Assembly: GCA_037446635.1 (NCBI GenBank)
Contig: JBBIIG010000009.1
Span: forward strand, 1-64,000
DNA: 64,000 nt
Source of the DNA: a bacterium
GTDB lineage: Bacteria > Zhuqueibacterota > Zhuqueibacteria > Oceanimicrobiales > Oceanimicrobiaceae
Direction of reading: 5' to 3'
A program made the translations under genes and the position numbers. A model generated the notes under the pieces. The model was not told the DNA's origin, made no database searches, and was given only the letters and a program-made list of their open reading frames with translations. How positions within the stretch are numbered: position 1 is the stretch's first letter; each line of letters starts with the position of its first letter. Shown here piece after piece: positions 1 to 64,000 of the stretch.

Positions 1-2
1 GT

Positions 3-98
3 GAACTTGCGCAACACGGTATTCGCGTGAATGCTGTCGCGCCTGGCATTGTGAAGGCGGGACTGGCGGGGCGCCAGCTCCGCGAAGAGACAAGGTAG
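3..98 (+). pseudogene. Fragment of an SDR oxidoreductase (C-terminal part, ends prematurely)
   Basis: Reading from base 3 gives ELAQHGIRVNAVAPGIVKAGLAGRQLREETR*; GIRVNAVAPG is a classic SDR motif, and the usual C-terminal segment is missing. Confidence 0.65.
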
Positions 99-1128
99 CC
101 AACATCGCCAACACAGTTGACTCGCCGACGAATTGCGCGATGAGATTCTGGCGATGTGCGCCCATCACTTTGCGCATCCCTACTTCGCGCGCGCGATTGG
201 CTGATTTTGCCGTAGCTAAATTCGTATAGTTGACGCAAGCGATGAGCAGAACCAGAATCGCGATGACCGTGAACAACATGATGGTCTGCGGATCGCCGTG
301 GGGTATCGGATCGAAAGTGGTGGCGTGGTTGAGGTAGATCTCCGGCAGCGGTTCCAACAGCAAACTGCGGATGATACCGGTTTTGCGAAAATGCGCTCCG
401 AAATATTTTTCCATGAATTGCGGAAACTGCCACTCCACAACCGACGCCTCGACGCCCGGGCGCAGCCGCACATAAGTGACCAAATTGTTAGCCCACCAGT
501 TGCTGAACCACGGCCGCGATTGAAACACCGCCAGCGCGGCGACAAAATCAAAATCGAGATGGGTGTTGGCAAGCGGTTTGCCGAAAACGCCGGTCACGCG
601 AAATTCATAACGTTTATCGAGCGTGAGAGTCTGGCCAATGGGATTTTGTTCGCCAAAATATTTTCCCGCCATCGCCTTCGAAATCACGACATCGTTTGGA
701 GTCGCCAGCGCCTCCGCCGCGTTGCCAGTGAGCAGAGAATAAGAAAAGAATTCAAAGAAGTTGGGATCTGCAAAAAAGAATTTCTTTTCATAGAATGAGT
801 TGTCGCCACAGGTAACCAGTCCCTCGTTAGGCATCACGCGCATCGCTTCCTCGATGTCGGTGGGGAAATCGGTTTGCAGTGCGGCCGCAAAGGGCGCCGA
901 CGTCACGCCGATTCTGCGTTCGGCGCCGTCGCCGGTCGCATAGCGCAGCACGCGAAAGATACGCTCGCCGTGCTCATGAAAACGATCGTAGTTCAACTCA
1001 TTTCTAACGAACAAAAATATCACCATGCAGCAGGCGATGCCAATCGCCAGCCCACTGATGTTGATCGCTGCGTAGCCTTTGTGGCGAAGGATGTTGCGCA
1101 GCGCGATTTTGAAGTAATTTTTGATCAT
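91..1128 (-). pseudogene. MacB/FtsX-like ABC permease, N-terminal ~345 aa only
   Basis: ATG at 1128 reads MIKNYFKIALRNILRHKGYAAINISGLAIGIACC...IACVNYTNLATAKSANRAREVGMRKVMGA...GESTVLAMLATL; similarity stops near base 91. The frame has no stop inside the window, so it is absent from the ORF track. Confidence 0.8.
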
Positions 1129-1230
1129 GGGATTTGTTTCCATTGTAAGTTGTCAGTTGCATGGCAGTCAGCACCAGCTCTCCGCCGTTAGCTTTTCCGC
1201 GAAGCGGATCGGTGTCCGACAACCAGAAGC

Positions 1231-1360
1231 AAAGCGCAGAGAGCATAGAGCAGAGCGTTTTAGAAGAGGTAGAGCGTGAGAGCGTAGAGCGTGGAGCGAC
1301 GACAATTCGCATTTGCACTCTTCGCTCTTTCGCTCTGCGCCATGCGCTATGCTCTCTGCT
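1231..1360. repeat. Heptamer-periodic imperfect inverted repeat (AGAGCGT-like / CGCTCT-like arms)
   Basis: Purine arm agagcatagagcagagcg...agagcgtgagagcgtagagcgtggagcg followed by complementary pyrimidine arm; related copy at 3789-3907. Confidence 0.75.
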
Positions 1361-3765
1361 CATTCATAGCGCAGCGCTTCAACCGGATTCGCCACTGCCG
1401 CCCGAATGGCCTGCGTGCTCACCGTCAGCAGCGCAATGAGCAGCGCAGATCCGCCGGCGAGCGCGAACACCCACCAGCCGATATCGATACGATAGGCGAA
1501 GTTATCGAGCCATTTGTTCATGGCGAACCAAGCCAGCGGCGTGGCGACCAACAAACCCAACAGCACGAGGCGGGTGAATTCCTTTGACAGCAGCATGACG
1601 ATGCTGGTAGTGGTGGCGCCCAAAACTTTGCGCACGCCGATCTCTTTTCGCCGCTGCTCGGTGGAATACGCCGCCATTCCGAACAATCCGAGACAGGCGA
1701 CAAAGATCGCCAGTCCCGCTGCGATGCAGAACAGAGTGCCAACACGCTGATCGTTGCGATAAAAATCTGCCAAACGCTCGTCGAGGAAATTGTATTCGAA
1801 TGGCGTAACTTGATCGAATTTCTCGTGAACGCTTTGCAGGTATTTGAGTGTGCCGGGGATATCCTCACCACTGATACGCACCGTGAAGTAGTCGATAGCG
1901 TCGATGCGGTTGTTCCAATTCGCCAAAACCAGCGGACCGATTTTTTCATGCAGCGATCGGAAATGAAAATCTCTGACCACGCCGATGACGCGCGCTTCAA
2001 AATTTTCTTCAGGCACGCGAATGGTTTTGCCGAGCGGCGAATCCCAACCAAACTCCTTGGCTGCGGTTTCATTGAGCAAAACGGCGCTGGTGTCGGTTCC
2101 AAATTCCGGCGAGAAATTTCGGCCTTCTGCCAGCTCAACCTCAAATACTTTCATGAAATCTTCATCAATGCCGATGAAATTCAAAGTATGAATCTCCGTT
2201 TCCGGCGCACCCTCCGGGACTACTCCCACTTCAGCGATGTTCTTCCAATCGCCAGGAACCCGCGAGCTCACCGATACGCCGTGCACTGCCGCGCTGCGTT
2301 TCATTTCCGTTTTGATCGCTTGAAAGTTTTTGCGAGCCACGCTGCTGTTGATGTCCACCACCACGAGTTGCTCCTCATTGAATCCGAGACGTTTGGTGCG
2401 GATGTAGTTCATCTGGTTGTACACTACCACCGTTGCGACGATCATCACAATCGAAAGCGCGAACTGCGTCACCACCAAGCCTTGCCGAAACCACGATGAG
2501 CTGGCGCCCGTGCCGCCTTTGAGAATGAACGCCGGCCGCAGCCGCGACAGAAAGAACGCCGGATAGCTGCCGGCAATCAATCCGACCAACAGCGCCATCG
2601 CCAAAAGTCCGATCGGCAGCCAATCAAGTTTCGCCACATCCAGCGCGAGCTGTTTTCCTGTGAACTGGTTGAACGTCGGCAGCAGTAACTCCACAGCGCC
2701 GCAAGCGACCACAAACGCGATGGCGGAGAACACCAGCGACTCACTTAAAAATTGGCCGACGAGCTGCAGTCGATACGCGCCCACCACTTTGCGCATGCCG
2801 ACTTCACGGGCGCGGCTTACCGAACGCGCCGTGGCAAGATTCATGTAATTAATGCACGCGATCACCACAATGAACAACGCGATGGCGGAGAAAATATAAA
2901 CGTACGCGATGTCGCCTTTATTTTCGTTGCGATCAAATTCGATGTGATTGGAATGAAAGTGGATGTCGCGCAGCGGCTGCAAATAGAAACGGCTGTCGTT
3001 GGCTGCCTCGCCGCGATACTGGCGATTGAATTCCGCCAGTTTGGTTTCCAACGTTGAGGCGGAGGCAGGATCGTTCAAAACCAAATAAGTGATGAAGCCG
3101 TCGGAATCCCAACGCTCGCTGAAACGACGCCAACCCTCTATCCCCTGCAAGGTGGCAAATGAAAACAACATGCTGAAATTCAAGTGCGAATTGGGCGGCG
3201 GGTCTTTGAGAACACCGGTGACTTTGAAATCACCAAAACGCTCGACTTTTATGGTCTGGCCGAATGCCTCTTCATCGCCGAAATATTTTTTCGCTGAGGT
3301 CTCGGTCAATACCACTGACATCGGCTCTCGCAACGCCGATGCGCGAGCGCCGCGCAGCAAGTCGAAATCGAAGACGTCGAGAAAATTGGTTTCGACGAAC
3401 AGGTGATCGCCTTCGTAAAAACGCGCGGCGCCATACTCAACAACGAAGCGGCCGGTGCTGAAACGGCTCATCGCTCGCACGAACGCTTCCACCTCCGGAA
3501 AGTCTTTTTTCAACGCCGGAGCCACCGGTCCCATCACTTGCGGAATATGGCGGTCGCCTTTGTCCGGCGACTTGCGGACATCGACGATTCGAAAAATGCG
3601 ATCCGCCTTTTTATGAAAGGCATCGAAATTCAACTCGTCGCGGACGTAAAGCAGGATCAACATGCAGCACGCCATGCCAATGGCCAGCCCGGCGATATTG
3701 ATGAACGAGTAGGCTTTGTTCTTCCAAATGTTTCTTGCGGCAATCTTGAGATAGTTTTTAAGCAT
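1360..3765 (-). CDS. MacB/FtsX-like ABC transporter permease (duplicated, ~800 aa)
   Basis: MLKNYLKIA start, REVGMRKVVGA and KEIGVRKVLGA motifs, NPVEALRYE end; start trimmed from 3798 to match paralogs. Confidence 0.93.
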   Translation of the reverse strand: MLKNYLKIAARNIWKNKAYSFINIAGLAIGMACCMLILLYVRDELNFDAFHKKADRIFRIVDVRKSPDKGDRHIPQVMGPVAPALKKDFPEVEAFVRAMSRFSTGRFVVEYGAARFYEGDHLFVETNFLDVFDFDLLRGARASALREPMSVVLTETSAKKYFGDEEAFGQTIKVERFGDFKVTGVLKDPPPNSHLNFSMLFSFATLQGIEGWRRFSERWDSDGFITYLVLNDPASASTLETKLAEFNRQYRGEAANDSRFYLQPLRDIHFHSNHIEFDRNENKGDIAYVYIFSAIALFIVVIACINYMNLATARSVSRAREVGMRKVVGAYRLQLVGQFLSESLVFSAIAFVVACGAVELLLPTFNQFTGKQLALDVAKLDWLPIGLLAMALLVGLIAGSYPAFFLSRLRPAFILKGGTGASSSWFRQGLVVTQFALSIVMIVATVVVYNQMNYIRTKRLGFNEEQLVVVDINSSVARKNFQAIKTEMKRSAAVHGVSVSSRVPGDWKNIAEVGVVPEGAPETEIHTLNFIGIDEDFMKVFEVELAEGRNFSPEFGTDTSAVLLNETAAKEFGWDSPLGKTIRVPEENFEARVIGVVRDFHFRSLHEKIGPLVLANWNNRIDAIDYFTVRISGEDIPGTLKYLQSVHEKFDQVTPFEYNFLDERLADFYRNDQRVGTLFCIAAGLAIFVACLGLFGMAAYSTEQRRKEIGVRKVLGATTTSIVMLLSKEFTRLVLLGLLVATPLAWFAMNKWLDNFAYRIDIGWWVFALAGGSALLIALLTVSTQAIRAAVANPVEALRYE

Positions 3766-3788
3766 TGTCAGTAGTCCGTTGTCAGTTA

Positions 3789-3907
3789 CAGAGCGCAAAG
3801 AGCAGAGCGCATAGCGTTTTAGAAGTCGTAAAGCGTAGAGCGAGAGAACGTAGAGCGTGGAGCGACGACAATTCGCATTTTACGCTCTTCGCTCTGCGCT
3901 TTGCTCA
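3789..3907. repeat. Heptamer-periodic inverted repeat, second copy
   Basis: Shares cgtagagcgtggagcgacgacaattcgcattt core with 1231-1360. Confidence 0.75.
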
Positions 3908-6310
3908 TTCATACCGCAACGCCTCCACCGGATTCGCAATCGCCGATTTTATGGCCTGATAGCTGACGGTCAGAATGGCGATCCCAATTGCGATCGCACC
4001 GGCGAACAGAAACGCCGCCGCGCTGATGTCGATGCGATAAGCAAAATCGTTCAACCATCTTCGCATGATCACAAAAGCGATCGGCCACGCGACAAGATTC
4101 GCAACCATCATCAACTTGATAAAATCAAAAGAGAAGGACATAAAGATATTTGGCACCGACGCGCCCAACACTTTGCGAATGCCGATTTCTTTGGTGCGCT
4201 GTTCCGCCGCAAACAATGCCATCCCGAATAATCCGAGACACGCGATGAGAATGGCCAACGTCGTGAAGTAAGCCACAATCTTGCCGAGCTGCGTCTCGAA
4301 TTTGTAAACGCTATCGAGGCGGTTGTCGAGAAAGAAAAAATCCATCGGACGAATCTTTTCGAATTGCCGCCACACGCTCTCGATTTGCGCCAGCGAATTG
4401 GAGAGCGTCGCGGTGTTGAGCCGCACGGAAATCAGCGGAAGGCCGAGATCAAACAAGCCGATCACCATTGGCTCAATGGATTCGTGCAGCGGTGCGAAGT
4501 GAAAATCTTTCACCACGCCGACGATCGGCCCGCGCACCGGGTTGCGGTCGCCGCTGGCGATCACCCGCCCCAGCACCGGCTCGATACCGTATTGCCGCAC
4601 CGCCGCTTCATTAACCAAATAGGCGAAGCTGGTATCGGTGGCAAACTCCTTTGAAAAATCGCGGCCGGCAGCCAGCTCCAGTCCGTAGGTTTTCGTATAG
4701 TCATGGCCGACGAAGTTGAAGGGCAGCGCGATTTTTTCTTCATCATTGATCGCGTTAAAATAGATCGAGCGGATGGGGAAACCTTCTCCCGTCACCCAGG
4801 CGTTCTTGGTGACGCTCATCACCTCGGGCAACTGCAGAAGCTGCGATTTGAACGTCTCGTAGTTTTGTTTGTCGGTCAGCGCCGTGCCGGTGGCTTTGAT
4901 CAACAGCATCTGCTCCTTCTCAAATCCCAATTTCTTTTTGCGAATGTATTCCAATTGTTGAGCGATAGTGACGATGGCGACGAGCAGGATCACCGTGATG
5001 GCCATTTGCGCCACCACCAAAGTTTTGCGCATATTAGCGCCAAGGCCCGATTTGGCAAACGATTTTTTGAGAGTGCGAACCGGTTGAAATGCGGAGAGGA
5101 AAATCGCCGGGTACAAACCGGAAATCACGCCCACGGCGACGGTCAATGCCAGCAGGCCCAGCAGAAGCAAAGAGTTTTCGAAATAACTGACGCGCAGTTG
5201 GATGATGGAAAGCTTGTTGAAAATGGCTGCCAATCCTTCGACCATTGCCAGCGCCAGCGTTACCGCCAGAAAGCTGACCAGCAACGATTCCACCAAAAAT
5301 TGCTTGATCAATTGCACGCGCTGAGCGCCCACCACTTTGCGTAGTCCCACCTCGCGGGCGCGATTGAGAGAACGGGCGGTGCTCAAGTTCATAAAATTGA
5401 TGCAGGCGATGATCAGCACCAGCACGGCGATCGCCGAAAAAATGTAGATGTACTGAATGTCGTTGTTGGGCTCGCATTCGTTTTCGAGATTGCCGCTCAG
5501 ATGAATGTCGCGCAGCCGCTGCAGAAACAGGCGTGAGCTTTGCCGAGTGCTGGGGAAATACTTTTTCACCAACTGCACGAGGCCCGCTTCCAACTCCCTG
5601 GGATCATAACCTTTGGGGAGTTTGATATACGTCCAAATTTGATAACCGAACCAACTGCGAAAGAAATCCGGATCCGGGGCGAGGGTTTCCGCGTGTTGAA
5701 ACCACGCCAACAGGTCGTATTTGAAATGGCTAGCCTCCGGGGCATTGCTCACAACGCCGGTGATTTTGTAGTCGATGTTTCTGCCGCGCAGATTTACGGT
5801 GACGGTTTCGCCCAACACCTCGAGGGTGTTGAAATATTTGCGCGCGATCTCTTCTGTCACCACCACGCTGTTCGGCTGGCTCAAGGCTGTGGCCGGATCG
5901 CCCCTCAAAAAAGGAATGGTGAAAATGTCAAACAGGCTGGCATCGGCAAAAAAGAAGCGCGGCTCGATGAACCGGCGATCGTCAATTTGAACCGCGGCAT
6001 CTTCGTTGTTGAAGCGAAAAATGCGCGCGGCCTGCTGCACTTGCGGATACTCGAGCAGCAGAACCTCCGCGGTCAAATACGAAACGCTGGCCTGCCCCTG
6101 TTTCTGACCGGTGGCGTCTTTCCAAATCGCCACACGATAAATTTGGTCCGCGTCGCGGTGGTGATCGTCATACCCAACCTCTTTGAGCACGTAAAGCAAA
6201 ATCAACATGCAGCACGCCATGCCGATGGCCAGCCCGGCGATGTTGATGAACGAGTAGGCTTTGTTCTTCCAAATGTTTCTCCCCGCGATCTTGAGATAAT
6301 TTTTAAACAT
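3905..6310 (-). CDS. MacB/FtsX-like ABC transporter permease (801 aa)
   Basis: Same architecture and motifs as the neighbouring permease. Confidence 0.93.
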   Translation of the reverse strand: MFKNYLKIAGRNIWKNKAYSFINIAGLAIGMACCMLILLYVLKEVGYDDHHRDADQIYRVAIWKDATGQKQGQASVSYLTAEVLLLEYPQVQQAARIFRFNNEDAAVQIDDRRFIEPRFFFADASLFDIFTIPFLRGDPATALSQPNSVVVTEEIARKYFNTLEVLGETVTVNLRGRNIDYKITGVVSNAPEASHFKYDLLAWFQHAETLAPDPDFFRSWFGYQIWTYIKLPKGYDPRELEAGLVQLVKKYFPSTRQSSRLFLQRLRDIHLSGNLENECEPNNDIQYIYIFSAIAVLVLIIACINFMNLSTARSLNRAREVGLRKVVGAQRVQLIKQFLVESLLVSFLAVTLALAMVEGLAAIFNKLSIIQLRVSYFENSLLLLGLLALTVAVGVISGLYPAIFLSAFQPVRTLKKSFAKSGLGANMRKTLVVAQMAITVILLVAIVTIAQQLEYIRKKKLGFEKEQMLLIKATGTALTDKQNYETFKSQLLQLPEVMSVTKNAWVTGEGFPIRSIYFNAINDEEKIALPFNFVGHDYTKTYGLELAAGRDFSKEFATDTSFAYLVNEAAVRQYGIEPVLGRVIASGDRNPVRGPIVGVVKDFHFAPLHESIEPMVIGLFDLGLPLISVRLNTATLSNSLAQIESVWRQFEKIRPMDFFFLDNRLDSVYKFETQLGKIVAYFTTLAILIACLGLFGMALFAAEQRTKEIGIRKVLGASVPNIFMSFSFDFIKLMMVANLVAWPIAFVIMRRWLNDFAYRIDISAAAFLFAGAIAIGIAILTVSYQAIKSAIANPVEALRYE

Positions 6311-6554
6311 GTCAGTTGTCCGTTGTTTGTTGTGAACTGTCCGTCGCGTCGTACAAAGCGTTTGTTAGCTAAGCACGATGTTATCTGCGCACTGCGTTTT
6401 TCACATTTGCCATTTGCCGTTTCCCGTTTAACGAGGAAGCCAATCAGGGCCGGCCGCAGCCAGCCCTGGTTTGGCTGTCCATTATTTATTGAGGGTCGCA
6501 CGCCGGCAATAAACTCAAAGATGAAAACAAAATGCTGACGGCTGAAAGCTATTC

Positions 6555-6569
6555 TCAAAATATATGCCA
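6555..6569 (-). promoter_or_regulatory. Possible sigma54-type -24/-12 promoter for the permease array
   Basis: Minus strand TGGCATATATTTTGA = GG-N10-GA, a variant of the GG-N10-GC consensus. Confidence 0.4.
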
Positions 6570-6984
6570 TGTAATGCCATGTCTGTTTTTAGACTATAAA
6601 TCGACGCCGCCAGCGCCGGAGAACTATCCGCTGACATTACACTCAGTGTACGAATGCGAACAACCCCGGGGGTGTCAGACGCTGCGATGACGTGAGACGG
6701 CAAAGGGCAGACGGCAGAAGTAATTGAAGGTTATTAACTCCGCTTCTCTAAGCGAAAGTAAATCTTCCCAAGCAAGAGTTTGGGGAATGTGGTTGCTGAA
6801 AAACTCAAATTTCTTTGATAGAAAATGGAACAAAACTTCTGAAGCGCGTTAATATGAAAAACCCCTTTCACAAAATTTGCGGTTCTTTCCGAAGCCCGCC
6901 CGCGCGGACTTTGAACGATGAGCAAAAGAGATTTTTCCAAAACTGAGTTTTTCAGCAACCTGTTTTAAAAAGAATGGAGAAAAC

Positions 6985-7650
6985 ATGATCAAACTCAACC
7001 ACATCACCAAATACTACAAAACCGGCGCCGGGCTCACCTATGTGCTGCGCGACATCAACCTCGTCGTCGAAGAAGGAGAGTTCATGACCATCATGGGGCC
7101 GTCGGGCTCCGGCAAGTCCACGCTGCTGCACATCCTCGGCATGTTGGACGATGCCTCGGACGGCGAATACTTTTTTTACGATCATCCCGTGCACCAGCTC
7201 AGCGAAAAGAAACGCTCGGAGTTGCATTCCACTCACATCGGCTTTGTGTTTCAGAGCTACCATTTGATCGATGAGCTGACGGTTTACGAAAATCTCGAAA
7301 CGCCGCTGCTCTACAAAAAAATCAAAGCGGCGGAGCGCAAGGGCATCGTCTCCGATACTCTCGACCGCTTCAACATCGTCGCCAAAAAAGATTTGTTCCC
7401 CAACCAATTGTCCGGCGGACACCAGCAGCTTGTGGGCGTAGCGCGCGCCATGATCACCCATCCCAGGCTCATCCTCGCGGACGAGCCCACCGGCAATCTC
7501 CACTCAAGTCAGGGGGAAGAAATTATGGAAATGTTCAAGAAACTGAATCAGCAGGGCGCCACCATCATTCAGGTGACGCATTCGGACAAGAACGCCGCGT
7601 ACGGCAATCGCATTATCAAACTATTTGATGGGCGGATTGTGAAGGAATAG
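6985..7650 (+). CDS. ABC transporter ATP-binding protein (LolD/MacB type)
   Basis: Walker [10 protein letters not shown], signature LSGGHQQ, Walker [15 protein letters not shown]; divergent from the permeases. Confidence 0.95.
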
Positions 7651-7653
7651 GGC

Positions 7654-8286
7654 TTACTTAATCAACAAACTCACCCGGCGGTTGGCCATCAATCCGCGGC
7701 GCTCCGGCGTTTCCTCCACTTTGAGGCGGGTGTCGGCGTAGCCCACCGCCATAAAGCGCTGGGCGCGGATGCCGTTGGCGAGCAGGCTGCGAATGACGCT
7801 GGACGAGCGCGCGGTGGAGAGTTCCCAGTTCGATGGGTAGAGAGAATTTTTGGCGAGCGGCACGCTGTCGGTGTGGCCCTCCACTTGAATTTTGCGCTCG
7901 CTCACGTCCGGCGCTTTCAGGATGTCCGCCAGCGCGTTCAGAATGGGAAAAGAGTTCGGTTTTAAATCCGCTTTCCCGGAATCGAACAAAATGTTGTCCT
8001 GAAAATTCACCAGCAGTCCATCCGGCGTCAACGAAACTTCCACGCTTTGCTGCAAGTTGTGCTGTTCCACCAGCTCTTTGAATTTCTTTTCGAGCTGATG
8101 CAGCGGCATGGTTTCACTTTTGGAAAAATATTCCATGATCATCTCGAACTTCACTTGATCGATTTGCGAGATGGAAAAGAACAGCACGAAGAACGCCAGC
8201 AGCAGGGTCACCATGTCGGCGTAGGACAGCAGCCAGGGCTGATCTTCTTTTTTGGTGTGATTTAATGCGGGTATCTTTATTTCCAT
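7654..8286 (-). CDS. motB: MotB/PomB-family stator subunit with OmpA-like peptidoglycan-binding domain
   Basis: WLLSYADMVTLLLAFFVLFFSIS transmembrane helix with the conserved Asp, plug-like QIDQVKF, LFDSGKA, VEGHTD, SNWELSTARS, NRRV; start set at ATG 8286 because the longer ORF runs into a repeat. Confidence 0.93.
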   Translation of the reverse strand: MEIKIPALNHTKKEDQPWLLSYADMVTLLLAFFVLFFSISQIDQVKFEMIMEYFSKSETMPLHQLEKKFKELVEQHNLQQSVEVSLTPDGLLVNFQDNILFDSGKADLKPNSFPILNALADILKAPDVSERKIQVEGHTDSVPLAKNSLYPSNWELSTARSSSVIRSLLANGIRAQRFMAVGYADTRLKVEETPERRGLMANRRVSLLIK

Positions 8287-8317
8287 TTTGCTTGTCGTGG
8301 TTTTGATTAGTTTGAAA

Positions 8318-8485
8318 ACTCGAATCTCGAATCTCAAAATCCAAAACAAATCCGAAATTCAAAATATCAAATGTCGAAATGCTTGTCTTGCAGTTTTTTT
8401 CTGCACAGGTTTTAAGATGATCTTGATTTTTGTTTTTTGAATTTGCTTCGAATTTCGCATTTCGAGTTTCGAATTTCGGATTTGC
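8318..8485. repeat. Heptamer-periodic inverted repeat (TCGAAAT/ATTTCGA family) between motA and motB
   Basis: ctcgaatctcgaatctcaaaatcc... and ...ttcgaatttcgcatttcgagtttcgaatttcggattt; related elements near 24400-24465 and 48925-49086. Confidence 0.75.
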
Positions 8486-8486
8486 C

Positions 8487-9314
8487 CTACCTCTGTATCA
8501 ATTCTTTCGCCGCTTTGCTGCGCATCCTTCCATTCGAGCCGGCCGCCAGCTTGTTGACTTTCTTGCGGCTGTTGGCGTTCAAATAAGCCGCCAGTTTGTC
8601 GCGGGCATAGACGTAGTTGCGGTTGTCGTACATCATCAAAATGGTTTCGAGCTGCATGGTTTCCAGCAGCAAGTTGTTTTCGGAGCGCTCGCGAATTTTT
8701 TCTGCGATGGGGACGAACACCATGTTGGCTAAAATCAAACCGTAAAAGGTCGTGGTCAGCGCTACCGCTAAACCGAGTCCTACCTGGCCGGGCTTGCTTT
8801 GCAGCGTGATGAGCATATCGATCAACCCGATCACCGTTCCCAACATTCCGAAGGCCGGCGCGATTTTCGCCATCACGCTGAACAACTGATTTTGCTTGGA
8901 CTCGCGGGTCATCTGCCAGCGAATTTGATCTTCTAAAATGGCTTGCGCTTCCGCTTTTGAATAGCCGTTGGCGAGCATCTGCACGCCGTCCTGCAAAATC
9001 CACAGCTTCTTAAGTTTCGGCAGCTCCCGCAGCAGATGATCGAGACCGTCGCGCTGGTAGGAGCGGATCGCCGCTACCATCTTATTGACCGCGCCGACGT
9101 AATCGTGCGAGCCCGATCGAAAAATAATGAAAAAGGCTTTGAACGCCTGCACCACTTCGCTGACGGGAAACGACACGAAGGTTGACGCGATGGTGCCGCC
9201 CAAAACGATGGCCATGCCCTGCCAATTGAGAAACACCTCCACCGGCGAGTTGCCGTTGATGATACCGTACGCAACCAGCGCACAGCCGATTAGAAATCCC
9301 AAGAAAGTTAACAT
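8487..9314 (-). CDS. motA: MotA/PomA-family stator subunit
   Basis: N-terminal IVLGGT hairpin typical of flagellar-type MotA, APAFGMLGTVIGLI, AVALTTTFYGLILANMVFVPIAEKI; 275 aa, four TM segments. Confidence 0.93.
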   Translation of the reverse strand: MLTFLGFLIGCALVAYGIINGNSPVEVFLNWQGMAIVLGGTIASTFVSFPVSEVVQAFKAFFIIFRSGSHDYVGAVNKMVAAIRSYQRDGLDHLLRELPKLKKLWILQDGVQMLANGYSKAEAQAILEDQIRWQMTRESKQNQLFSVMAKIAPAFGMLGTVIGLIDMLITLQSKPGQVGLGLAVALTTTFYGLILANMVFVPIAEKIRERSENNLLLETMQLETILMMYDNRNYVYARDKLAAYLNANSRKKVNKLAAGSNGRMRSKAAKELIQR

Positions 9315-9323
9315 CGTTTTTCC

Positions 9324-9989
9324 TTATTGTGAAGTTTTGTAGCGCGCGATGAGCTGGCGCACGTCCTCGAGATTCGGATTGATCTGGAGGGCGTTTTCCC
9401 AGGCCTGCACCGCCGATTCGATTTCGCCGTTCACAAAGTAGATGGAACCGCCCAAGGCGTACGCGGTGGCGGTTTGCTTTTTTTGCAGCGACGCTTGCAG
9501 CACGTTCAGGGCCTCGGCGTAGCGACGCTCATAAAACAGTTTCTGCGCTAAGTTGATGTCGCGGATGATCTCGTCGGTCAGCAGCTCGCCCTCCGAGTTG
9601 GAATTGGGTTTCGGGGGCGCTTTCGGTTCGTCGTCTTTTTTGTAGAGCACGGAGTCGCCTTTGGTCACCGACAGCACGCCGTCTTTGCCGCGCAGCAATT
9701 CCAAATCGAGGTTGGTGGAATTGGGATCGAGCGCCATCTCCACTTCGGTGTCGTTCTGCCGGAATTTTACCACTAAATACTGCTCGTCGGCTTTTGGCGA
9801 TTTAACCCGCGCCGATGAATCCGCCGCGACACGGTTTTCGGATCCATTCGGCGCGGCATCGCCTTCTTTCATCATCTGCCGATTGGCGGAACACGCCAGC
9901 GCCGCCAACCACAAGGTGGGAATGAGTAACGTGAGAGTCAGCCGGTTTATTTTTTTGCGACCGGCTGTTTTTCGATAATTATTTTTCAT
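9324..9989 (-). CDS. Predicted lipoprotein with C-terminal TPR repeats
   Basis: Basic N-terminus, hydrophobic core and LAALA-C lipobox-like site; TPR-like AYALGGSIYF...AVQAWENALQINP. Confidence 0.8.
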   Translation of the reverse strand: MKNNYRKTAGRKKINRLTLTLLIPTLWLAALACSANRQMMKEGDAAPNGSENRVAADSSARVKSPKADEQYLVVKFRQNDTEVEMALDPNSTNLDLELLRGKDGVLSVTKGDSVLYKKDDEPKAPPKPNSNSEGELLTDEIIRDINLAQKLFYERRYAEALNVLQASLQKKQTATAYALGGSIYFVNGEIESAVQAWENALQINPNLEDVRQLIARYKTSQ

Positions 9990-10018
9990 AAGCGCTTCCT
10001 AATTTTTAGCCTGAATAT

Positions 10019-10115
10019 TCACCACCGCAAGATTCGCTAAGAAGGCGAAAGGAGCGTAAGAGAAAAAATGTTTTTTAGCGGCCATTGCGCCAACTGTGCG
10101 TTCTTTGCGGTTAAA
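10019..10115. repeat. Nonamer-periodic imperfect inverted repeat (ACCGCAA...TTGCGGT family)
   Basis: accgcaagattcgctaagaaggcgaaagg ... ttagcggccattgcgccaactgtgcgttctttgcggtt; relatives near 34503-34570 and 54530-54565. Confidence 0.55.
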
Positions 10116-10147
10116 AATAGATTCATTTCTCTCTGCGGTTTAGTAAG

Positions 10148-11251
10148 TTAAAACGAAACCTGCAGCAGCATGAAATCAAAGTGCACGCCGTTGATTTGCG
10201 CGCGCAACGATTCGCCAATGGCTTCCACAATTTGGGAATCGAATTCGGGTCCGAGAATCATCGACATGCCGGCGGAAACCGAAAACCGCGAGCTGAGATC
10301 GGAACGCAAGCCCACGCCGATGCCGGTCAAATCCGGCATGTTGAGGGTGAAGTAGCGCGTCACCGACAAGTAAAACGCCAGCCAGTCGCCGTAGCGGTTT
10401 TCTTTGTCTTGAATCATCGTGGTGTGCAGCAGCGCGCGGAAGTTGTACGACACCGGCAGAAATTGTCCCAACTGATGCTGCGCGTAAAAAGCGTTTTTGG
10501 CGAATTCCGTGTTGTTGAGCCGCACGCCGTCGGAGAGAAACGACACCCCGGCCCGCAATTCATAGCGCACGCGGCTGCTGGCGCTGAGATACTGGTAGAT
10601 GCCGAAGTACGCCGAATATTGCACCAGCCGGTTGTTGAAATCCGCGTGCAGAAGCGAATCGCCGGGCGCGTCGAATTCGATGGGAAATATTTCGAGGCCG
10701 GCGTGAAACGTGCGGCGCAAGGGATTCGAAGTTTGCACTTTGAAGTCCTTCTCATAAGCCGAATAGGATTTCGCCCACAACACTTCGTTGGTGCCGGTGC
10801 GGTTGAGGCGCAGATCGAGATACATGGCTTTGCCGCGCACGTAGGTGAGGTTGCCTTCCACGAAGGCGTCCACGCGCAGCCGGCGGCCCACGCGCCACAA
10901 TTCATCCGGCGAGGGCAGCGCATTACGAATGGAGAAGCTGCTGTCCGACGACGAAATTTTCAGCGTGTTCAAATCCGGCAGCGACACCATCGCCGGGCGA
11001 TCCAGCGTGCGGAAAATTTCCAGAAGCCGGTTTTGAAAATGCGTCCGCAGCGCCGGCGCCACGATGGTTTCGTCCACGTTGATGCGGTAAATAGCGATGC
11101 GCTGGAGCTCGGGATCGATCTCCGTCAAATCTTTGGGAATCTGTGTGAAAATATCCTGCATCAAATTGAGGATGGTTTCGTTGGCGCTCTGCGCGAAAAC
11201 CGTCGAACACAACGCCAGTAAAAGTACAACGGACAAATGAATTCGTTTCAT
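10148..11251 (-). CDS. Secreted/outer-membrane protein: CsgG/FlgO/TolB-N-like N-domain plus probable beta-barrel
   Basis: Signal peptide (VFA^QS); VGRRLRVDAFVEGNL...LDLRLNRTGTNEVLWAKSY pattern; amphipathic beta-strands in the C-half; terminal Phe (LLQVSF). Confidence 0.6.
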   Translation of the reverse strand: MKRIHLSVVLLLALCSTVFAQSANETILNLMQDIFTQIPKDLTEIDPELQRIAIYRINVDETIVAPALRTHFQNRLLEIFRTLDRPAMVSLPDLNTLKISSSDSSFSIRNALPSPDELWRVGRRLRVDAFVEGNLTYVRGKAMYLDLRLNRTGTNEVLWAKSYSAYEKDFKVQTSNPLRRTFHAGLEIFPIEFDAPGDSLLHADFNNRLVQYSAYFGIYQYLSASSRVRYELRAGVSFLSDGVRLNNTEFAKNAFYAQHQLGQFLPVSYNFRALLHTTMIQDKENRYGDWLAFYLSVTRYFTLNMPDLTGIGVGLRSDLSSRFSVSAGMSMILGPEFDSQIVEAIGESLRAQINGVHFDFMLLQVSF

Positions 11252-11266
11252 AGCGATGCCTTCCCT

Positions 11267-13093
11267 TTATGCAATGAATGATTTTTTCCGGCGCAGCGTT
11301 CGCATCAGCGTGCGGCGCGCTTCGTTCACTTCTGTTTCGGAAATATGACGATGCGATTCGAGGCTGGCGCGCACCATCTCCGCCAATTTCGGCGGCAGCG
11401 ATTGAATGATGCGTTCGACCGTCGCCCGATCCAGCGTTACCAGCGATTTCGCCAGCGTCTCGCGGTCCACTTCCAGAGCGGCCTGGCGCAGTTTGTCCCG
11501 CGACGACGACAGCAGTTGCTGGAAGGTCATGAAGCGGCGGCTGACTTTTTCGGCCAGCGCTAAATTTTGAGTTTGCAGATACGCCAGCGTCTCTTCCTGG
11601 GTGGTTTCGTCGAGTTGTTCCAGCACGCTCACCATGGCATCGACGCCGTTGGCGCGGACGTGGCGCATGGTTTTCAATTCATTGGCGCGCGTCGCTAATT
11701 GCCGCGCGATGTGCTGATAAACATCCGACGGGATGCGTTCGAGATTAGCCATGGCCGCCAGCACGCTTTTGCGCTCCGCCGCCTCCAGCGTGTTCAAAAA
11801 TTTAGCGGCGCGCTCGGTTTGGAGCTGCGCCAACACGATGGCCATCACGCCGGTCTTCAAGGGTTTGAGCAAATGGAACAACTGCTCGTCGTTCATCTGC
11901 TGCAAAAACGAGAGCGCGTCGCCGTCGCGGTCGTATTTTTCCCGCAGCAATTGCTGGCGAATTTCCTCATCAAATTTTTTGAGCAGCGCCGGCGACTCTT
12001 TTTCAGTGGCGGCCGGCGGTAACTGGCTCATGATTTTTTGCACCGCGGCCGTGTTATCTTCGCCAAGATACGGCTCCAGCAAATCCAGCAGCGATTTTGA
12101 GATGCTGGCGATCACCACCGCCGTCTCGCGCTGGCCGGTTTCGCCGCGCTCGGAGATCCAACCGCTGAGCACTTTGGCGCTGGCGCCCGGCATCCCCACG
12201 ATCACGTCGATGGTGCGGGCTTTCAATTCTTCGGTGTGATTGACGTTATGAGCGGCGCCGTTGCCATTCGTCGGCGCCGGCAGTTTGATTTCTTTGCCCC
12301 GCAGGTCCGTCTCCGATACATTTTTCATGGGCGCGGCTGTTTTCGCCGGCGCGGTTTTTTCCGATCCTCTCAGACGACTGACGATCTTGTGCATTCCCAG
12401 CAGATAGAGCGTGATCAGCAGGGTCGCTAATCCAGCCGCGAAATAATAAGGAAACCAGTTCGACTGGGTTTCTGGCGGCAGAGTCTGCGCTGGCGTCGCC
12501 GGCGGAGGCGGGACCTCGGCCGCTTTGGGCGGATCTTCTACTTTAGGCGCGATAAAATTCGCTTTCTCCGGAAAATCCATTCCTTCGATGCGCACTTGAT
12601 CGCCGCGGCTCCCTTCGAGGTTGGCGGTGAGGTTTACAAAGCGGCGGATGAACGACCAGTCGTTTTGCGACAGACTGTTGTCCACCAACACCGTCACGCG
12701 AATCTGCGCCACCTCGTAACGGTTTTCATTGACCTGCTGCAGCAGACTAAAATCGTCTCGCGGATCCGATTTCGCTTCCGCCAGGTCTTGCGGCAGATAG
12801 GGCAGGCCGGGAAGGTTCGTCAGGTCTTTGCTAAGCAGGGCATCCGGCAGCTTGGGCAGAATTTTTCGCGGTTCCACTTTGCGCAACTGCACTTTGGCGT
12901 TAACCACGAATTTGGTTTCCGGATAATAGAGCAGCAGCGCGTTTTGCAAATTCCAGTTCAAGTTGGCTTCCATCGAGCGTTCCAGCTCGTGCATGGATTT
13001 GTCCGAGCTAAAATCTTGCGCCCGCAAAATTGGGCTCAGCGCCAGACCAGCCAGAGCTGAAACGAGCACAGTGAGATTGAAAATTGTTTTCAT
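11267..13093 (-). CDS. FliF(RBM3)-TM-FliG fusion protein (candidate rotor ring)
   Basis: Signal peptide; IRVTVLVD...RGDQVRIEGMDF (FliF C-terminal ring motif); TM at aa ~213-235; P-x-x-S-A-K-V-L-x-x-W helix like the FliF C-terminus; FliG-M-like aa ~392-467; FliG-C-like aa ~482-602 (NGVDAMVSVL, LAEKVSRRFMTF, EVNEARR). Confidence 0.82.
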   Translation of the reverse strand: MKTIFNLTVLVSALAGLALSPILRAQDFSSDKSMHELERSMEANLNWNLQNALLLYYPETKFVVNAKVQLRKVEPRKILPKLPDALLSKDLTNLPGLPYLPQDLAEAKSDPRDDFSLLQQVNENRYEVAQIRVTVLVDNSLSQNDWSFIRRFVNLTANLEGSRGDQVRIEGMDFPEKANFIAPKVEDPPKAAEVPPPPATPAQTLPPETQSNWFPYYFAAGLATLLITLYLLGMHKIVSRLRGSEKTAPAKTAAPMKNVSETDLRGKEIKLPAPTNGNGAAHNVNHTEELKARTIDVIVGMPGASAKVLSGWISERGETGQRETAVVIASISKSLLDLLEPYLGEDNTAAVQKIMSQLPPAATEKESPALLKKFDEEIRQQLLREKYDRDGDALSFLQQMNDEQLFHLLKPLKTGVMAIVLAQLQTERAAKFLNTLEAAERKSVLAAMANLERIPSDVYQHIARQLATRANELKTMRHVRANGVDAMVSVLEQLDETTQEETLAYLQTQNLALAEKVSRRFMTFQQLLSSSRDKLRQAALEVDRETLAKSLVTLDRATVERIIQSLPPKLAEMVRASLESHRHISETEVNEARRTLMRTLRRKKSFIA

Positions 13094-13226
13094 GGGGTGC
13101 GCTTCTTCCTTGATTTCGTTTTGCTGAATTATGATTTAATCATCGGATAGCAGGTGAGAAATCTTGAACGAAAATGATCGTCTAAAAACATCTTGCAAAA
13201 TCTAATTCCTTCTCCCCAAAAATTCT

Positions 13227-13255
13227 TTGACACATCACCCCAAACTTTGTATATT
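13227..13255 (+). promoter_or_regulatory. sigma70 promoter for deaminase-coaE-comEC
   Basis: TTGACA-17 nt-TATATT. Confidence 0.7.
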
Positions 13256-13323
13256 TCCGGCAATTCAGTAATCCCGGTCTGCGCACGCAGCCACCAATCC
13301 ATCATCCGCATTAATCAGGAGAC

Positions 13324-13797
13324 GTGATGCTTGACGAAATCTTCATGCGCCTCGCCATCGAAAAAGCCCGCGAGGGAATGAAAAAAGGACAATCCCCATT
13401 CGGCGCCGCCGTCGTTAAAAACGGCGAGGTGATTAGCTGCGTTCATAACGTTGTGTGGCAAACCACGGACATCACCGCCCACGCGGAGGTGCATGCCATT
13501 CGCGAGGCCTGCAAAAAATTGGGGACGATTGATTTGTCGGGATGCGTGATTTACTCCACCTGCGAGCCGTGCCCCATGTGCTTCAGCGCCATTCACTGGG
13601 CGAACATTTCGAAAATTGTTTTCGGCGCGCGCATCGCCGACGCCCACGACGGCGGCTTCCGCGAGCTGACCATCTCCAACGAGCAGATGAAAAAATTGGG
13701 CGGCAGTCCGGTGGAGATCGTCGCGGGATTTTTGAAAGAAGAAAATGTCGCCCTATTCGAAGAGTGGCGGAGTTTGGAAAACCGAAGAGTCTATTGA
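13324..13797 (+). CDS. Nucleoside/guanine deaminase (cytidine deaminase fold)
   Basis: HAE and CEPCPMC zinc motifs; PFGA; SAIHWA resembles Bacillus-type GuaD. Confidence 0.88.
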   Translation: MMLDEIFMRLAIEKAREGMKKGQSPFGAAVVKNGEVISCVHNVVWQTTDITAHAEVHAIREACKKLGTIDLSGCVIYSTCEPCPMCFSAIHWANISKIVFGARIADAHDGGFRELTISNEQMKKLGGSPVEIVAGFLKEENVALFEEWRSLENRRVY

Positions 13798-13803
13798 AAA
13801 CGA

Positions 13804-14403
13804 ATGTTCCTGTTTGGCGTCACCGGCGGCATCGGCTGCGGCAAAAGCGCCGTGTGCCGATTTTTGAAAAAGCATGCCGTCGCGATCATCGCAGCGGATC
13901 CGCTGGCTAAAGATCTCACCAACCGCTTGCCGGAGATTCGCGCCGCCCTCACCGCCGAATTTGGCGGCCAGGTTTATACCGCCGCGGGAGGGTTGAACGT
14001 TAGAAAACTCAGTCAATTGGTTTTTTCCGACGCCGCCGCCCGCCGGCGCGTCAATCAAATTATTCATCCCCACGTGCTGCGGGAGATCAAAAAGCAGGCG
14101 CAGCGATTGGCAGCGCAGGGCAACAAACTCGTGGGCGTGGAAGCCGCGCTGATTTTTGAATCTGAAATGAATCACACCCTGGACGCCGTGGTGGTGGTAA
14201 GCGCCCCCCTCGAAAAACGCATCGAATGGATTCGCAAACGGGACAATTTGTCCCGGGAAGAAATCCTCAAGCGCATCCAATCGCAAATGCCGCTGGCGGA
14301 AAAAATTCAGCTCGCCGACTACGTTATCGAAAACGACGGTTCCCTTCACGATTTAAGCGCCAAAGTGGATGAGTTGTATTTATGGTTGATTGAAAAGTTG
14401 TAG
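13804..14403 (+). CDS. coaE: Dephospho-CoA kinase
   Basis: GVTGGIGCGKS, IIHP, RIQSQ, ADYVIENDG. Confidence 0.95.
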   Translation: MFLFGVTGGIGCGKSAVCRFLKKHAVAIIAADPLAKDLTNRLPEIRAALTAEFGGQVYTAAGGLNVRKLSQLVFSDAAARRRVNQIIHPHVLREIKKQAQRLAAQGNKLVGVEAALIFESEMNHTLDAVVVVSAPLEKRIEWIRKRDNLSREEILKRIQSQMPLAEKIQLADYVIENDGSLHDLSAKVDELYLWLIEKL

Positions 14404-14423
14404 CCATCTCTTTTCAAAAATCC

Positions 14424-16808
14424 GTGAAAAACAAACCTGCCCTCAAAGCGCTGGTCTTTTTCGGCGCCGGTTTGGTTGCCGGCAGATTTTTTGATCCGCC
14501 GGTTGCCGTCGTGCTGTTTGTGAGCACCGTTCCCGCGGCGCTGGCGTTCGCCTGCTGGTACGCCGATAAACGTCCGGCGCTGTTGAGTATCTCTCTTGCT
14601 GCGGCGTTGGCGCTGGCCGGGCTGGTTCGATATGAATTGGTCACCTCCTATTTCTCTCCCGATCACATCTCCCATTTTATGAATCACGACGGCATCGTGG
14701 CAGTGCGGGGAATCGTGGCGGGGTATCCGGAACGGCGGCTTGAAAAAGTTAATTTTACTTTGTCCGCTCACGAGATCTATTTTAAAGAAAGAGTCTGGCC
14801 AACGCACGGCAAGATTTTAATCAGCCTGGTGGAACTGGATACTCTGTTCGAATACGGCGACGAGCTGGTGGTGCGCGGCAAGCTGCGCCAGCCGAAAGAT
14901 CGCCGCAACCCCGGCGAGTTCGATTACCGCGAATTTTTGCTGGCGCAGGGCATTCACGGCAGCGTGATGATTTATCACGCCGCGCAGATCAAAAAGCTCT
15001 CGTCAAATAACGGGAGCTGGTTTTTGCGGGAGGTGGTCTTTCCGAGCAAAAACTATTTAGAAAAGTTTATCCGCAACAATCTGCCGGCGCAGGAAGCGGC
15101 GCTGCTTTCTGGGCTGTTGATTGGCGAGCGCGGAGAAATTCCGGTCGAGCTGCGCGGCGCCTTCGCGAAATTGGGGGTGATCCACATTTTGGCGGTTTCC
15201 GGAATGCACGTCGGTTTTATTATGATCATTTTTATGGGAGTGATGGGCTTCCTGCGCTTGCCGCCCTGGCTGCGAGTGGCGCTGACGATTCTGGCGCTGA
15301 TGTTTTACGCCCACGTGACCAACCTCAAACCGCCGGTGGTGCGCGCCTCGATCATGGGCGGCCTGCTGCTTTTCGGAACCCTGCTGGAAAGAAAAACCAA
15401 CGTTTATAACACCCTCGCGCTCGCGGCGCTGTTCATTCTGATTCTGAATCCGCTGGAGTTGTTTCAAGCCGGTTTCCAACTTTCGTTTTCGGCGGTGTTT
15501 TCCATTGTTTATTTTTACCCAAAGCTGAGGGGCTTGAAAACCATCGCGGACCTGCTGGCTCGCATCCAGGGGCGCGCGGTTTTGCGGTATCCTTTGGAGT
15601 TGGCGTTGGTGTCCGCCGCGGCGTTTTTGGGCACGCTGCCGTTTACGCTGATGTATTTCAACCGCCTTCCCAATTTTGCGCTGGCCGCTAATTTGGTCGT
15701 CATCCCGCTCGCATTTTTGGGTTTGGCAAATGGCCTGGTCGCCGCCGTCTTCAATCTCATTATGCCGGCGCTGGCGAAATTGTATTTAGCCGCTTCGTGG
15801 TTTTTTCTGCACACGCTAATCCATTTCGTCGAGTGGGCGAGCGCGCTGCCGTTTGCGCAAATTGCAATGTACCGCTTCTCGCTGGGGTTGGGAGTCGGCT
15901 ACTTTATGCTGCTGGTGCTGATTTTCAATTTTAATTTTGCGGCGGCGCGGCGCTGGCTGATCATTTTCGTTTTGTGTCTGGCCAACTACTTTGTTTGGCA
16001 GGGCGCCGGCCGGAATTCCAACGAGCTGACGGTGACGTTTTTGGACGTCGGCCAGGGCGACGCCGCGCTGATTCGATTTCCCAACGGCAAGAAAATGCTG
16101 ATCGATGGCGGGCCGCGGGGACGGCACGCCGACGCCGGCGCCTGGGTCATCGCCCCCTATTTGCAGCGCGAAGGCATTCACGAAATCGACGCGCTGGTGC
16201 TCTCCCACACCGACGCCGATCACCTCGGCGGCTTTCCTTTTTTGATGAGAAATTTTAAAGTCCGCGAAGTGTGGGACAACGGCGTCATGAAAGACACCCA
16301 ACTCTGCCGGGAATATTTAGGGTTGATCGACAGCCTAAACATCACTCGGCGAGTGCTGCGCGCCGGCGCGGTGGTGGACGATTTTTCGCCCGTAAAAATA
16401 TTCGTGCTGCATCCCACGGAAAATTTTCTCAAACAAAATCCTGCAAACGTCAACGAGGCTTCGCTCTCGTTGAAGCTGAGTTACGGCGAGATCGATTTTA
16501 TTTTTATGGGCGACGTGGAAACGGCCGGCGAGCAAGCGATTCCCAAGTTTGGAGATTTGCTGGCCAGCGAAGTTTTGAAGGTGAGCCATCACGGCAGCCG
16601 CACTTCCAGCAGCGAGCAAATTCTAAATTTGGTTCGGCCGCAACTGGCGGCGATTTCGGTGGGCGAGCTGAACAAGTTCGAGCACCCCCACGACGAAGTG
16701 CTGGCGCGTCTGCGTTTCTTAAATTCACGTGTTTTGCGCACCGACCGCCACTCGGCGATCCTCCTCAAAAGCGACGGCAAAACGGTGGAGGTGGTCAATT
16801 GGAAATAG
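14424..16808 (+). CDS. comEC: DNA uptake channel ComEC/Rec2
   Basis: NPGEFDY, HILAVSGMH, GFQLSF, LDVGQGDA, SHTDADH, KVSHHGS. Confidence 0.95.
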   Translation: MKNKPALKALVFFGAGLVAGRFFDPPVAVVLFVSTVPAALAFACWYADKRPALLSISLAAALALAGLVRYELVTSYFSPDHISHFMNHDGIVAVRGIVAGYPERRLEKVNFTLSAHEIYFKERVWPTHGKILISLVELDTLFEYGDELVVRGKLRQPKDRRNPGEFDYREFLLAQGIHGSVMIYHAAQIKKLSSNNGSWFLREVVFPSKNYLEKFIRNNLPAQEAALLSGLLIGERGEIPVELRGAFAKLGVIHILAVSGMHVGFIMIIFMGVMGFLRLPPWLRVALTILALMFYAHVTNLKPPVVRASIMGGLLLFGTLLERKTNVYNTLALAALFILILNPLELFQAGFQLSFSAVFSIVYFYPKLRGLKTIADLLARIQGRAVLRYPLELALVSAAAFLGTLPFTLMYFNRLPNFALAANLVVIPLAFLGLANGLVAAVFNLIMPALAKLYLAASWFFLHTLIHFVEWASALPFAQIAMYRFSLGLGVGYFMLLVLIFNFNFAAARRWLIIFVLCLANYFVWQGAGRNSNELTVTFLDVGQGDAALIRFPNGKKMLIDGGPRGRHADAGAWVIAPYLQREGIHEIDALVLSHTDADHLGGFPFLMRNFKVREVWDNGVMKDTQLCREYLGLIDSLNITRRVLRAGAVVDDFSPVKIFVLHPTENFLKQNPANVNEASLSLKLSYGEIDFIFMGDVETAGEQAIPKFGDLLASEVLKVSHHGSRTSSSEQILNLVRPQLAAISVGELNKFEHPHDEVLARLRFLNSRVLRTDRHSAILLKSDGKTVEVVNWK

Positions 16809-16820
16809 CTAAGACTTTGC

Positions 16821-16849
16821 TTGACATAAAAATAAAGATTTTGTATATT
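16821..16849 (+). promoter_or_regulatory. sigma70 promoter
   Basis: TTGACA-17 nt-TATATT upstream of the IPCT/DIPPS-like gene. Confidence 0.7.
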
Positions 16850-16952
16850 CACACCTTAAATTTTGAAGTCCGGTTCTGAGATTCTCTGATCAGACAGAAT
16901 TTTAAGGTAATTTACAGAGATAATCGTTCAAATTTTCTGGAGTGGAGGATAT

Positions 16953-18524
16953 ATGGAATTGAATCCGCAAGATGATTCTGCTTATTCGACGTGCTTACCT
17001 GGGGTTAATTCCTCTTCCATAAAATCACCATTGTTTGAGAAATCCGAAGCCGTTACCAAAGCGGTCATTATCGCGGCGGGAAACGGCAGCCGTTTGCAAG
17101 GCTATCAAAATAATTGCCCGAAGCCGCTGCTAAAGGTCGGCGGCATCCCGCTGATTCAGAGGGTGATCGTTGCGGCCAAGAAAAAGGGCATCACCGATTT
17201 GGTGATCGTTTTGGGATACCAGGCGGCGCGCATCCGCAAGCGCATCAACGCCAAAAAGTTAGGTGTGCGCATCACCTGGGTGCGCAATCTCGATTGGCGC
17301 AAACCCAACGGCGTATCGCTTTTAAAAGCGGAAAAATACCTGGACGGGCCCTTTTTTCTGTTCATGGCCGACCACGTTTTCGATCCCAAAATTTTAAAAA
17401 AGCTCGACGGCGTCTCGATTGCCAAAGAGGGCGGATTGCTGTGTGTGGATTATCGCTTGAATCGTGTGGCAAATTTAGACGACGCCACCAAAGTTCGCAC
17501 CGAAAACAATCGCATGATTAATCTTGGCAAAAGTCTAACCGACTTTAACGCCATCGACACCGGCATTTTCATTTTGACGCCCGCCATCTTCGATGCCTTG
17601 CGCCAAAGCCAACTCAACGGCGACTATTCCCTTTCCGGCGGCGTGCGGGTTTTGGCGCAGGAAGGCAAGATGTGCACCTTTAACATCGGCGACTCGTTCT
17701 GGCAGGACGTCGATACCATCCCCGAAGTCCATTCGGCGGAGCGGCTGTTGTTTCGCGCCACCCGTTCCAGTACCGACGGCGTGGTCGCCAAATTGATCAA
17801 CCGCCGCATCTCCAATCGCCTCACCAAGTGGCTGATCAAAACCCCGATTACGCCCAACCAGATTTCCATTTTCAATTTATTGTTCACGATATTTATCGCC
17901 TGGCTGGTGTCGCTTGGCAAGCCGTTGAACACCATCATCGGCGGCTTTCTCTTTCAGTTGGCCTCGATTTTCGACGGCTGCGACGGCGAAGTGGCGCAGA
18001 TTAAATTAAAAGACTCCAAATTGGGCGCCTATGTCGATACCATCACCGACCACGTTTCCTATTTCTTCTTCATCAGCGGCGTCACGTTGGGGGCGTATCA
18101 TTCCAAGCAGGATCCGTTCATTTTATATTTGTGTGGCTTCAGTTTGCTCTTTCTGCTCGTGGCCTTGAAATATGGCCTGCAATACATCCGCAAAAAAGGC
18201 TCCGCCAGCCTGCGCGATCTGGATCAGGATATCGCCGCCATGCGGCACGCCCGCAACCGGCCGTGGTATTTCAAATTCTTGGGCGACCTGCATCACCTGG
18301 GCCGGCGCGACCTGTTCTCGTTTATGGCGATGTTGGTGATGGTTTGGGGCAACATCACCGTCTTTTATTGGGGCTTGATGGGCGCGGTCATTCTGATGAG
18401 CGCCGGCATCACCATCTCGGCGCTGATGATGATGTCAAAAAATCAGGACTTCGGGAGATTCTCCCCAATTAAAAAAATCACGACTTCTCTTTGGCGCCGA
18501 TTACGTCCCAGTCGGGTTAGCTGA
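16953..18524 (+). CDS. Bifunctional NTP-transferase / CDP-alcohol phosphotransferase (IPCT/DIPPS-like)
   Basis: IIAAGNGSRL...PKPL, MADH, DTGIF, WQDVDT; C-half TPNQIS and DGCDGEVA...G...D...D. Confidence 0.88.
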   Translation: MELNPQDDSAYSTCLPGVNSSSIKSPLFEKSEAVTKAVIIAAGNGSRLQGYQNNCPKPLLKVGGIPLIQRVIVAAKKKGITDLVIVLGYQAARIRKRINAKKLGVRITWVRNLDWRKPNGVSLLKAEKYLDGPFFLFMADHVFDPKILKKLDGVSIAKEGGLLCVDYRLNRVANLDDATKVRTENNRMINLGKSLTDFNAIDTGIFILTPAIFDALRQSQLNGDYSLSGGVRVLAQEGKMCTFNIGDSFWQDVDTIPEVHSAERLLFRATRSSTDGVVAKLINRRISNRLTKWLIKTPITPNQISIFNLLFTIFIAWLVSLGKPLNTIIGGFLFQLASIFDGCDGEVAQIKLKDSKLGAYVDTITDHVSYFFFISGVTLGAYHSKQDPFILYLCGFSLLFLLVALKYGLQYIRKKGSASLRDLDQDIAAMRHARNRPWYFKFLGDLHHLGRRDLFSFMAMLVMVWGNITVFYWGLMGAVILMSAGITISALMMMSKNQDFGRFSPIKKITTSLWRRLRPSRVS

Positions 18525-18831
18525 TCAACCAGCAGTAAAATTTCACTATTTGGGCTGTCATTGTGAGGAGCGTAAGCGACGGAGCCTGCGTGCTGCAGGC
18601 AGGCAACGACAAGCACCTTTTGGACAGCCCCATTCCTCCAACCAACAGGCCAAATCCTGCGCGCTGCGCGGGTCGTTCTCCTTCTCCCATTTTTACACGG
18701 GAACCAATGCGTTTTTTATTGCGTAGCACTTTAGAGTTTTTTAAAACCTGAATTGTTCACCACGCATGACACGCGGACGACGAAGTTTTTGAAAAAGAAC
18801 AACAGGATTGTAAATTTAAGGATAGCAAAGC

Positions 18832-20088
18832 GTGCATAGAAATTATCAAAAAGCGATGGTTCGCGCGGGAATGGTTTTGAGTTTATTTTTGCTTCACGGT
18901 TTGGCGCGGAGCTGGTTATTGGAGAACCAAGATGGCCGCACGCCCCATGAAACCATCATCTATCTTTACAAACAACTGCAAGACAGCCTGAACGCCGACT
19001 CCGCCGCAAACCATCTCGAAAAGAATATTCTAAACATCGTCAACGAGCTTTTTGATGTTGAACGGCTGGCGCCGCAAGTTCTGCAGCAGCGCTGGACCGA
19101 GGCCGCGGCCATCGAGCAGCAGCGGGTCGTGGAAGCGATGAAACTATCTCTTGCCCGAGACATCCTGCGGCAGATTGACAAATACAAGGGCGTAAAAAAC
19201 CTGCCGACGTTAACGCTGATTTCGTTTTTTTTTAATGATAGGGTGTCCACCTTGAACTACACGGTTAGCGACGGCCAGCGCAAAATCAAGTTCACCGTTT
19301 TCATGATTCAATACACCGAGGGCGCGTGGAAAATCAGCAACCTCAAGTATGACGATGACAGCATCGTGCGTCATTATTACAGCATCTGCAAAAAAATAAT
19401 CGACAAGTATTCGCTTTCGAGCCTGATCGCTGAGTTGTCAGGCCAGGATTATGTGGTTTTGGAAGACTTTGAATCTTCGGAAGTAGGCGGCCTGCCGCAG
19501 GGCTGGAACTGGAAAAAGCAGGATGATGCAAAAAACAAACCCTATCAAGTTCGCGAAGAGAACGGCAATCAATATCTTGCGGCTGAAGACCGCGGCGAGT
19601 CGGTTATTTTAGGTAAAGACATCAAATGGGATTTAAAAACCTACCCCTACATCTCTTTCAAATGGCGTGCCCATCATATTCCCACAGGCGGCGATGAACG
19701 CTTTGGCAGAACGGTTGACAGCGCCGCCGGCATTTACATCATTTATAATAAAAAATTAGGCTTGATTCCGGAATCGGTTAAGTATGTTTGGAGCTCCACC
19801 CTGCCAGTGGGTTCGGCCATGCGCCGCAGCGGCACCGGGCGGCCGTGGATGGTGGTGGCCGACAGCGGCGACCAGAACTTGGGCGAGTGGCGAACCTATG
19901 TTTTCGACGCCCGCGAAGCTTACAGAAAAACCTTCGGCGGCGCGCCCCCCGATACCCCCATTGCCATCGGCATCCTCTCCGACGCCAACTCCACGAACTC
20001 CAAGGCGTTTGCCGACTACGACGATATTATCGCGTTGAAAAATGCCAATGCCGACTCCGGCATCAAGGAATTCTTAAAAGCTGAATAA
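18832..20088 (+). CDS. MlaC-like N-domain fused to a DUF3047-like domain
   Basis: FDVERLAPQVLQQRW...WKISNL (MlaC-like); KWRA, D..A.IY, KYVWS, GILSDANST (DUF3047-like); GTG start. Confidence 0.65.
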   Translation: MHRNYQKAMVRAGMVLSLFLLHGLARSWLLENQDGRTPHETIIYLYKQLQDSLNADSAANHLEKNILNIVNELFDVERLAPQVLQQRWTEAAAIEQQRVVEAMKLSLARDILRQIDKYKGVKNLPTLTLISFFFNDRVSTLNYTVSDGQRKIKFTVFMIQYTEGAWKISNLKYDDDSIVRHYYSICKKIIDKYSLSSLIAELSGQDYVVLEDFESSEVGGLPQGWNWKKQDDAKNKPYQVREENGNQYLAAEDRGESVILGKDIKWDLKTYPYISFKWRAHHIPTGGDERFGRTVDSAAGIYIIYNKKLGLIPESVKYVWSSTLPVGSAMRRSGTGRPWMVVADSGDQNLGEWRTYVFDAREAYRKTFGGAPPDTPIAIGILSDANSTNSKAFADYDDIIALKNANADSGIKEFLKAE

Positions 20089-20103
20089 GTCGAAAGGAAC
20101 GGA

Positions 20104-21480
20104 ATGGTTACTCGAGCCATTTTCGTGATTGCTGCAATGCTGTTGTGTATTCCCTCAAAAGGTTTCGTGCAGAATAATTCCCTGATTTTGGATCTGAAAA
20201 AATGTGAAGAGCTGGCTTGGCAAAATAATCTTTCCATCCACGACGCCGAATTAAGTCTGGATATTTCGCAAGCGAAGTTAACCCAGGCCTCCCACGCCCG
20301 CTTCCTGCCAAAATTTGAATTGCGAAATATTTGGGGGCCGAGTCCGCCGGCGCGTTTGGGGGAACTCGGACCGCACGGCGGCTTCGTGGTCTCGCCGGAC
20401 ACCGCGGTCGGGTTTGGGGATTTGCGGTACTTCACCCAGTTGGATATCGATTTGGTGCAACCCATTTTCACCTTTGGGAAATTGAGCGGCGCCGCTGCCG
20501 CCGCGCGCGCCGGCGTAGAAGCCGATGAAGCCAATTTAGAAAGCGAAAAAGAAAACGTGCGCCTGCAGGTGCGCCAACTTTACTGGGGGCTGGTTTTGGC
20601 CAAAGAACTGCTGCTGGTAGTGGAGGATGCCGACAAAGAGTTGGTCAAAGCCGAGAACAAAATTCAGGAAAAATTGCAGGAAGGCTCCGAGGAGGTTTCT
20701 CAGGTGGATTTGTTCAAGCTGCAAATTTTCAGGTATGAAATCAACAAGCGCCGGCGCGAGGCGTTGGATAATGTTAAAATCACCCGTTCGGCGTTGAAGG
20801 CCAGTCTCGGGCTGGCGGATGATCTTGAGATTCAAGTGGCGTCCGGATATCTCGACCCGCTGCCGACGCAAGTGGACAGTTTATCAACCTATCTCGAGAT
20901 GGCGCTGCAGAACCGCCCCGAGCTGCGCCGCCTGCGCGCCGGCATTCAAGCGCGTAGCGCACTGGTGACGGTTTCCAAAAGCGATTACTTTCCGCAATTC
21001 TTTTTGGGCGGCCAAATCAAATTCAACTATGCCAAAGATCGTTTCGACACCAATAATCCTTTTTTGTTTAACCAGACGAATTACTTTCGCCCCGGCGTGG
21101 TGGTGGGCGCCAGCTTGAATCTCAATTTTCTGCAAACCCGCGATAAAGTTCGCGTGGCGCAGGCCGAATTTTTGCAGCTTTCCCAAAAAGAAAAGCAATT
21201 GTTGGAGGGCATAAAATTGGACGTGCAAAAAAACTATTTGGAATTAACCCAGGTTGAACAGAACATGCTCGATAGCGAACGGGCGCTGAAAGCCACCGAC
21301 AATTGGCTGCGCTCGGTTACCATGACTTTTGATATCGGCGTCGGCGAAGTCAAAGAATTGATCGACGCCTTCCGCGCCAACGGCGCCATGCAGGCGGAAC
21401 ATCTGCAGAATATTTTCAAATACAACGTCGCCATCGCCAAATTAAGCAAATCAGTTGGACGGGATCTCTATCCCAATTAA
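20104..21480 (+). CDS. TolC-family outer membrane efflux protein
   Basis: Signal peptide, QPIFTFGK, ALQNRPEL, repeated OEP halves. Confidence 0.9.
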   Translation: MVTRAIFVIAAMLLCIPSKGFVQNNSLILDLKKCEELAWQNNLSIHDAELSLDISQAKLTQASHARFLPKFELRNIWGPSPPARLGELGPHGGFVVSPDTAVGFGDLRYFTQLDIDLVQPIFTFGKLSGAAAAARAGVEADEANLESEKENVRLQVRQLYWGLVLAKELLLVVEDADKELVKAENKIQEKLQEGSEEVSQVDLFKLQIFRYEINKRRREALDNVKITRSALKASLGLADDLEIQVASGYLDPLPTQVDSLSTYLEMALQNRPELRRLRAGIQARSALVTVSKSDYFPQFFLGGQIKFNYAKDRFDTNNPFLFNQTNYFRPGVVVGASLNLNFLQTRDKVRVAQAEFLQLSQKEKQLLEGIKLDVQKNYLELTQVEQNMLDSERALKATDNWLRSVTMTFDIGVGEVKELIDAFRANGAMQAEHLQNIFKYNVAIAKLSKSVGRDLYPN

Positions 21481-21498
21481 CGAAAGGGAAATCATAAA

Positions 21499-22089
21499 AT
21501 GAGAACGGCTAATCTAATGATCATAATGGCCATCCTGGCTTCTGCTCTTTTTCAATTCACTTTTGCCAATGATAACTCGCCGCTGGCAATTGTGAAAGCC
21601 CGCAACCAGAGCATCGATGGTATTTTAAAAACGGCGGGCGAGCCAGTTAGTCCGGAAACCAAAGAGAAACTCAAGCAGGTCATCAACGAATTTATGGATT
21701 TCAACGAGCTCTCCCGGCTGGCGCTGGGCAAATATTGGGAGCAACGAACCGAACAAGAGAAGAAGGATTTCGTCAACGTTTTTTCCAGTTTGATTAAAAA
21801 CTCCTCTGTGAAGAAGCTCGAAATTTACAAAGCCGATCGCCTGGCTTATAAGGAACCGGTGATCACCGGCGACAAAGCCACGGTCACCACGGTTGCATAC
21901 AAAGATCGCAAACATGTTGAGATTGTTTACAAGATGCACCTCGTAAACGGTCAGTGGCTGGTGTACGATATGGAGATCGATGGCGTGAGCACTGCCATCA
22001 ATTACCGTGATTCATTTTATAAAGAGATCGCCAAAACCTCGTACCAGGAAATGTACAAGAAGTTAGAAAAAAGATTAAATGAAGAATGA
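21499..22089 (+). CDS. MlaC/Ttg2D-family lipid-binding protein
   Basis: DFNELSRLALGKYW, WLVYDMEIDGVS...NYR. Confidence 0.9.
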   Translation: MRTANLMIIMAILASALFQFTFANDNSPLAIVKARNQSIDGILKTAGEPVSPETKEKLKQVINEFMDFNELSRLALGKYWEQRTEQEKKDFVNVFSSLIKNSSVKKLEIYKADRLAYKEPVITGDKATVTTVAYKDRKHVEIVYKMHLVNGQWLVYDMEIDGVSTAINYRDSFYKEIAKTSYQEMYKKLEKRLNEE

Positions 22090-22167
22090 CTGACACAAAA
22101 AGGAAATCTCACGAAAATTAAGTTCTAAAGTACGTTTAGTTTGGGGCCTTTTCAAAATTTTGTGATC

Positions 22168-22198
22168 GCCGCCTGCTTTTTGTTGGCGGCTTTTTTAT
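22168..22198 (+). terminator. Possible intrinsic terminator
   Basis: gccgcc...ggcggc stem followed by a T run. Confidence 0.5.
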
Positions 22199-22231
22199 TG
22201 CATTTCAGTCGATTAATTTTAAATTTTCGCT

Positions 22232-22912
22232 ATGAATTGTGATGCGGATTTGGCAGCCGAAGAGTTCGCCCGGGTTCAAAACATGTTGAAATTTGAGCGC
22301 GAGCTTTGGGGCCGAGGCGTGACGTGCGTCGCCGGACTGGATGAGGCCGGTCGCGGGCCGCTGGCGGGCCCGGTGGTGGCCGCAGCGGTCGTGTTTCCGC
22401 CGGAGGTGTTCATTGCCCAAATTGATGATTCAAAAAAACTTTCGCAGATTCTGCGCGAGGAGTTGTTTGATGTGATCATTCAGCACGCGTTGGATTTCGG
22501 CATTGGCCAGGCCGAGGTGGATGAGATCGACGACCTCAATATTTTGCAGGCCTCCTTTTTGGCGATGAAACGGGCGCTTTCAAAATTAAAGATGAAGCCG
22601 GAATATTTGTTGGTGGATGGCCGCGCCTTTCCCAATGATGACATTCCCTTCAAGCCCATCATCAAAGGCGACAGTTTGAGCTTTTCCATTGCCGCGGCCT
22701 CGATCCTCGCGAAGGTCACCCGCGACCGCATTATGTGTGAATATGATCGCGAATTTCCAGAGTATGGATTCGCCAGCCACAAAGGCTACGCCACCGCCGC
22801 TCACCTCGATGCCATCGCGAAATTCGGTTTTTGCCAAATTCATCGGCAGTCGTTTCACCCCAAGCGCTTCAGTCCGCAATTGAGTTTATTCGATGCCGAA
22901 GAAAACTACTAA
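22232..22912 (+). CDS. rnhB: Ribonuclease HII
   Basis: GLDEAGRGPLAGPV, DSKKL, IAAASILAKVTRD, HKGY. Confidence 0.97.
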   Translation: MNCDADLAAEEFARVQNMLKFERELWGRGVTCVAGLDEAGRGPLAGPVVAAAVVFPPEVFIAQIDDSKKLSQILREELFDVIIQHALDFGIGQAEVDEIDDLNILQASFLAMKRALSKLKMKPEYLLVDGRAFPNDDIPFKPIIKGDSLSFSIAAASILAKVTRDRIMCEYDREFPEYGFASHKGYATAAHLDAIAKFGFCQIHRQSFHPKRFSPQLSLFDAEENY

Positions 22913-23264
22913 ACAAGTTGGCAACAGGGGCGAGGATTTGGCCGCGAGGTATTTGCAGTCCAAACAGTATGAAATCATCGACCGCAACTACCGCTGGGCG
23001 CGCGGCGAAATCGACATTATTGCTCGTATTGAGGACACCCTCGTCTTCGTCGAAGTGAAAACGGCGCGCAGTGCCCATTTTGGCTCACCGCAAACCTGGG
23101 TGAATGCGCGCAAACGAATGCAAATTGCGCAGGTGGCACAGCGCTATTTGCAGGAAAAGAATATCGAGGAGGCGAATTGCCGGTTTGATGTCGTGGCGAT
23201 TCAAAAACAAGATGGCGGCTGGCACATCGAGCACTTTGAAAATGCCTTTTGGATTGAAGGATGA
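22893..23264 (+). CDS. yraN: YraN family (UPF0102) nuclease-like protein
   Basis: GNRGE, RNY, GEIDII, FVEVK, RFDVV. Confidence 0.93.
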   Translation: MPKKTTKQVGNRGEDLAARYLQSKQYEIIDRNYRWARGEIDIIARIEDTLVFVEVKTARSAHFGSPQTWVNARKRMQIAQVAQRYLQEKNIEEANCRFDVVAIQKQDGGWHIEHFENAFWIEG

Positions 23265-23596
23265 CAGCCACGAAAAGCAAAATCCATTCTTATATTTTGG
23301 AGATCGGCAAATGGGCGCTGGTGATTTGGCTGCTGCTGCCCATGCGTTCGGCCATGCAAGGCACGATCGAGTTCACGCGCGTTGGGCTGGGCGTCATTCT
23401 GTTCGTGATTTTTGTCGGCAAACTTTTATATGATGTGACCTATTTCCCGAAGCAGCATAAAAGTGAAAGCAGCGCTGGCAAAGATTTGATTTCGATGATC
23501 GGCATCGTTTTGGGAATCGCGCTGTTGGTTTTGCTGTTGGTGTTTTTTGTGGCGATGTATGTCATCAATTACATGTCCAGCACGAACATACGATAA
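23261..23596 (+). CDS. Small membrane protein (3 TM), unknown function
   Basis: Three hydrophobic segments; ATGA coupling to yraN. Confidence 0.75.
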   Translation: MTATKSKIHSYILEIGKWALVIWLLLPMRSAMQGTIEFTRVGLGVILFVIFVGKLLYDVTYFPKQHKSESSAGKDLISMIGIVLGIALLVLLLVFFVAMYVINYMSSTNIR

Positions 23597-23601
23597 CAAT
23601 C

Positions 23602-23629
23602 GTAGGGGCACGGCGTGCCGTGCCCCTAT
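23602..23629. repeat. REP-like GTAG palindrome
   Basis: GTAGGGGCACGGCGTGCCGTGCCCCTAT. Confidence 0.75.
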
Positions 23630-23656
23630 TACTACCATGAGATGGAGGCGAGTCGA

Positions 23657-24370
23657 ATGGATTTAAAAAACAAAATCGCGATTGTCACGGGCGCCGGCAA
23701 AGGCATTGGCCGGGCGACGGCGCTGGCGCTGGCCAAAGAAGGCGCCAACGTGGCGGTGGCTTCGCGCACGATGACCGATTTGCAGAGCCTGGCCAAAGAA
23801 ATTGGCAACGTGGGCAGAAAGGCGCTGCCCATAGTAGCGGATGTCTCCCGCGAAAACGACATCAAAAAAATGATCACGGAAACCGTCAACAAATTTGGCG
23901 GCATCGACATCCTCGTTAACAACGCCGGCCTCGGATATTTTGGCCGCGTGGAAACACTCACCACCCAACAGTGGGACGAGATGTTTGAAGTGAACATGCG
24001 CGGGCTTTTTCTCTGCACCCGCGAAGCGCTGCCGCATCTCAAACGCAAGCCGGAAAGTTTTGTCATCAACGTGGCGTCGCTGGCCGGCAAAAATGCCTTT
24101 GAGGGCGGCGCCGGCTACGCCGCCACCAAATGGGGCGTGCTGGCGTTTTCCAAATGTTTGATGTTGGAAGAAAGAAAGGCGGGCGTGCGGGTGCTGGCGA
24201 TTTGTCCGGGTTCCGTGGCGACGCATTTCTCCCATTCGTCGCCGAAGTCAGACCCGGAGAGCGGAAAAATTTTGCTCCCCGAAGACGTGGCGCAAACCAT
24301 CATCGCTGCGATTAAACTACCGCAGCGGGCGATGGTGAGCGAGATCGATATTCGGCCCACGAATCCTTAG
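23657..24370 (+). CDS. SDR family oxidoreductase
   Basis: TGAGKGIG, NNAG, YAATK; GGAGG RBS before ATG 23657. Confidence 0.93.
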   Translation: MDLKNKIAIVTGAGKGIGRATALALAKEGANVAVASRTMTDLQSLAKEIGNVGRKALPIVADVSRENDIKKMITETVNKFGGIDILVNNAGLGYFGRVETLTTQQWDEMFEVNMRGLFLCTREALPHLKRKPESFVINVASLAGKNAFEGGAGYAATKWGVLAFSKCLMLEERKAGVRVLAICPGSVATHFSHSSPKSDPESGKILLPEDVAQTIIAAIKLPQRAMVSEIDIRPTNP

Positions 24371-24476
24371 TTTACAAGTGTTCTATGTCAAAAAGTGACT
24401 TGAAAATTCGAGTGTCGAAATCCGAAATAGGAAACAAATTCCAAAATGTCTAATATCAAAATAATATTTTTGCTAA

Positions 24477-25487
24477 ATGATTCTTGATACCATAAAACGT
24501 CCCCTCACCGATCTCCGCATCTCGGTCACCGACCGCTGCAACTTCCGCTGCCACTACTGCATGCCGTCGGACATTTTCGGGCACGATTACGTCTTCCTTC
24601 GCAAACAAGAAATCCTCACCTTTGAGGAAATTACGCGTTTGGCGAGAATTTTTGCTCAGCTCGGCGTCAGTAAAATCCGTTTGACCGGCGGCGAGCCACT
24701 GCTGCGGGCGGACCTCGAGGTATTAATCAACAAACTGTCGCAGATTCCGGGAATTAAGGATATCGCTCTCACCACCAACGGCTATCATTTGCGAGAAAAA
24801 GCCCGCGTGCTTCGCCAAGCCGGGTTGAGTCGCGTAACCATCAGCCTCGATACTCTAAAGCCCGAGGTTCTCAAAAATATAGCCGGCGAGCATCTGGAAC
24901 TCAATCGGGTTTTGGATGGCATCTCGGCGGCGGTGGAGGCCGGGTTCGCGCCGGTCAAGCTCAACGCGGTCATTCAAAAGGGCGTGAACGACAGCGAAAT
25001 AATCGATTTAGCGCGATTTGCGAAAAAGAACAGCCACGTTTTGCGCTTCATCGAATACATGGACGTGGGAACGTTGAATGGCTGGCGTATGGATCAAGTG
25101 GTGCCAGCGCGCGAGATTCTCGCAGCGATCACTTCGGAAATAGCAGTAGAACCAATTGACAAAAATTACCGCAGCGAAGTGGCGAACCGCTATCGTTACC
25201 TTGATGGCAGCGGCGAATTTGGCATCATCTCATCCGTCACGCAGCCATTTTGCGGTGACTGCACCCGCGCCCGGCTCTCCGCCGACGGCAAAATCTACAC
25301 GTGCCTTTTTGCACAACACGGCTTTGATATTAAAACGCCGCTGCGTGACGGTGCCTCAGACGAGGAACTGACATCGCTGATGATTTCCATTTGGCAGAAA
25401 CGCACGGATCGCTATTCCGAGGAACGCACGGCCAACACCGGCAAGCCGTCGCCGCGGAAAGTTGAGATGTATCACATTGGAGGATGA
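24477..25487 (+). CDS. moaA: GTP 3',8-cyclase
   Basis: LRISVTDRCNFRCHYC, FCGDCTRAR...C, C-terminal IGG. Confidence 0.97.
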   Translation: MILDTIKRPLTDLRISVTDRCNFRCHYCMPSDIFGHDYVFLRKQEILTFEEITRLARIFAQLGVSKIRLTGGEPLLRADLEVLINKLSQIPGIKDIALTTNGYHLREKARVLRQAGLSRVTISLDTLKPEVLKNIAGEHLELNRVLDGISAAVEAGFAPVKLNAVIQKGVNDSEIIDLARFAKKNSHVLRFIEYMDVGTLNGWRMDQVVPAREILAAITSEIAVEPIDKNYRSEVANRYRYLDGSGEFGIISSVTQPFCGDCTRARLSADGKIYTCLFAQHGFDIKTPLRDGASDEELTSLMISIWQKRTDRYSEERTANTGKPSPRKVEMYHIGG

Positions 25488-25499
25488 CCTAAATTCAAC

Positions 25500-25528
25500 T
25501 TGATTTTCGCCGATGAATCACCTATAAT
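25500..25528 (+). promoter_or_regulatory. sigma70 promoter for nfuA
   Basis: TTGATT-17 nt-TATAAT. Confidence 0.65.
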
Positions 25529-25560
25529 AAAATGGTTTTGAACGAAATCAGGAGGCACGA

Positions 25561-26148
25561 ATGTTAACGATTACCGACAACGCGCAAAATAAATTCCGCG
25601 AAGTTCTGGCTGCGGAGAACCGGCAGGGGCAGGGCATCCGCATGACCGCCAAGCGCGGCATGTCGCCGTTTTCCGTTGATTACGGACTTTCTTTTGTCGA
25701 ACCCGGACAGGATCATCCCGCCGACAAAGTTTTTGATTTTGACGGCTTCAAAGTTTATATCGATCCCCAAAGCTTTCCGCTGGTGGAAGACGCGACAGTG
25801 GATTACGTGCATGGCTTGAGCGAAAGCGGTTTTAAGATCACCAATCCACGCATGTCGGCACCACCTGCGCCCACCGGGCCGATCGCTGAAAAGATTCAGC
25901 ACATCATCGACACGCGCATCAATCCGGCCATCCGCGCGCACGGCGGTGTGGTGTCGCTGGTGGATGTGAAAGATAAAATTGCGTATCTGCGATTTGGTGG
26001 CGGCTGCCACGGCTGCGGCATGGTGGATGTGACTTTGAAGCAGGGCGTGCAGGTTATGATCAAAGAGGCGGTTCCAGAAATCGAAGCGGTGATGGATATC
26101 ACCGACCACGCCAGTGGGAAGAATCCGTATTATCAGTCGGCGCGCTGA
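25561..26148 (+). CDS. nfuA: Fe/S biogenesis protein NfuA
   Basis: Degenerate A-type N-domain plus NifU C-domain (HGG, GGCHGC, TDH..G.NPYY). Confidence 0.9.
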   Translation: MLTITDNAQNKFREVLAAENRQGQGIRMTAKRGMSPFSVDYGLSFVEPGQDHPADKVFDFDGFKVYIDPQSFPLVEDATVDYVHGLSESGFKITNPRMSAPPAPTGPIAEKIQHIIDTRINPAIRAHGGVVSLVDVKDKIAYLRFGGGCHGCGMVDVTLKQGVQVMIKEAVPEIEAVMDITDHASGKNPYYQSAR

Positions 26149-26225
26149 CCAATTCAATTGCTGTGGCAGTATAAATAGAGCAAAGAGCGTAAAGCGATTT
26201 ACGCTCTTTGTATTTTTGTCGAAAT

Positions 26226-26253
26226 GTAGGGGCGTATGGCCATACGCCCCTAC
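26226..26253. repeat. REP-like GTAG palindrome (perfect, 28 bp)
   Basis: GTAGGGGCGTATGGCCATACGCCCCTAC. Confidence 0.8.
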
Positions 26254-26307
26254 TGAAGCATGGTGGAGAGACGCCGTCAGCCTTCGGCTTTTTGGGTTGA
26301 TGCAAAA

Positions 26308-26994
26308 TTAAATTGTGAGCGTCGCGCCAAATGAAATGACTTTTGCTTCAAATCCCTTCGCCTTCACTTTTTGCACAAACAAATTCGGATCCGCATCGAT
26401 GACGTCAAAAGTTTTGTAGTGCATCGGCATAACTAATTTTGGATTCAGCAATTCCACCGCTTTCACGGCGTCGTCAATGCCCATGGTGAAATTATCTCCG
26501 ATCGGCAGCAGCGCCAGATCAATCGGATTCATTTCGCCAATCAATTTCATGTCGTAAAACAGCGCGGTGTCGCCGGCGTGATAGATGGTTTTGCCTTCCA
26601 CAAAAAGCAGGATGCCGGCCGGATTGCCCATGTACAAAAATCCTTTATCAGTTTGATACCCCGAGCCGTGGTGCGCAATAGTGAGCTTCACGCGACCAAA
26701 TGGAAAGGCATGACTGCCGCCGATGTGCATGGCATGAGCATTTACACCTTGCGAGCCACACCAGGTGGCGATTTCATAATTGGCGATCACCGTGGTTTTG
26801 TTCCGTTTCGCAATTGAAATTGCATCGCCGATGTGATCGCCGTGGCCGTGGCTGATGATGATATAGTTGCATTTCACTTCATCCGCTTTAATAGGCGCCA
26901 GCGGATTGCCCGTAAAAAACGGATCAATCACAATGCGGTGGCCATCGGTCTCCAGCGAAAAAGCCGAGTGTCCGAAATAGGTTAACGTCGCCAT
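26308..26994 (-). CDS. UPF0173-type metal-dependent hydrolase (MBL fold)
   Basis: GHSAF, IDPF, SHGHGDH, YHAGDT, PIGDNFTM, PMHY. Confidence 0.92.
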   Translation of the reverse strand: MATLTYFGHSAFSLETDGHRIVIDPFFTGNPLAPIKADEVKCNYIIISHGHGDHIGDAISIAKRNKTTVIANYEIATWCGSQGVNAHAMHIGGSHAFPFGRVKLTIAHHGSGYQTDKGFLYMGNPAGILLFVEGKTIYHAGDTALFYDMKLIGEMNPIDLALLPIGDNFTMGIDDAVKAVELLNPKLVMPMHYKTFDVIDADPNLFVQKVKAKGFEAKVISFGATLTI

Positions 26995-27015
26995 CGTGTC
27001 CTCCTTTCATAAGTG

Positions 27016-27570
27016 TCATACATGCTTTTGCGCTTTAATCAAATGCATAAACTCATCCCGTGTGGCTTGATTTTCCCGGAACACCCCCAACATAGCACTG
27101 GTGGTCACCACCGTGTTCTGCTTTTCCACGCCGCGCATCATCATGCACAAATGCCGCGCTTCGATGACCACCGCCACACCCTGCGGATTGAGGCACTCCA
27201 TCAAAATTTCAGCAATCTGGTTCGTGAGCCGCTCCTGCACCTGCAGCCGTTTCGCATAAGCATCGACGATGCGAGGAATTTTGCTGAGGCCCACCACTTT
27301 GCCGTTGGGCATGTAAGCCACGTGGCACTTGCCGTAAAACGGCAGCAGATGATGCTCGCACAAACTGTACACTTCGATGTCTTTCACGATCACCATCTCA
27401 TCGTAACGTTCGTTAAACAGCGCGTCGTTGATGATTTGGCAGACGTCAACTTGATAGCCGCCGGTCAGAAATTGCAGCGACTTCTCGACGCGCTCCGGCG
27501 TTTTGAGCAAACCCTCCCGTTCCGGGTTTTCGCCAATTTTATGTAATAGTTGTTTAATTAAATCGCGCAT
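27016..27570 (-). CDS. folE: GTP cyclohydrolase I
   Basis: [38 protein letters not shown]. Confidence 0.97.
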
Positions 27571-27628
27571 AAAATTCGTTTACTCCATTTAGTGTTCATT
27601 TCAAAAAGACAGATGCGTTCCATTCAAG

Positions 27629-27716
27629 ACCTCACCCCTTCGACAGGCTCAGGGCAGGCTCTGACTCTCTCCTAAAAAGGAGAGGGAACAAAGTCCCTTC
27701 CCCAAGGATGGGGTCC
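27629..27716. repeat. Composite stem-loop repeat (CCTCACCC...CTCTCC..GGAGAGGG family with an inserted CCTTCGACAGGCTCAGG unit)
   Basis: Similar to 62043-62118 but interrupted by a different short unit. Confidence 0.6.
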
Positions 27717-27791
27717 GCTTTACGCTCTGCGCTCTACTTTCCCGTCGTCATGATCGAGATCACAGAAAGCAAAATTAAAATTCCGACGATA

Positions 27792-28760
27792 CTAATGGTC
27801 AACAGCAGCAAGTGTTTTTTGGCGGTTTTCTTTTTGGTTTCTTCCATATAAGCGGCCCTGGTGGGTGTTGCGGCGTTCGAGTTCTTTTTGAATGGCGTAG
27901 ATGATCTCTGCGGCGCTTTTGCGCCAATTGGGCGCGATCAGCAAATCCAGCGGCGCCTCGCCGTAGAGCCGTTCGATGATGATGTCCGGATTCACCCGTT
28001 CCAGAAAGCGGCAGACAAACTCCACCCATTCATCAAACGAAAAAAGGTGAAATGGATGTTGCAGATATTGTCTGGCCATTTCCGTGTAGCGCACGATGTG
28101 CAGATTATGAATCTTCAAAAAGTTTAGCGGCAACTTGGAGATTTCGTCGGCGGTGATGAACATCTGCTCTGCGGTTTCATTCGGAAAGCCGAGGATGACA
28201 TGCCCAGCCACGTGCAGCCCGCGTTCAGCAGTCTTTTGAATGGCATTGACGGTGCAGGCGTAATCATGCGCACGATTGACGAGCCGCAACGTTTCATCGT
28301 GCACCGACTCGATGCCGTATTCGAGGGTGACAAAATAGTCGCGCTGAATTTGTTCGAACAAATTCAGCTTGGTGTCATCGATGCAGTCCGGCCGCGTGCC
28401 CACGGCAATGCCAACGATTTCCGGATGCGCGAGGGCTTCGGCGTAAAGTTTTTCGAGATGCGCGAGCGGCGCGTAGGTGTTGGAGTAGGGCTGAAAATAG
28501 ACGATGAAAGCGTGAGCTTTGAATCGCTTTTTCAAATAACCGATGGATTGCTGCACTTGTTGTTTCACCGGCATGCGGGCGCGGGCGGCGCGCGGCGTGA
28601 AGCTGTCGATGTTGCAGTACGTGCAGCCGCCGGTCGCCAGTGTGCCGTCGCGGTTGGGGCAGGTGAAACCGGCGTGCACCGAAATTTTGTGCACCCGGGT
28701 GCCGAAGGTTTCCTGCAAAAATTTGCCGTAGGAATTGAAGCGTAGTTCCGAAATTTTCAT
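27792..28760 (-). CDS. TIGR01212-type (YhcC-like) radical SAM protein
   Basis: GFTCPNRDG...GGCTYC, YFQPYSNTY, GTRPDC. Confidence 0.92.
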   Translation of the reverse strand: MKISELRFNSYGKFLQETFGTRVHKISVHAGFTCPNRDGTLATGGCTYCNIDSFTPRAARARMPVKQQVQQSIGYLKKRFKAHAFIVYFQPYSNTYAPLAHLEKLYAEALAHPEIVGIAVGTRPDCIDDTKLNLFEQIQRDYFVTLEYGIESVHDETLRLVNRAHDYACTVNAIQKTAERGLHVAGHVILGFPNETAEQMFITADEISKLPLNFLKIHNLHIVRYTEMARQYLQHPFHLFSFDEWVEFVCRFLERVNPDIIIERLYGEAPLDLLIAPNWRKSAAEIIYAIQKELERRNTHQGRLYGRNQKENRQKTLAAVDH

Positions 28761-28775
28761 TTTTGATGGGATACG

Positions 28776-28804
28776 GTAGGGAACGCATATTATGCGTTTC
28801 CTAC
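28776..28804. repeat. REP-like GTAG palindrome overlapping the DJ-1 stop codon
   Basis: GTAGGGAACGCATATTATGCGTTTCCTAC. Confidence 0.7.
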
Positions 28805-29335
28805 AAGCGTATTAGATTTTTTGTTGATCGCTTCGGCTAGGGCCTCGGCGAATTCGCGCGCGGCGTTGGGTCCAGAGGCGGTGATGATGTTGCCGTCGCG
28901 TTCCAATTTGCTGCCGGTGAAATCTGCGCCTTGCACTTTTAATTTTTCATAAACGGAAACGTGCCCCGTGGCTTTCTTGCCGGTCAGAAGTCCGGCCACC
29001 GCCAGCGTGACGGTCGCGTGCGAGCTGGCCGCGACGACTTTGCCTTCGTTCGCCGCGGCGCGCGCTATTTCATGCGCGGTGACGTCGTGCCAGTACTGAC
29101 TGGCGCCGGTGCCGCCGATGAACACCACGGCGTCGAATTCCTGGCCGTTGACTTCGTCGATTAACAAATCGGGATCTAGTTTCATTCCCTGCATTCCGGC
29201 CGCGCCTTTTTTGATAGTGGAGGCAACAGTAATTTTCGCCCCATTTTTTTCCAACCGTTCGCGGACCGCTTGATACTCCTCATCGCGAAAATTGTTGTGC
29301 GCTAAAATTATCAAAACCGATTTGGATTGAGCCAT
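28790..29335 (-). CDS. DJ-1/PfpI family protein
   Basis: NFRDEE, DAVVFIGG, DGNIITA; the usual nucleophile Cys appears replaced (AASSHA). Confidence 0.88.
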   Translation of the reverse strand: MAQSKSVLIILAHNNFRDEEYQAVRERLEKNGAKITVASTIKKGAAGMQGMKLDPDLLIDEVNGQEFDAVVFIGGTGASQYWHDVTAHEIARAAANEGKVVAASSHATVTLAVAGLLTGKKATGHVSVYEKLKVQGADFTGSKLERDGNIITASGPNAAREFAEALAEAINKKSNTLVGNA

Positions 29336-29344
29336 CGCTCCTCC

Positions 29345-29668
29345 TCAAATAGTTTCTGGCCAACGGTAAATTAGGCGTTCCACAGGTTTGCCACTTTGTA
29401 GGTGACTTTCAATGATTTCCGAAACGTCTTCTGGCTTCACCCCGGCGTACCACGTGGCCTCCGGATAGACCACGACCACCGGGCCATTTTCGCACGGTCC
29501 AAGACAGCCGCAGGCGGTAACTTTCACTTCATTCAGCAGCCCTAATTTTTCGAGGCGTTCCTGAAAACTGGCGAGAAGGGGGTGGCCGCCGCTTGGTCCG
29601 CACGAAGGCTTGGCGAACGGCGGGCGGGTGTTGGTGCAGACAAAAAAGTGGTATTTGAATTTGAACAT
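29345..29668 (-). CDS. Thioredoxin-like [2Fe-2S] ferredoxin
   Basis: FVCTN...C...CLGPC..GP.VVVYPE..WY. Confidence 0.92.
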   Translation of the reverse strand: MFKFKYHFFVCTNTRPPFAKPSCGPSGGHPLLASFQERLEKLGLLNEVKVTACGCLGPCENGPVVVVYPEATWYAGVKPEDVSEIIESHLQSGKPVERLIYRWPETI

Positions 29669-29674
29669 TTGATG

Positions 29675-29992
29675 CTAAACTAATTTTATTCCTGTTTTCA
29701 AAATTTCTTTCACGAATGGGTTCCGCATATCAAAGTCTTTTGGAGAAAAAGGGATCACTTCAATTTCACTACTCACGGATAGGGTAATCATTCTTATTTT
29801 GTCTTTATCATCGATGCGATTGCCCCCGAATATTTCAGACACCAACGCAATGTCGATGTCGCTCCATTCGTGATAGTTCCCTTTTGCGCAACTGCCAAAA
29901 AGTATCGCTCTTTTGATTGGAATTTTATTCTGCCTTAAGGCTTCTAGATATCTATCAACAATATTTTTCACTTTAGCTGGGATCTGAGCCAT
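29675..29992 (-). CDS. Minimal nucleotidyltransferase (MNT) antitoxin-like protein
   Basis: LFGSCAKG...SDIDIALV. Confidence 0.88.
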   Translation of the reverse strand: MAQIPAKVKNIVDRYLEALRQNKIPIKRAILFGSCAKGNYHEWSDIDIALVSEIFGGNRIDDKDKIRMITLSVSSEIEVIPFSPKDFDMRNPFVKEILKTGIKLV

Positions 29993-30360
29993 ACATGTAA
30001 CTCCTTTATTTTGCTCAAAAACTCTTTGGCATATTCTGCATCGCAGCGCTTATAGAACTCGGACTTATATTCAGGGTATCGGGTCTGAATATTGAAATCA
30101 GTAATTTTGTCCAATAGAAAGCTTTGATTTTCATTCAACTCTATTTTTGATAACTCAGCTAATCTAACGAGCTTGTGAGTTAATGGCGGCATCTCATTGT
30201 CATTTCTGTCCACAAAAATTGCCTTCAAAATTTTTTCCAGTGCCAGATGCCCTACAAAAAGAGACCAGTCATATCTTCCGGATTCGAATATGCTCTCTGC
30301 AGATTCAAGATCGTGCTGAGAGCCTTCAACCCAATATTTGATGTGCTCTTCTTTGGTCAT
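29968..30360 (-). CDS. HEPN domain protein
   Basis: DLESA...YDWSLF..H..LEKILKA, THKL..L, TRYP. Confidence 0.88.
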   Translation of the reverse strand: MTKEEHIKYWVEGSQHDLESAESIFESGRYDWSLFVGHLALEKILKAIFVDRNDNEMPPLTHKLVRLAELSKIELNENQSFLLDKITDFNIQTRYPEYKSEFYKRCDAEYAKEFLSKIKELHVWLRSQLK

Positions 30361-30372
30361 ATCAATTCAGAA

Positions 30373-30675
30373 TTATTTTTTAAAACTCATTCCCGCTTTC
30401 TCTTCCACCGATTTTATCTTATCATCGAAAGCGTAGTCGCTTTTTGAATCATCGATTTTGATTTGCGTCATCACGCGGTCGTAATCGGCGCGCACCGCCT
30501 CGTGGCATTTTTGGATGACCTTCATGACGTCGTTCCATTCGCCTTTGATGAGCGTACCCATGGGCGTGAGCCGATACTCCAATCCACTCTCGTGAATAAT
30601 CTTCACTGCCTTTGCTATCGGTTCGCTCAAACTCGCATTGTTGCTAATGGGCATGATGCTGAATTGTACCATCAT
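30373..30675 (-). CDS. MTH1187-family thiamine-binding protein
   Basis: FSIMP, SGLEYRLTPMGTLIKG, IKIDD. Confidence 0.9.
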   Translation of the reverse strand: MMVQFSIMPISNNASLSEPIAKAVKIIHESGLEYRLTPMGTLIKGEWNDVMKVIQKCHEAVRADYDRVMTQIKIDDSKSDYAFDDKIKSVEEKAGMSFKK

Positions 30676-30744
30676 CTTTTTTAATTCTCCCTTCCTCTAT
30701 ATTTAATTCGATGAACCTGTATTCTGAAAATTCTTCATCACAAT

Positions 30745-30822
30745 TGGAGTAATGGAGTTTTGGATTAATGGATTAATGAAAAGCAAACATCACAAATCCA
30801 GAAATCCCTCAATCCATTAATC
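30745..30822. repeat. Octamer-periodic inverted repeat (TGGATTAA/AATCCATT family)
   Basis: tggagtaatggagttttggattaatggattaatg ... aatccagaaatccctcaatccattaatcc; second copy at 34008-34093. Confidence 0.7.
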
Positions 30823-31237
30823 CCTTCGGGATCATACCTTCCACCCACGCTTCGCCATCCACGAAGTATTCTTTTTTCCAAATTGGCACCGTTTCTTTCA
30901 ACGCATCGATCGCAAAACGGCAGGCTGCGAAGGCATCTTTGCGATGGGCGGAGGCCACGGCGATGGCTACGCTGACGTCACCCAATTGCAATTTCCCGAT
31001 GCGGTGCACCATCACGATTTTTTTGATCGGCCAGCGTTGAAAAGCCGCGTCCTCAATTTCCTGCATTGTTTTGAGCGCCATTTCGGGGTAGGCCTCGTAG
31101 TCCATTTTCGTCACCCGCCGGCCCTCGGCGTGATCGCGAACGCGGCCTAAAAACAGCACCACGCCGCCGCTGGAATGATCTTCCATCCCGTCTAAAATTT
31201 CATCGATGCTGATTTTTTCCGAAACTAATTTTACCAA
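30809..31237 (-). CDS. moaE: Molybdopterin synthase catalytic subunit
   Basis: F.G.VR, YEAYPEMA, HRIG, SAHR, PIWKKE; TTG start preceded by GGAGGA. Confidence 0.95.
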   Translation of the reverse strand: MVKLVSEKISIDEILDGMEDHSSGGVVLFLGRVRDHAEGRRVTKMDYEAYPEMALKTMQEIEDAAFQRWPIKKIVMVHRIGKLQLGDVSVAIAVASAHRKDAFAACRFAIDALKETVPIWKKEYFVDGEAWVEGMIPKGLMD

Positions 31238-31485
31238 CTCGATCCTCCGCTGATGGGTGGCAGCAGCGCCACTTCGTCGCCGTCTTTTAAAATCGTCTCC
31301 TTCGCAGCGTATTCATTATTAACCGCCACGCTCACTACTTTCAGATGCGCGCGCAAACTTGGGAAGCGCTCAGCGACGATCCCTTTCAGATCGTTCACCG
31401 TGGCATCGACCCGCACTTCGATTTCCGTTTCCTGCAATTTAGCCAGCTCGCGCAATTGGCCAAAAAATTTCAGCTTGATTTTCAT
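31231..31485 (-). CDS. moaD: Molybdopterin synthase sulfur carrier with a 3-residue extension after Gly-Gly
   Basis: MKIKLKFFGQLRE...AVNNEY...DGDEVALLPPISGG-SSW*; start at ATG 31485 inside the longer called ORF. Confidence 0.9.
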   Translation of the reverse strand: MKIKLKFFGQLRELAKLQETEIEVRVDATVNDLKGIVAERFPSLRAHLKVVSVAVNNEYAAKETILKDGDEVALLPPISGGSSW

Positions 31486-31940
31486 GGCGCCGAAACTCCG
31501 GCGGCGATTTTTTCTTTCTGTTCTTTTTCCACGAGCGACATCGCGAGGTTGTGATCGAACCCGCGGTGCGTCGGGTCTTCCTCGAAGCCGCGGTAAATCG
31601 CGCGGCAGTGGTAGCAAATGGTCACCGTCTTCAAAACTTTGTATAAAATGAAATCGATGATAGTGGCGATGAGCAGCGTCAAGCCGTAGGTGTGATAACT
31701 GAACACCACGCCGATTCCAAAAATCAGCAGCCCCAAGCGCGGGTTGAAATCTTTTTGTACGTAAAAACGGATTTTGTCGCACAGCACGCAGCGATCGACT
31801 TTGCCGCCGCTTTGCATGCTCTGGCTGAGTCGAACGTTTACAGCGTTGCCGCAATGCGCGCACACGAGTTTGTCTTCCGGCCGCGACAACTCTTTCAAAT
31901 TATCTTTCTGGCAATTCTCGCAAACGTATTCAACAGTCAT
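31482..31940 (-). CDS. Zn-ribbon-containing membrane protein, unknown function
   Basis: Four CxxC motifs and a central hydrophobic hairpin. Confidence 0.75.
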   Translation of the reverse strand: MTVEYVCENCQKDNLKELSRPEDKLVCAHCGNAVNVRLSQSMQSGGKVDRCVLCDKIRFYVQKDFNPRLGLLIFGIGVVFSYHTYGLTLLIATIIDFILYKVLKTVTICYHCRAIYRGFEEDPTHRGFDHNLAMSLVEKEQKEKIAAGVSAP

Positions 31941-31943
31941 CGC

Positions 31944-32618
31944 TCAATTCCAACTCGGGTCTTTGGGGATAAATTTGATTTTCCTGGTGACTTCAATTGC
32001 AGTTAACCTGTCGCTTAGAATTTTTTTTAGTTTTTCATAACGCAATTCGAGGTCGCCAATTTCGAGCAGCTCCTGTTTTTCGCCAATACTAAAATCCAAA
32101 ATGGCGGCCGACTGGTTGATGATGGCTTCGAAGGAAGAACTGAGGTTGATGAAATTTTCAAAATTTGCAATCCCTGTTGCGGACAAATAGCGGTGCAGCA
32201 TTCCCAAAAAATTTTCCGACTCGCTCTTTTCGTTGAAACTATCGTGATCGAAATGAATGTCTTTGAGTAGCTGCACGGTGGCGGCGCGGTACGGCTGCTC
32301 CTGCACGAAATCAACAATTCGCACGCGGCTGGTGCCGTACAACAAAATGTTGAATTTGCCGTCGTTTAACTTTTCCGAGTACTGGATTTCGCCGACACAG
32401 GCGATCTCGTGCACCTCCGGGCTGCCGAAATAATCCTGCTCCCAGCCATCTTTCAACAGGGCGACGACGATTTGATTTGTGCCGGCGAGTGCATCTTCAG
32501 TCATCTTGCGATAGCGCGGCTCGAAAATGTGCAGCGGCAAAAGCGTCTTCGGAAAGAAGACGACGTTGGGCAGCGGGAAGATTGGAATCGCTGTGATGGA
32601 TTGTACTTTACTGGGCAT
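31944..32618 (-). CDS. LON peptidase substrate-binding (N-terminal) domain protein
   Basis: PIFPLPNVVFFP, LPLHIFEPRY, DGKFNI; start could alternatively be 32642. Confidence 0.9.
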   Translation of the reverse strand: MPSKVQSITAIPIFPLPNVVFFPKTLLPLHIFEPRYRKMTEDALAGTNQIVVALLKDGWEQDYFGSPEVHEIACVGEIQYSEKLNDGKFNILLYGTSRVRIVDFVQEQPYRAATVQLLKDIHFDHDSFNEKSESENFLGMLHRYLSATGIANFENFINLSSSFEAIINQSAAILDFSIGEKQELLEIGDLELRYEKLKKILSDRLTAIEVTRKIKFIPKDPSWN

Positions 32619-33999
32619 GATCACTATTGCCTTTTGTTTCATATAAAACTGTGCCGCGTTCCACAATTGAAGTGATAAAAGCTTCTTTGACGTTTTTCCA
32701 TTCTTCTATTTCCTGTTCTGTGTAAACCAAAATATCTTTGGGAGTACTAACCAGCCCCCACAGGTGTTTTCTAAGCTCTCGCGCGCGTTTATGACGCGGG
32801 AGAGCACTGTTTTTTACTACGACCAAAAAGTCAAGATCGCTATCATCGCGAGGCGTTCCATAAGCATGCGATCCAAACAAAACAACTTTTTGCGGTTGAA
32901 TCGCATGGACGATTTTTTCAGTAATGGTTTTGATTTCCTGTTTGAATTTCATAGCGCTTTTTCGGCTGATAGTCTTCAATTTTTCAATCGCCCACCTGGC
33001 GTGCTCTGCGATGATTGGATCTTCGTTTTCCGCCAATTCCTGTAAATAGGGAAGGAAATCTTTTTCCCCGGAATTGCCCATCGCCGCCGCAACGTTGCGT
33101 AACAACCCGCGGCGCTTTGTTCTTTTGATGGGACTTTTCCGAAACATCTCGCTGAAATCCTCTGCCGTCAACTTTGTCAACGCCGCCAAATCTGGGTAGA
33201 AAAAATTCTCGCGCGGTTGAAACGCCGGCGCTTCTGTTACCGGCGCTTTGCGATTCCACGGGCACACGTCCTGACAAATATCGCAGCCAAAAATGTGATT
33301 TCCAATTCCGTCGCGCAACTCCAGCGGAATTTCATCGCGCAGCTCGATGGTGAGATACGAGATGCACTTGCGCGCATCGAGAACGTAAGGTTCGAGAATC
33401 GCTTCCGTGGGACAAGCCTCGATGCAGCGGTTGCAGGTGCCGCAACGATCGGGAACCGGCGCGTCGTATTCCAACTCGAGGTTGGTGATGATTTCGCCGA
33501 GAAAAAACCACGAGCCTTTTTGCTGATTGATGATACAGGTGTTTTTGCCAAACCAGCCGATGCCGGCGTATTTGGCAAACACTCGATCCACCACCGGACC
33601 AGTATCAACATAAACTCGGCCGACCACCTCTTCGGCGCTTTCTTTTTTTATGAAATCGAGCAACTCAAAGAGCTTGCTTTCGAGAACGCTGTGATAATCG
33701 TCGCCCCAGGCGTAGCGGGAAATCCAGCCGCGCGTGGGGTCGTGCATTTCGGTGGAAAGCGGATAATCCGTGTGGTACACCAGCGCGCACACGATCACCG
33801 ATTTCGCCTCCGGAATGACCGGCACTTCGCCGCTGCGTTTATTGACGTTGCGCTCGAGGTACTGCATTTTGCCAGCATGTCCGGCGGCGATCCAGTCTTT
33901 GTAAAACGACAGCTCCGGCATCGGCTCCAGCGGCGCCACGCCCACCAGATCGAAACCCAGCTCCCGCGCCTTTTCCTTTATTGTAAACGTCAGCGACAT
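32608..33999 (-). CDS. queG: Epoxyqueuosine reductase with an in-frame C-terminal MNT nucleotidyltransferase domain
   Basis: SRYAWGDDYH, VDTGP, CGTCNRCIEACPT, GCDICQDVCPWN; after the HEAT-like end, MKFK...LFGSHAYG...SDLD...VLYE (32608-32952). Confidence 0.92.
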   Translation of the reverse strand: MSLTFTIKEKARELGFDLVGVAPLEPMPELSFYKDWIAAGHAGKMQYLERNVNKRSGEVPVIPEAKSVIVCALVYHTDYPLSTEMHDPTRGWISRYAWGDDYHSVLESKLFELLDFIKKESAEEVVGRVYVDTGPVVDRVFAKYAGIGWFGKNTCIINQQKGSWFFLGEIITNLELEYDAPVPDRCGTCNRCIEACPTEAILEPYVLDARKCISYLTIELRDEIPLELRDGIGNHIFGCDICQDVCPWNRKAPVTEAPAFQPRENFFYPDLAALTKLTAEDFSEMFRKSPIKRTKRRGLLRNVAAAMGNSGEKDFLPYLQELAENEDPIIAEHARWAIEKLKTISRKSAMKFKQEIKTITEKIVHAIQPQKVVLFGSHAYGTPRDDSDLDFLVVVKNSALPRHKRARELRKHLWGLVSTPKDILVYTEQEIEEWKNVKEAFITSIVERGTVLYETKGNSDHAQ

Positions 34000-34007
34000 T
34001 TCACAAA

Positions 34008-34093
34008 TCGGATTATTGAGTATTGGAGTAATGGATCAATGAAATCAAATCACATCGATCCATTGATCCATCAATCCATTAATCCAGCAATCC
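34008..34093. repeat. Octamer-periodic inverted repeat
   Basis: ttgagtattggagtaatggatcaatg ... gatccattgatccatcaatccattaatccagcaatcc. Confidence 0.7.
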
Positions 34094-34106
34094 ACCTGCG
34101 AGTAAT

Positions 34107-34412
34107 CTAAATCTTCACCTGCACCTCGTCCCCGACCACCTGCACCTCGTAGGTTTTCAGCTTCGCGGCCGGGTCGAGCACGTTTTCGCCGGTGACCACA
34201 TCGTATTGCCAGCCGTGCCAGGGGCAGGTGACAATCGCATCCTGCAAATCCCCCTCGCCGAGCGGGCCGCCGCGGTGCAGGCAGGTGTTGTCGGTGGCGT
34301 AGAATTTCCCGCCGACGTTGTAGAGCGCCAGAGTCAGTCCCTGCGCCTTCACTACTTTGCATTCGCCGGGTTTGAGCTCGTCGCTGCGGGCAATAGTTAC
34401 AAATTCAGCCAT
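34107..34412 (-). CDS. Rieske-type ferredoxin
   Basis: CLH...CPWH. Confidence 0.93.
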   Translation of the reverse strand: MAEFVTIARSDELKPGECKVVKAQGLTLALYNVGGKFYATDNTCLHRGGPLGEGDLQDAIVTCPWHGWQYDVVTGENVLDPAAKLKTYEVQVVGDEVQVKI

Positions 34413-34537
34413 AGTTTTAAAAGTTTAATGAGCAAATTACGGCTCAAATATAGAGAAGGGAATTGTAAAGTTCAAGAAATTATTGGGAAGGAGGCTTGCA
34501 AGTTAACCACGAATTGCACGAATTTTCACCAATTTTA

Positions 34538-35068
34538 TCAATTCGTGTCCATTGGTGTAATTCGTGGTTTATTCTTAAAATGCGCTTTCTGTTGAATGCG
34601 AAACTCGCGGCGCTCGCCGGCAGCGATCCAGCGGCGTTTCTCGTCGTCGGTTTCGGGAACCACGGGTTCGACGGGCGTGGGTTGGTTTTGCTCGTCCAGC
34701 GCCACAAAGGTGAGGTAGGCAGTGCTGGTGTGCTTCTGCTCGCCGGTTTTTAGATTTTCGGAGAGAACTTTTGCGCCGCATTCCATCGACGTTCGAAACA
34801 CGCGATTGACCGCGGCTTTAACAATAATCAGCTCGCCCACTTTGATGGGATGTTTGAAATCGAGGTAATCCATCGAGGCGGTGACCACCGGCCGGCGGCA
34901 GTGTCGGTGCGCCGCAATCGCGCAGGCGATGTCAATCATGTGCATGACTTTTCCGCCTAACACGTTGCCGAGCGTGTTGGCATCGTTGGGCAGGATGATC
35001 TCCGTCATCTCGATGTAACTGGCGGAAACGGGCTTGCCGGTTTCTGGGAATTTGGGGAAATTGGACAT
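34538..35068 (-). CDS. Acyl-CoA thioesterase (hotdog fold)
   Basis: PNDANTLGNVLGG, VTAS, TSME, TFVALD; tail runs into a nonamer repeat. Confidence 0.92.
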   Translation of the reverse strand: MSNFPKFPETGKPVSASYIEMTEIILPNDANTLGNVLGGKVMHMIDIACAIAAHRHCRRPVVTASMDYLDFKHPIKVGELIIVKAAVNRVFRTSMECGAKVLSENLKTGEQKHTSTAYLTFVALDEQNQPTPVEPVVPETDDEKRRWIAAGERREFRIQQKAHFKNKPRITPMDTN

Positions 35069-35097
35069 GACGTAATTGTATTCGAAAAAAACTTTGG

Positions 35098-35257
35098 CTA
35101 TTTGAAGTGCCTCGTGAAATCCATTGCATCATGAAGGACTCTTATGACCTCAATGATGGTTTTCTCTTTACGATAAAAGATCACATGTCTGCTCCCATAT
35201 TTCCTCAAGATCGCGATCCGCTCTTAAGGTGAGTTTATAGCGGACTTTGGTTTTCAA
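35098..35257 (-). pseudogene. parE: ParE/RelE toxin remnant with internal deletion and frameshift
   Basis: N-part YKLTLRADRDLEEIW joined out of frame to C-part RHVIFYRK...IEVIRVLHDAMDFTRHF*; TTG start overlaps the antitoxin stop. Confidence 0.8.
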
Positions 35258-35496
35258 GTTTGTTTAGTCTCTTTATCTCTAATAATATCCTGAACTGATC
35301 TTTTGCTGAATTGCCCCGTTTCGGCCTCTTCGATTCCAATCGCGATCTCTTCGTTGAGTTGATGCAGTTTTAGTTGGTCTCTTTCTACGGCTTTTAAGAT
35401 AGCTTCTCGAATAAATTCAGAAGCATTTTGATAGTGGCCCGTGGCCACTCTGTCCTTAATGATCTGTTCCACTTCGGGTGAAAGTTCTATTTTCAT
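35254..35496 (-). CDS. parD: ParD-like (RHH) antitoxin
   Basis: I...V.TGHYQNASEFIREA, L..EI..G. Confidence 0.85.
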   Translation of the reverse strand: MKIELSPEVEQIIKDRVATGHYQNASEFIREAILKAVERDQLKLHQLNEEIAIGIEEAETGQFSKRSVQDIIRDKETKQT

Positions 35497-35535
35497 ATCT
35501 TACACCTTTAATTTAAAATCGCTTGGTTATTCAGT

Positions 35536-36450
35536 TCAAAAAACAAACTCCAACCCCTCAGCCCCGGCGGTGGAATTGGGAAAAAGCGCGCGCGTTTTGG
35601 CTTCCATGTCGGCGATCTTTTCGTCGGTGTGATTGGGATCGTGGTGAAAAAGCACGAGGTTTTTGACCTGCGCCGCCTTGGCGACGGCCGCGGCCATTTC
35701 GTAGGTGCTGTGACCAAAGCCTTGTTTGGGGAAATTGGGGTCCCAGTATTCCTCAGGAGTATATTGTGCATCGTGGATGAGCAGGTCGGCGCCTTTGGCG
35801 AATTGAATGAGACGGATATCATTGCCGACGTAGCCCTCGGTGTCGGTCGCGTAAACCACGCTTTTGCCGTTGGCTGCGATGCGATAAGCCGTTACCCCGA
35901 CTTTGGGATGGGCGTAACTGCGCATCAGGCGAATGACCACGCCGTTGGCGGAATTTTTTTGACGGCCGTTTTTGGCAAGGACGGCCGGCGTTTTCGAGTT
36001 GCCCGCGAAAACCAGAATTTGATTTTCGTTGATGGTGTTGATGTTGATTTGCGCCGCCATCTCCTCGAGCTCAACCGGATTGTACTGCGGATGCAGGGTC
36101 GTGGCCAGAACCTGGTCTAAATTTTCAGAAATCGATTTGGGACCATAAACATTTATCACGCAGTTGGGATGATACGCCGGCGCAAAAAACGGCAGCCCCA
36201 AAATATGATCGTAATGCGTGTGTGAAAACAACAGTGTGATGTAAAACGGCGACTCCGCGCCGTTGATCTCCTTGAGCAAGCGTGCGCCCAAATTAATGAT
36301 GCCGGTTCCGGCGTCGAGAATGATGAGATGTTTTTGGGCGCGCACTTCGACGCACGAGGTGTTGCCGCCAAAGCGGAGCGTGCTGTGCCCCGGCACCGGG
36401 TGGCTGCCGCGCACGCCCCAAAATCGTACCAGCAGATTGTTACTCCCCAT
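35536..36450 (-). CDS. MBL-fold metallo-hydrolase
   Basis: FWGVRGS, GGNTSCV, DAGTG, SHTHYDH, HDAQY, GHS, FHHDP. Confidence 0.92.
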   Translation of the reverse strand: MGSNNLLVRFWGVRGSHPVPGHSTLRFGGNTSCVEVRAQKHLIILDAGTGIINLGARLLKEINGAESPFYITLLFSHTHYDHILGLPFFAPAYHPNCVINVYGPKSISENLDQVLATTLHPQYNPVELEEMAAQININTINENQILVFAGNSKTPAVLAKNGRQKNSANGVVIRLMRSYAHPKVGVTAYRIAANGKSVVYATDTEGYVGNDIRLIQFAKGADLLIHDAQYTPEEYWDPNFPKQGFGHSTYEMAAAVAKAAQVKNLVLFHHDPNHTDEKIADMEAKTRALFPNSTAGAEGLEFVF

Positions 36451-36488
36451 AAAATTCCCTTTAGTTGTCTCGGCTCAATGATGCAAAA

Positions 36489-37607
36489 TCAGTTTATTTT
36501 GAAAATCCTTTTGAACGTTGCCGGTTTTTCTTTTGACGCCACTTGCGCCATCACCGACTCGGCGATTTTTTTGAAGGCCTGCGCCACCGGCGATTTCGGC
36601 TCCGCAATCACAATGGGCTCGCCAATGTCGCCGCCCACGCGAATTTTGATATCCAGTGGAATTTCTCCCAAAAAGGGCACGTCGAAATCTTTGCTGGCTT
36701 TCTCGGCGCCGCCGTGGTCGAAAATCTCCGTGCGCTCGTGGCAGTGTGGGCACACGAAGTAGCTCATGTTTTCCACCAACCCTAAAACCGGCACCTCCAC
36801 TTTTTTGAACATGTTGATGCCCTTTTTGGCGTCGGAGAGGGCGACGTCCTGCGGCGTGCTCACCACCACGGCGCCGGTCAGCGGCAGCGATTGCGTGAGG
36901 GTGAGCTGCGCGTCGCCGGTGCCCGGCGGCAAGTCGATGATCAAATAATCCAACTCACCCCAATCGACGTCCTGCAAAAACTGCTGGATCATTCTGCCCA
37001 CTAACGGCCCGCGCCAAATGATAGCGGCATCGCCCTGCGAAATAAATCCCACCGAAACCATCTCCACATTGTAGCGCTCCAGCGGCGCGATTTTGTTGTT
37101 GCGGCCGCCCAATTTGCCGTTGACGCCCATCATCATCGGCACGTTGGGGCCGTAAATGTCCGCGTCCAGCAATCCGACTTTCGCGCCGGTCTGCGCCAGC
37201 GCCACTGCAAGATTCACCGACACCGTGGTTTTGCCCACGCCGCCTTTGCCGCTGGCGACGGCGATGTTGTACTTCGCCGGCGGCTTGAGTTGCGGTTGCG
37301 GCATCGGCGGCCGCATCGCCGGTTGCGGCTGCGGAGGCGGAGTTGAAATGACCTTTAACGGATCGTTAACGCTAGTGTGGATGGTTACGTTGGAAATCCC
37401 AAGGGCTTGCAACGCTTCGCGCGCGTTCTTTTGAACGATTTCTTTATTGGGATAGGTGGGACTTTTGAACTCGATGGTCAGCGAAACTGCGCCATCGTGC
37501 ACCTGCACCTGTTTGATCATGTTTTGCGCGACCAGATTTTCCCCCGAGAGCGGCTCTTGTACATTTGACAACGCAGCGAGAACGTCCTGTTCGGTAATTC
37601 TATTCAT
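36489..37607 (-). CDS. apbC: Mrp/ApbC Fe-S cluster carrier ATPase
   Basis: SGKGGVGKT, DADIYGP, WRGP, DLPPGTGD, ENMS..CPHC. Confidence 0.95.
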   Translation of the reverse strand: MNRITEQDVLAALSNVQEPLSGENLVAQNMIKQVQVHDGAVSLTIEFKSPTYPNKEIVQKNAREALQALGISNVTIHTSVNDPLKVISTPPPQPQPAMRPPMPQPQLKPPAKYNIAVASGKGGVGKTTVSVNLAVALAQTGAKVGLLDADIYGPNVPMMMGVNGKLGGRNNKIAPLERYNVEMVSVGFISQGDAAIIWRGPLVGRMIQQFLQDVDWGELDYLIIDLPPGTGDAQLTLTQSLPLTGAVVVSTPQDVALSDAKKGINMFKKVEVPVLGLVENMSYFVCPHCHERTEIFDHGGAEKASKDFDVPFLGEIPLDIKIRVGGDIGEPIVIAEPKSPVAQAFKKIAESVMAQVASKEKPATFKRIFKIN

Positions 37608-37727
37608 AAAAACAAACCTCTTATATCGCTTAATTTTATGATAAATTTGAAGATTAATTTAGAAGAAAAAATCCCAAAGTCAATTACTTTTAGAGGAGGA
37701 TGGCGGCCGTTAATTTTAGTGTGAGAG

Positions 37728-39506
37728 TTAGAACGGCCAAAATTGCGGAATGAGCAGAGTTGCCAGCAGCCAGAATAAGAGATTCAGCGGCGCGCCGATG
37801 CGCACAAAATCTGTGAATTTGTACTGGCCAGGGCCGTAGATGAGCGTATTGGTTTGATAGCCCACCGGCGTCATGAAGCTGGAGGAAGCGGCGAAGGTCA
37901 CCGCCATCAGGAACGGACGCGGGTCCACGCCGAGGGAATCGGCGGTGACGATGGCAATCGGCGCAAGCAAGGCCGCGGTGGCGTTGTTCGACATAGCTTC
38001 CGTCACCAGGGAGGTGAGCAGATAAAACGCCGCCACCACGGCCAGCGGGCCCCAGGTGCCGATTGATTTGATCATGGCCGACGAGATTAACATTGCGGCA
38101 CCGGTTTTTTCCAGAGCCGTGCCCAGCGAAAGCACGCCGGCCAGCAAAAAAATCACCTTCCATTCCACGGCTTTGTAGGCGTCTTCCATATCGAGGCAGC
38201 GAGTCAACAGCATCAAGACGCCGCCCGTAATGGCGCCCACCACGATGGGCACAATATTGAACGCCGCGGCCAGCACCACCGCGGCGACAATCGCCACCGC
38301 CGGCATAACCTTGCGCTTGCGAAAGGTGGGAAGGCCGACTTCGGAAACGACGAGGAAGGCCTCGTGTTCCTCGAGATGAATGAGATGATCGCGCCGAATC
38401 TTCACCAGCAGCACGTCACCGGCGCGCAGCGGGGTGGTCTCCAGATTTTCATGCACGGTTTCGCCGCGATGCCGCAGCACCAGCACCGTGCCGCCGAAAT
38501 GGTTGCGGAAGCGGATGCTTTTCAACGTTTTGCCATCCAAAACCGAGTTCGGCGCGATCACCGCTTCCACCAGCATTGCCTCCTCCGACTCCAACTCCTC
38601 GTCGCGCCATTTGATCTCGGGCTTCAAAACGATGCCTTTGCGCTGTTGCAGTTGCTTGATCTTCTCGACCTCGCAGCGCACTCGCAGCACGTCGTTGGCG
38701 GCGAGCACGGTTTCCGCAGTGGGAAATGGAATCAGCCGGTCATCACGCCGCACCTCCAAAATGTCGAGATCGAGGTCTTTGGCCAGGGGCGAATTCGCCA
38801 CCGATTTGCCGACCGATTCCGCCTCCGGCTGCAGCACCACGTCGATCAAATAATCACCCATGCCAAAGGTTTGCGTGAGGTCGCCTTGGCTGCGACGATC
38901 GGGGATCAAACGGATGCCGATGAAGATGATGTACAGCAGGCCGACGCCGAAGAAAATCGCCCCCAGCGGCGTGAACTCGAACATGCCGAAGGCCGGCTGG
39001 CCGTGGCGCTCGGCAATGGCGCCGACCAAAATATTCGTGGAGCTGCCAATCAGCGTGCACACGCCGCCGAACATGGAGGCGAAGGACAGCGGCATCAACA
39101 GCTTAGAGGGGCTGGCGTCGAGATCGCGCGCGACGCCGAGCAGGAGCGGCAGAAAAATCGCCACCACCGGCGTGTTGTTGATGAAGCTGGATAGGACGCC
39201 GGCGATGAGCATGGTCACGATCAACGCGAGCCAGAAATTAATTTTGAATAGCCGGCTCAACGCGCGCCCGAGATGATTCACTGCGCCGGTTTTGAATAAA
39301 CCCGCGCTGAGCACAAACATAGCGCCGACGGTGATGGTGGCGGTGTTGCTGAAGCCCGCTAACCCTTCCTCCGGCGAGATGATGCCGCTTACCAGCAACG
39401 CGCCCATCACCAGCAGCGCCACCAGATCGACCGGCAGCTTCTCGGTGGCAAACAGGATGACGGCGATGACAACCAGCGCGAGGACAAATGCGATTTCGAA
39501 GGTCAT
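37728..39506 (-). CDS. SLC13/DASS-family permease with two TrkA-C domains
   Basis: [28 protein letters not shown]. Confidence 0.92.
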
Positions 39507-39518
39507 ATTAAACTTTCA

Positions 39519-40562
39519 TCAAAACGCAAATTGGGCGTTGATCAACAGTTGCAGATTTTCGATATCGCGATCGGTGGGGAGGATAAAATTGACTTGCAGC
39601 TCCGTGGCCTGGGTGGGCCACAGGTTATATCCGAAAATGATGAGGTGGGTATCGTCCTGAAAACCGTCGGTTTCAAAAAAATCCCCGCGCAGTAGAAGCT
39701 GAGATTGGCCCGTGATCATATAACCTCCCGTCACATAAAAGCCAAAGGGATTTCTATTTGCCCCGAAGTCCGCATCCAGATCGGCGTAAATCACCTCGCT
39801 GCTGAGCAGAAGCCGATCGCGCGCCCAGCGGAAATCTGCGCCCAGCAGAAAACGCGTTCCGGCAAAATGGTTTGTCAAGCCCGTCAGCGAGACGCCGTCG
39901 TCCGCGCTCACCGCCACGTTCACGCCAATCTCCAAACGACTCTTTTCATCGTTTCGAGAAGGAAAAGTGGAGAGCCGCGCCGAATAGAGAAAATGGTTGT
40001 TGTCGTTGTTATTGCGGCCGAAACCATTGCCATTGAACACGCCTACCGCCAGGGACGTAACTTCGGGCTTGAGCCAGGCCGTCGCTTGGACGCCGATCTG
40101 ACGCGCCGGCGACAGGGCAGTGACCACCTGCGCGCGATTGACAAAATCGATGGCGCCGGCGCTGGTCAGAAATTCTTTGCTGAACGGCGCTTTGAACTGG
40201 CCCACATCAATGATGAACCGCGGGGAGACGCGCAGGTACATGCGCGCATCCAGAATAGCTGGCGAACGCACGAAGTTGGTTTGCAGGAAATAGCCAAATC
40301 CCCGATCCAGTTCGCCGGAGATCTTCAATCGCAAGTTGGCGACATTGAAACCGTTGTTGCCGACGAAACTCCTCTCCGGTTGAAAGTCGCCGACCGTCTG
40401 CAAAAGGAAGCCGATGCTGAGATATTCCTTTTTGAAGGTCTCGGTCAACTGTTTGAAGCGGGGCTCGTCGTTGTCGGGGTTTTGGGCGGCGCTCGTTTGG
40501 GGAGATGAAAGGATGAGCCAACCGGCCGTGATGATCGTCAAAATCCACTGCAATGGTTTCAT
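39519..40562 (-). CDS. Porin (OprO/OprP-like)
   Basis: Signal peptide, GQFKAPFS.E, R.IG, GVFNGNG, terminal QFAF. Confidence 0.8.
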   Translation of the reverse strand: MKPLQWILTIITAGWLILSSPQTSAAQNPDNDEPRFKQLTETFKKEYLSIGFLLQTVGDFQPERSFVGNNGFNVANLRLKISGELDRGFGYFLQTNFVRSPAILDARMYLRVSPRFIIDVGQFKAPFSKEFLTSAGAIDFVNRAQVVTALSPARQIGVQATAWLKPEVTSLAVGVFNGNGFGRNNNDNNHFLYSARLSTFPSRNDEKSRLEIGVNVAVSADDGVSLTGLTNHFAGTRFLLGADFRWARDRLLLSSEVIYADLDADFGANRNPFGFYVTGGYMITGQSQLLLRGDFFETDGFQDDTHLIIFGYNLWPTQATELQVNFILPTDRDIENLQLLINAQFAF

Positions 40563-40876
40563 GCCATCTCCTTGTGTTTATGATTATGATTGATTGCTAA
40601 GAATCGCAATGCTATCTGCGCGCGCACTTCGACCCCTTCTTTTTTAAGAGTGGATTTGGGTCGGACGTTAGCAAAAACGCTTTTCTCTTTGCGAGCCTGA
40701 ATAATTCATGAATTTATCAACTCGGCAGATTTTCTCCATTGCCAGCGCAGTCGCTGCAACGGCCCCAACTGAGCCCAGGATCTACCGGATAGACCGAAAC
40801 GCCCGCCTCCGTTAGATACTGATAAGCAAGCGCCTTCAGCGATACGAGGTCGTGAGAGCAGCGACATAGTCGCGGA

Positions 40877-41764
40877 TTATGAAGTATAGGGATGAATGCC
40901 GAAAATCCTGCCGAGAAACTCGCCGAACAGATACGTCGCCACGGCGGTGCCGAGAGTCAGCAGCGAGCTTTCGAGAAACTCTTTTCCAAAATGACGCTCG
41001 AAGAGCACCGCGGAATAGAACGTAAAATAGGCGGTCAGCAGCATGGCCATGACCAGCGAAATAATGAATGCCGCGAGCATGTGGTGCGTCAGAAAATATG
41101 GCAGGGCGAGCGCGACCACCGCCAGAATATACGAGAACCCGGTAATCAGCGCGGAGGTCAGAGGATTGCGCTCCGTGCTCTGCTTGGCTTGCAAATAGGC
41201 GGCGGTTCCCATCGAGATGGCGGCGGCAAAGCCCACGATCAACCCGGCGACGCCGGCCATGGTGGTGGAGCTGGTGACGCCGAGGAATCCCGCGTGCACG
41301 CCCGTAATTTCGATGATGGCGTCGGCCAGCCCCAGAACGATGAAGCCTAAATATTTGACCACGCCCTCGTTAATCTGGCCGATGAAGAAATCCTCGTGCT
41401 TCTCTTCGTCGGCGATCATCCGCTCCAGCCGCGCTCCGACTTCCCCATCGAATTGCGGTTGAATTCGCCGATATTCTTCGATGACCTGTTTTTCGTGGCG
41501 CTCCAGAAACTTGACGGCGAACGTCAGGCCGAAGAAATAGCGCAGCAGCACGACGAAGTTCAGGAAAAAACGCCGGCTCCGCGGCACATACCCATTGAGG
41601 ACATCCTTCCAAAATTGGTAGTGTTCTTCTTCCTGTTGTGAAAGCTGCTGCAGAATTTCCTTGCGCTCGGAAATCTTTTCGCGCGCCGCAAGCTTTTTGT
41701 ACACCAGATGATCGGTGTATTCGTCCTCGCAGTAATTGATTAGTTCTTTTCGAGTTGGCGCCAT
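40877..41764 (-). CDS. Rubrerythrin-like + VIT1/CCC1 membrane protein
   Basis: E..H motifs (EEEH, EEKH) in the N-domain; VLGLADAIIE, AISM..AAYL in the TM domain; start trimmed to ATG 41764. Confidence 0.85.
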   Translation of the reverse strand: MAPTRKELINYCEDEYTDHLVYKKLAAREKISERKEILQQLSQQEEEHYQFWKDVLNGYVPRSRRFFLNFVVLLRYFFGLTFAVKFLERHEKQVIEEYRRIQPQFDGEVGARLERMIADEEKHEDFFIGQINEGVVKYLGFIVLGLADAIIEITGVHAGFLGVTSSTTMAGVAGLIVGFAAAISMGTAAYLQAKQSTERNPLTSALITGFSYILAVVALALPYFLTHHMLAAFIISLVMAMLLTAYFTFYSAVLFERHFGKEFLESSLLTLGTAVATYLFGEFLGRIFGIHPYTS

Positions 41765-41979
41765 GGGAATGATGTGATTCTCCCTTCGTAGTTTTCGTAT
41801 CAAGTGAGCCTGGTTTTGAATTTAGGCAAAGACTTCTCCAGCAGCAATGGCCCCGGCTTGCACGTTTTTTTTCCTCAACCAGCGTGTGAATTCTCAGAGC
41901 CGTCGAAGGCGCGACGCGCGGCGAAAATATCCTTTTGGCGCCGCGTTTTCATTTGGAATTTTTTAAAACGCTGACTATA

Positions 41980-42010
41980 AATGCCAGGCACTTAAAAGTG
42001 CCTGGCATTT
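41980..42010. repeat. Palindrome (TGCCAGGCACTT-AA-AAGTGCCTGGCA)
   Basis: Perfect inverted repeat downstream of cinA; REP-like or terminator. Confidence 0.6.
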
Positions 42011-42063
42011 CCGCACGATAAACTAAGTACACCAGGATCAAAATGCTTGTAGGGTTTCAAATA

Positions 42064-43296
42064 CTAAATTTTGGCTACCTCCATTCTCAACAAATTCAGC
42101 GCCGCCTGCACCGTGCGTTCTTTGTTGGTGATGCGATCGTTGATGAAGAGCATGCGTTTGCTGTATGACTCGCCGGCTTTGGCGAAGCCGATGTAAACCA
42201 GTCCCACTGGTTTCTCCGGCGTGCCGCCGGTTGGTCCAGCGATGCCAGTGGTTGAAACCCCAAAGTCCGCGCCGCTGATTTCGCGAACACCCTCTGCCAT
42301 CGCAACAGCGCATTCGGCGCTCACCGCGCCAAATTTTTCGATGAGCTCGGCCGGCACGCCGAGGATATCAACTTTCGCGCGGTTGCTGTATGCCACCACG
42401 CCGCGCTCAAAATAGGCGGAGCTGCCGGAGATGTTCGTCAGCTTGTGGGCCAGCAGTCCGCCGGTGCACGACTCCGCCACCGCCACGGTTTTCTTCGTTT
42501 CAAAAAATAGTTGCGCCACCACCTCTTCCAAATCGCCGTCGTCGTAAGCATAAATAAATTCGCCAGCGCGCACGCGGACAATTTGAAGCGCGCGCGCCAG
42601 ACGCGACTCGCACTCGGCCGCATCCATTCCGTGAACAGTGAGACGAATGTCCACGCCCGTGGATTTCGGCAAAAACGCGACCTTCGCCAATTCTTCGAGT
42701 TGTTTGATATCCCCCAGTCGCTCAAACAGGCTCGACTCCGGAATACCGGTGGTGCGAACCGTTTTTTGCAGGATCGTCTGCCCTTTTCCTTTCAGCATCG
42801 GGAAGACGGTGGCTTCGCACATGGCTTTCATTTCAAACGGGACGCCCGGCAAGATGAAGCACAGTTTGCCGTCCCTTTCAAAGATTAGCCCCGGCGCCGT
42901 GCCCACCGGGTTGTCGATGATTCGCGCTTTCTCCGGCACCTGCGCCTGCACTTCGTTGATGGCCGCCATCTTGATGCCGCGTGCGGCGAAAGCTTGTTTC
43001 AGCCGATCCAGAATTTCGGGTTTATAAACCAATTTCGAATCGAAAAATTCGGCGGCGACGTTTTTAGTGATGTCATCGTGCGTGGGGCCGAGGCCGCCGG
43101 TCATGATCACCATGTCAGCGCGGTGCATCGCGTTGGCGATGGCCTGTTTCAAATTGGCGGCGTCGTCGCCGACGGTGGTCGTCCATTTCACCTCCAAACC
43201 GAGGGCGGTTAACTGTTTGCCCAAATAAGCAGCGTTGCTGTTGACGATCTGTCCAATCAACAGCTCATCGCCAATGGTGATAATTTCGATTACCAT
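42064..43296 (-). CDS. cinA: CinA (NMN deamidase with N-terminal Mo-binding-like domain)
   Basis: GDELLIG, GGLGPTHDD, PGVPFEM, AESCTGG, TGIAGP. Confidence 0.96.
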   Translation of the reverse strand: MVIEIITIGDELLIGQIVNSNAAYLGKQLTALGLEVKWTTTVGDDAANLKQAIANAMHRADMVIMTGGLGPTHDDITKNVAAEFFDSKLVYKPEILDRLKQAFAARGIKMAAINEVQAQVPEKARIIDNPVGTAPGLIFERDGKLCFILPGVPFEMKAMCEATVFPMLKGKGQTILQKTVRTTGIPESSLFERLGDIKQLEELAKVAFLPKSTGVDIRLTVHGMDAAECESRLARALQIVRVRAGEFIYAYDDGDLEEVVAQLFFETKKTVAVAESCTGGLLAHKLTNISGSSAYFERGVVAYSNRAKVDILGVPAELIEKFGAVSAECAVAMAEGVREISGADFGVSTTGIAGPTGGTPEKPVGLVYIGFAKAGESYSKRMLFINDRITNKERTVQAALNLLRMEVAKI

Positions 43297-43748
43297 ATTT
43301 TTTCAACGAGCCAGTAAATCAGCCGCAGCGAAACAGCGCTATAAATTCCGGCTACCACATCGTCTATCATCACACCCCAGCCGCGGGGAAATTTTTCCAC
43401 CAGCCGGACGGGATAGGGTTTGTAAATATCAAATAATCTAAAAAGAATGAAGCCAATTGCAAGCCATACTATTTTCTTTTCCATTAAGGTGATCGTGATC
43501 AACATGCCGACGATCTCGTCGATGACGATTTGCTGATTGTCATGAGATTGCGTTGCCGTGTCCAAGCGAGTCGCCGCCCACACGCCGATAAAAAATAGCA
43601 AAACAATCGCGCCGCAGAAAAAGATGGATTCGCTGCCGGGGATGATCCAGTATAAAAAAAGGGCAACCAGGCTTCCTGCGGTTCCAGGCGAAACAGGGAT
43701 GTAGCCTAAAAACAATCCGGTGGCGATCAGGCGGGAGAGCAGTCCCAT
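43290..43748 (-). CDS. pgpA: Phosphatidylglycerophosphatase A
   Basis: PGTAGS, VIDEIVG, FRLFDIYKP, GVMIDD. Confidence 0.95.
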   Translation of the reverse strand: MGLLSRLIATGLFLGYIPVSPGTAGSLVALFLYWIIPGSESIFFCGAIVLLFFIGVWAATRLDTATQSHDNQQIVIDEIVGMLITITLMEKKIVWLAIGFILFRLFDIYKPYPVRLVEKFPRGWGVMIDDVVAGIYSAVSLRLIYWLVEKIW

Positions 43749-44372
43749 TTAACGAACATTGGTTGGCATGAACACACGATAAAAGGAAATGACCAGACTT
43801 TTGAGGTGATGGCGGTTGTCGTAAATATAAGAGATGCCGGTAGCGAGGGTAAAAAAAGTCACGAACAGCATCAAATAGTTTATGACATTCCAATCTTCGA
43901 ATTTCAAAAAAATAACCGGGAGGGATTCGTCTTCCTGGTAGCTGGCTTTGATAATCAACCAGATGAGAATGAAATAAATTGCAATCATCTGGCTGAAGGT
44001 TTTCCATTTGGCAAGGCTGCTGGTGGTGAACGTCTTGTTTTGATAGAGGGCGTAGGAACGCAGGCCGGTGATTAAAAAATCGCGCAGGGCGATGACGGCA
44101 AACATCCAGAATTTGACGTAGCCGAGGTAAGTGAACATACCGAAGGCGGCGGCGATGAGCAGCTTGTCCGCCAATGGATCGAGGTATTTGCCAATGCGCG
44201 TAACCTTGCCGTACCTGCGGGCAATGTAACCGTCGTACCAATCGGTGAAGGAGGCGAGTACAAAAATGCAAAAGGAGAGGTAGCGCGCCCACACCACATC
44301 AATCGTTAGAGTAAAAGCGAAGACCGGAGTTAAAATTATCCGTATCAGGGTCAGTTGATTGGGCAGAGCCAT
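43749..44372 (-). CDS. pgsA: CDP-diacylglycerol-glycerol-3-phosphate phosphatidyltransferase
   Basis: PNQLT..RI, TDWYDGYIAR, GKYLDPLADK; start trimmed to ATG 44372. Confidence 0.95.
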   Translation of the reverse strand: MALPNQLTLIRIILTPVFAFTLTIDVVWARYLSFCIFVLASFTDWYDGYIARRYGKVTRIGKYLDPLADKLLIAAAFGMFTYLGYVKFWMFAVIALRDFLITGLRSYALYQNKTFTTSSLAKWKTFSQMIAIYFILIWLIIKASYQEDESLPVIFLKFEDWNVINYLMLFVTFFTLATGISYIYDNRHHLKSLVISFYRVFMPTNVR

Positions 44373-44430
44373 TGGACAACTCTCGGTTTGGTGGTTGGTG
44401 TGGTTTAGCGTCCCTTCAACATACTTCAAT

Positions 44431-45027
44431 CTACAATGCTATTCTTCCTTCTAAGGCGCGCGTCAGGGTGATTTCGTCGGCGTATTCGATATCCCCACCC
44501 ACCGGCAGGCCGCGGGCGATGCGCGTGACTTTGATGTTGAGCGGCTTGATCAATTTATCCAGATAAATGGCGGTGGCCTCTCCTTCGGCGTTGGGATTGG
44601 TGGCGACGATCACCTCCCGCACGGCATCGTTCAACCTCGTCATCAGCTCTTTGATGCGCAAATCCTCGGGGCCGACGCCTTCCAGCGGCGAAAGCGCCCC
44701 GCCCAACACGTGATACAGTCCTTTAAACTCAGCCGTGCGCTCCAGCGCCAGCACATCGTTGGCTTCCTCAACCACGCAGATGACGCCGCGATCGCGATCA
44801 CGGTGGCTGCAAATGTAGCACGGATCGGTTTCCGTGATGTTATAACAAATGGAGCAAAAGCTCACCTTTTCTTTCAACGCCGTCAGCGCCTCCGCCAACT
44901 CCTGAACTTCATGCTTCGGCAGCTTCAACAAATAAAACACCAACCGCTGCGCCGTCTTTCTGCCGATTCCCGGCAGCTTGTTCAGTTGCGAAATCGCCTT
45001 TTCCAGGGATAGCGAAGGGTATTGCAT
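44431..45027 (-). CDS. recR: Recombination mediator RecR
   Basis: [12 protein letters not shown]4 zinc finger, TOPRIM YHVLGG, EGEATA. Confidence 0.97.
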
Positions 45028-45047
45028 CGCGAATCAAATTGTGAAGT

Positions 45048-45386
45048 TTACAAGCCTGGGATTTTAAACCCACTGGGCAAATTTCCCAACATGCCGCCGG
45101 CGGCTTTGCTCATTTCTTCGTTCGCCAGTTCCTGGGCTTTGGTCAGCGCCTGGTTGACGGCCGCCACGATCAGGTCTTCCAGCATTTCGACGTCGTCCGA
45201 ACTCACCACCTGCTGGTCGATATGAATATCGAGGATTTCCTGTTTGCCGTTGGCAACCGCCGTCACCATGCCGCCGCCGGCCGTGCCTTCAACTTTGAGG
45301 TTGCTCAGCTCATCTTGAACCTGTTGTATTTTTTCCTGCATTTTCTGAGCCTGCTTCAACAGCTCATTCAAACCAGGTTTTGCCAT
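45048..45386 (-). CDS. ybaB: YbaB/EbfC nucleoid-associated protein
   Basis: QAQKMQ, GTAGGGMV, EMLEDLIVAAVN; position between dnaX and recR. Confidence 0.95.
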   Translation of the reverse strand: MAKPGLNELLKQAQKMQEKIQQVQDELSNLKVEGTAGGGMVTAVANGKQEILDIHIDQQVVSSDDVEMLEDLIVAAVNQALTKAQELANEEMSKAAGGMLGNLPSGFKIPGL

Positions 45387-45416
45387 ACGATTCTCCTTTA
45401 AGAAAATAAACAACGC

Positions 45417-47123
45417 TTATCGAACAATTTCGCCATCGAAGATTTCGATCACGCGCTTCACAATCGGGATTTGCAAAACATCTTCCGCGTTGGCCGGCGG
45501 AGCAGCGGCGGACGCGGCGGGTTTATGATGTGCAAGAATCTCCTTAAAATCTTCCGCCTCATTTTTCCGGCACTGGATTCGCAACTTGAAACCGGTTTTA
45601 CTTAAAATGCTCTTCTCGATCAATTGACGGTTTTGGTTGAGGGTGTGGATGTGAAAACCGTTTTCTTTGCCAAACGCAATTTCCAGCACGCCGTCTTTCA
45701 AACCCGTGGGATAGCCCTCGTTGAGAAACGACCCCAGATGAATTTTGTTGCGCTTGAGCTCGTCAACGATCTCCGGCCATTTTTCTTTGATGGTATTCAA
45801 CGAGGCTTCGATCATCTCATTCGGGATCACCGTTACCACTTTGCCGGCGCCGTTTTTGGGGTCGGCGCCAGGACCGGGGCGGTCGCTGACGACTTTAACC
45901 GCGTTGGCCGCGTCGCCGGCCGCCTTCGGCTGCGAATAGGTCTTGCCGGGCTGCGGTGAATTCGATCCGCCAGAATTGAGGTTGGGCGAATTCTTCAAAT
46001 TGTGAATATGCTCCAGCAGCGCGTCTAACTCCACGCTCTTTTCCATTTTAATCAACTTCACCATCAACATCTCCAAAATGGTTTTGGGATTGGGGCTGCG
46101 TTTGATGGCGAAGGCGGTTTCCGAACACAGCTTGACGAGCCGCAGCAAATCGGTTTCGGAAAATGACTTCGTCGCTTCCTGATAGCGGGGAAGATAGGTA
46201 TCGAGGCCCTCCAGCAGCTCCGCCTGGTTGGTGGATTTCAACACCAAAATGTTGCGGAAATGCTCGGTGAGGCCGTTGAGGAACTCGCCTAAATCGTACC
46301 CGTGATTGAAAATTTTTTCGGCGAGCTGCAGGCCGGCGGAAATATCTTTGCTGGCGATGCAATCGGAGCACTCGAAAAAAAGCTCGAAATCGATCAGCCC
46401 CAACAACTCCGAAAGGTCGCCGGCGCTGACTTCCGCGCCACAAAACGACACCACCTGATCCAGCAAGCTCTGGCTATCGCGCATGCTGCCGTCGGCTTTT
46501 TTGGCGATGAGATAGAGGGATTCGTCGTCAATTGTGATGTTTTCTTTTTCGCAAATCATCCGCAACTGCTGGACGATTTCAGCCAGCGGGATGCGCCGGA
46601 AATCGTAGCGCTGACAGCGAGACAAGATCGTGGCCGGAACTTTGTGGGGTTCGGTGGTGGCAAAAATGAACAGCACCCGCGGCGGCGGCTCTTCGAGGGT
46701 TTTGAGCAGCGCGTTGAACGCCTCGTTGGTGAGCATGTGCACTTCATCGATGATGTAGATTTTGTGCTTGCCTTTGGGGGCGGCGTATTTCAGATTATCG
46801 CGGAGATTGCGGACTTCGTCTATGCCGCGGTTGGAGGCGCCGTCGATTTCAAACACGTCGAGGCTGCGGCCGGTGGTGATTTCGGTGCAACTTGCACACT
46901 GGTTGCAGGGAGTGGGCGTCGGGCCGTGGTCGCAGTTGATGGCTTTAGCAAAAATTCGCGCCGTGGTGGTTTTGCCCACGCCGCGCGGCCCGGAGAATAA
47001 ATAGGCGGTAGCCAGCCGGTTATTTTTGATGGCGTTCATTAAAGTAGTGGCGACGTGATTTTGTGCCACTACTTCGCCGAATTGCATTGGCCGCCATTTT
47101 CTGGCTAACACCAAGTATGACAT
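45417..47123 (-). CDS. dnaX: DNA polymerase III gamma/tau
   Basis: YLVLARKWRP, GPRGVGKT, DEVHML, KTLEEPP, SRC. Confidence 0.97.
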   Translation of the reverse strand: MSYLVLARKWRPMQFGEVVAQNHVATTLMNAIKNNRLATAYLFSGPRGVGKTTTARIFAKAINCDHGPTPTPCNQCASCTEITTGRSLDVFEIDGASNRGIDEVRNLRDNLKYAAPKGKHKIYIIDEVHMLTNEAFNALLKTLEEPPPRVLFIFATTEPHKVPATILSRCQRYDFRRIPLAEIVQQLRMICEKENITIDDESLYLIAKKADGSMRDSQSLLDQVVSFCGAEVSAGDLSELLGLIDFELFFECSDCIASKDISAGLQLAEKIFNHGYDLGEFLNGLTEHFRNILVLKSTNQAELLEGLDTYLPRYQEATKSFSETDLLRLVKLCSETAFAIKRSPNPKTILEMLMVKLIKMEKSVELDALLEHIHNLKNSPNLNSGGSNSPQPGKTYSQPKAAGDAANAVKVVSDRPGPGADPKNGAGKVVTVIPNEMIEASLNTIKEKWPEIVDELKRNKIHLGSFLNEGYPTGLKDGVLEIAFGKENGFHIHTLNQNRQLIEKSILSKTGFKLRIQCRKNEAEDFKEILAHHKPAASAAAPPANAEDVLQIPIVKRVIEIFDGEIVR

Positions 47124-47382
47124 TCTCTTTTCCTCCGCGCCTTTGCTGTCTTCTGTCAGGTTGAGTTCTGGCTCGCTTTAACCTCATTGGACTTTAACGA
47201 CTTGTAGCCAGATTTTAGGTACGTTCCCACTGTGCTTCCCTTGAACATGTGGCGGCTCATTTTCATCTGAAGAGTAGAAGTGGAACAAATAACCGCCAAT
47301 TTTCCGCGAGGGCATCTCGACTAATCACCCCTCAGCCCACCAATCCCATTAATCCAGCACGTCATTATTCCAACAAGAGTTT

Positions 47383-47658
47383 GGCTGTGCACCTGTCTCC
47401 GACTCTTCCTTCCCCACGAGAGATGTCCTACAAAAAACTCCGGCCAAGCAAAACCATCGGCACATAAAATAAATGCTTACCGCTGCTACCTTCCGGTCCT
47501 GACGGGGTTGGGCTATATTTTATTGCGAAGGACTTGAACCATCAACGTCTTTTTGCGGAATCTCTGGCATGGGGGGAGTAAGCCTCGGACAGGAATTCGA
47601 CCCTGCTATAGCGGATTGCAGGCAACAGGGCACCGCTAACTCCCCGTCTAGCACAGCC
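47383..47658 (-). ncRNA. ffs: Large (Alu-domain) bacterial SRP RNA
   Basis: Domain IV motif AACCCCGTCAGGACCGGAAGGTAGCAGCGGTA; 5' GGCTGTGC pairs with 3' GCACAGCC (276 nt); located upstream of dnaX. Confidence 0.9.
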
Positions 47659-47664
47659 TTTTTG

Positions 47665-47738
<74 letters not shown>

Positions 47739-47818
47739 AAGTCAATTGATTATTGTCTATTGATTATTGATTAATAGTTCGTCGCGCGCAAAGCATTAGC
47801 CAATAATCAATCGCGAAG

Positions 47819-47906
47819 CGGAGAGGGAGGGATTTGAACCCCCGGTGGCACAAGGCCACAACGGTTTTCGAGACCGCCCCGTTCAACCAGGCTCCGGCAC
47901 CTCTCC
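47819..47906 (-). tRNA. tRNA-Ser(CGA)
   Basis: GGAGAGG acceptor, anticodon loop CT-CGA-AA, long variable arm. Confidence 0.95.
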
Positions 47907-47907
47907 G

Positions 47908-47992
47908 GAATTATCAATTGTTAAGGGTGAACTGTGAATTGTGAATCGTAAATTGACAATTAACAATTCAGCATTCACAATTCACCATTCAA
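47908..47992. repeat. Heptamer-periodic inverted repeat (TGTGAAT/ATTCACA family) between tRNAs
   Basis: gtgaactgtgaattgtgaatcgtaaat ... aattcagcattcacaattcaccattca; relatives at 47741-47812 and 48562-48615. Confidence 0.7.
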
Positions 47993-47994
47993 AG

Positions 47995-48084
47995 CGGAGA
48001 GACAGGGATTCGAACCCTGGGAGGAGCTTGTGACCCCTCACACGATTTCCAGTCGTGCACCTTCGGCCTCTCGGTCATCTCTCC
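47995..48084 (-). tRNA. tRNA-Ser(GGA)
   Basis: GGAGAGA acceptor, anticodon loop CT-GGA-AA, long variable arm. Confidence 0.95.
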
Positions 48085-48569
48085 AGGCGATCCTGCTCGC
48101 GCAACCTCTGAAAGAACGATTGCAGAATCCCCAGACATTTATCCTCTAAAATCCCATTGGTTACGGTGATGGTCGAAAGCAGTCTCGGGTTCTGCAAAAT
48201 GTTGATGGCGCTTCCGCACGCGCCCATACGCGCATCGCTAACGCCGTACACCAAATTCGGGATGCGCGCTAAATAAATCGCGCCCGCGCACATGGGGCAC
48301 GGCTCTTTGGTAACGTAGAGCGCCACGTCTTCGAGCCGCCAAGATTTCAAATAATCTGCCGCAGCGGTAATGGCAACGATCTCGGCATGGGCAGTGGGAT
48401 CCTGAAGGGTCTCCACCATATTGTGCCCTCTGCCAATCACGCGATCGCGATACACTATCACCGCGCCAACGGGAACCTCCTTCATCGCAAATGCTTTCTC
48501 GGCCTCGCGGAATGCCTGCTGCATCCACGTTTCGTGCGGCGTCAATTGGAAGTTCCCAGAATTTGTCAA
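48075..48569 (-). CDS. tadA: tRNA adenosine(34) deaminase
   Basis: EVPVGAV, DPTAHAE, EPCPMCAGA, FF..LR. Confidence 0.95.
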   Translation of the reverse strand: MTNSGNFQLTPHETWMQQAFREAEKAFAMKEVPVGAVIVYRDRVIGRGHNMVETLQDPTAHAEIVAITAAADYLKSWRLEDVALYVTKEPCPMCAGAIYLARIPNLVYGVSDARMGACGSAINILQNPRLLSTITVTNGILEDKCLGILQSFFQRLREQDRLER

Positions 48570-48618
48570 TTGTCAGTTGTCAATTATCAATTATCAATTG
48601 ACAATTATCAATGATTTG

Positions 48619-48692
48619 TACGCCCGGAAGGACTTGAACCCTCAACCTCTTGGTCCGTAGCCAAGCGCTCTATCCAGTTGAGCTACGGGCGC
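48619..48692 (-). tRNA. tRNA-Arg(ACG)
   Basis: GCGCCCG acceptor, anticodon loop CT-ACG-GA. Confidence 0.95.
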
Positions 48693-48790
48693 AGATTTTT
48701 CAACATTTGAGAAAAGTTCTTTCTCGAAAGTACCTCTGGTGTTCCGAGTTTGTTCTACACATAACGAAGCACTTTCGAATTCTGAACCGG

Positions 48791-48863
48791 TAGCGCATAC
48801 GGGAGTCGAACCCGTGTTACCGACGTGAGAGGCCGGCGTCCTAGGCCACTAGACGAATGCGCC
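48791..48863 (-). tRNA. tRNA-Glu(CTC)
   Basis: GGCGCAT acceptor, anticodon loop CT-CTC-AC, GTTCGAC. Confidence 0.93.
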
Positions 48864-49087
48864 GCTTCTAAAAATGCGGCAAAAATATACCCAATTCGAT
48901 TTTTAAAATCAAGGCTTATTTCTTGAAAACTCGAATATCGAAATTTGAAATGCGAAACAAACCCGAAATACAAATCCTTAATTGACAAAACGGGCTGGCA
49001 ATACCAATCCCAATCGAGCTTCTGACAAATCATAATGTTTTTGAATTTTGTCTCTTGAATTTGTTTCGAATTTTGGATTTCAAAATC

Positions 49088-49765
49088 TTATGGCGCCACC
49101 TTCGGCCACTCCTCCTTCCGCCAGCCCATCTCAAAAAACAACAACTCGAAGCGCGCGCTGGTTTCATACAATTTCGACCAGTGCGCTTTTTCTTTTTCCG
49201 CAGCGCCGGCGGCCAACTCGTCCATTTTGTTTTTAAGCCAATTGGCCCAGTTGCCGAATTCCTCAGAGGCGTAGGTCTCAATCCAATCGCGATAGTGCTG
49301 TGGCTGCGGTAGTCCTTTTGCTTTCAAGCTCTGTCCAATAAAAGCGTAGCCCCAGGCGCAGGGCAGCAGCACCGCAACGATGCCGGCCAGCGGCTCTTCG
49401 TAGCAAGTCTTCACCAGAAAACTGGTATAAGACAGGGTCGTCAGCGCCGGCGCGGTTTTTTCCAACTCCTCGGCGCGAATGCCGAAGCCGTCGCAAATGC
49501 GGCGGTGCAAATCCATTTCGGTGTTAAGGGTCAAATCCAGCAGTTTGGCAAAGTAACTCATGTCGCTCAGCTCACGGGCCTTGGCCGAAGCCAGGGCAAA
49601 CACCCGGCTGAACTCCACCAAATAAACGTAATCCTGTTTCAGATAGAATTCGAATTTGTCGCGCGCCAGAGTGCCGTCGCCAATGCCGGCAACAAACGGA
49701 TGCCGCAGCATGGCCCGCCAAAGCGCATCGCACGCGGATTGCAAATCGTCGGAAAAAGCCGCCAT
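49088..49765 (-). CDS. tenA: Thiaminase II / TenA
   Basis: HPFV, YLKQDYVYL, LLPC.WGY, WIETY, E..FFEM. Confidence 0.93.
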   Translation of the reverse strand: MAAFSDDLQSACDALWRAMLRHPFVAGIGDGTLARDKFEFYLKQDYVYLVEFSRVFALASAKARELSDMSYFAKLLDLTLNTEMDLHRRICDGFGIRAEELEKTAPALTTLSYTSFLVKTCYEEPLAGIVAVLLPCAWGYAFIGQSLKAKGLPQPQHYRDWIETYASEEFGNWANWLKNKMDELAAGAAEKEKAHWSKLYETSARFELLFFEMGWRKEEWPKVAP

Positions 49766-49843
49766 AAAATTCTCCCAATTTCAATCTTTCGATAAACCTT
49801 TTGCTGAAAAATGCCGATTTATGTTCAGATAAAAAGGTGGTGC

Positions 49844-50209
49844 ATGAATTCCCTAAAAGTCCTGATTGTTGATGACGACGCGCCGTTTGTGGAATTGCTG
49901 AAATTAGCGGTGCGCAATTTTAATTTCCAGCTCGATGTCGCCAAAGACGGCCCCAGCGCCATCGCGCTGCTGAATAAAAAACGATACGACCTGGTGATCA
50001 GCGACTATCGCCTGCCGGGAATGGACGGCCTGAATCTCGTCCGCATCGCGCGCAACCACAATCCCGAATGCTGGATCATGTTGGTGAGCGCCGCCCACGC
50101 GGACATGATCAGCAAAGAGATTAAAAATCTGGCGCGCTTCACCTTCATTCAAAAACCGCTCTCTCCCTGGCAGATTCGACAAGCCGTCAAGAATGTCTTG
50201 AATGAATAA
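49844..50209 (+). CDS. Single-domain response regulator
   Basis: VLIVDDD, SDYRLPGMDG, KP; AAGGTGG RBS before ATG 49844. Confidence 0.9.
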   Translation: MNSLKVLIVDDDAPFVELLKLAVRNFNFQLDVAKDGPSAIALLNKKRYDLVISDYRLPGMDGLNLVRIARNHNPECWIMLVSAAHADMISKEIKNLARFTFIQKPLSPWQIRQAVKNVLNE

Positions 50210-50833
50210 TCATTCTTCCACCACTTCGGCGTTCGCAATTTTTCCTAAAATTTTGCCGCCGTCGCCGAGATAGACTCGAACGTTCAGGTTTTCATCTTCG
50301 ACGATAAAATCTCCCTCTACCGTGGAGTGGATGATTCTAACGATGACTTGGTCGCGGCTGCCTCCCCGACTGCGACCCTTGATCACCACGTCCCCTTTGA
50401 CTGTGCTGGCGTTTTCCAAAGTGATGTCGCCATTGATGGTTTTGACGTCGCGCTGCACCACCGCGCCATCGAGACGAATTCTGCCGTTGATGGATTGCAC
50501 GCTGCCCTCCACCTCCGTTCCCGCGCCGCAAAAAAGGTTGCCGTTGACGGTTTCCACGTCGCCGTTCACCACCACATTCTCGTACAGGTCAATGCTGCCG
50601 TTGACGCTTTGCAAATCCTCGACGCGCGAGCCCGGCCCAATTTCAATGCGGCCATTCACGGTGCGGCTGCTGCCCAACAAAGTACAATCTCTGCCGACGA
50701 TGATGCCGCCGTTCACGGAATTGATGCCGCCGCGGCGGGTTTCGCCATCTTCCACATAAATCGTTTTATTGACGCCGACGTCGCACGCGGCGGACAGCAG
50801 TAAAGTTAAAAATAAACCCAATCTCGCTTTCAC
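50210..50833 (-). CDS. Predicted lipoprotein with (S/T)VNG beta-helix-like repeats (DUF4097-like)
   Basis: LSAA-C lipobox; six SVNG/TVNG/TING repeats spaced ~18 aa apart. Confidence 0.75.
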   Translation of the reverse strand: MKARLGLFLTLLLSAACDVGVNKTIYVEDGETRRGGINSVNGGIIVGRDCTLLGSSRTVNGRIEIGPGSRVEDLQSVNGSIDLYENVVVNGDVETVNGNLFCGAGTEVEGSVQSINGRIRLDGAVVQRDVKTINGDITLENASTVKGDVVIKGRSRGGSRDQVIVRIIHSTVEGDFIVEDENLNVRVYLGDGGKILGKIANAEVVEE

Positions 50834-51073
50834 AGCCTCACTCTCCTCTCATTTGAATAAAAAATTGAACGCCGAAGGTCACCGAAATAAACTGAATAAT
50901 TCATGAATCCGCCTGTTATTCAGAAGGAAACTTTTCCGCGAAGCGGATCCGCAATCGCCGACAAGTGGGCTTTCCGATTAGCAGAAATCCAGGTAACCCA
51001 ATAAAAAGACTCCTCCTGAGTGACATGATCACTCTTGAGAATCAACTCGGCGCTTTTCGGTGTGATTCGCTGT

Positions 51074-52927
51074 TTAGTCATTTAGCCTTTCCGCAAATTC
51101 CTTTGCGCGGCGTTCGAATTCTTCGGTGGCGCTGGCCAGCTCGCCGTAAAGTTTTTCCACGTGTGTTTTGAGCTCGCGATCCTGCTTCGCCAGCGCCGCG
51201 ATGGCCGCGCCGTCGCCTTTGGTTGATGCCGCGATGAGCAATTCATTGATGCGGTGGCGCTCGTTCTCACCATCCGCAATAGCGGCTTCCAATTCCAAAA
51301 CTTTTTTTTGCAAAGGAGAAAGCGTCTGGGATCTTTGTTGAATGATTTCCGCGCGGGCTTTGCGCAGCGCTTTTTTATCCGGCTGATTATTTTTGGGAAT
51401 GTTGAGCTTGCCATCCTCGGGTTGGGCCGTGAGCTTCGGCTCGTTTTCCCAGCCAATGTCTTTGAGAAAATCCGGGTAGCTGCCTTCATACACCATCAAG
51501 CGATCCCGGTCGAAGACAATCAGGCGTTCCGCCAGCGCATTCAGAAACATCTCGTTGTGAGTTACCAGCACCACCGCGCCGTCGAAAGAATCCAGCGCCG
51601 CCAGCAGCGAATCGCACGATTCTAAATCGAGGTGGTTGCTGGGTTCGTCCAACAGCAGCAGGCTGCAGGGCGCCGCCAGAATTTTTCCTAACAGCACCCG
51701 GCTGCGCTCGCCGCCGGAAAGCACGGCGATTTTTTTCAGCGCTTCGTCGCCGGAAAACATCATGGCGCCGGCGATGTCGCGCGCCCGCTGCTGGCTGCAG
51801 TTGGGATCGGCAGACATGATTTCTTCTTCGAGGGTTTTGTTGAGGTCCAGCTCCGCCGCGTTGGTCTGGCCAAAATAGCCGGCGCGCGTCATGGCGTGGG
51901 CGCGCAACTGCCCGCTCAGCGGCTGCAGCCGCTGAGCCAAAATTTTCAGCAACGTCGATTTGCCTTTGCCGTTTTTGCCGACAATGCAGATGCGATCGTT
52001 TTTGCCAATGGTAAACTTCATCCCCTCAAAAAGTTTGGGAAGCGCCGGATCATAACCAAAGGCGACGTCATCCACCTCCATCAAAATTTTGGCGGGAAAC
52101 GGCGCAGGGGTGAATTCAAACTCGATGCTTTTGATCTTGTGCAACTTTTCCCGCTTCTCGGTTTTGGCTAAAGTCTTGATCCGCGATTGCACTAAGTTCG
52201 CCAGCCGCGCTTTGGCGCGAAACCGGCGGATAAAAATCTCGATCTCCTTGCGCCGCTTCTCATCGTTGATGCGGGTTTTTTCGTAAATCTCCTCTTCCTG
52301 CAAAATTTGATTGTAATATTTTTCCGTGCCGCCGGCAATTTTTCGCACCCGCTGCCGGTGAATGCCCATCGTGTGGGTAATCACGCTGTCCATGAAACTG
52401 CGATCGTGAGTGATGAGCATCAGCTCGCGCGGCCAACTCTGCAAATATTTGATGAGCCAGCGAATGGAAACGATGTCGAGATAGTTGGTGGGCTCGTCGA
52501 GCAAAAGCAGATCGGGATCGGAAACCAGCACTTTCGCGAGATTGAGCCGCACCTGAAAGCCGCCGGAAAATTCCGCCGGCGGACGCGCCATATCTTCTTT
52601 GGTGAATCCTAACCCGAAAAGAATGCTCTCGGCGCGCCAGCGATCGTGTTCCTGATCTTCGGGTAATCCTAAACACGCTTCATCCAGCACGGTTGGTTGG
52701 GTGAAATGAATGTGCTGCTCGAGGTGCCCAATGCGATAATTTTTAGGAATGGCGATGATGCCGGAATCCGGCTCCTCGCGCTTGAGCAGCAGCCGAAAGA
52801 GGGTGGTTTTGCCGTGGCCGTTTCGCCCCACCAGCCCGATGCGCTCTTTGAGATTGATGTTAAAACTGACGTCATCGAAGAGGGTCTGGCTGCCGTAGGA
52901 TTTGCAGAGGTTGGCGACTTTGATCAT
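51074..52927 (-). CDS. ABC-F family ATP-binding protein
   Basis: Two NBDs (GRNGHGKT, GKNGKGKS; DEPTNYLD, DEPSNHLD), no TM, C-terminal coiled coil. Confidence 0.95.
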   Translation of the reverse strand: MIKVANLCKSYGSQTLFDDVSFNINLKERIGLVGRNGHGKTTLFRLLLKREEPDSGIIAIPKNYRIGHLEQHIHFTQPTVLDEACLGLPEDQEHDRWRAESILFGLGFTKEDMARPPAEFSGGFQVRLNLAKVLVSDPDLLLLDEPTNYLDIVSIRWLIKYLQSWPRELMLITHDRSFMDSVITHTMGIHRQRVRKIAGGTEKYYNQILQEEEIYEKTRINDEKRRKEIEIFIRRFRAKARLANLVQSRIKTLAKTEKREKLHKIKSIEFEFTPAPFPAKILMEVDDVAFGYDPALPKLFEGMKFTIGKNDRICIVGKNGKGKSTLLKILAQRLQPLSGQLRAHAMTRAGYFGQTNAAELDLNKTLEEEIMSADPNCSQQRARDIAGAMMFSGDEALKKIAVLSGGERSRVLLGKILAAPCSLLLLDEPSNHLDLESCDSLLAALDSFDGAVVLVTHNEMFLNALAERLIVFDRDRLMVYEGSYPDFLKDIGWENEPKLTAQPEDGKLNIPKNNQPDKKALRKARAEIIQQRSQTLSPLQKKVLELEAAIADGENERHRINELLIAASTKGDGAAIAALAKQDRELKTHVEKLYGELASATEEFERRAKEFAERLND

Positions 52928-52990
52928 GTCAGCAAATATAGCAGAATTTGAAGAAAGATCAAGGGAGGCGCCGGCGCTCCTTCCCTTCGA

Positions 52991-53590
52991 TCAAACCGCC
53001 CGCAGCCGCGGAAGCTGTTGATGCACGCCGCTCAGAAAATGGTGGGTGATGCGCGCCGTGAGGCCCCACAAGTTGGCGACGCTGGAATTGCGCGGACGGT
53101 AATTAAAATTCAAATACATAAAATCATGATAATTTCCGAAGTCGATCTCCGGACGAAATTGTGAGAGCAGATGCGCCAGCGGAATCTCCACCACTTCGGC
53201 GACTTCCCATGAGTTGATTTTGTAGTTTATCGGTTCGGAGGACCACACCGCGTGCGCCGCGGCGTCAAACCTCGAGGTGATGGTCTCGAATAAACCGAGA
53301 TCGCCGAGATAGGTCAGCGCGCTGGCATCGATTCCAATTTCTTCCCACGTTTCTCGAAACGCCGCCGCGCGACTGGATTGATCTTCAGTATCGATCTTCC
53401 CGCCCGGAAAAGCGATGTGCCCGCTGTGGACGCTCATGCCTTTTGTGCGCCGAATGTAAACCAAATAGGTGGCGTTATCGCGCTCAAAAAAAATGAGCAG
53501 CACCGCCGCGGGCGTGTGAGATGAAAGGGCGTGCTGGCGTTTGGGCAAAGCCGCGATAATCTGTTTAATCTCCTCGGGCGTCAGTCGCAT
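52991..53590 (-). CDS. Nudix CoA pyrophosphatase-like protein
   Basis: AAVL, HSGHIAFPGG, RETWEEIG, WGLTA. Confidence 0.9.
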   Translation of the reverse strand: MRLTPEEIKQIIAALPKRQHALSSHTPAAVLLIFFERDNATYLVYIRRTKGMSVHSGHIAFPGGKIDTEDQSSRAAAFRETWEEIGIDASALTYLGDLGLFETITSRFDAAAHAVWSSEPINYKINSWEVAEVVEIPLAHLLSQFRPEIDFGNYHDFMYLNFNYRPRNSSVANLWGLTARITHHFLSGVHQQLPRLRAV

Positions 53591-53704
53591 GGTGAAATCT
53601 AAAATCTGGAGAAATCAAAATCAAGTTCTTGCTTTTGATTCAAAATTCGATAAATTAGCCAGTCGTTAAAAAGGATTTTGTGATTAATTCAAAGGAGGAC
53701 TAAG

Positions 53705-54529
53705 ATGAAGCTGAGCATTCAAGACAAATGGCTGATTGGAATTTTATGCTGCTTGATGGCCATCTTCCCCAACTGCGGTAAAAGCCCGAACGAGCCCAGC
53801 ACGCCCCCGAAAATTCCACCGGCCGGCACGATGTTCGTGGACCTGTCATTTTTTAGAACCAACCCCAGCAGCCAGCCCATGCAACCCGATGCAGCGCTCT
53901 CCAAATTAAATTTCTTTGCCGCGCTGACTGTGGTGACCGCCTTCAACGCGGCGGTGCTCATTGGGCTTTCGGTTCCAGCAGCGGCCACCGCTGCAGCGCT
54001 GAGCGTCGAACCCACGTTTGAGTCCGACGGCAAATTCCACTGGAACTTTTCTTACCCCGAAGACAACCCGATTCTCACGCTCGAGCTCACTGCGGAAGTG
54101 CGGCTGGCAACGGTTAAGTGGGAGATGTTTGTGACCAGTCCAACCCACACGCCGCCGCTTAGCGATTTTCTCTGGTACGACGGCGAAAGCGATCTCGACG
54201 GCGAAACCGGCTACTGGCAATTTTATGACGACCAGCAGCCGGCGCAAAACGTCGAAACCGTGCTCATCGATTGGCAGTTCATCGCCGACGACGACCGCAC
54301 CCTGACCTTTACCAACGTGAAAGTCGGCAACCCGCGCTTTGGCGACCGGCTTCGGTATCAAATCGCCGGCGAAGACGTCAGCATGTTATTCACGGAAGCC
54401 GCCACCGGCGATACGGTGCAGGTGGCGTGGAACATGGCCACCGGCGAAGGATTCATCATCGCCCCCAACTACAGAAACGGCCAGAAATCGTGTTGGAATT
54501 CAACGCAAGACGACATCGATTGCCCGTGA
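53705..54529 (+). CDS. Predicted lipoprotein, unknown function
   Basis: GGAGG RBS; signal peptide ending in Cys (PN-C); C-terminal CW...C. Confidence 0.75.
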   Translation: MKLSIQDKWLIGILCCLMAIFPNCGKSPNEPSTPPKIPPAGTMFVDLSFFRTNPSSQPMQPDAALSKLNFFAALTVVTAFNAAVLIGLSVPAAATAAALSVEPTFESDGKFHWNFSYPEDNPILTLELTAEVRLATVKWEMFVTSPTHTPPLSDFLWYDGESDLDGETGYWQFYDDQQPAQNVETVLIDWQFIADDDRTLTFTNVKVGNPRFGDRLRYQIAGEDVSMLFTEAATGDTVQVAWNMATGEGFIIAPNYRNGQKSCWNSTQDDIDCP

Positions 54530-54583
54530 TTTTTCTTCGTGAATTTCGTGTGCTTTGTGGTAAAAAAATCTAACTCTCAACAG

Positions 54584-54620
54584 AAAAGCCCGCGACCGAA
54601 GCCGCGGGCTTTTTATCTGA
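54584..54620. terminator. Bidirectional intrinsic terminator, copy 1 of a direct repeat
   Basis: AAAAGCCCGCG-accgaagc-CGCGGGCTTTT. Confidence 0.8.
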
Positions 54621-54641
54621 TGGGCATAAAATTTTCTTAAG

Positions 54642-55055
54642 CTAAGAACCTGCCTGTCGGACGAACCCGACAAATTGTTTTACCTCATCCAATTTTTTGA
54701 GCATGATTTCACAAATGTCTTCATAAACGACTTTCTCGTAATCGTGCGCAAGAAAGTTGCGGAAGCCGGCAATGCGCGCGAAATCATAAGCAAATTCTTG
54801 TGGAAGAATTTTATTCTCGCCCAGAATATCGATGGCTTCGGAGTAACTTTGCGGCGACCGCAGGCTTTTATGTTTGATAACCATCTCAGCCAGCGCGACG
54901 CAGGAATCCGCCACCATGTAAAGGTAATAGAGAACCGCGCCGCGATACACGTTGTCGGTTTTCATGCGCTCGACACAGTTGTCTTTCAAGCCTTCGAGTG
55001 TACCAATGTACTCGAGAATTCTGGCTATCTTGGCTTGCATGGCTTCTGAGCTCAT
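54642..55055 (-). CDS. HepT-like (DUF86) RNase toxin
   Basis: RNFLAHDY = RX4HXY motif; start trimmed to ATG 55055. Confidence 0.9.
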   Translation of the reverse strand: MSSEAMQAKIARILEYIGTLEGLKDNCVERMKTDNVYRGAVLYYLYMVADSCVALAEMVIKHKSLRSPQSYSEAIDILGENKILPQEFAYDFARIAGFRNFLAHDYEKVVYEDICEIMLKKLDEVKQFVGFVRQAGS

Positions 55056-55056
55056 C

Positions 55057-55446
55057 CTACACACCCATATATAGTTTTCGCTGGTATTGAAAATCAAATA
55101 GCCGGTGGCGGGCAGAGACCTCGATCAGCGCGCGCTGGTCTGGGTCGTTATCCACTAACACGACACCGTGATCAAATATCGCGTTGAGAAGAAAAAGATT
55201 TTCCAGACGATCCAGAAACGTCACGTCCAAATTCTCCAACTTCGTTTTCTTCCCCAACCGCTGAATGATGCCAAGCCGGTCATCCGCGCTAAGTTGTTTG
55301 GTAGGATAGACGGCGATATCCACGTCACTCAATGCCGTGGGGTTGCCGGCAGCATGAGAACCAAACAAATAGGCAAACAGAATACTCTCCTCTGACGCCA
55401 ACGCCTGTTTAAGTGAATTTAGATCGAGATTCTTCATGATGTCCAA
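55057..55446 (-). CDS. MntA-like adenylyltransferase antitoxin
   Basis: YLFGS-X10-DVD motif. Confidence 0.9.
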   Translation of the reverse strand: MDIMKNLDLNSLKQALASEESILFAYLFGSHAAGNPTALSDVDIAVYPTKQLSADDRLGIIQRLGKKTKLENLDVTFLDRLENLFLLNAIFDHGVVLVDNDPDQRALIEVSARHRLFDFQYQRKLYMGV

Positions 55447-55525
55447 ATGTAGAAAATCCTATTGAATTGTCAAGAGATTAGACTACCGACTTTCTGCGAG
55501 ATGGCGAACGCAAGTGAAAGAACCA

Positions 55526-55563
55526 AAAAGCCCGCGACCCGAAGCCGCGGGCTTTTTATCTGA
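55526..55563. terminator. Bidirectional intrinsic terminator, copy 2 of a direct repeat
   Basis: Same sequence as 54584-54620 with one extra C. Confidence 0.8.
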
Positions 55564-55582
55564 GAGGTGTGTTGGAAGATAA

Positions 55583-56350
55583 CTACGAGCTAATGAGTTT
55601 GAACTGCACCGGAATCGAAACCCAGACGCGAATTTTGCGGTCCCGTTGTTTGGCGGGCTCCCACTTCACTTTCTGCAGCGCGCTGATCGCCGATTCCTCG
55701 AACCCCATATTCTCCGGCTTAGCGCGCAGCACCTCCACTTTCTCGGCTACACCCGACACGCTCACCAGCACTTTCAAAAACACGATGCCCTCCACGCCGG
55801 CGGCCTGAGCCAGCCGCGGATACTTCAAATGTTTTTGCAGCTCGGCCATCCCGCCGATGATTTGCGGCGGCTCGTCGTAGGCCACAAAAATCGGCAGATC
55901 GTCTTCATCCGGCGGGGGAGGCGGCGGTGGAATTTGCGTCAAATCAATTTCCGTGGAGGCGATGGTCAAGTCCTCTGGAACGGTCTCGGATTCCGTGGGC
56001 ACCGGGATCGACGGCCGCGGCGGCGGGGCGGCCTGTTTGATTTGATGAGTGGGGGGAATATCGGCCACTTCGATTTTGATTTCCGGCTGCGTTACCGCTG
56101 CCGACGAAACCGAAATTTGTTTGGCGACTTGAAAGGCGATGATGAGCAAAAACAACGTCGCCGCAAAAGAAATTTCAAATACCCGGCGATTCTGGCGTTT
56201 GAGATCTGCGTGCCGCGCTTTTCCTCGGACTAACTGCTGGGTATCGACCAATTGCGAAAAGAATTTTCTGGTATCGGCATTGAGCTGGCTTTCGCTGCTG
56301 GGAACCGCCGCCAACGAAGGCCGGAATCCACGATGGTTGCTCCGTAACAT
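55583..56350 (-). CDS. TonB-family energy transducer
   Basis: Single TM, Pro-rich linker, YP..A...GVEG.V, W.PAKQR...V.F.L. Confidence 0.9.
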   Translation of the reverse strand: MLRSNHRGFRPSLAAVPSSESQLNADTRKFFSQLVDTQQLVRGKARHADLKRQNRRVFEISFAATLFLLIIAFQVAKQISVSSAAVTQPEIKIEVADIPPTHQIKQAAPPPRPSIPVPTESETVPEDLTIASTEIDLTQIPPPPPPPDEDDLPIFVAYDEPPQIIGGMAELQKHLKYPRLAQAAGVEGIVFLKVLVSVSGVAEKVEVLRAKPENMGFEESAISALQKVKWEPAKQRDRKIRVWVSIPVQFKLISS

Positions 56351-57002
56351 GATCTACTCCTATTTTCTTTGAATTAAAACTAAGATGGCGATTTAATAGG
56401 TGAAGGTACGGCAGGAAAGTCGCGCGGGTTTCAGAGTAACTTCTATCTGAAAAAATGACTGAAAAATAAAACCCTGACAGGGTTTCGAACGCTGTCAAAG
56501 TTGAATGATTTATTTATTACGAATAGAACATTTTTCTTGCAGATTTCGTTTTTTTTTTTTTATTTTTGCCCAGTTCTTTTTATGGCCTCAGACTGGTTCT
56601 TTGAATGAGTCTCCCAAAATTTAGTGTAACATGCATGGGGAGACGTACGATCGTTAGAATTTATCGAAACCCAGGTCAAGCATCGACCATGCTTGTGCTT
56701 GGGTTTTTTGTTTTATAAAACGAATTTTATTGTTGTTCGAGGTTTTTCAATAAAAAAAACGAGGCTACTGTCTCGTTGGAAGCTAAACAGTAGCCCCGCA
56801 TTAGGTGCTAACCCCGATGATTCAGGGTTAACACGAGAAAAATATTGAAAAACCTCTCCATTGTCAAGGATTAATTTGGCATGGCCGCCCAAAGCGGCCA
56901 AGGAGAGGTAGGCGTGTACTTTCGGTGGGATCATCCTCCGTAGCTGACATTCAATGACGAATGCTGTTTAAATCCTGAATCTCAAACTTGGAGGATGCTA
57001 AA

Positions 57003-58492
57003 ATGAAACCCAGAAAGGTATTTCTGCAGATGGCTTGCATTGCTTGCCTACAATTCTGTTATTCACAGGCTGCAAGGAAAAGCCCGTGGAACCGGATTCA
57101 CCGGCACTGCAATCGGAAGCAGAGGTTTTACAAAAGACAGCAACGGATGATTTGATTTACAAAGAGTTGGATAAGATTGCGAAGTTTTTGGCTGAGAAAA
57201 GAGCTTCCGTCGTGAACTCTCTTCCATCGCGAGTACTTGAGAGGAAGGGAGAAGAGCTTCTCAATCAACTCGCCGCAGCGCGCTCATTGCAAACGAGATT
57301 TACCGCTACAGATGGACGTATTTTTGAAGTAACTTTTGCTTTGGCCAAAAGATCATCGGTTAATAACCTCACCGAACGGCTGCGCGTGGCGGTCGATCCC
57401 GATGATTACCCAATGGATGATTCAGGGAACTTTATCGTCTATTTTTTGGATGACGCCGGTAATTTATCCTCGGAAACCACGAGCATCGAGGAGTACAATC
57501 AGAAAGCACCCTATCCGCTGCTGCTGGTGAATACCTTCGAGGAAGTTCCTGCCAGGAATTCATTTTCAAAAGCGAGTTCAGAAAATTCAATAGAAGGTAT
57601 CAACAGTCCTTTCTATCTATCAGTCCGAGCCATCGATTTGAAACGGGAAAACGACCCCGTGGGTTATGAGGAGTTTGAAATCTTTGTGCGCGAAGAAAGT
57701 ATAATTACCGAGACGCTAAATTGTGACAATCAAACTGCTCAGACAACGGTCAATGTCGATCTTGAAACGGATTTCCTCTTTGATGGCCATTATCGATATG
57801 ACGCAGTGGGTCGCTACCGCTATTTTCCCGACATCAACGTGGATAATGGCGGGTGGATTACTATGCCTAACGATATCGCCCTCGTGCTTCTCTCCTCCGA
57901 AAAGAGAGGTCTCACGCCGATTGAAGATGATCACGCCGCTGGGGTCCACCACAATTCTAACAGCTTTCCATGTGGCACGGGCGTGCATACTCAGAACGTG
58001 ACTGCCTATCGTTGGGATTTGGGACAAAACCAACAGAACCTGGTTATCTTTAGGGTCTACCACGACGGCGATGCGGACGACGTTTATTCCTACTCCGGCA
58101 TTTTTGGGGTGACTCAAAGCAACTGTGGGCCAATGGTCAATACGGAACGGCAATTTCCAAACACGGATATGGATCTGAAATTGATTGTTGAGGACAATCC
58201 GCAAATCCCACCCAACCCGCCGGTCATCAATGGTTCGATAGTCAGCGGACATCCTAAGCTAACGTGGAGTGCGGTACCCGGCGCTGATGCTTACAAAGTC
58301 ACGTTAAACGACACCTACGCCAGCCAGACCCTAAACTGGACGATCACTACCACCAGCTTCGAGGATCCGCCTCGAAACCCGGTGATGTTTGCCCAGACCT
58401 CTTTTCCTTCACTAAACTACACCGTCAAAACGATTGACAACGGTTTGGAGAGCGTGCCCAGCAACGCTAAGATCTATCAGTACGTGGAGTAA
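57003..58492 (+). CDS. Large predicted lipoprotein with C-terminal Fn3-like domain; apparent frameshift in the signal peptide
   Basis: GGAGG RBS and ATG 57003 (MKPRKVFLQMACIAC) are out of frame with ...TILLFTG-C of the long ORF; LTWSAVPGADAY...YTVK...ES.PS is Fn3-like. Confidence 0.65.
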
Positions 58493-58561
58493 TGAAAATC
58501 CGAGAAAACGGCCCCATTTTTTGGGGCCGCTTTCTCCCCTAAGCTTAACGGAGGCATACCT

Positions 58562-60295
58562 ATGAAGCGAGTGATAAAATTACTTGCCTGTTTCCTCTTT
58601 TCACTTCCAACTCTGGTTCGCGCCCAATTTTCACCCATCATAGATCTTGGAAAATTTTCAGAAGATGTCCGTATCATCTATAAAACCGAAAATGACTACG
58701 ATGATTTCGGTGCCGATCTGGTAGTGGGCGATTTCAATGGCGATGGCTTCAACGACATTTTGGCCGGCGCTTATGCCTACAGCGACAGAGAGAATTTCCG
58801 GTTTAATGTTGGACGGGCATACATCATATTCGGCGGCCCAGAGATACCCGCTATACTTGACCTTCGCGCTGACGGTACCCAATGGGTACGAATAACTGGC
58901 GATGACCCCAGAGACAACACAGGCCGGTATGTAGGCGCCGGTGACGTGAATGGAGACGGCATTACCGACGCCATTATTGGGGACTCTCAAGTTGGCGCGG
59001 TAGCTACGGCCGGTAAACTGTTCATTGTTTATGGCCGCCAAAATTGGCCGAAGGAGATCGATCTCAACACCGACGGCGGTCCGGTCCTAGGAGTTACCCG
59101 AGTCAACGGCAAGCAGCTTGAAGACTCCTTTGGAACGATTGCAGCGGGCGGCGACCTGGACAATGATGGTTACGACGATGTGCTCATCGGCGCTCCTAAT
59201 CTTGGCGAGGCCTACATTCTCTACGGCCGAGATTCGTTGGATGCGATCGTTGACATGAACACGACACCTTATCGGCTTACGACTTTTCACAATACTGAAA
59301 AATGGCATATCCTTTCGTTTGCCCATTTTACTGACTTCGACGGCGACGGCTACAGCGATGTGTTCTTGGGTTATACATCTTTTAGTCAAGTTAATTACGA
59401 AGGCGCTGGGCTGATTTTTTATGGCAGCCAAGAGGGACTGCCAGCAGATGTCAATCTCGATCCGCAAAATCTTGGAACCATTAGCTCAACCTTCATTCTG
59501 GGGGATGAAGGGAGGCGCTTGGGCCGCCGGTTTGCCGTAGGGGATTTGAATGGCAATGGCCAAAACGATCTTCTAACTGCTGATATTAAAACCCAGCGCA
59601 TCTATGGCTTTTTAGATATTCCGCCGCGCACGCCGTTCATAGACATGAAAGATTACCCCCACCAGTTGCTTTTGCATCAACCAGGAGAATTTGGCGATCT
59701 TGCAGTGGAGGATGTGAACGGCGACGGTTTTGACGATTGGATTACCGCCTCACCCAACGGGCGCGGCCGGGGCTACATCTTGTTTGGTGCAGCGAGCCTA
59801 CCCGGTTTTCTGGATCTAAATCTGCCGTCCTATCCCCAAATTTTGGCGGCGCAGGAAAGCTGGACTTTTGGCGAGAGCATCGCCACCGGCGACATCAACA
59901 ACGATGGCCTTCCCGACATTATCATCAGCGATCCTCACGCTCACACCATCGGCGGGGCCTCACCGGGAGAGATTTACGTGATTTACGGTCGCCGCAAACA
60001 AGATGATCCGCCGGTGGGACCATTCCAATTGCTGCAGAATTATCCCAATCCCTTCAACGCCAGCACGGTTATTCGTTACCGCCTGGAGCAGGCACAGGTT
60101 ATTCAAATTGATATTTATAACTCGCGCGGCCAGAAAATTCGCCGGCTGGTGGAGGGCAACATGCCGGCGGGAGAGCACCGCGCTATCTGGGATGGCCATG
60201 ACGAGAGCCTGCAGCAAGTTGGCAGCGGCGTGTACTTCTGCCGGATAATTGGCGAGACATTTTCGGAATCGATCAAGCTTTTGTATTTGAAATAA
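58562..60295 (+). CDS. Secreted FG-GAP (integrin-alpha-like beta-propeller) protein with T9SS/FlgD-type C-terminal domain
   Basis: Seven DxN/DGDG-type repeats, G.AYIIFG; LLQNYPNPFN...WDG...SGVYF. Confidence 0.9.
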   Translation: MKRVIKLLACFLFSLPTLVRAQFSPIIDLGKFSEDVRIIYKTENDYDDFGADLVVGDFNGDGFNDILAGAYAYSDRENFRFNVGRAYIIFGGPEIPAILDLRADGTQWVRITGDDPRDNTGRYVGAGDVNGDGITDAIIGDSQVGAVATAGKLFIVYGRQNWPKEIDLNTDGGPVLGVTRVNGKQLEDSFGTIAAGGDLDNDGYDDVLIGAPNLGEAYILYGRDSLDAIVDMNTTPYRLTTFHNTEKWHILSFAHFTDFDGDGYSDVFLGYTSFSQVNYEGAGLIFYGSQEGLPADVNLDPQNLGTISSTFILGDEGRRLGRRFAVGDLNGNGQNDLLTADIKTQRIYGFLDIPPRTPFIDMKDYPHQLLLHQPGEFGDLAVEDVNGDGFDDWITASPNGRGRGYILFGAASLPGFLDLNLPSYPQILAAQESWTFGESIATGDINNDGLPDIIISDPHAHTIGGASPGEIYVIYGRRKQDDPPVGPFQLLQNYPNPFNASTVIRYRLEQAQVIQIDIYNSRGQKIRRLVEGNMPAGEHRAIWDGHDESLQQVGSGVYFCRIIGETFSESIKLLYLK

Positions 60296-60306
60296 AGGTT
60301 TCTCCT

Positions 60307-62042
60307 ATGCGGCGAGCGATACAAGGATTTGTGAGCTTCCTTTTGTTAGTGCCCGGCATAATTCGCGCCCAATTTCCACCGATTATTGACTTAAGCAAAT
60401 TTGCCGAAGATGTAAGAATCATTTATAAGACTGAGGATGAGTACGATTACTTTGGTTTTGATCTCGCAGTAGGCGATTTCAATGGCGATGGGTTTAACGA
60501 CATCTTAGCTGGCGCTTATACCTACAGTCAAAGAGAGCTTTTCCGCTTTGCAATCGGTCGTGCCTACATCATCTTCGGCGGCCATAACATACCCTCCATA
60601 ATTGACTTGCGCTCAGATAGCGTTCCTTGGGTGCGAATAAATGGTGATGATCCCAGAGACAATACTGGTTTTTTTGTCGGCGCTGGTGACGTCAACGGTG
60701 ACAGCATCACTGACGCGATTATTGGAGACTCGCCTTTTGGCCAATTCACTACTCCCGGCAAGCTCTACATAGTGTATGGACGCAAAATTTGGCCGAGGGA
60801 GATTGACCTCAACACCGACGGCGGACCTGTGCCGGAAGTTACGCGAATTAACGGCAAGCGACCCGAAGACGCGTTTGGCGAGATAGCCGCGGGCGGAGAT
60901 CTGAATGGCGATGGTTACGACGATGTGCTCATCGGTGCCTCCAATCTTGGCGAGGCCTTCATTCTCTATGGCCGCGAATCGTTAGATGCAATTGTCGATA
61001 TCAATACGACGCACTATCGCCTTACGACTTTTCATAAGCCAAGGGATTGGGATTTCATCCTGCCGTTTGGGCTTTTCACAGACTTTGACGGCGACGGTTA
61101 CAACGATGTCTTTTTTGGCAATACATCCTTTAGTCAAATCGACTACGAGGGCGCCGCAGTGATTTTTTATGGCGGTAAAGACGGTCTGCCGGCAGACGTT
61201 AGTCTTGATCCGCAAGATTTTGGAACCATTAGTGCCACTTTTATTCGGGGGGATGAAGGGAGACGTTTGGGCCGCCGGTTTGCGGTGGGCGACTTAAACG
61301 GCAATGGCCAAGCCGACCTTCTGACTTGCGATGAAAGAACACGACGCATCTATGCCTTTTTAGATATTCCGCCGCGCACGCCGTTCATAGACATGAAAGA
61401 TTACCCCAACCAGTTGCTTTTGCATCAACCAGGAGAATTTGGCGATCTTGCAGTGGCGGATGTCAACGGCGATGGCTTTGACGATTTAATTACTGCGTCC
61501 CCAATGGGCGCGGCCGGGGATACATCCTGTTTGGTGCAGAGATCCTACCCGATTTTGTAGATCTGAATCTGCCGTCCTATCCCCAAATTTTGGCAACGCA
61601 TGAAACCCATGAGTTCGGTGACGCGATCGCCACGGGCGATATGAATCACGACGGACTGCCTGATATCATTATCAGCGACCCGCAGGCTCACACCATTGGC
61701 GGGGCCTCACCGGGAGAGATTTACGTGATTTACGGTCGCCGCAAACAAGATGATCCGCCGGTGGGACCATTCCAATTGCTGCAGAATTATCCTAACCCGT
61801 TCAATGCCAGCACGGTCATCCGTTACCGCTTGGAAAAAGCGCAGGTTATCCGGATTGATATTTACAATGCCCGCGGCCAGCGAATTCGCCGGCTGGTGGA
61901 GGGCAATATGCCGGCGGGTGAGCACCGCGCGATCTGGGACGGCCACGACGAGAGCCGGCAGCAAGTGGGCAGCGGCGTGTACTTCTGCCGCATCATCGGC
62001 GAGAATTTTTCGGAATCCATCAAACTCTTGTTTTTGAAATAA
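60307..62042 (+). pseudogene. Tandem paralog of the FG-GAP/T9SS protein, split by a 1-nt frameshift near 61500
   Basis: Paralog reads TASPNGRGRGY; here gcgtccccaatggg lacks one C, giving ORFs 60307-61560 and 61590-62042. Confidence 0.85.
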
Positions 62043-62232
62043 ACCTCACCCAACCTCTCCTGCGAGGAGAGGGGGACTGGAGTCCCTTCCCCTGCAAGGG
62101 GAAGGTCAGGATGGGGTTGGCTTTTGGAAAAAAAGTCAGGGTGTCGGGCAAATCAAATTTTAATCAGAAATCATTAGTTTGAGCTTTTCACTATCGACCT
62201 CACCCTGTCCCTCTCCTGCGAGGAGAGGGGAC
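62043..62232. repeat. Two CCTCACCC...CTCTCCTGCGAGGAGAGGG stem-loop repeats
   Basis: Copies at 62043-62118 and 62197-62232. Confidence 0.7.
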
Positions 62233-62269
62233 TCGAATCCAGGATGGGTCAAAGCGAAGGAGTCAACTT

Positions 62270-63316
62270 ATGGTTCTAAACACTTTGAAGCCGCAGATTT
62301 TGTTAGTAACCTTGCTGCTGGTAATCGGGACAGCCAACTCCCAGGAATTCACCTCGGCGCGCGCCACCGCGCTGGGCGGCTACGTCGCTGTATCCAATGA
62401 TGCCTTCGGCCTGGATTGGAATGCTTCGGGCATGATCTTTTCCGAGGGCAAGGTACAAATTGCTATGACCAATCTTAGCAATTCTGAAAACATCCTCGAG
62501 TCGTTCCGGAATTACGGCCTGCTGGTGCGCCTGGGCCGTCATGCATTCGCCGTCCGCAAAACTCCGGATTTTGTGGCTTTAGCCCGTTTCGACAAATTTC
62601 CGATACCCGAAAGAGTGGAGGATGTAATTTCTTACGATTTGCTTTTTGGCCTGGCCTATGAACAAGATTGGGCCCTTGGATATGCTTTTAAGTTATCCAA
62701 CCGACTCGCTTTCGGCGCGGAAGCCCGGCGCCATAAATACAGCAACAATTTATTTTCCTCCAGCCGGTTCTGGAGTTTTGGATTTAGCGCTACCTACGTT
62801 TTAAACGAGCGTTTTCGTTTCGGTCTCGTTTCTCGCAACACGTTCCGCGATCATTATCGGAAGCATCGCGATCGCATCATCTTTCAAATCCCAGGGGAAC
62901 CAGACGTGACGATTTCCCCCATCGATTTTGACGCCCTCGCGAACGTGTTCACGGAGCCGGAGTGGCGCCTCGATTTTGGAGTCGCCGCGTATCCAGCAAA
63001 AAGCTTGCTTTTCTCGCTGGATGTTTACAGCGACGGCGGATTCGGAACGGGGTTGGAATGGCAAGCAGTGAAAGGGCTATTTCTGCGGCAAGGAATAAGC
63101 CACAAAAAGGACGGCCTGTTTAAAGCAGATAAGATTTGGGCGATAACGCCGGGAATCGGTTGGCACTACGGCATCGCCCACTTCGATTTGACGCTATATT
63201 GGAACAAGCATAATCGCGAAACCGCAATTGATGTCAATGCAATCGGAGAATTTCAGATCACTCCGTTAGATGCCAGCCGCCTGGCGGTGTTTTCCGTGTC
63301 GTTTGATGTAAAGTGA
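62270..63316 (+). CDS. Predicted outer-membrane beta-barrel (PorV/FadL-like N-terminal motif)
   Basis: Signal peptide, SARATALGG.VA..D.....WN.SG motif, amphipathic strands. Confidence 0.7.
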   Translation: MVLNTLKPQILLVTLLLVIGTANSQEFTSARATALGGYVAVSNDAFGLDWNASGMIFSEGKVQIAMTNLSNSENILESFRNYGLLVRLGRHAFAVRKTPDFVALARFDKFPIPERVEDVISYDLLFGLAYEQDWALGYAFKLSNRLAFGAEARRHKYSNNLFSSSRFWSFGFSATYVLNERFRFGLVSRNTFRDHYRKHRDRIIFQIPGEPDVTISPIDFDALANVFTEPEWRLDFGVAAYPAKSLLFSLDVYSDGGFGTGLEWQAVKGLFLRQGISHKKDGLFKADKIWAITPGIGWHYGIAHFDLTLYWNKHNRETAIDVNAIGEFQITPLDASRLAVFSVSFDVK

Positions 63317-63346
63317 ACCTGCCATGTGAATGACGTCAATTACCGA

Positions 63347-63730
63347 CTACTCCAGCCTGGCCTGCAGCGCCGCCACCTCGTCCAGAATGGCAGCGTCCTC
63401 CGTTGGCAGCAGGCGTTTAAACAGCGCCAGCGATTTGGCGTAACTTTGGCGAGCCGCCGCGTCTTGTTTTAGCGCTAAAAAAACTTCGCCTTCCTCTTTT
63501 AACAGAGTAGCCAGCGCTTTGATCTTCTCGGGACTGCCTAATAAACCGGCCAGGGTCTCCGCGTCCAAACTTTTTATCAGCTCACCGGATAGTCCGAACA
63601 ACTCTTCATAAGCGTTTTGAATAATTTCCCCGGCCTCTTTATTTTTGCCCGCCTGTTTGGCAAACAACACCTGCGCCAGCACGCCCGAGAGCTGCGCGAT
63701 CATGCGCATGATGTAATCTTTTTCAATCAT
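63347..63730 (-). CDS. DUF6483-like helical protein
   Basis: EKDYIMRMI N-terminus, TPR-like C-terminus. Confidence 0.7.
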   Translation of the reverse strand: MIEKDYIMRMIAQLSGVLAQVLFAKQAGKNKEAGEIIQNAYEELFGLSGELIKSLDAETLAGLLGSPEKIKALATLLKEEGEVFLALKQDAAARQSYAKSLALFKRLLPTEDAAILDEVAALQARLE

Positions 63731-63768
63731 CTCTTATTGCCAATTGCTTACTGGCTACTGCCAACTGC

Positions 63769-64000
63769 CTACCGCCTTTTCGCCTTTCGACCATCGCTTT
63801 TTGCTCTACGCTTCTCGCTCCACGCCTCACGCTCTTCCTGGTGCACCAGCACGAAATCGATAATCCGCTCGTCCGGCTCCACCCGCACCACCCGCACTTT
63901 TACCGGGTCGCCGAGGCGATAGATTTTGCCGGTGCGCTCGCCCACCAGCCGATAATTTTTTTCATCGTGCAGATAGTAATCGTCCTCCAAATCTGAGATG
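63769..64000 (-). CDS. rnr: Ribonuclease R, C-terminal S1 domain (partial)
   Basis: ISDLEDDYY.......LVGERTGKIYRLGDPVKVRV......R.IDF; basic tail; frame open at the window edge. Confidence 0.88.
   Translation of the reverse strand, partial: ISDLEDDYYLHDEKNYRLVGERTGKIYRLGDPVKVRVVRVEPDERIIDFVLVHQEEREAWSEKRRAKSDGRKAKRR

Follow-up and report, generated by a model that had tools for sequence, protein, structure and literature searches.

Tol-Pal consists of TolQRA, TolB, Pal and the TPR protein CpoB, while the scaffolds of high-torque flagellar motors include PflA/PflB, MotX/MotY and FlgP/FlgO/FlgT. Covalent fusions of FliF to FliG are reported to have been engineered in Vibrio, where they form rings in membranes and the S-ring has been solved (PMC10941966, PMC11481574), and in Salmonella, where they support flagellar assembly and rotation (PMC4768692). 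A natural fusion, in which a shortened FliF is joined to a FliG-like domain, has been described from Chlamydiaceae, hosts that are not thought to be flagellated (Bergeron 2016, PMC4768692). According to that description, the chlamydial protein has approx. 330 aa and comprises RBM2, a single RBM-like domain and, of FliG, a FliG_M-like region only; it has no MotAB and was proposed to cooperate with the injectisome (PMC4768692). Here we describe a five-gene cassette encoding a natural fusion with its own stator; our literature search found no published description of such a motor, in line with the first-pass annotation, which had not recognized the system as a described one.

The window, i.e., the whole stretch of 64,000 nucleotides analyzed, carries five packed, co-oriented genes on the minus strand at positions 7654-13093 (ORF list and Pfam). 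The features of the locus are as follows.

6985-7650, plus strand: flanking gene, ABC ATPase (Pfam)
7654-8349, minus strand: 231-aa ORF of the MotB-type stator B subunit; probable gene 7654-8286, approx. 210 aa (Pfam, NCBIfam)
8287-8486, minus strand: motA-motB spacer of 200 nt, AT-rich, with a long hairpin (RNA fold)
8487-9314, minus strand: MotA/PomA-type stator A subunit, 275 aa (Pfam, NCBIfam, phmmer, quick tree)
9324-9989, minus strand: 221-aa TPR lipoprotein (Pfam TPR families, Cys position)
10148-11251, minus strand: 367-aa outer-membrane-type protein (model, VIA, Foldseek)
11267-13093, minus strand: 608-aa FliF(RBM3)-FliG fusion (Pfam, phmmer, AlphaFold2 model, Foldseek, VIA)
11273-12151, minus strand: cytoplasmic FliG-like part of the fusion, aa 315-607 (VIA, hhalign)
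12371-12454, minus strand: single TM helix of the fusion, aa 214-241 (helix in the model; hydrophobic stretch conserved in the alignment)
12569-13003, minus strand: periplasmic RBM3-like domain of the fusion, aa 31-175 (VIA-align; Pfam just under cut-off)
13324-13797, plus strand: flanking gene, cytidine/dCMP-type deaminase (Pfam)

The first-pass annotation had placed five co-oriented genes between an ABC ATPase and a deaminase, and all of these ORFs were found at the coordinates it gave; the one correction concerns the start of MotB, as the orthologues are 210-214 aa long and the gene therefore probably starts at the ATG at 8286 and not at the TTG at 8349. Its statement that the 64 kb contain no fliM/N, export, rod, hook or flagellin gene also held, as none of the window's other ORFs, 47 of which were scanned with Pfam, proved to be flagellar. 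The operon encodes no enzyme, and searches of the five proteins with Pfam and NCBIfam found no kinase, GGDEF, PilZ or receiver domain. Elsewhere in the window, FlgD_ig Ig-like domains that end FG-GAP proteins were the only flagellar-sounding matches.

The 608-aa protein is a natural fusion of a FliF RBM3-like periplasmic domain with a FliG-like N/M/C cytoplasmic part, laid out as a signal peptide, the periplasmic domain, one TM helix and the full FliG-like part. Pfam scores were 51.3 bits for FliG_C (cut-off 23.3), 40.9 bits for FliG_M (cut-off 25) and 23.7 bits for YscJ_FliF_C, just under the cut-off of 23.8, and phmmer matched the protein to T. maritima FliG (E = 1e-15). An AlphaFold2 model (pLDDT 71.9) matched both FliG and FliF with Foldseek and VIA, and structure 8z4d, from the engineered fusions, was among the matches. 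Residues 315-607 aligned with full-length FliG (chain residues 4-322) at Z 12.1-15.3, and the FliG_C torque-helix domain (aa 523-607) aligned with the MotAB-bound FliG_C of 8ucs at Z 12.7, with 85 of 88 residues superposed at an rmsd of 2.0 A. By hhalign, residues 374-602 matched a KSB1 flagellar FliG with a probability of 96.4% (E = 1.3e-9); the hinge motif FMTF is aligned with MFVF of FliG, and KPLKTG stands where FliG has the FliM-binding motif EHPQ.

The periplasmic domain is built of an alpha-beta unit, a loop (residues 77-115) with a conserved LPGLP, and a beta-alpha-beta unit that closes with a conserved RGD; across 135 family representatives, PG.P and RGD hardly vary. VIA-align matched residues 31-175 to S-ring/RBM3 chains of FliF from Salmonella and Vibrio at Z 13.0-14.6, superposing 93-105 residues with rmsd values of 1.6-2.6 A, as compared to Z 8-9 for the next folds, i.e., OsmC/Ohr, EscJ, SpoIIIAG and PrgK. 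Homology to FliF is weak at the level of sequence (hhalign probability 2%, E = 0.025, 50 columns). Taken together, the hhalign match to FliG and the structural match to RBM3 support the first-pass assignment of the protein as a FliF-FliG fusion.

The 275-aa protein matched MotA_ExbB with 91 bits (Pfam) and, among NCBIfam models, MotP (139 bits) and PomA (136 bits) best, as compared to 21 bits for TolQ, with all three NCBIfam scores below the model cut-offs. It matched solved MotA and PomA over the full length (E = 8e-29 to 1e-25, phmmer), and in a quick tree it clustered with flagellar MotA, apart from TolQ/ExbB including the paralogues in the same genome. Its partner consists of a TM helix with the channel Asp (YADMVTLL), a plug and an OmpA-like peptidoglycan-binding domain (MotB_plug 66.8 bits and OmpA 64.7 bits, Pfam; MotD/MotS/MotB models 145-168 bits, below their cut-offs, NCBIfam), and 36 of 41 homologues show an Asp motif. 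The spacer between the two genes has a predicted fold of -50.9 kcal/mol (z = -4.5), which was equaled by none of 200 shuffles. No second copy was found in the genome, and relatives lack this spacer, their motA-motB gaps being no longer than approx. 60 nt.

Neither Pfam nor NCBIfam assigned the 367-aa protein to a family. Its model (pLDDT 77.4) comprises a signal peptide, an LpoB/TolB-N-like domain (aa 29-167) and an 8-stranded OmpA-like beta-barrel (aa 175-367) ending in F, a residue shared by 38 of 42 homologues (L in the other 4). VIA matched the model to the OprF barrel (Z 13.7), NspA (Z 13.5) and the C-domain of LpoB (Z 9.8), and Foldseek to TolB (E = 5e-6). The 221-aa protein has a Cys at residue 33 behind a hydrophobic stretch and TPRs at aa 144-216 (TPR_2 31.6, TPR_1 28.5 and TPR_21 25.7 bits, Pfam); 29 of 45 homologues have a strict lipobox pattern, and most of the remaining 16, inspected by eye, have a Cys behind a hydrophobic stretch.

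The five genes occur in the same order in 15 of 19 KSB1-type loci, the other four being interrupted by contig ends. Of 41 distant metagenome loci, with identities of 23-30%, 25 have all five in this order; a different gene order was observed in none of these 19 and 41 loci. The window and 12 related loci (13 sources) have just these five genes in common and none of those flanking them, which puts the arrangement far beyond chance. At E <= 1e-30, the fusion family comprises 163 cluster representatives, almost all 560-730 aa long and matched over the full length, and an alignment of 30 orthologues is rich in invariant positions, with a mean column identity of 58%. The recurrence of gene order, which the first-pass annotation had proposed as a check, is thus confirmed; the cassette is not confined to non-flagellated lineages, as 14 of the 22 carriers in a phylum sample have FlhA.

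We also compared the MotA position that corresponds, by alignment, to the first R of the 'RREG' motif in solved MotA with positions 576/577 of the FliG-like part. Among 43 distinct loci, K or R at the MotA position was accompanied by D or E at 576/577 in 18 of 18 cases, while the 25 loci without K or R all lacked D or E. One stator-rotor charge pair hence changes in coupled fashion across the family; this coupling is phylogenetically clustered, and one or two events may explain all of it. In the window and all 16 KSB1-type loci scored, A576/S577 take the place of the acidic pair in the torque helix, with Q or H at the matching MotA position; where solved MotA has the E of 'LSLE', the aligned residue is likewise non-acidic in this branch. 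With charges replaced on both sides, the textbook electrostatic interface is therefore not kept in the KSB1 branch. Fusion position 569 is R or K in 127 of 135 representatives.

Searches of the genome, which is 97.3% complete, found neither FlhA, flagellin, YscJ_FliF or FliM/N nor a rod/hook motif or MCP domain, and its single FliG_C is that of the fusion. The structural genes of the flagellar cluster of a same-family relative had no tblastn match in the genome; 27 of the 40 ORFs of that cluster were without a match and 13 matched generic paralogues. Three further genomes (99, 94 and 96% complete; G013, G074 and G132, respectively) carry the fusion gene without FlhA, canonical FliG or flagellin, and altogether at least four high-quality genomes in which these three genes were not found retain intact cassette genes. 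In all five flagellated carriers that were looked at, the cassette lies outside the flagellar cluster, which is found on other contigs and has a FliF of its own along with another FliG and another MotA. These data speak against a flagellar gene set elsewhere that would borrow the cassette, a case the first-pass annotation had considered: none was found in this genome, and the five flagellated relatives have their own fliF, fliG and motA. On the other hand, FlhA was found in 14 of 22 carriers as compared to 42 of 129 non-carriers, so that some link to flagella is possible, and its presence in a same-genus genome (G140, 74% complete) means that a flagellar contig may be missing from this assembly.

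Overall, we favor, with a probability of roughly 60%, the reading that the cassette encodes a stand-alone, likely ring-forming, ion-driven rotor-stator machine with envelope-directed output that operates without a flagellum. This is in keeping with the first-pass proposal of a trans-envelope torque device uncoupled from type III export, which the data support. The signal peptide would export the fusion and the TM helix would anchor it, allowing the RBM3-like domains to assemble next to one another into a ring in the periplasm, as RBM3 of FliF does, and thereby to set a ring of FliG-like domains beneath the inner membrane; it is likeness of fold alone that suggests ring formation. MotA5B2 units, held on peptidoglycan by the OmpA-like domain of MotB, would turn as ions pass the conserved Asp and push the FliG_C-like torque helix, so that the ring would rotate. 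As an export gate (RBM1/RBM2 are absent) and a rod are both missing, the periplasm is probably where the load acts, and there the LPGLP loop, located where FliF bears its beta-collar, may meet the LpoB/TolB-N-like domain, the TPR lipoprotein or both; the lipoprotein could alternatively be a stator scaffold. Both rotation and coupling to the outer membrane are what we infer, and candidate outputs include surface movement, envelope remodeling and transport.

The cassette could instead be a non-rotary force transducer of the Tol-Pal/TonB type, in which MotAB would do conformational work on the membrane-anchored fusion. The fusion would be linked to the outer membrane by the LpoB/TolB-N-like barrel protein and the TPR lipoprotein, and the system would serve outer-membrane tethering, constriction or integrity and not continuous ring rotation. 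We consider this possible but rather unlikely. The TolB and LpoB likeness of the 367-aa protein (E = 5e-6 and Z 9.8, respectively), a TPR protein like CpoB, the OmpA-like domain of MotB and the loss of the classical torque-interface charges in the KSB1 branch would all suit it, but the periplasmic domain is specifically like RBM3, which builds rings, and well above other folds, MotA scores with MotP and not TolQ (139 vs 21 bits) and groups apart from the genome's TolQ/ExbB, a separate locus reads by eye as tolQ-tolR with a TonB/TolA-like gene, and the charge coupling in other clades suits a gear-type interface. An accessory or alternative rotor-stator module of an ordinary flagellum, decaying as a leftover in flagellum-less genomes, appears improbable. 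Such a module would account for the excess of FlhA among carriers and for the same-genus genome with FlhA; it is at odds with the placement of the cassette, never within a flagellar cluster, in carriers with their own FliF, FliG and MotA elsewhere, with the intact genes in at least four genomes lacking FlhA, canonical FliG and flagellin, with the five open ORFs here and the 58% mean column identity of the 30 orthologues, and with the replacement of EHPQ by KPLKTG.

Two further readings were considered. That MotAB and the FliG-like domain would signal, e.g., ion-motive force or envelope stress as a membrane sensor or regulator and do no mechanical work we regard as very unlikely: while the operon offers no nameable load or output protein and no enzyme, none of the signaling domains sought was found in the five proteins, and two outer-membrane-type partners are kept across wide distances. 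Least credible is a Zorya-like anti-phage system on a MotAB-type channel, as the match of MotB to ZorB models (39-68 bits) is expected of any MotB, while no PADLOC model is matched by MotA or the remaining three proteins, a nuclease gene and genes like ZorC/ZorD are lacking and the flanks are housekeeping genes.

If the favored reading is true, a stand-alone ion-driven motor without a flagellum would be an undescribed kind of machine. The cassette resembles the flagellar motor core in the RBM3 fold of its periplasmic domain, with the insertion behind the first alpha-beta unit, in its full FliG-like N/M/C part, in its flagellar-type MotA and in a MotB that has the plug, the channel Asp and an OmpA-like domain. 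It differs from the flagellar motor in having one polypeptide for FliF and FliG, with a cleavable-looking signal peptide instead of TM1 and without RBM1/RBM2, hence no export-gate housing; in lacking FliM/FliN and EHPQ, searches of the genome having revealed no genes for a T3SS, rod, hook or filament; in its A/S torque-helix pair in the KSB1 branch; and in adding two partners unknown from flagella, the TPR lipoprotein and the barrel protein with its LpoB-like domain. Like Tol-Pal, it combines in one operon a channel of the MotAB family, a transducer anchored in the inner membrane, a domain like the N-domain of TolB, a peptidoglycan binder of the OmpA type and a TPR protein, but its MotA is of the flagellar and not the TolQ type, its transducer is FliF/FliG-like and not TolA, and its TolB-N-like domain forms one protein with an outer-membrane barrel. 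Stator scaffolds likewise place TPR and outer-membrane-associated proteins around a rotor and position MotB-type stators, but they decorate a complete flagellum, and our searches gave no match to them in sequence or fold. The chlamydial fusion, as published, is also natural and joins a shortened FliF to a FliG-like part. The engineered Salmonella and Vibrio fusions share the covalent joining of FliF to FliG, but these are laboratory constructs with full-length FliF in a normal flagellum, whereas the cassette fusion is natural, shortened to RBM3 and provided with a private stator.

The first-pass annotation had read the region 7654-13093 as a five-gene operon for a minimal non-flagellar rotary motor, with five co-oriented ORFs flanked by an ABC ATPase and a deaminase, and this description is confirmed:

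11267-13093, minus strand: FliF-FliG fusion, 608 aa (ORF)
10148-11251, minus strand: outer-membrane-type barrel protein, 367 aa (ORF)
9324-9989, minus strand: TPR protein, 221 aa (ORF)
8487-9314, minus strand: MotA, 275 aa (ORF)
7654-8349, minus strand: MotB, 231 aa as the listed ORF, with a TTG start
6985-7650, opposite (plus) strand: ABC ATPase flanking the cassette (Pfam scan)
13324-13797: deaminase flanking the cassette (Pfam scan)

The cassette genes are separated by spacers of 15, 158 and 9 nt, and then by the motA-motB gap, which measures 137 nt to the listed TTG of motB and 200 nt if motB starts at the ATG at 8286. As MotB orthologues have 210-214 aa, this ATG is probably the true start. 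For the corresponding AT-rich 200-nt spacer (8287-8486, minus strand), RNA folding gives an extended, imperfect hairpin (-50.9 kcal/mol, z -4.5); motA-motB spacers of relatives are at most ~60 nt. The hairpin may be inserted sequence, or it may act in processing or stability within the operon; its interpretation as a repeated mobile element was rejected because the genome contains no second copy. Counts of sigma-70 promoters and terminators in 7400-13500 were not above those for shuffled sequence. A search of sequencing runs identified no RNA run with the sequence, and the best DNA runs contained 0.29 of the sampled words.

None of the 47 other ORFs of the window that the Pfam scan covered is flagellar, in agreement with the first-pass observation that the 64 kb contains no fliM/N, flhAB/fliPQR, rod, hook or flagellin gene. 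The sole "flagellar" family name outside the cassette is FlgD_ig, an Ig-like domain distinct from flagellar FlgD, which is terminal in two of three FG-GAP repeat proteins (58562-62042). Directly adjoining the cassette (1360-7650), two MacB-type permeases of ~800 aa (MacB_PCD and FtsX; minus strand) converge on the single plus-strand ABC ATPase gene, a neighbourhood that is not kept in relatives. Elsewhere, a MlaC-DUF3047 fusion, an OEP outer-membrane efflux protein and a second MlaC protein are encoded consecutively (18832-22089), an unusual, lipid-transport-like trio. In a 463-aa ORF (32608-33999), QueG (epoxyqueuosine reductase) domains are followed by a nucleotidyltransferase domain at the C-terminus, and two genes may have been read through as one; a HEPN protein is encoded 2 kb from it (29968-30360), which suggests a HEPN-NTase pair.

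A single-protein search of genome contigs yielded no relative; cassette loci were obtained with a profile built from alignment A1. Among 19 loci in species-representative genomes, 15 carry all five genes in the same order (41-76% identity) and the remaining four end at a contig edge; the carriers are labelled KSB1, Calditrichaeota, Calditrichaceae, "Bacteroidetes" and "Cytophagia". When ORFs of the window and 12 loci were clustered, solely the five cassette genes were common to all 13, the next-largest clusters being antisense ORFs present in at most 5 of 13. Among 1.84 billion cluster representatives searched with a profile, 163 matched at E<=1e-30, nearly all of them 560-730 aa in length and matched end to end. 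Alignment A3 (50 distant members) was too divergent for the metagenome scan and the narrower A4 was used; 25 of 41 distant metagenome loci encode the fusion, the barrel protein, the TPR protein, MotA and MotB in order, with 23-30% identity to the window, and the other 16 are cut by a contig end or have one weakly conserved member without a tblastn match. A different gene order was found in none of the 41 loci, and conserved synteny, whose absence would have spoken against the first-pass reading, is seen in both sets. Further carriers are labelled Fibrobacterota or belong to Bacteroidota-labelled MAGs; Balneolota, Bdellovibrionota, Pseudomonadota and Elusimicrobiota, named in the ESM Atlas, are leads only.

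The 608-aa protein contains the middle and C-terminal domains of FliG (FliG_M PF14841, 40.9 bits, cut-off 25; FliG_C PF01706, 51.3 bits, cut-off 23.3), and MgtE_N was matched with 32.7 bits. Residues 394-603 align to T. maritima FliG (phmmer, E 1e-15) and residues 374-602 to a flagellar FliG from a relative in the same family (hhalign 96.4%, E 1.3e-9), so that the FliG homology claimed in the first pass is confirmed. The AlphaFold2 model of the fusion (30 sequences, pLDDT 71.9) has the following predicted features:

N-terminal hydrophobic helix, then alpha 34-54 and beta 62-72
aa 77-115: low-confidence loop
beta 126-138, alpha 143-157, beta 166-172
aa 214-241: TM helix, followed by a disordered linker
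aa 279-607: all-helical region

In this predicted model, residues 315-607 superimpose on full-length FliG (chain residues 4-322; VIA-align Z 12.1-15.3), and residues 523-607 on the MotAB-bound FliG_C of 8ucs (Z 12.7, rmsd 2.0 A, 85/88 residues). The EHPQR motif of FliG_M binds FliM; this motif is absent from the fusion, where "KPLKTG" aligns to T. maritima "EHPQT". The E of the EHPQ-type motif is present in 116 of the 135 cluster representatives of the wider fusion family and is absent from the window's own clade (the KSB1 branch). MFVF of T. maritima FliG aligns to FMTF.

The periplasmic stretch of the predicted model has space for a single domain, and over 93-105 positions residues 31-175 match the FliF S-ring/RBM3 of Salmonella (residues 230-438) and of Vibrio (residues 258-452; here with 23-24% identity) at Z 13.0-14.6 and an rmsd of 1.6-2.6 A in VIA-align, the runner-up folds OsmC/Ohr, EscJ, SpoIIIAG and PrgK reaching just Z 8-9. 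By sequence, RBM3 is borderline (YscJ_FliF_C PF08345, 23.7 bits vs a cut-off of 23.8), with precomputed PF08345 matches on 11 of 38 fusion homologues. As hhalign of alignment A1 against one canonical FliF gave a probability of 2%, the FliF identity of this domain rests on fold, not on sequence. RBM1/RBM2 (YscJ_FliF, PF01514) was matched neither on the fusion nor anywhere in the genome. The best-conserved periplasmic motif, LPGLP, is carried by the loop 77-115 (P95 in 133/135 and G96 in 134/135 representatives), and the D of an RGD preceding the last strand is found in all 135. This loop follows the first alpha-beta unit and presumably lies at the site of the FliF beta-collar (Salmonella numbering).

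Cassette MotA is flagellar-like over its full length, matching solved MotA/PomA at E 8e-29 to 1e-25 (MotA at E 8e-29 over residues 2-262). NCBIfam scores were 139 bits for MotP and 136 bits for PomA, both under the equivalog cut-offs (341-394 bits), as against a mere 21.2 bits for TolQ (with a cut-off of 221) and 16.4 bits for ExbB (with one of 135). A quick tree placed cassette MotA with the flagellar MotA of relatives, across a long branch (100% SH-aLRT) from the TolQ/ExbB paralogues of this genome; its resolution does not extend to whether the cassette MotAs form a single clade separate from flagellar MotAs. In PMC12505986, MotAB homologues are divided into a flagellar class (flagellar ion transporters, with MotA/PomA) and a generic one. 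Cassette MotB has a plug (MotB_plug, 66.8 bits), an OmpA-like peptidoglycan-binding domain (64.7 bits) and the channel Asp in its TM helix ("YADMVTLL"), an Asp motif being found in 36 of 41 homologues.

The torque helix of the window has K569...A576 S577 where T. maritima FliG has R...D E. K569 falls opposite the R in "SKRAA" of T. maritima, a position which we take to be equivalent to E. coli R281 and at which 127 of 135 representatives have a basic residue (R/K). The acidic pair, corresponding to D288/D289 in E. coli (PMC12505986), is replaced by A576/S577 here and is likewise missing from all 16 KSB1-type loci; E at 577 occurs in 18 of 43 distinct loci, in other clades. MotA of the window reads "QRDGLDHLLRE" vs "RREGLLSLED" in solved MotA, and both classical charge positions of MotA (R90 and E98 in E. 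coli numbering; PMC12505986) are therefore uncharged in the window. Among the 43 loci, D/E stands at FliG-like positions 576/577 in all 18 whose MotA has K/R at position -3 from the conserved G, and in none of the 25 that lack this K/R. A conserved contact like that of the flagellum would be expected to leave such a coupled charge change, but the pattern is distributed by clade, and one or two events may account for it. A different build of the stator-rotor contact must be assumed for the KSB1 branch, in which E572 is invariant and MotA commonly has an R shifted by one position downstream. In hhalign output read by eye, the ordinary flagellar FliG of this phylum, seen in that of the relative G022 (L081:3935-4963), seems to have Q, not R, at the torque-helix basic position ("SQQASEALKEEIE"), with the acidic pair retained.

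The 367-aa protein matched no Pfam or NCBIfam family, and neither did 12 distant homologues, apart from sub-threshold OMP_b-brl in two. Its model (pLDDT 77.4) has two domains, i.e., an alpha/beta domain (aa 29-167) that resembles TolB-N (E 5e-6 in Foldseek) and, over 124 residues, the C-domain of LpoB (Z 9.8, rmsd 3.1 A), and an 8-stranded barrel (aa 175-367) resembling OprF-N, NspA, OmpA and OmpW (Z 12-13.7). The C-terminal residue of barrel-protein homologues is F in 38 and L in 4 of 42. The 221-aa protein has a Cys after the hydrophobic stretch of a signal peptide and C-terminal TPR repeats.

The assembly (4.64 Mb, 110 contigs, 97.3% complete) has one FliG_C match, that of the cassette, and no match for FlhA, flagellin, YscJ_FliF, the Flg_bb_rod rod/hook motif or the MCP signalling domain. 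It was also searched by tblastn with the 35-kb, 40-ORF flagellar cluster of G022, a same-family relative, in which Pfam identified FlgF/G-type rod proteins, a sigma factor, FlhF, FlhA, FlhB, FliR/Q/P/O/N/L, MotB, MotA, FlgE, FlgD and FliK/J/I/H/G/F/E. Of these ORFs, 27 had no match in the genome at E<=1e-5, including FlhA/B, FliP/Q/R/O/N/L, FlgE, FlgF/G and FliK/J/H/G/F/E. The 13 matched ORFs were generic (sigma factor, SRP GTPase, HD domains, ATP-synthase-type ATPase, OmpA domain, Ig-like domain, regulators, and the cassette's own MotA at 29%). The whole-genome search called for in the first pass thus found no flagellar set.

Among 151 genomes of the phylum, the fusion gene was present in 22 and FlhA in 56; FlhA was found in 14 of the 22 fusion-gene carriers (8 being without) vs 42 of the 129 non-carriers. 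Five flagellated carriers have a second FliG (~340 aa), a FliF of 512-528 aa and a second MotA (29-33% identity), all in a flagellar cluster on a contig other than that of the cassette. Of five FlhA-less carriers, G013, G074 and G132 (99, 94 and 96% complete) have only the cassette FliG_C and no flagellin, G048 has a second FliG, and G113 has a weak flagellin-like match. With flagellar FliG, FliF and MotA encoded elsewhere and with carriers in which no flagellar genes were found, the cassette is therefore a separate module, found beside flagella in many lineages and intact without them in others. FlhA is present in G140, a genome of the same genus (74% complete), whereas neither flagellar nor MCP genes were found in the 97.3%-complete genome of the window; the loss of flagella in this lineage seems to be very recent. 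That a part of the window's genome was left unassembled or unbinned is less likely, because the MCPs are missing too.

Overall, the parts list, the independence from flagellar genes, the conservation and the coupled interface residues support the first-pass reading, i.e., a flagellar rotor-stator core re-used without a flagellum. In such a motor, the RBM3-like domains of the fusion would assemble into a ring, peptidoglycan-anchored MotA5B2 units would turn this ring by ion flow, and one or both of the barrel protein and the TPR lipoprotein would bear the load on the periplasmic side. We assign a probability of roughly 0.4 to the full proposal of a free-standing ion-driven envelope engine, occurring in several phyla, in which a FliF-RBM3/FliG ring is spun by a private MotAB without secretion gate or axle and passes torque to the outer-membrane barrel protein and the lipoprotein.

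A domain resembling TolB-N/LpoB, a TPR protein and the loss of the interface charges speak for the main rival, a non-rotary transducer of Tol-Pal type; the specific RBM3 match and the flagellar-type MotA weaken it. A flagellar accessory or relic is less likely, as is a sensor. A Zorya-type defence system, also less likely, would pair ZorA with ZorC/ZorD-type partners; no such set was found with PADLOC, where MotA and three other cassette proteins had no match and MotB had just generic ZorB matches, and this assignment was rejected.

To our knowledge, torque generation by FliG and MotAB is known only inside flagella. The cassette keeps the torque core (S-ring domain, FliG and stator), with two envelope proteins in place of rod, filament and export gate. 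It would demonstrate a second use for the core, would offer a much simpler system for the study of stator-rotor coupling, and bears on the old question of how the rotor-stator pair and the secretion system met in flagellar evolution. The ~600-aa proteins annotated "flagellar motor switch protein FliG" or "FliG C-terminal domain-containing protein" are flagged here, as the FliG annotation is misleading at least where no flagellar genes are found. New here are the cross-tabulation with flagella in the phylum, the coupled charge change and the loss of classical interface charges in the KSB1 branch.

A search of full-text literature, subscription journals and supplements aside, found no published description of the cassette. 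Flagella, motility, gliding, pili and MotA are absent from the text of PMC11683472, on this phylum; the passages covered from PMC13277936 do not mention such a fusion, and those from PMC12505986 mention neither a FliG-linked non-flagellar system nor such a fusion. The MotA entries of the Fibrobacter proteome paper PMC6851124 are of ExbB/ExbD type. If the free-standing engine is real, it would join the flagellum, ATP synthase and the type 9 motor among the rotary machines of bacteria; its core would then either have been taken over from the flagellar motor or preserve the state that preceded the union of that core with a secretion system. Among engineered FliF-FliG fusions, which are functional, those of Vibrio form rings (PMC10941966, PMC11481574) and those of Salmonella support flagellar assembly and rotation (PMC4768692). 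The natural fusion of Chlamydiaceae, as described in PMC4768692, is ~330 aa long, consists of RBM2, one RBM-like domain and a FliG_M-like tail, and has no MotAB; by this description its architecture differs from that of the cassette fusion and sets it apart.
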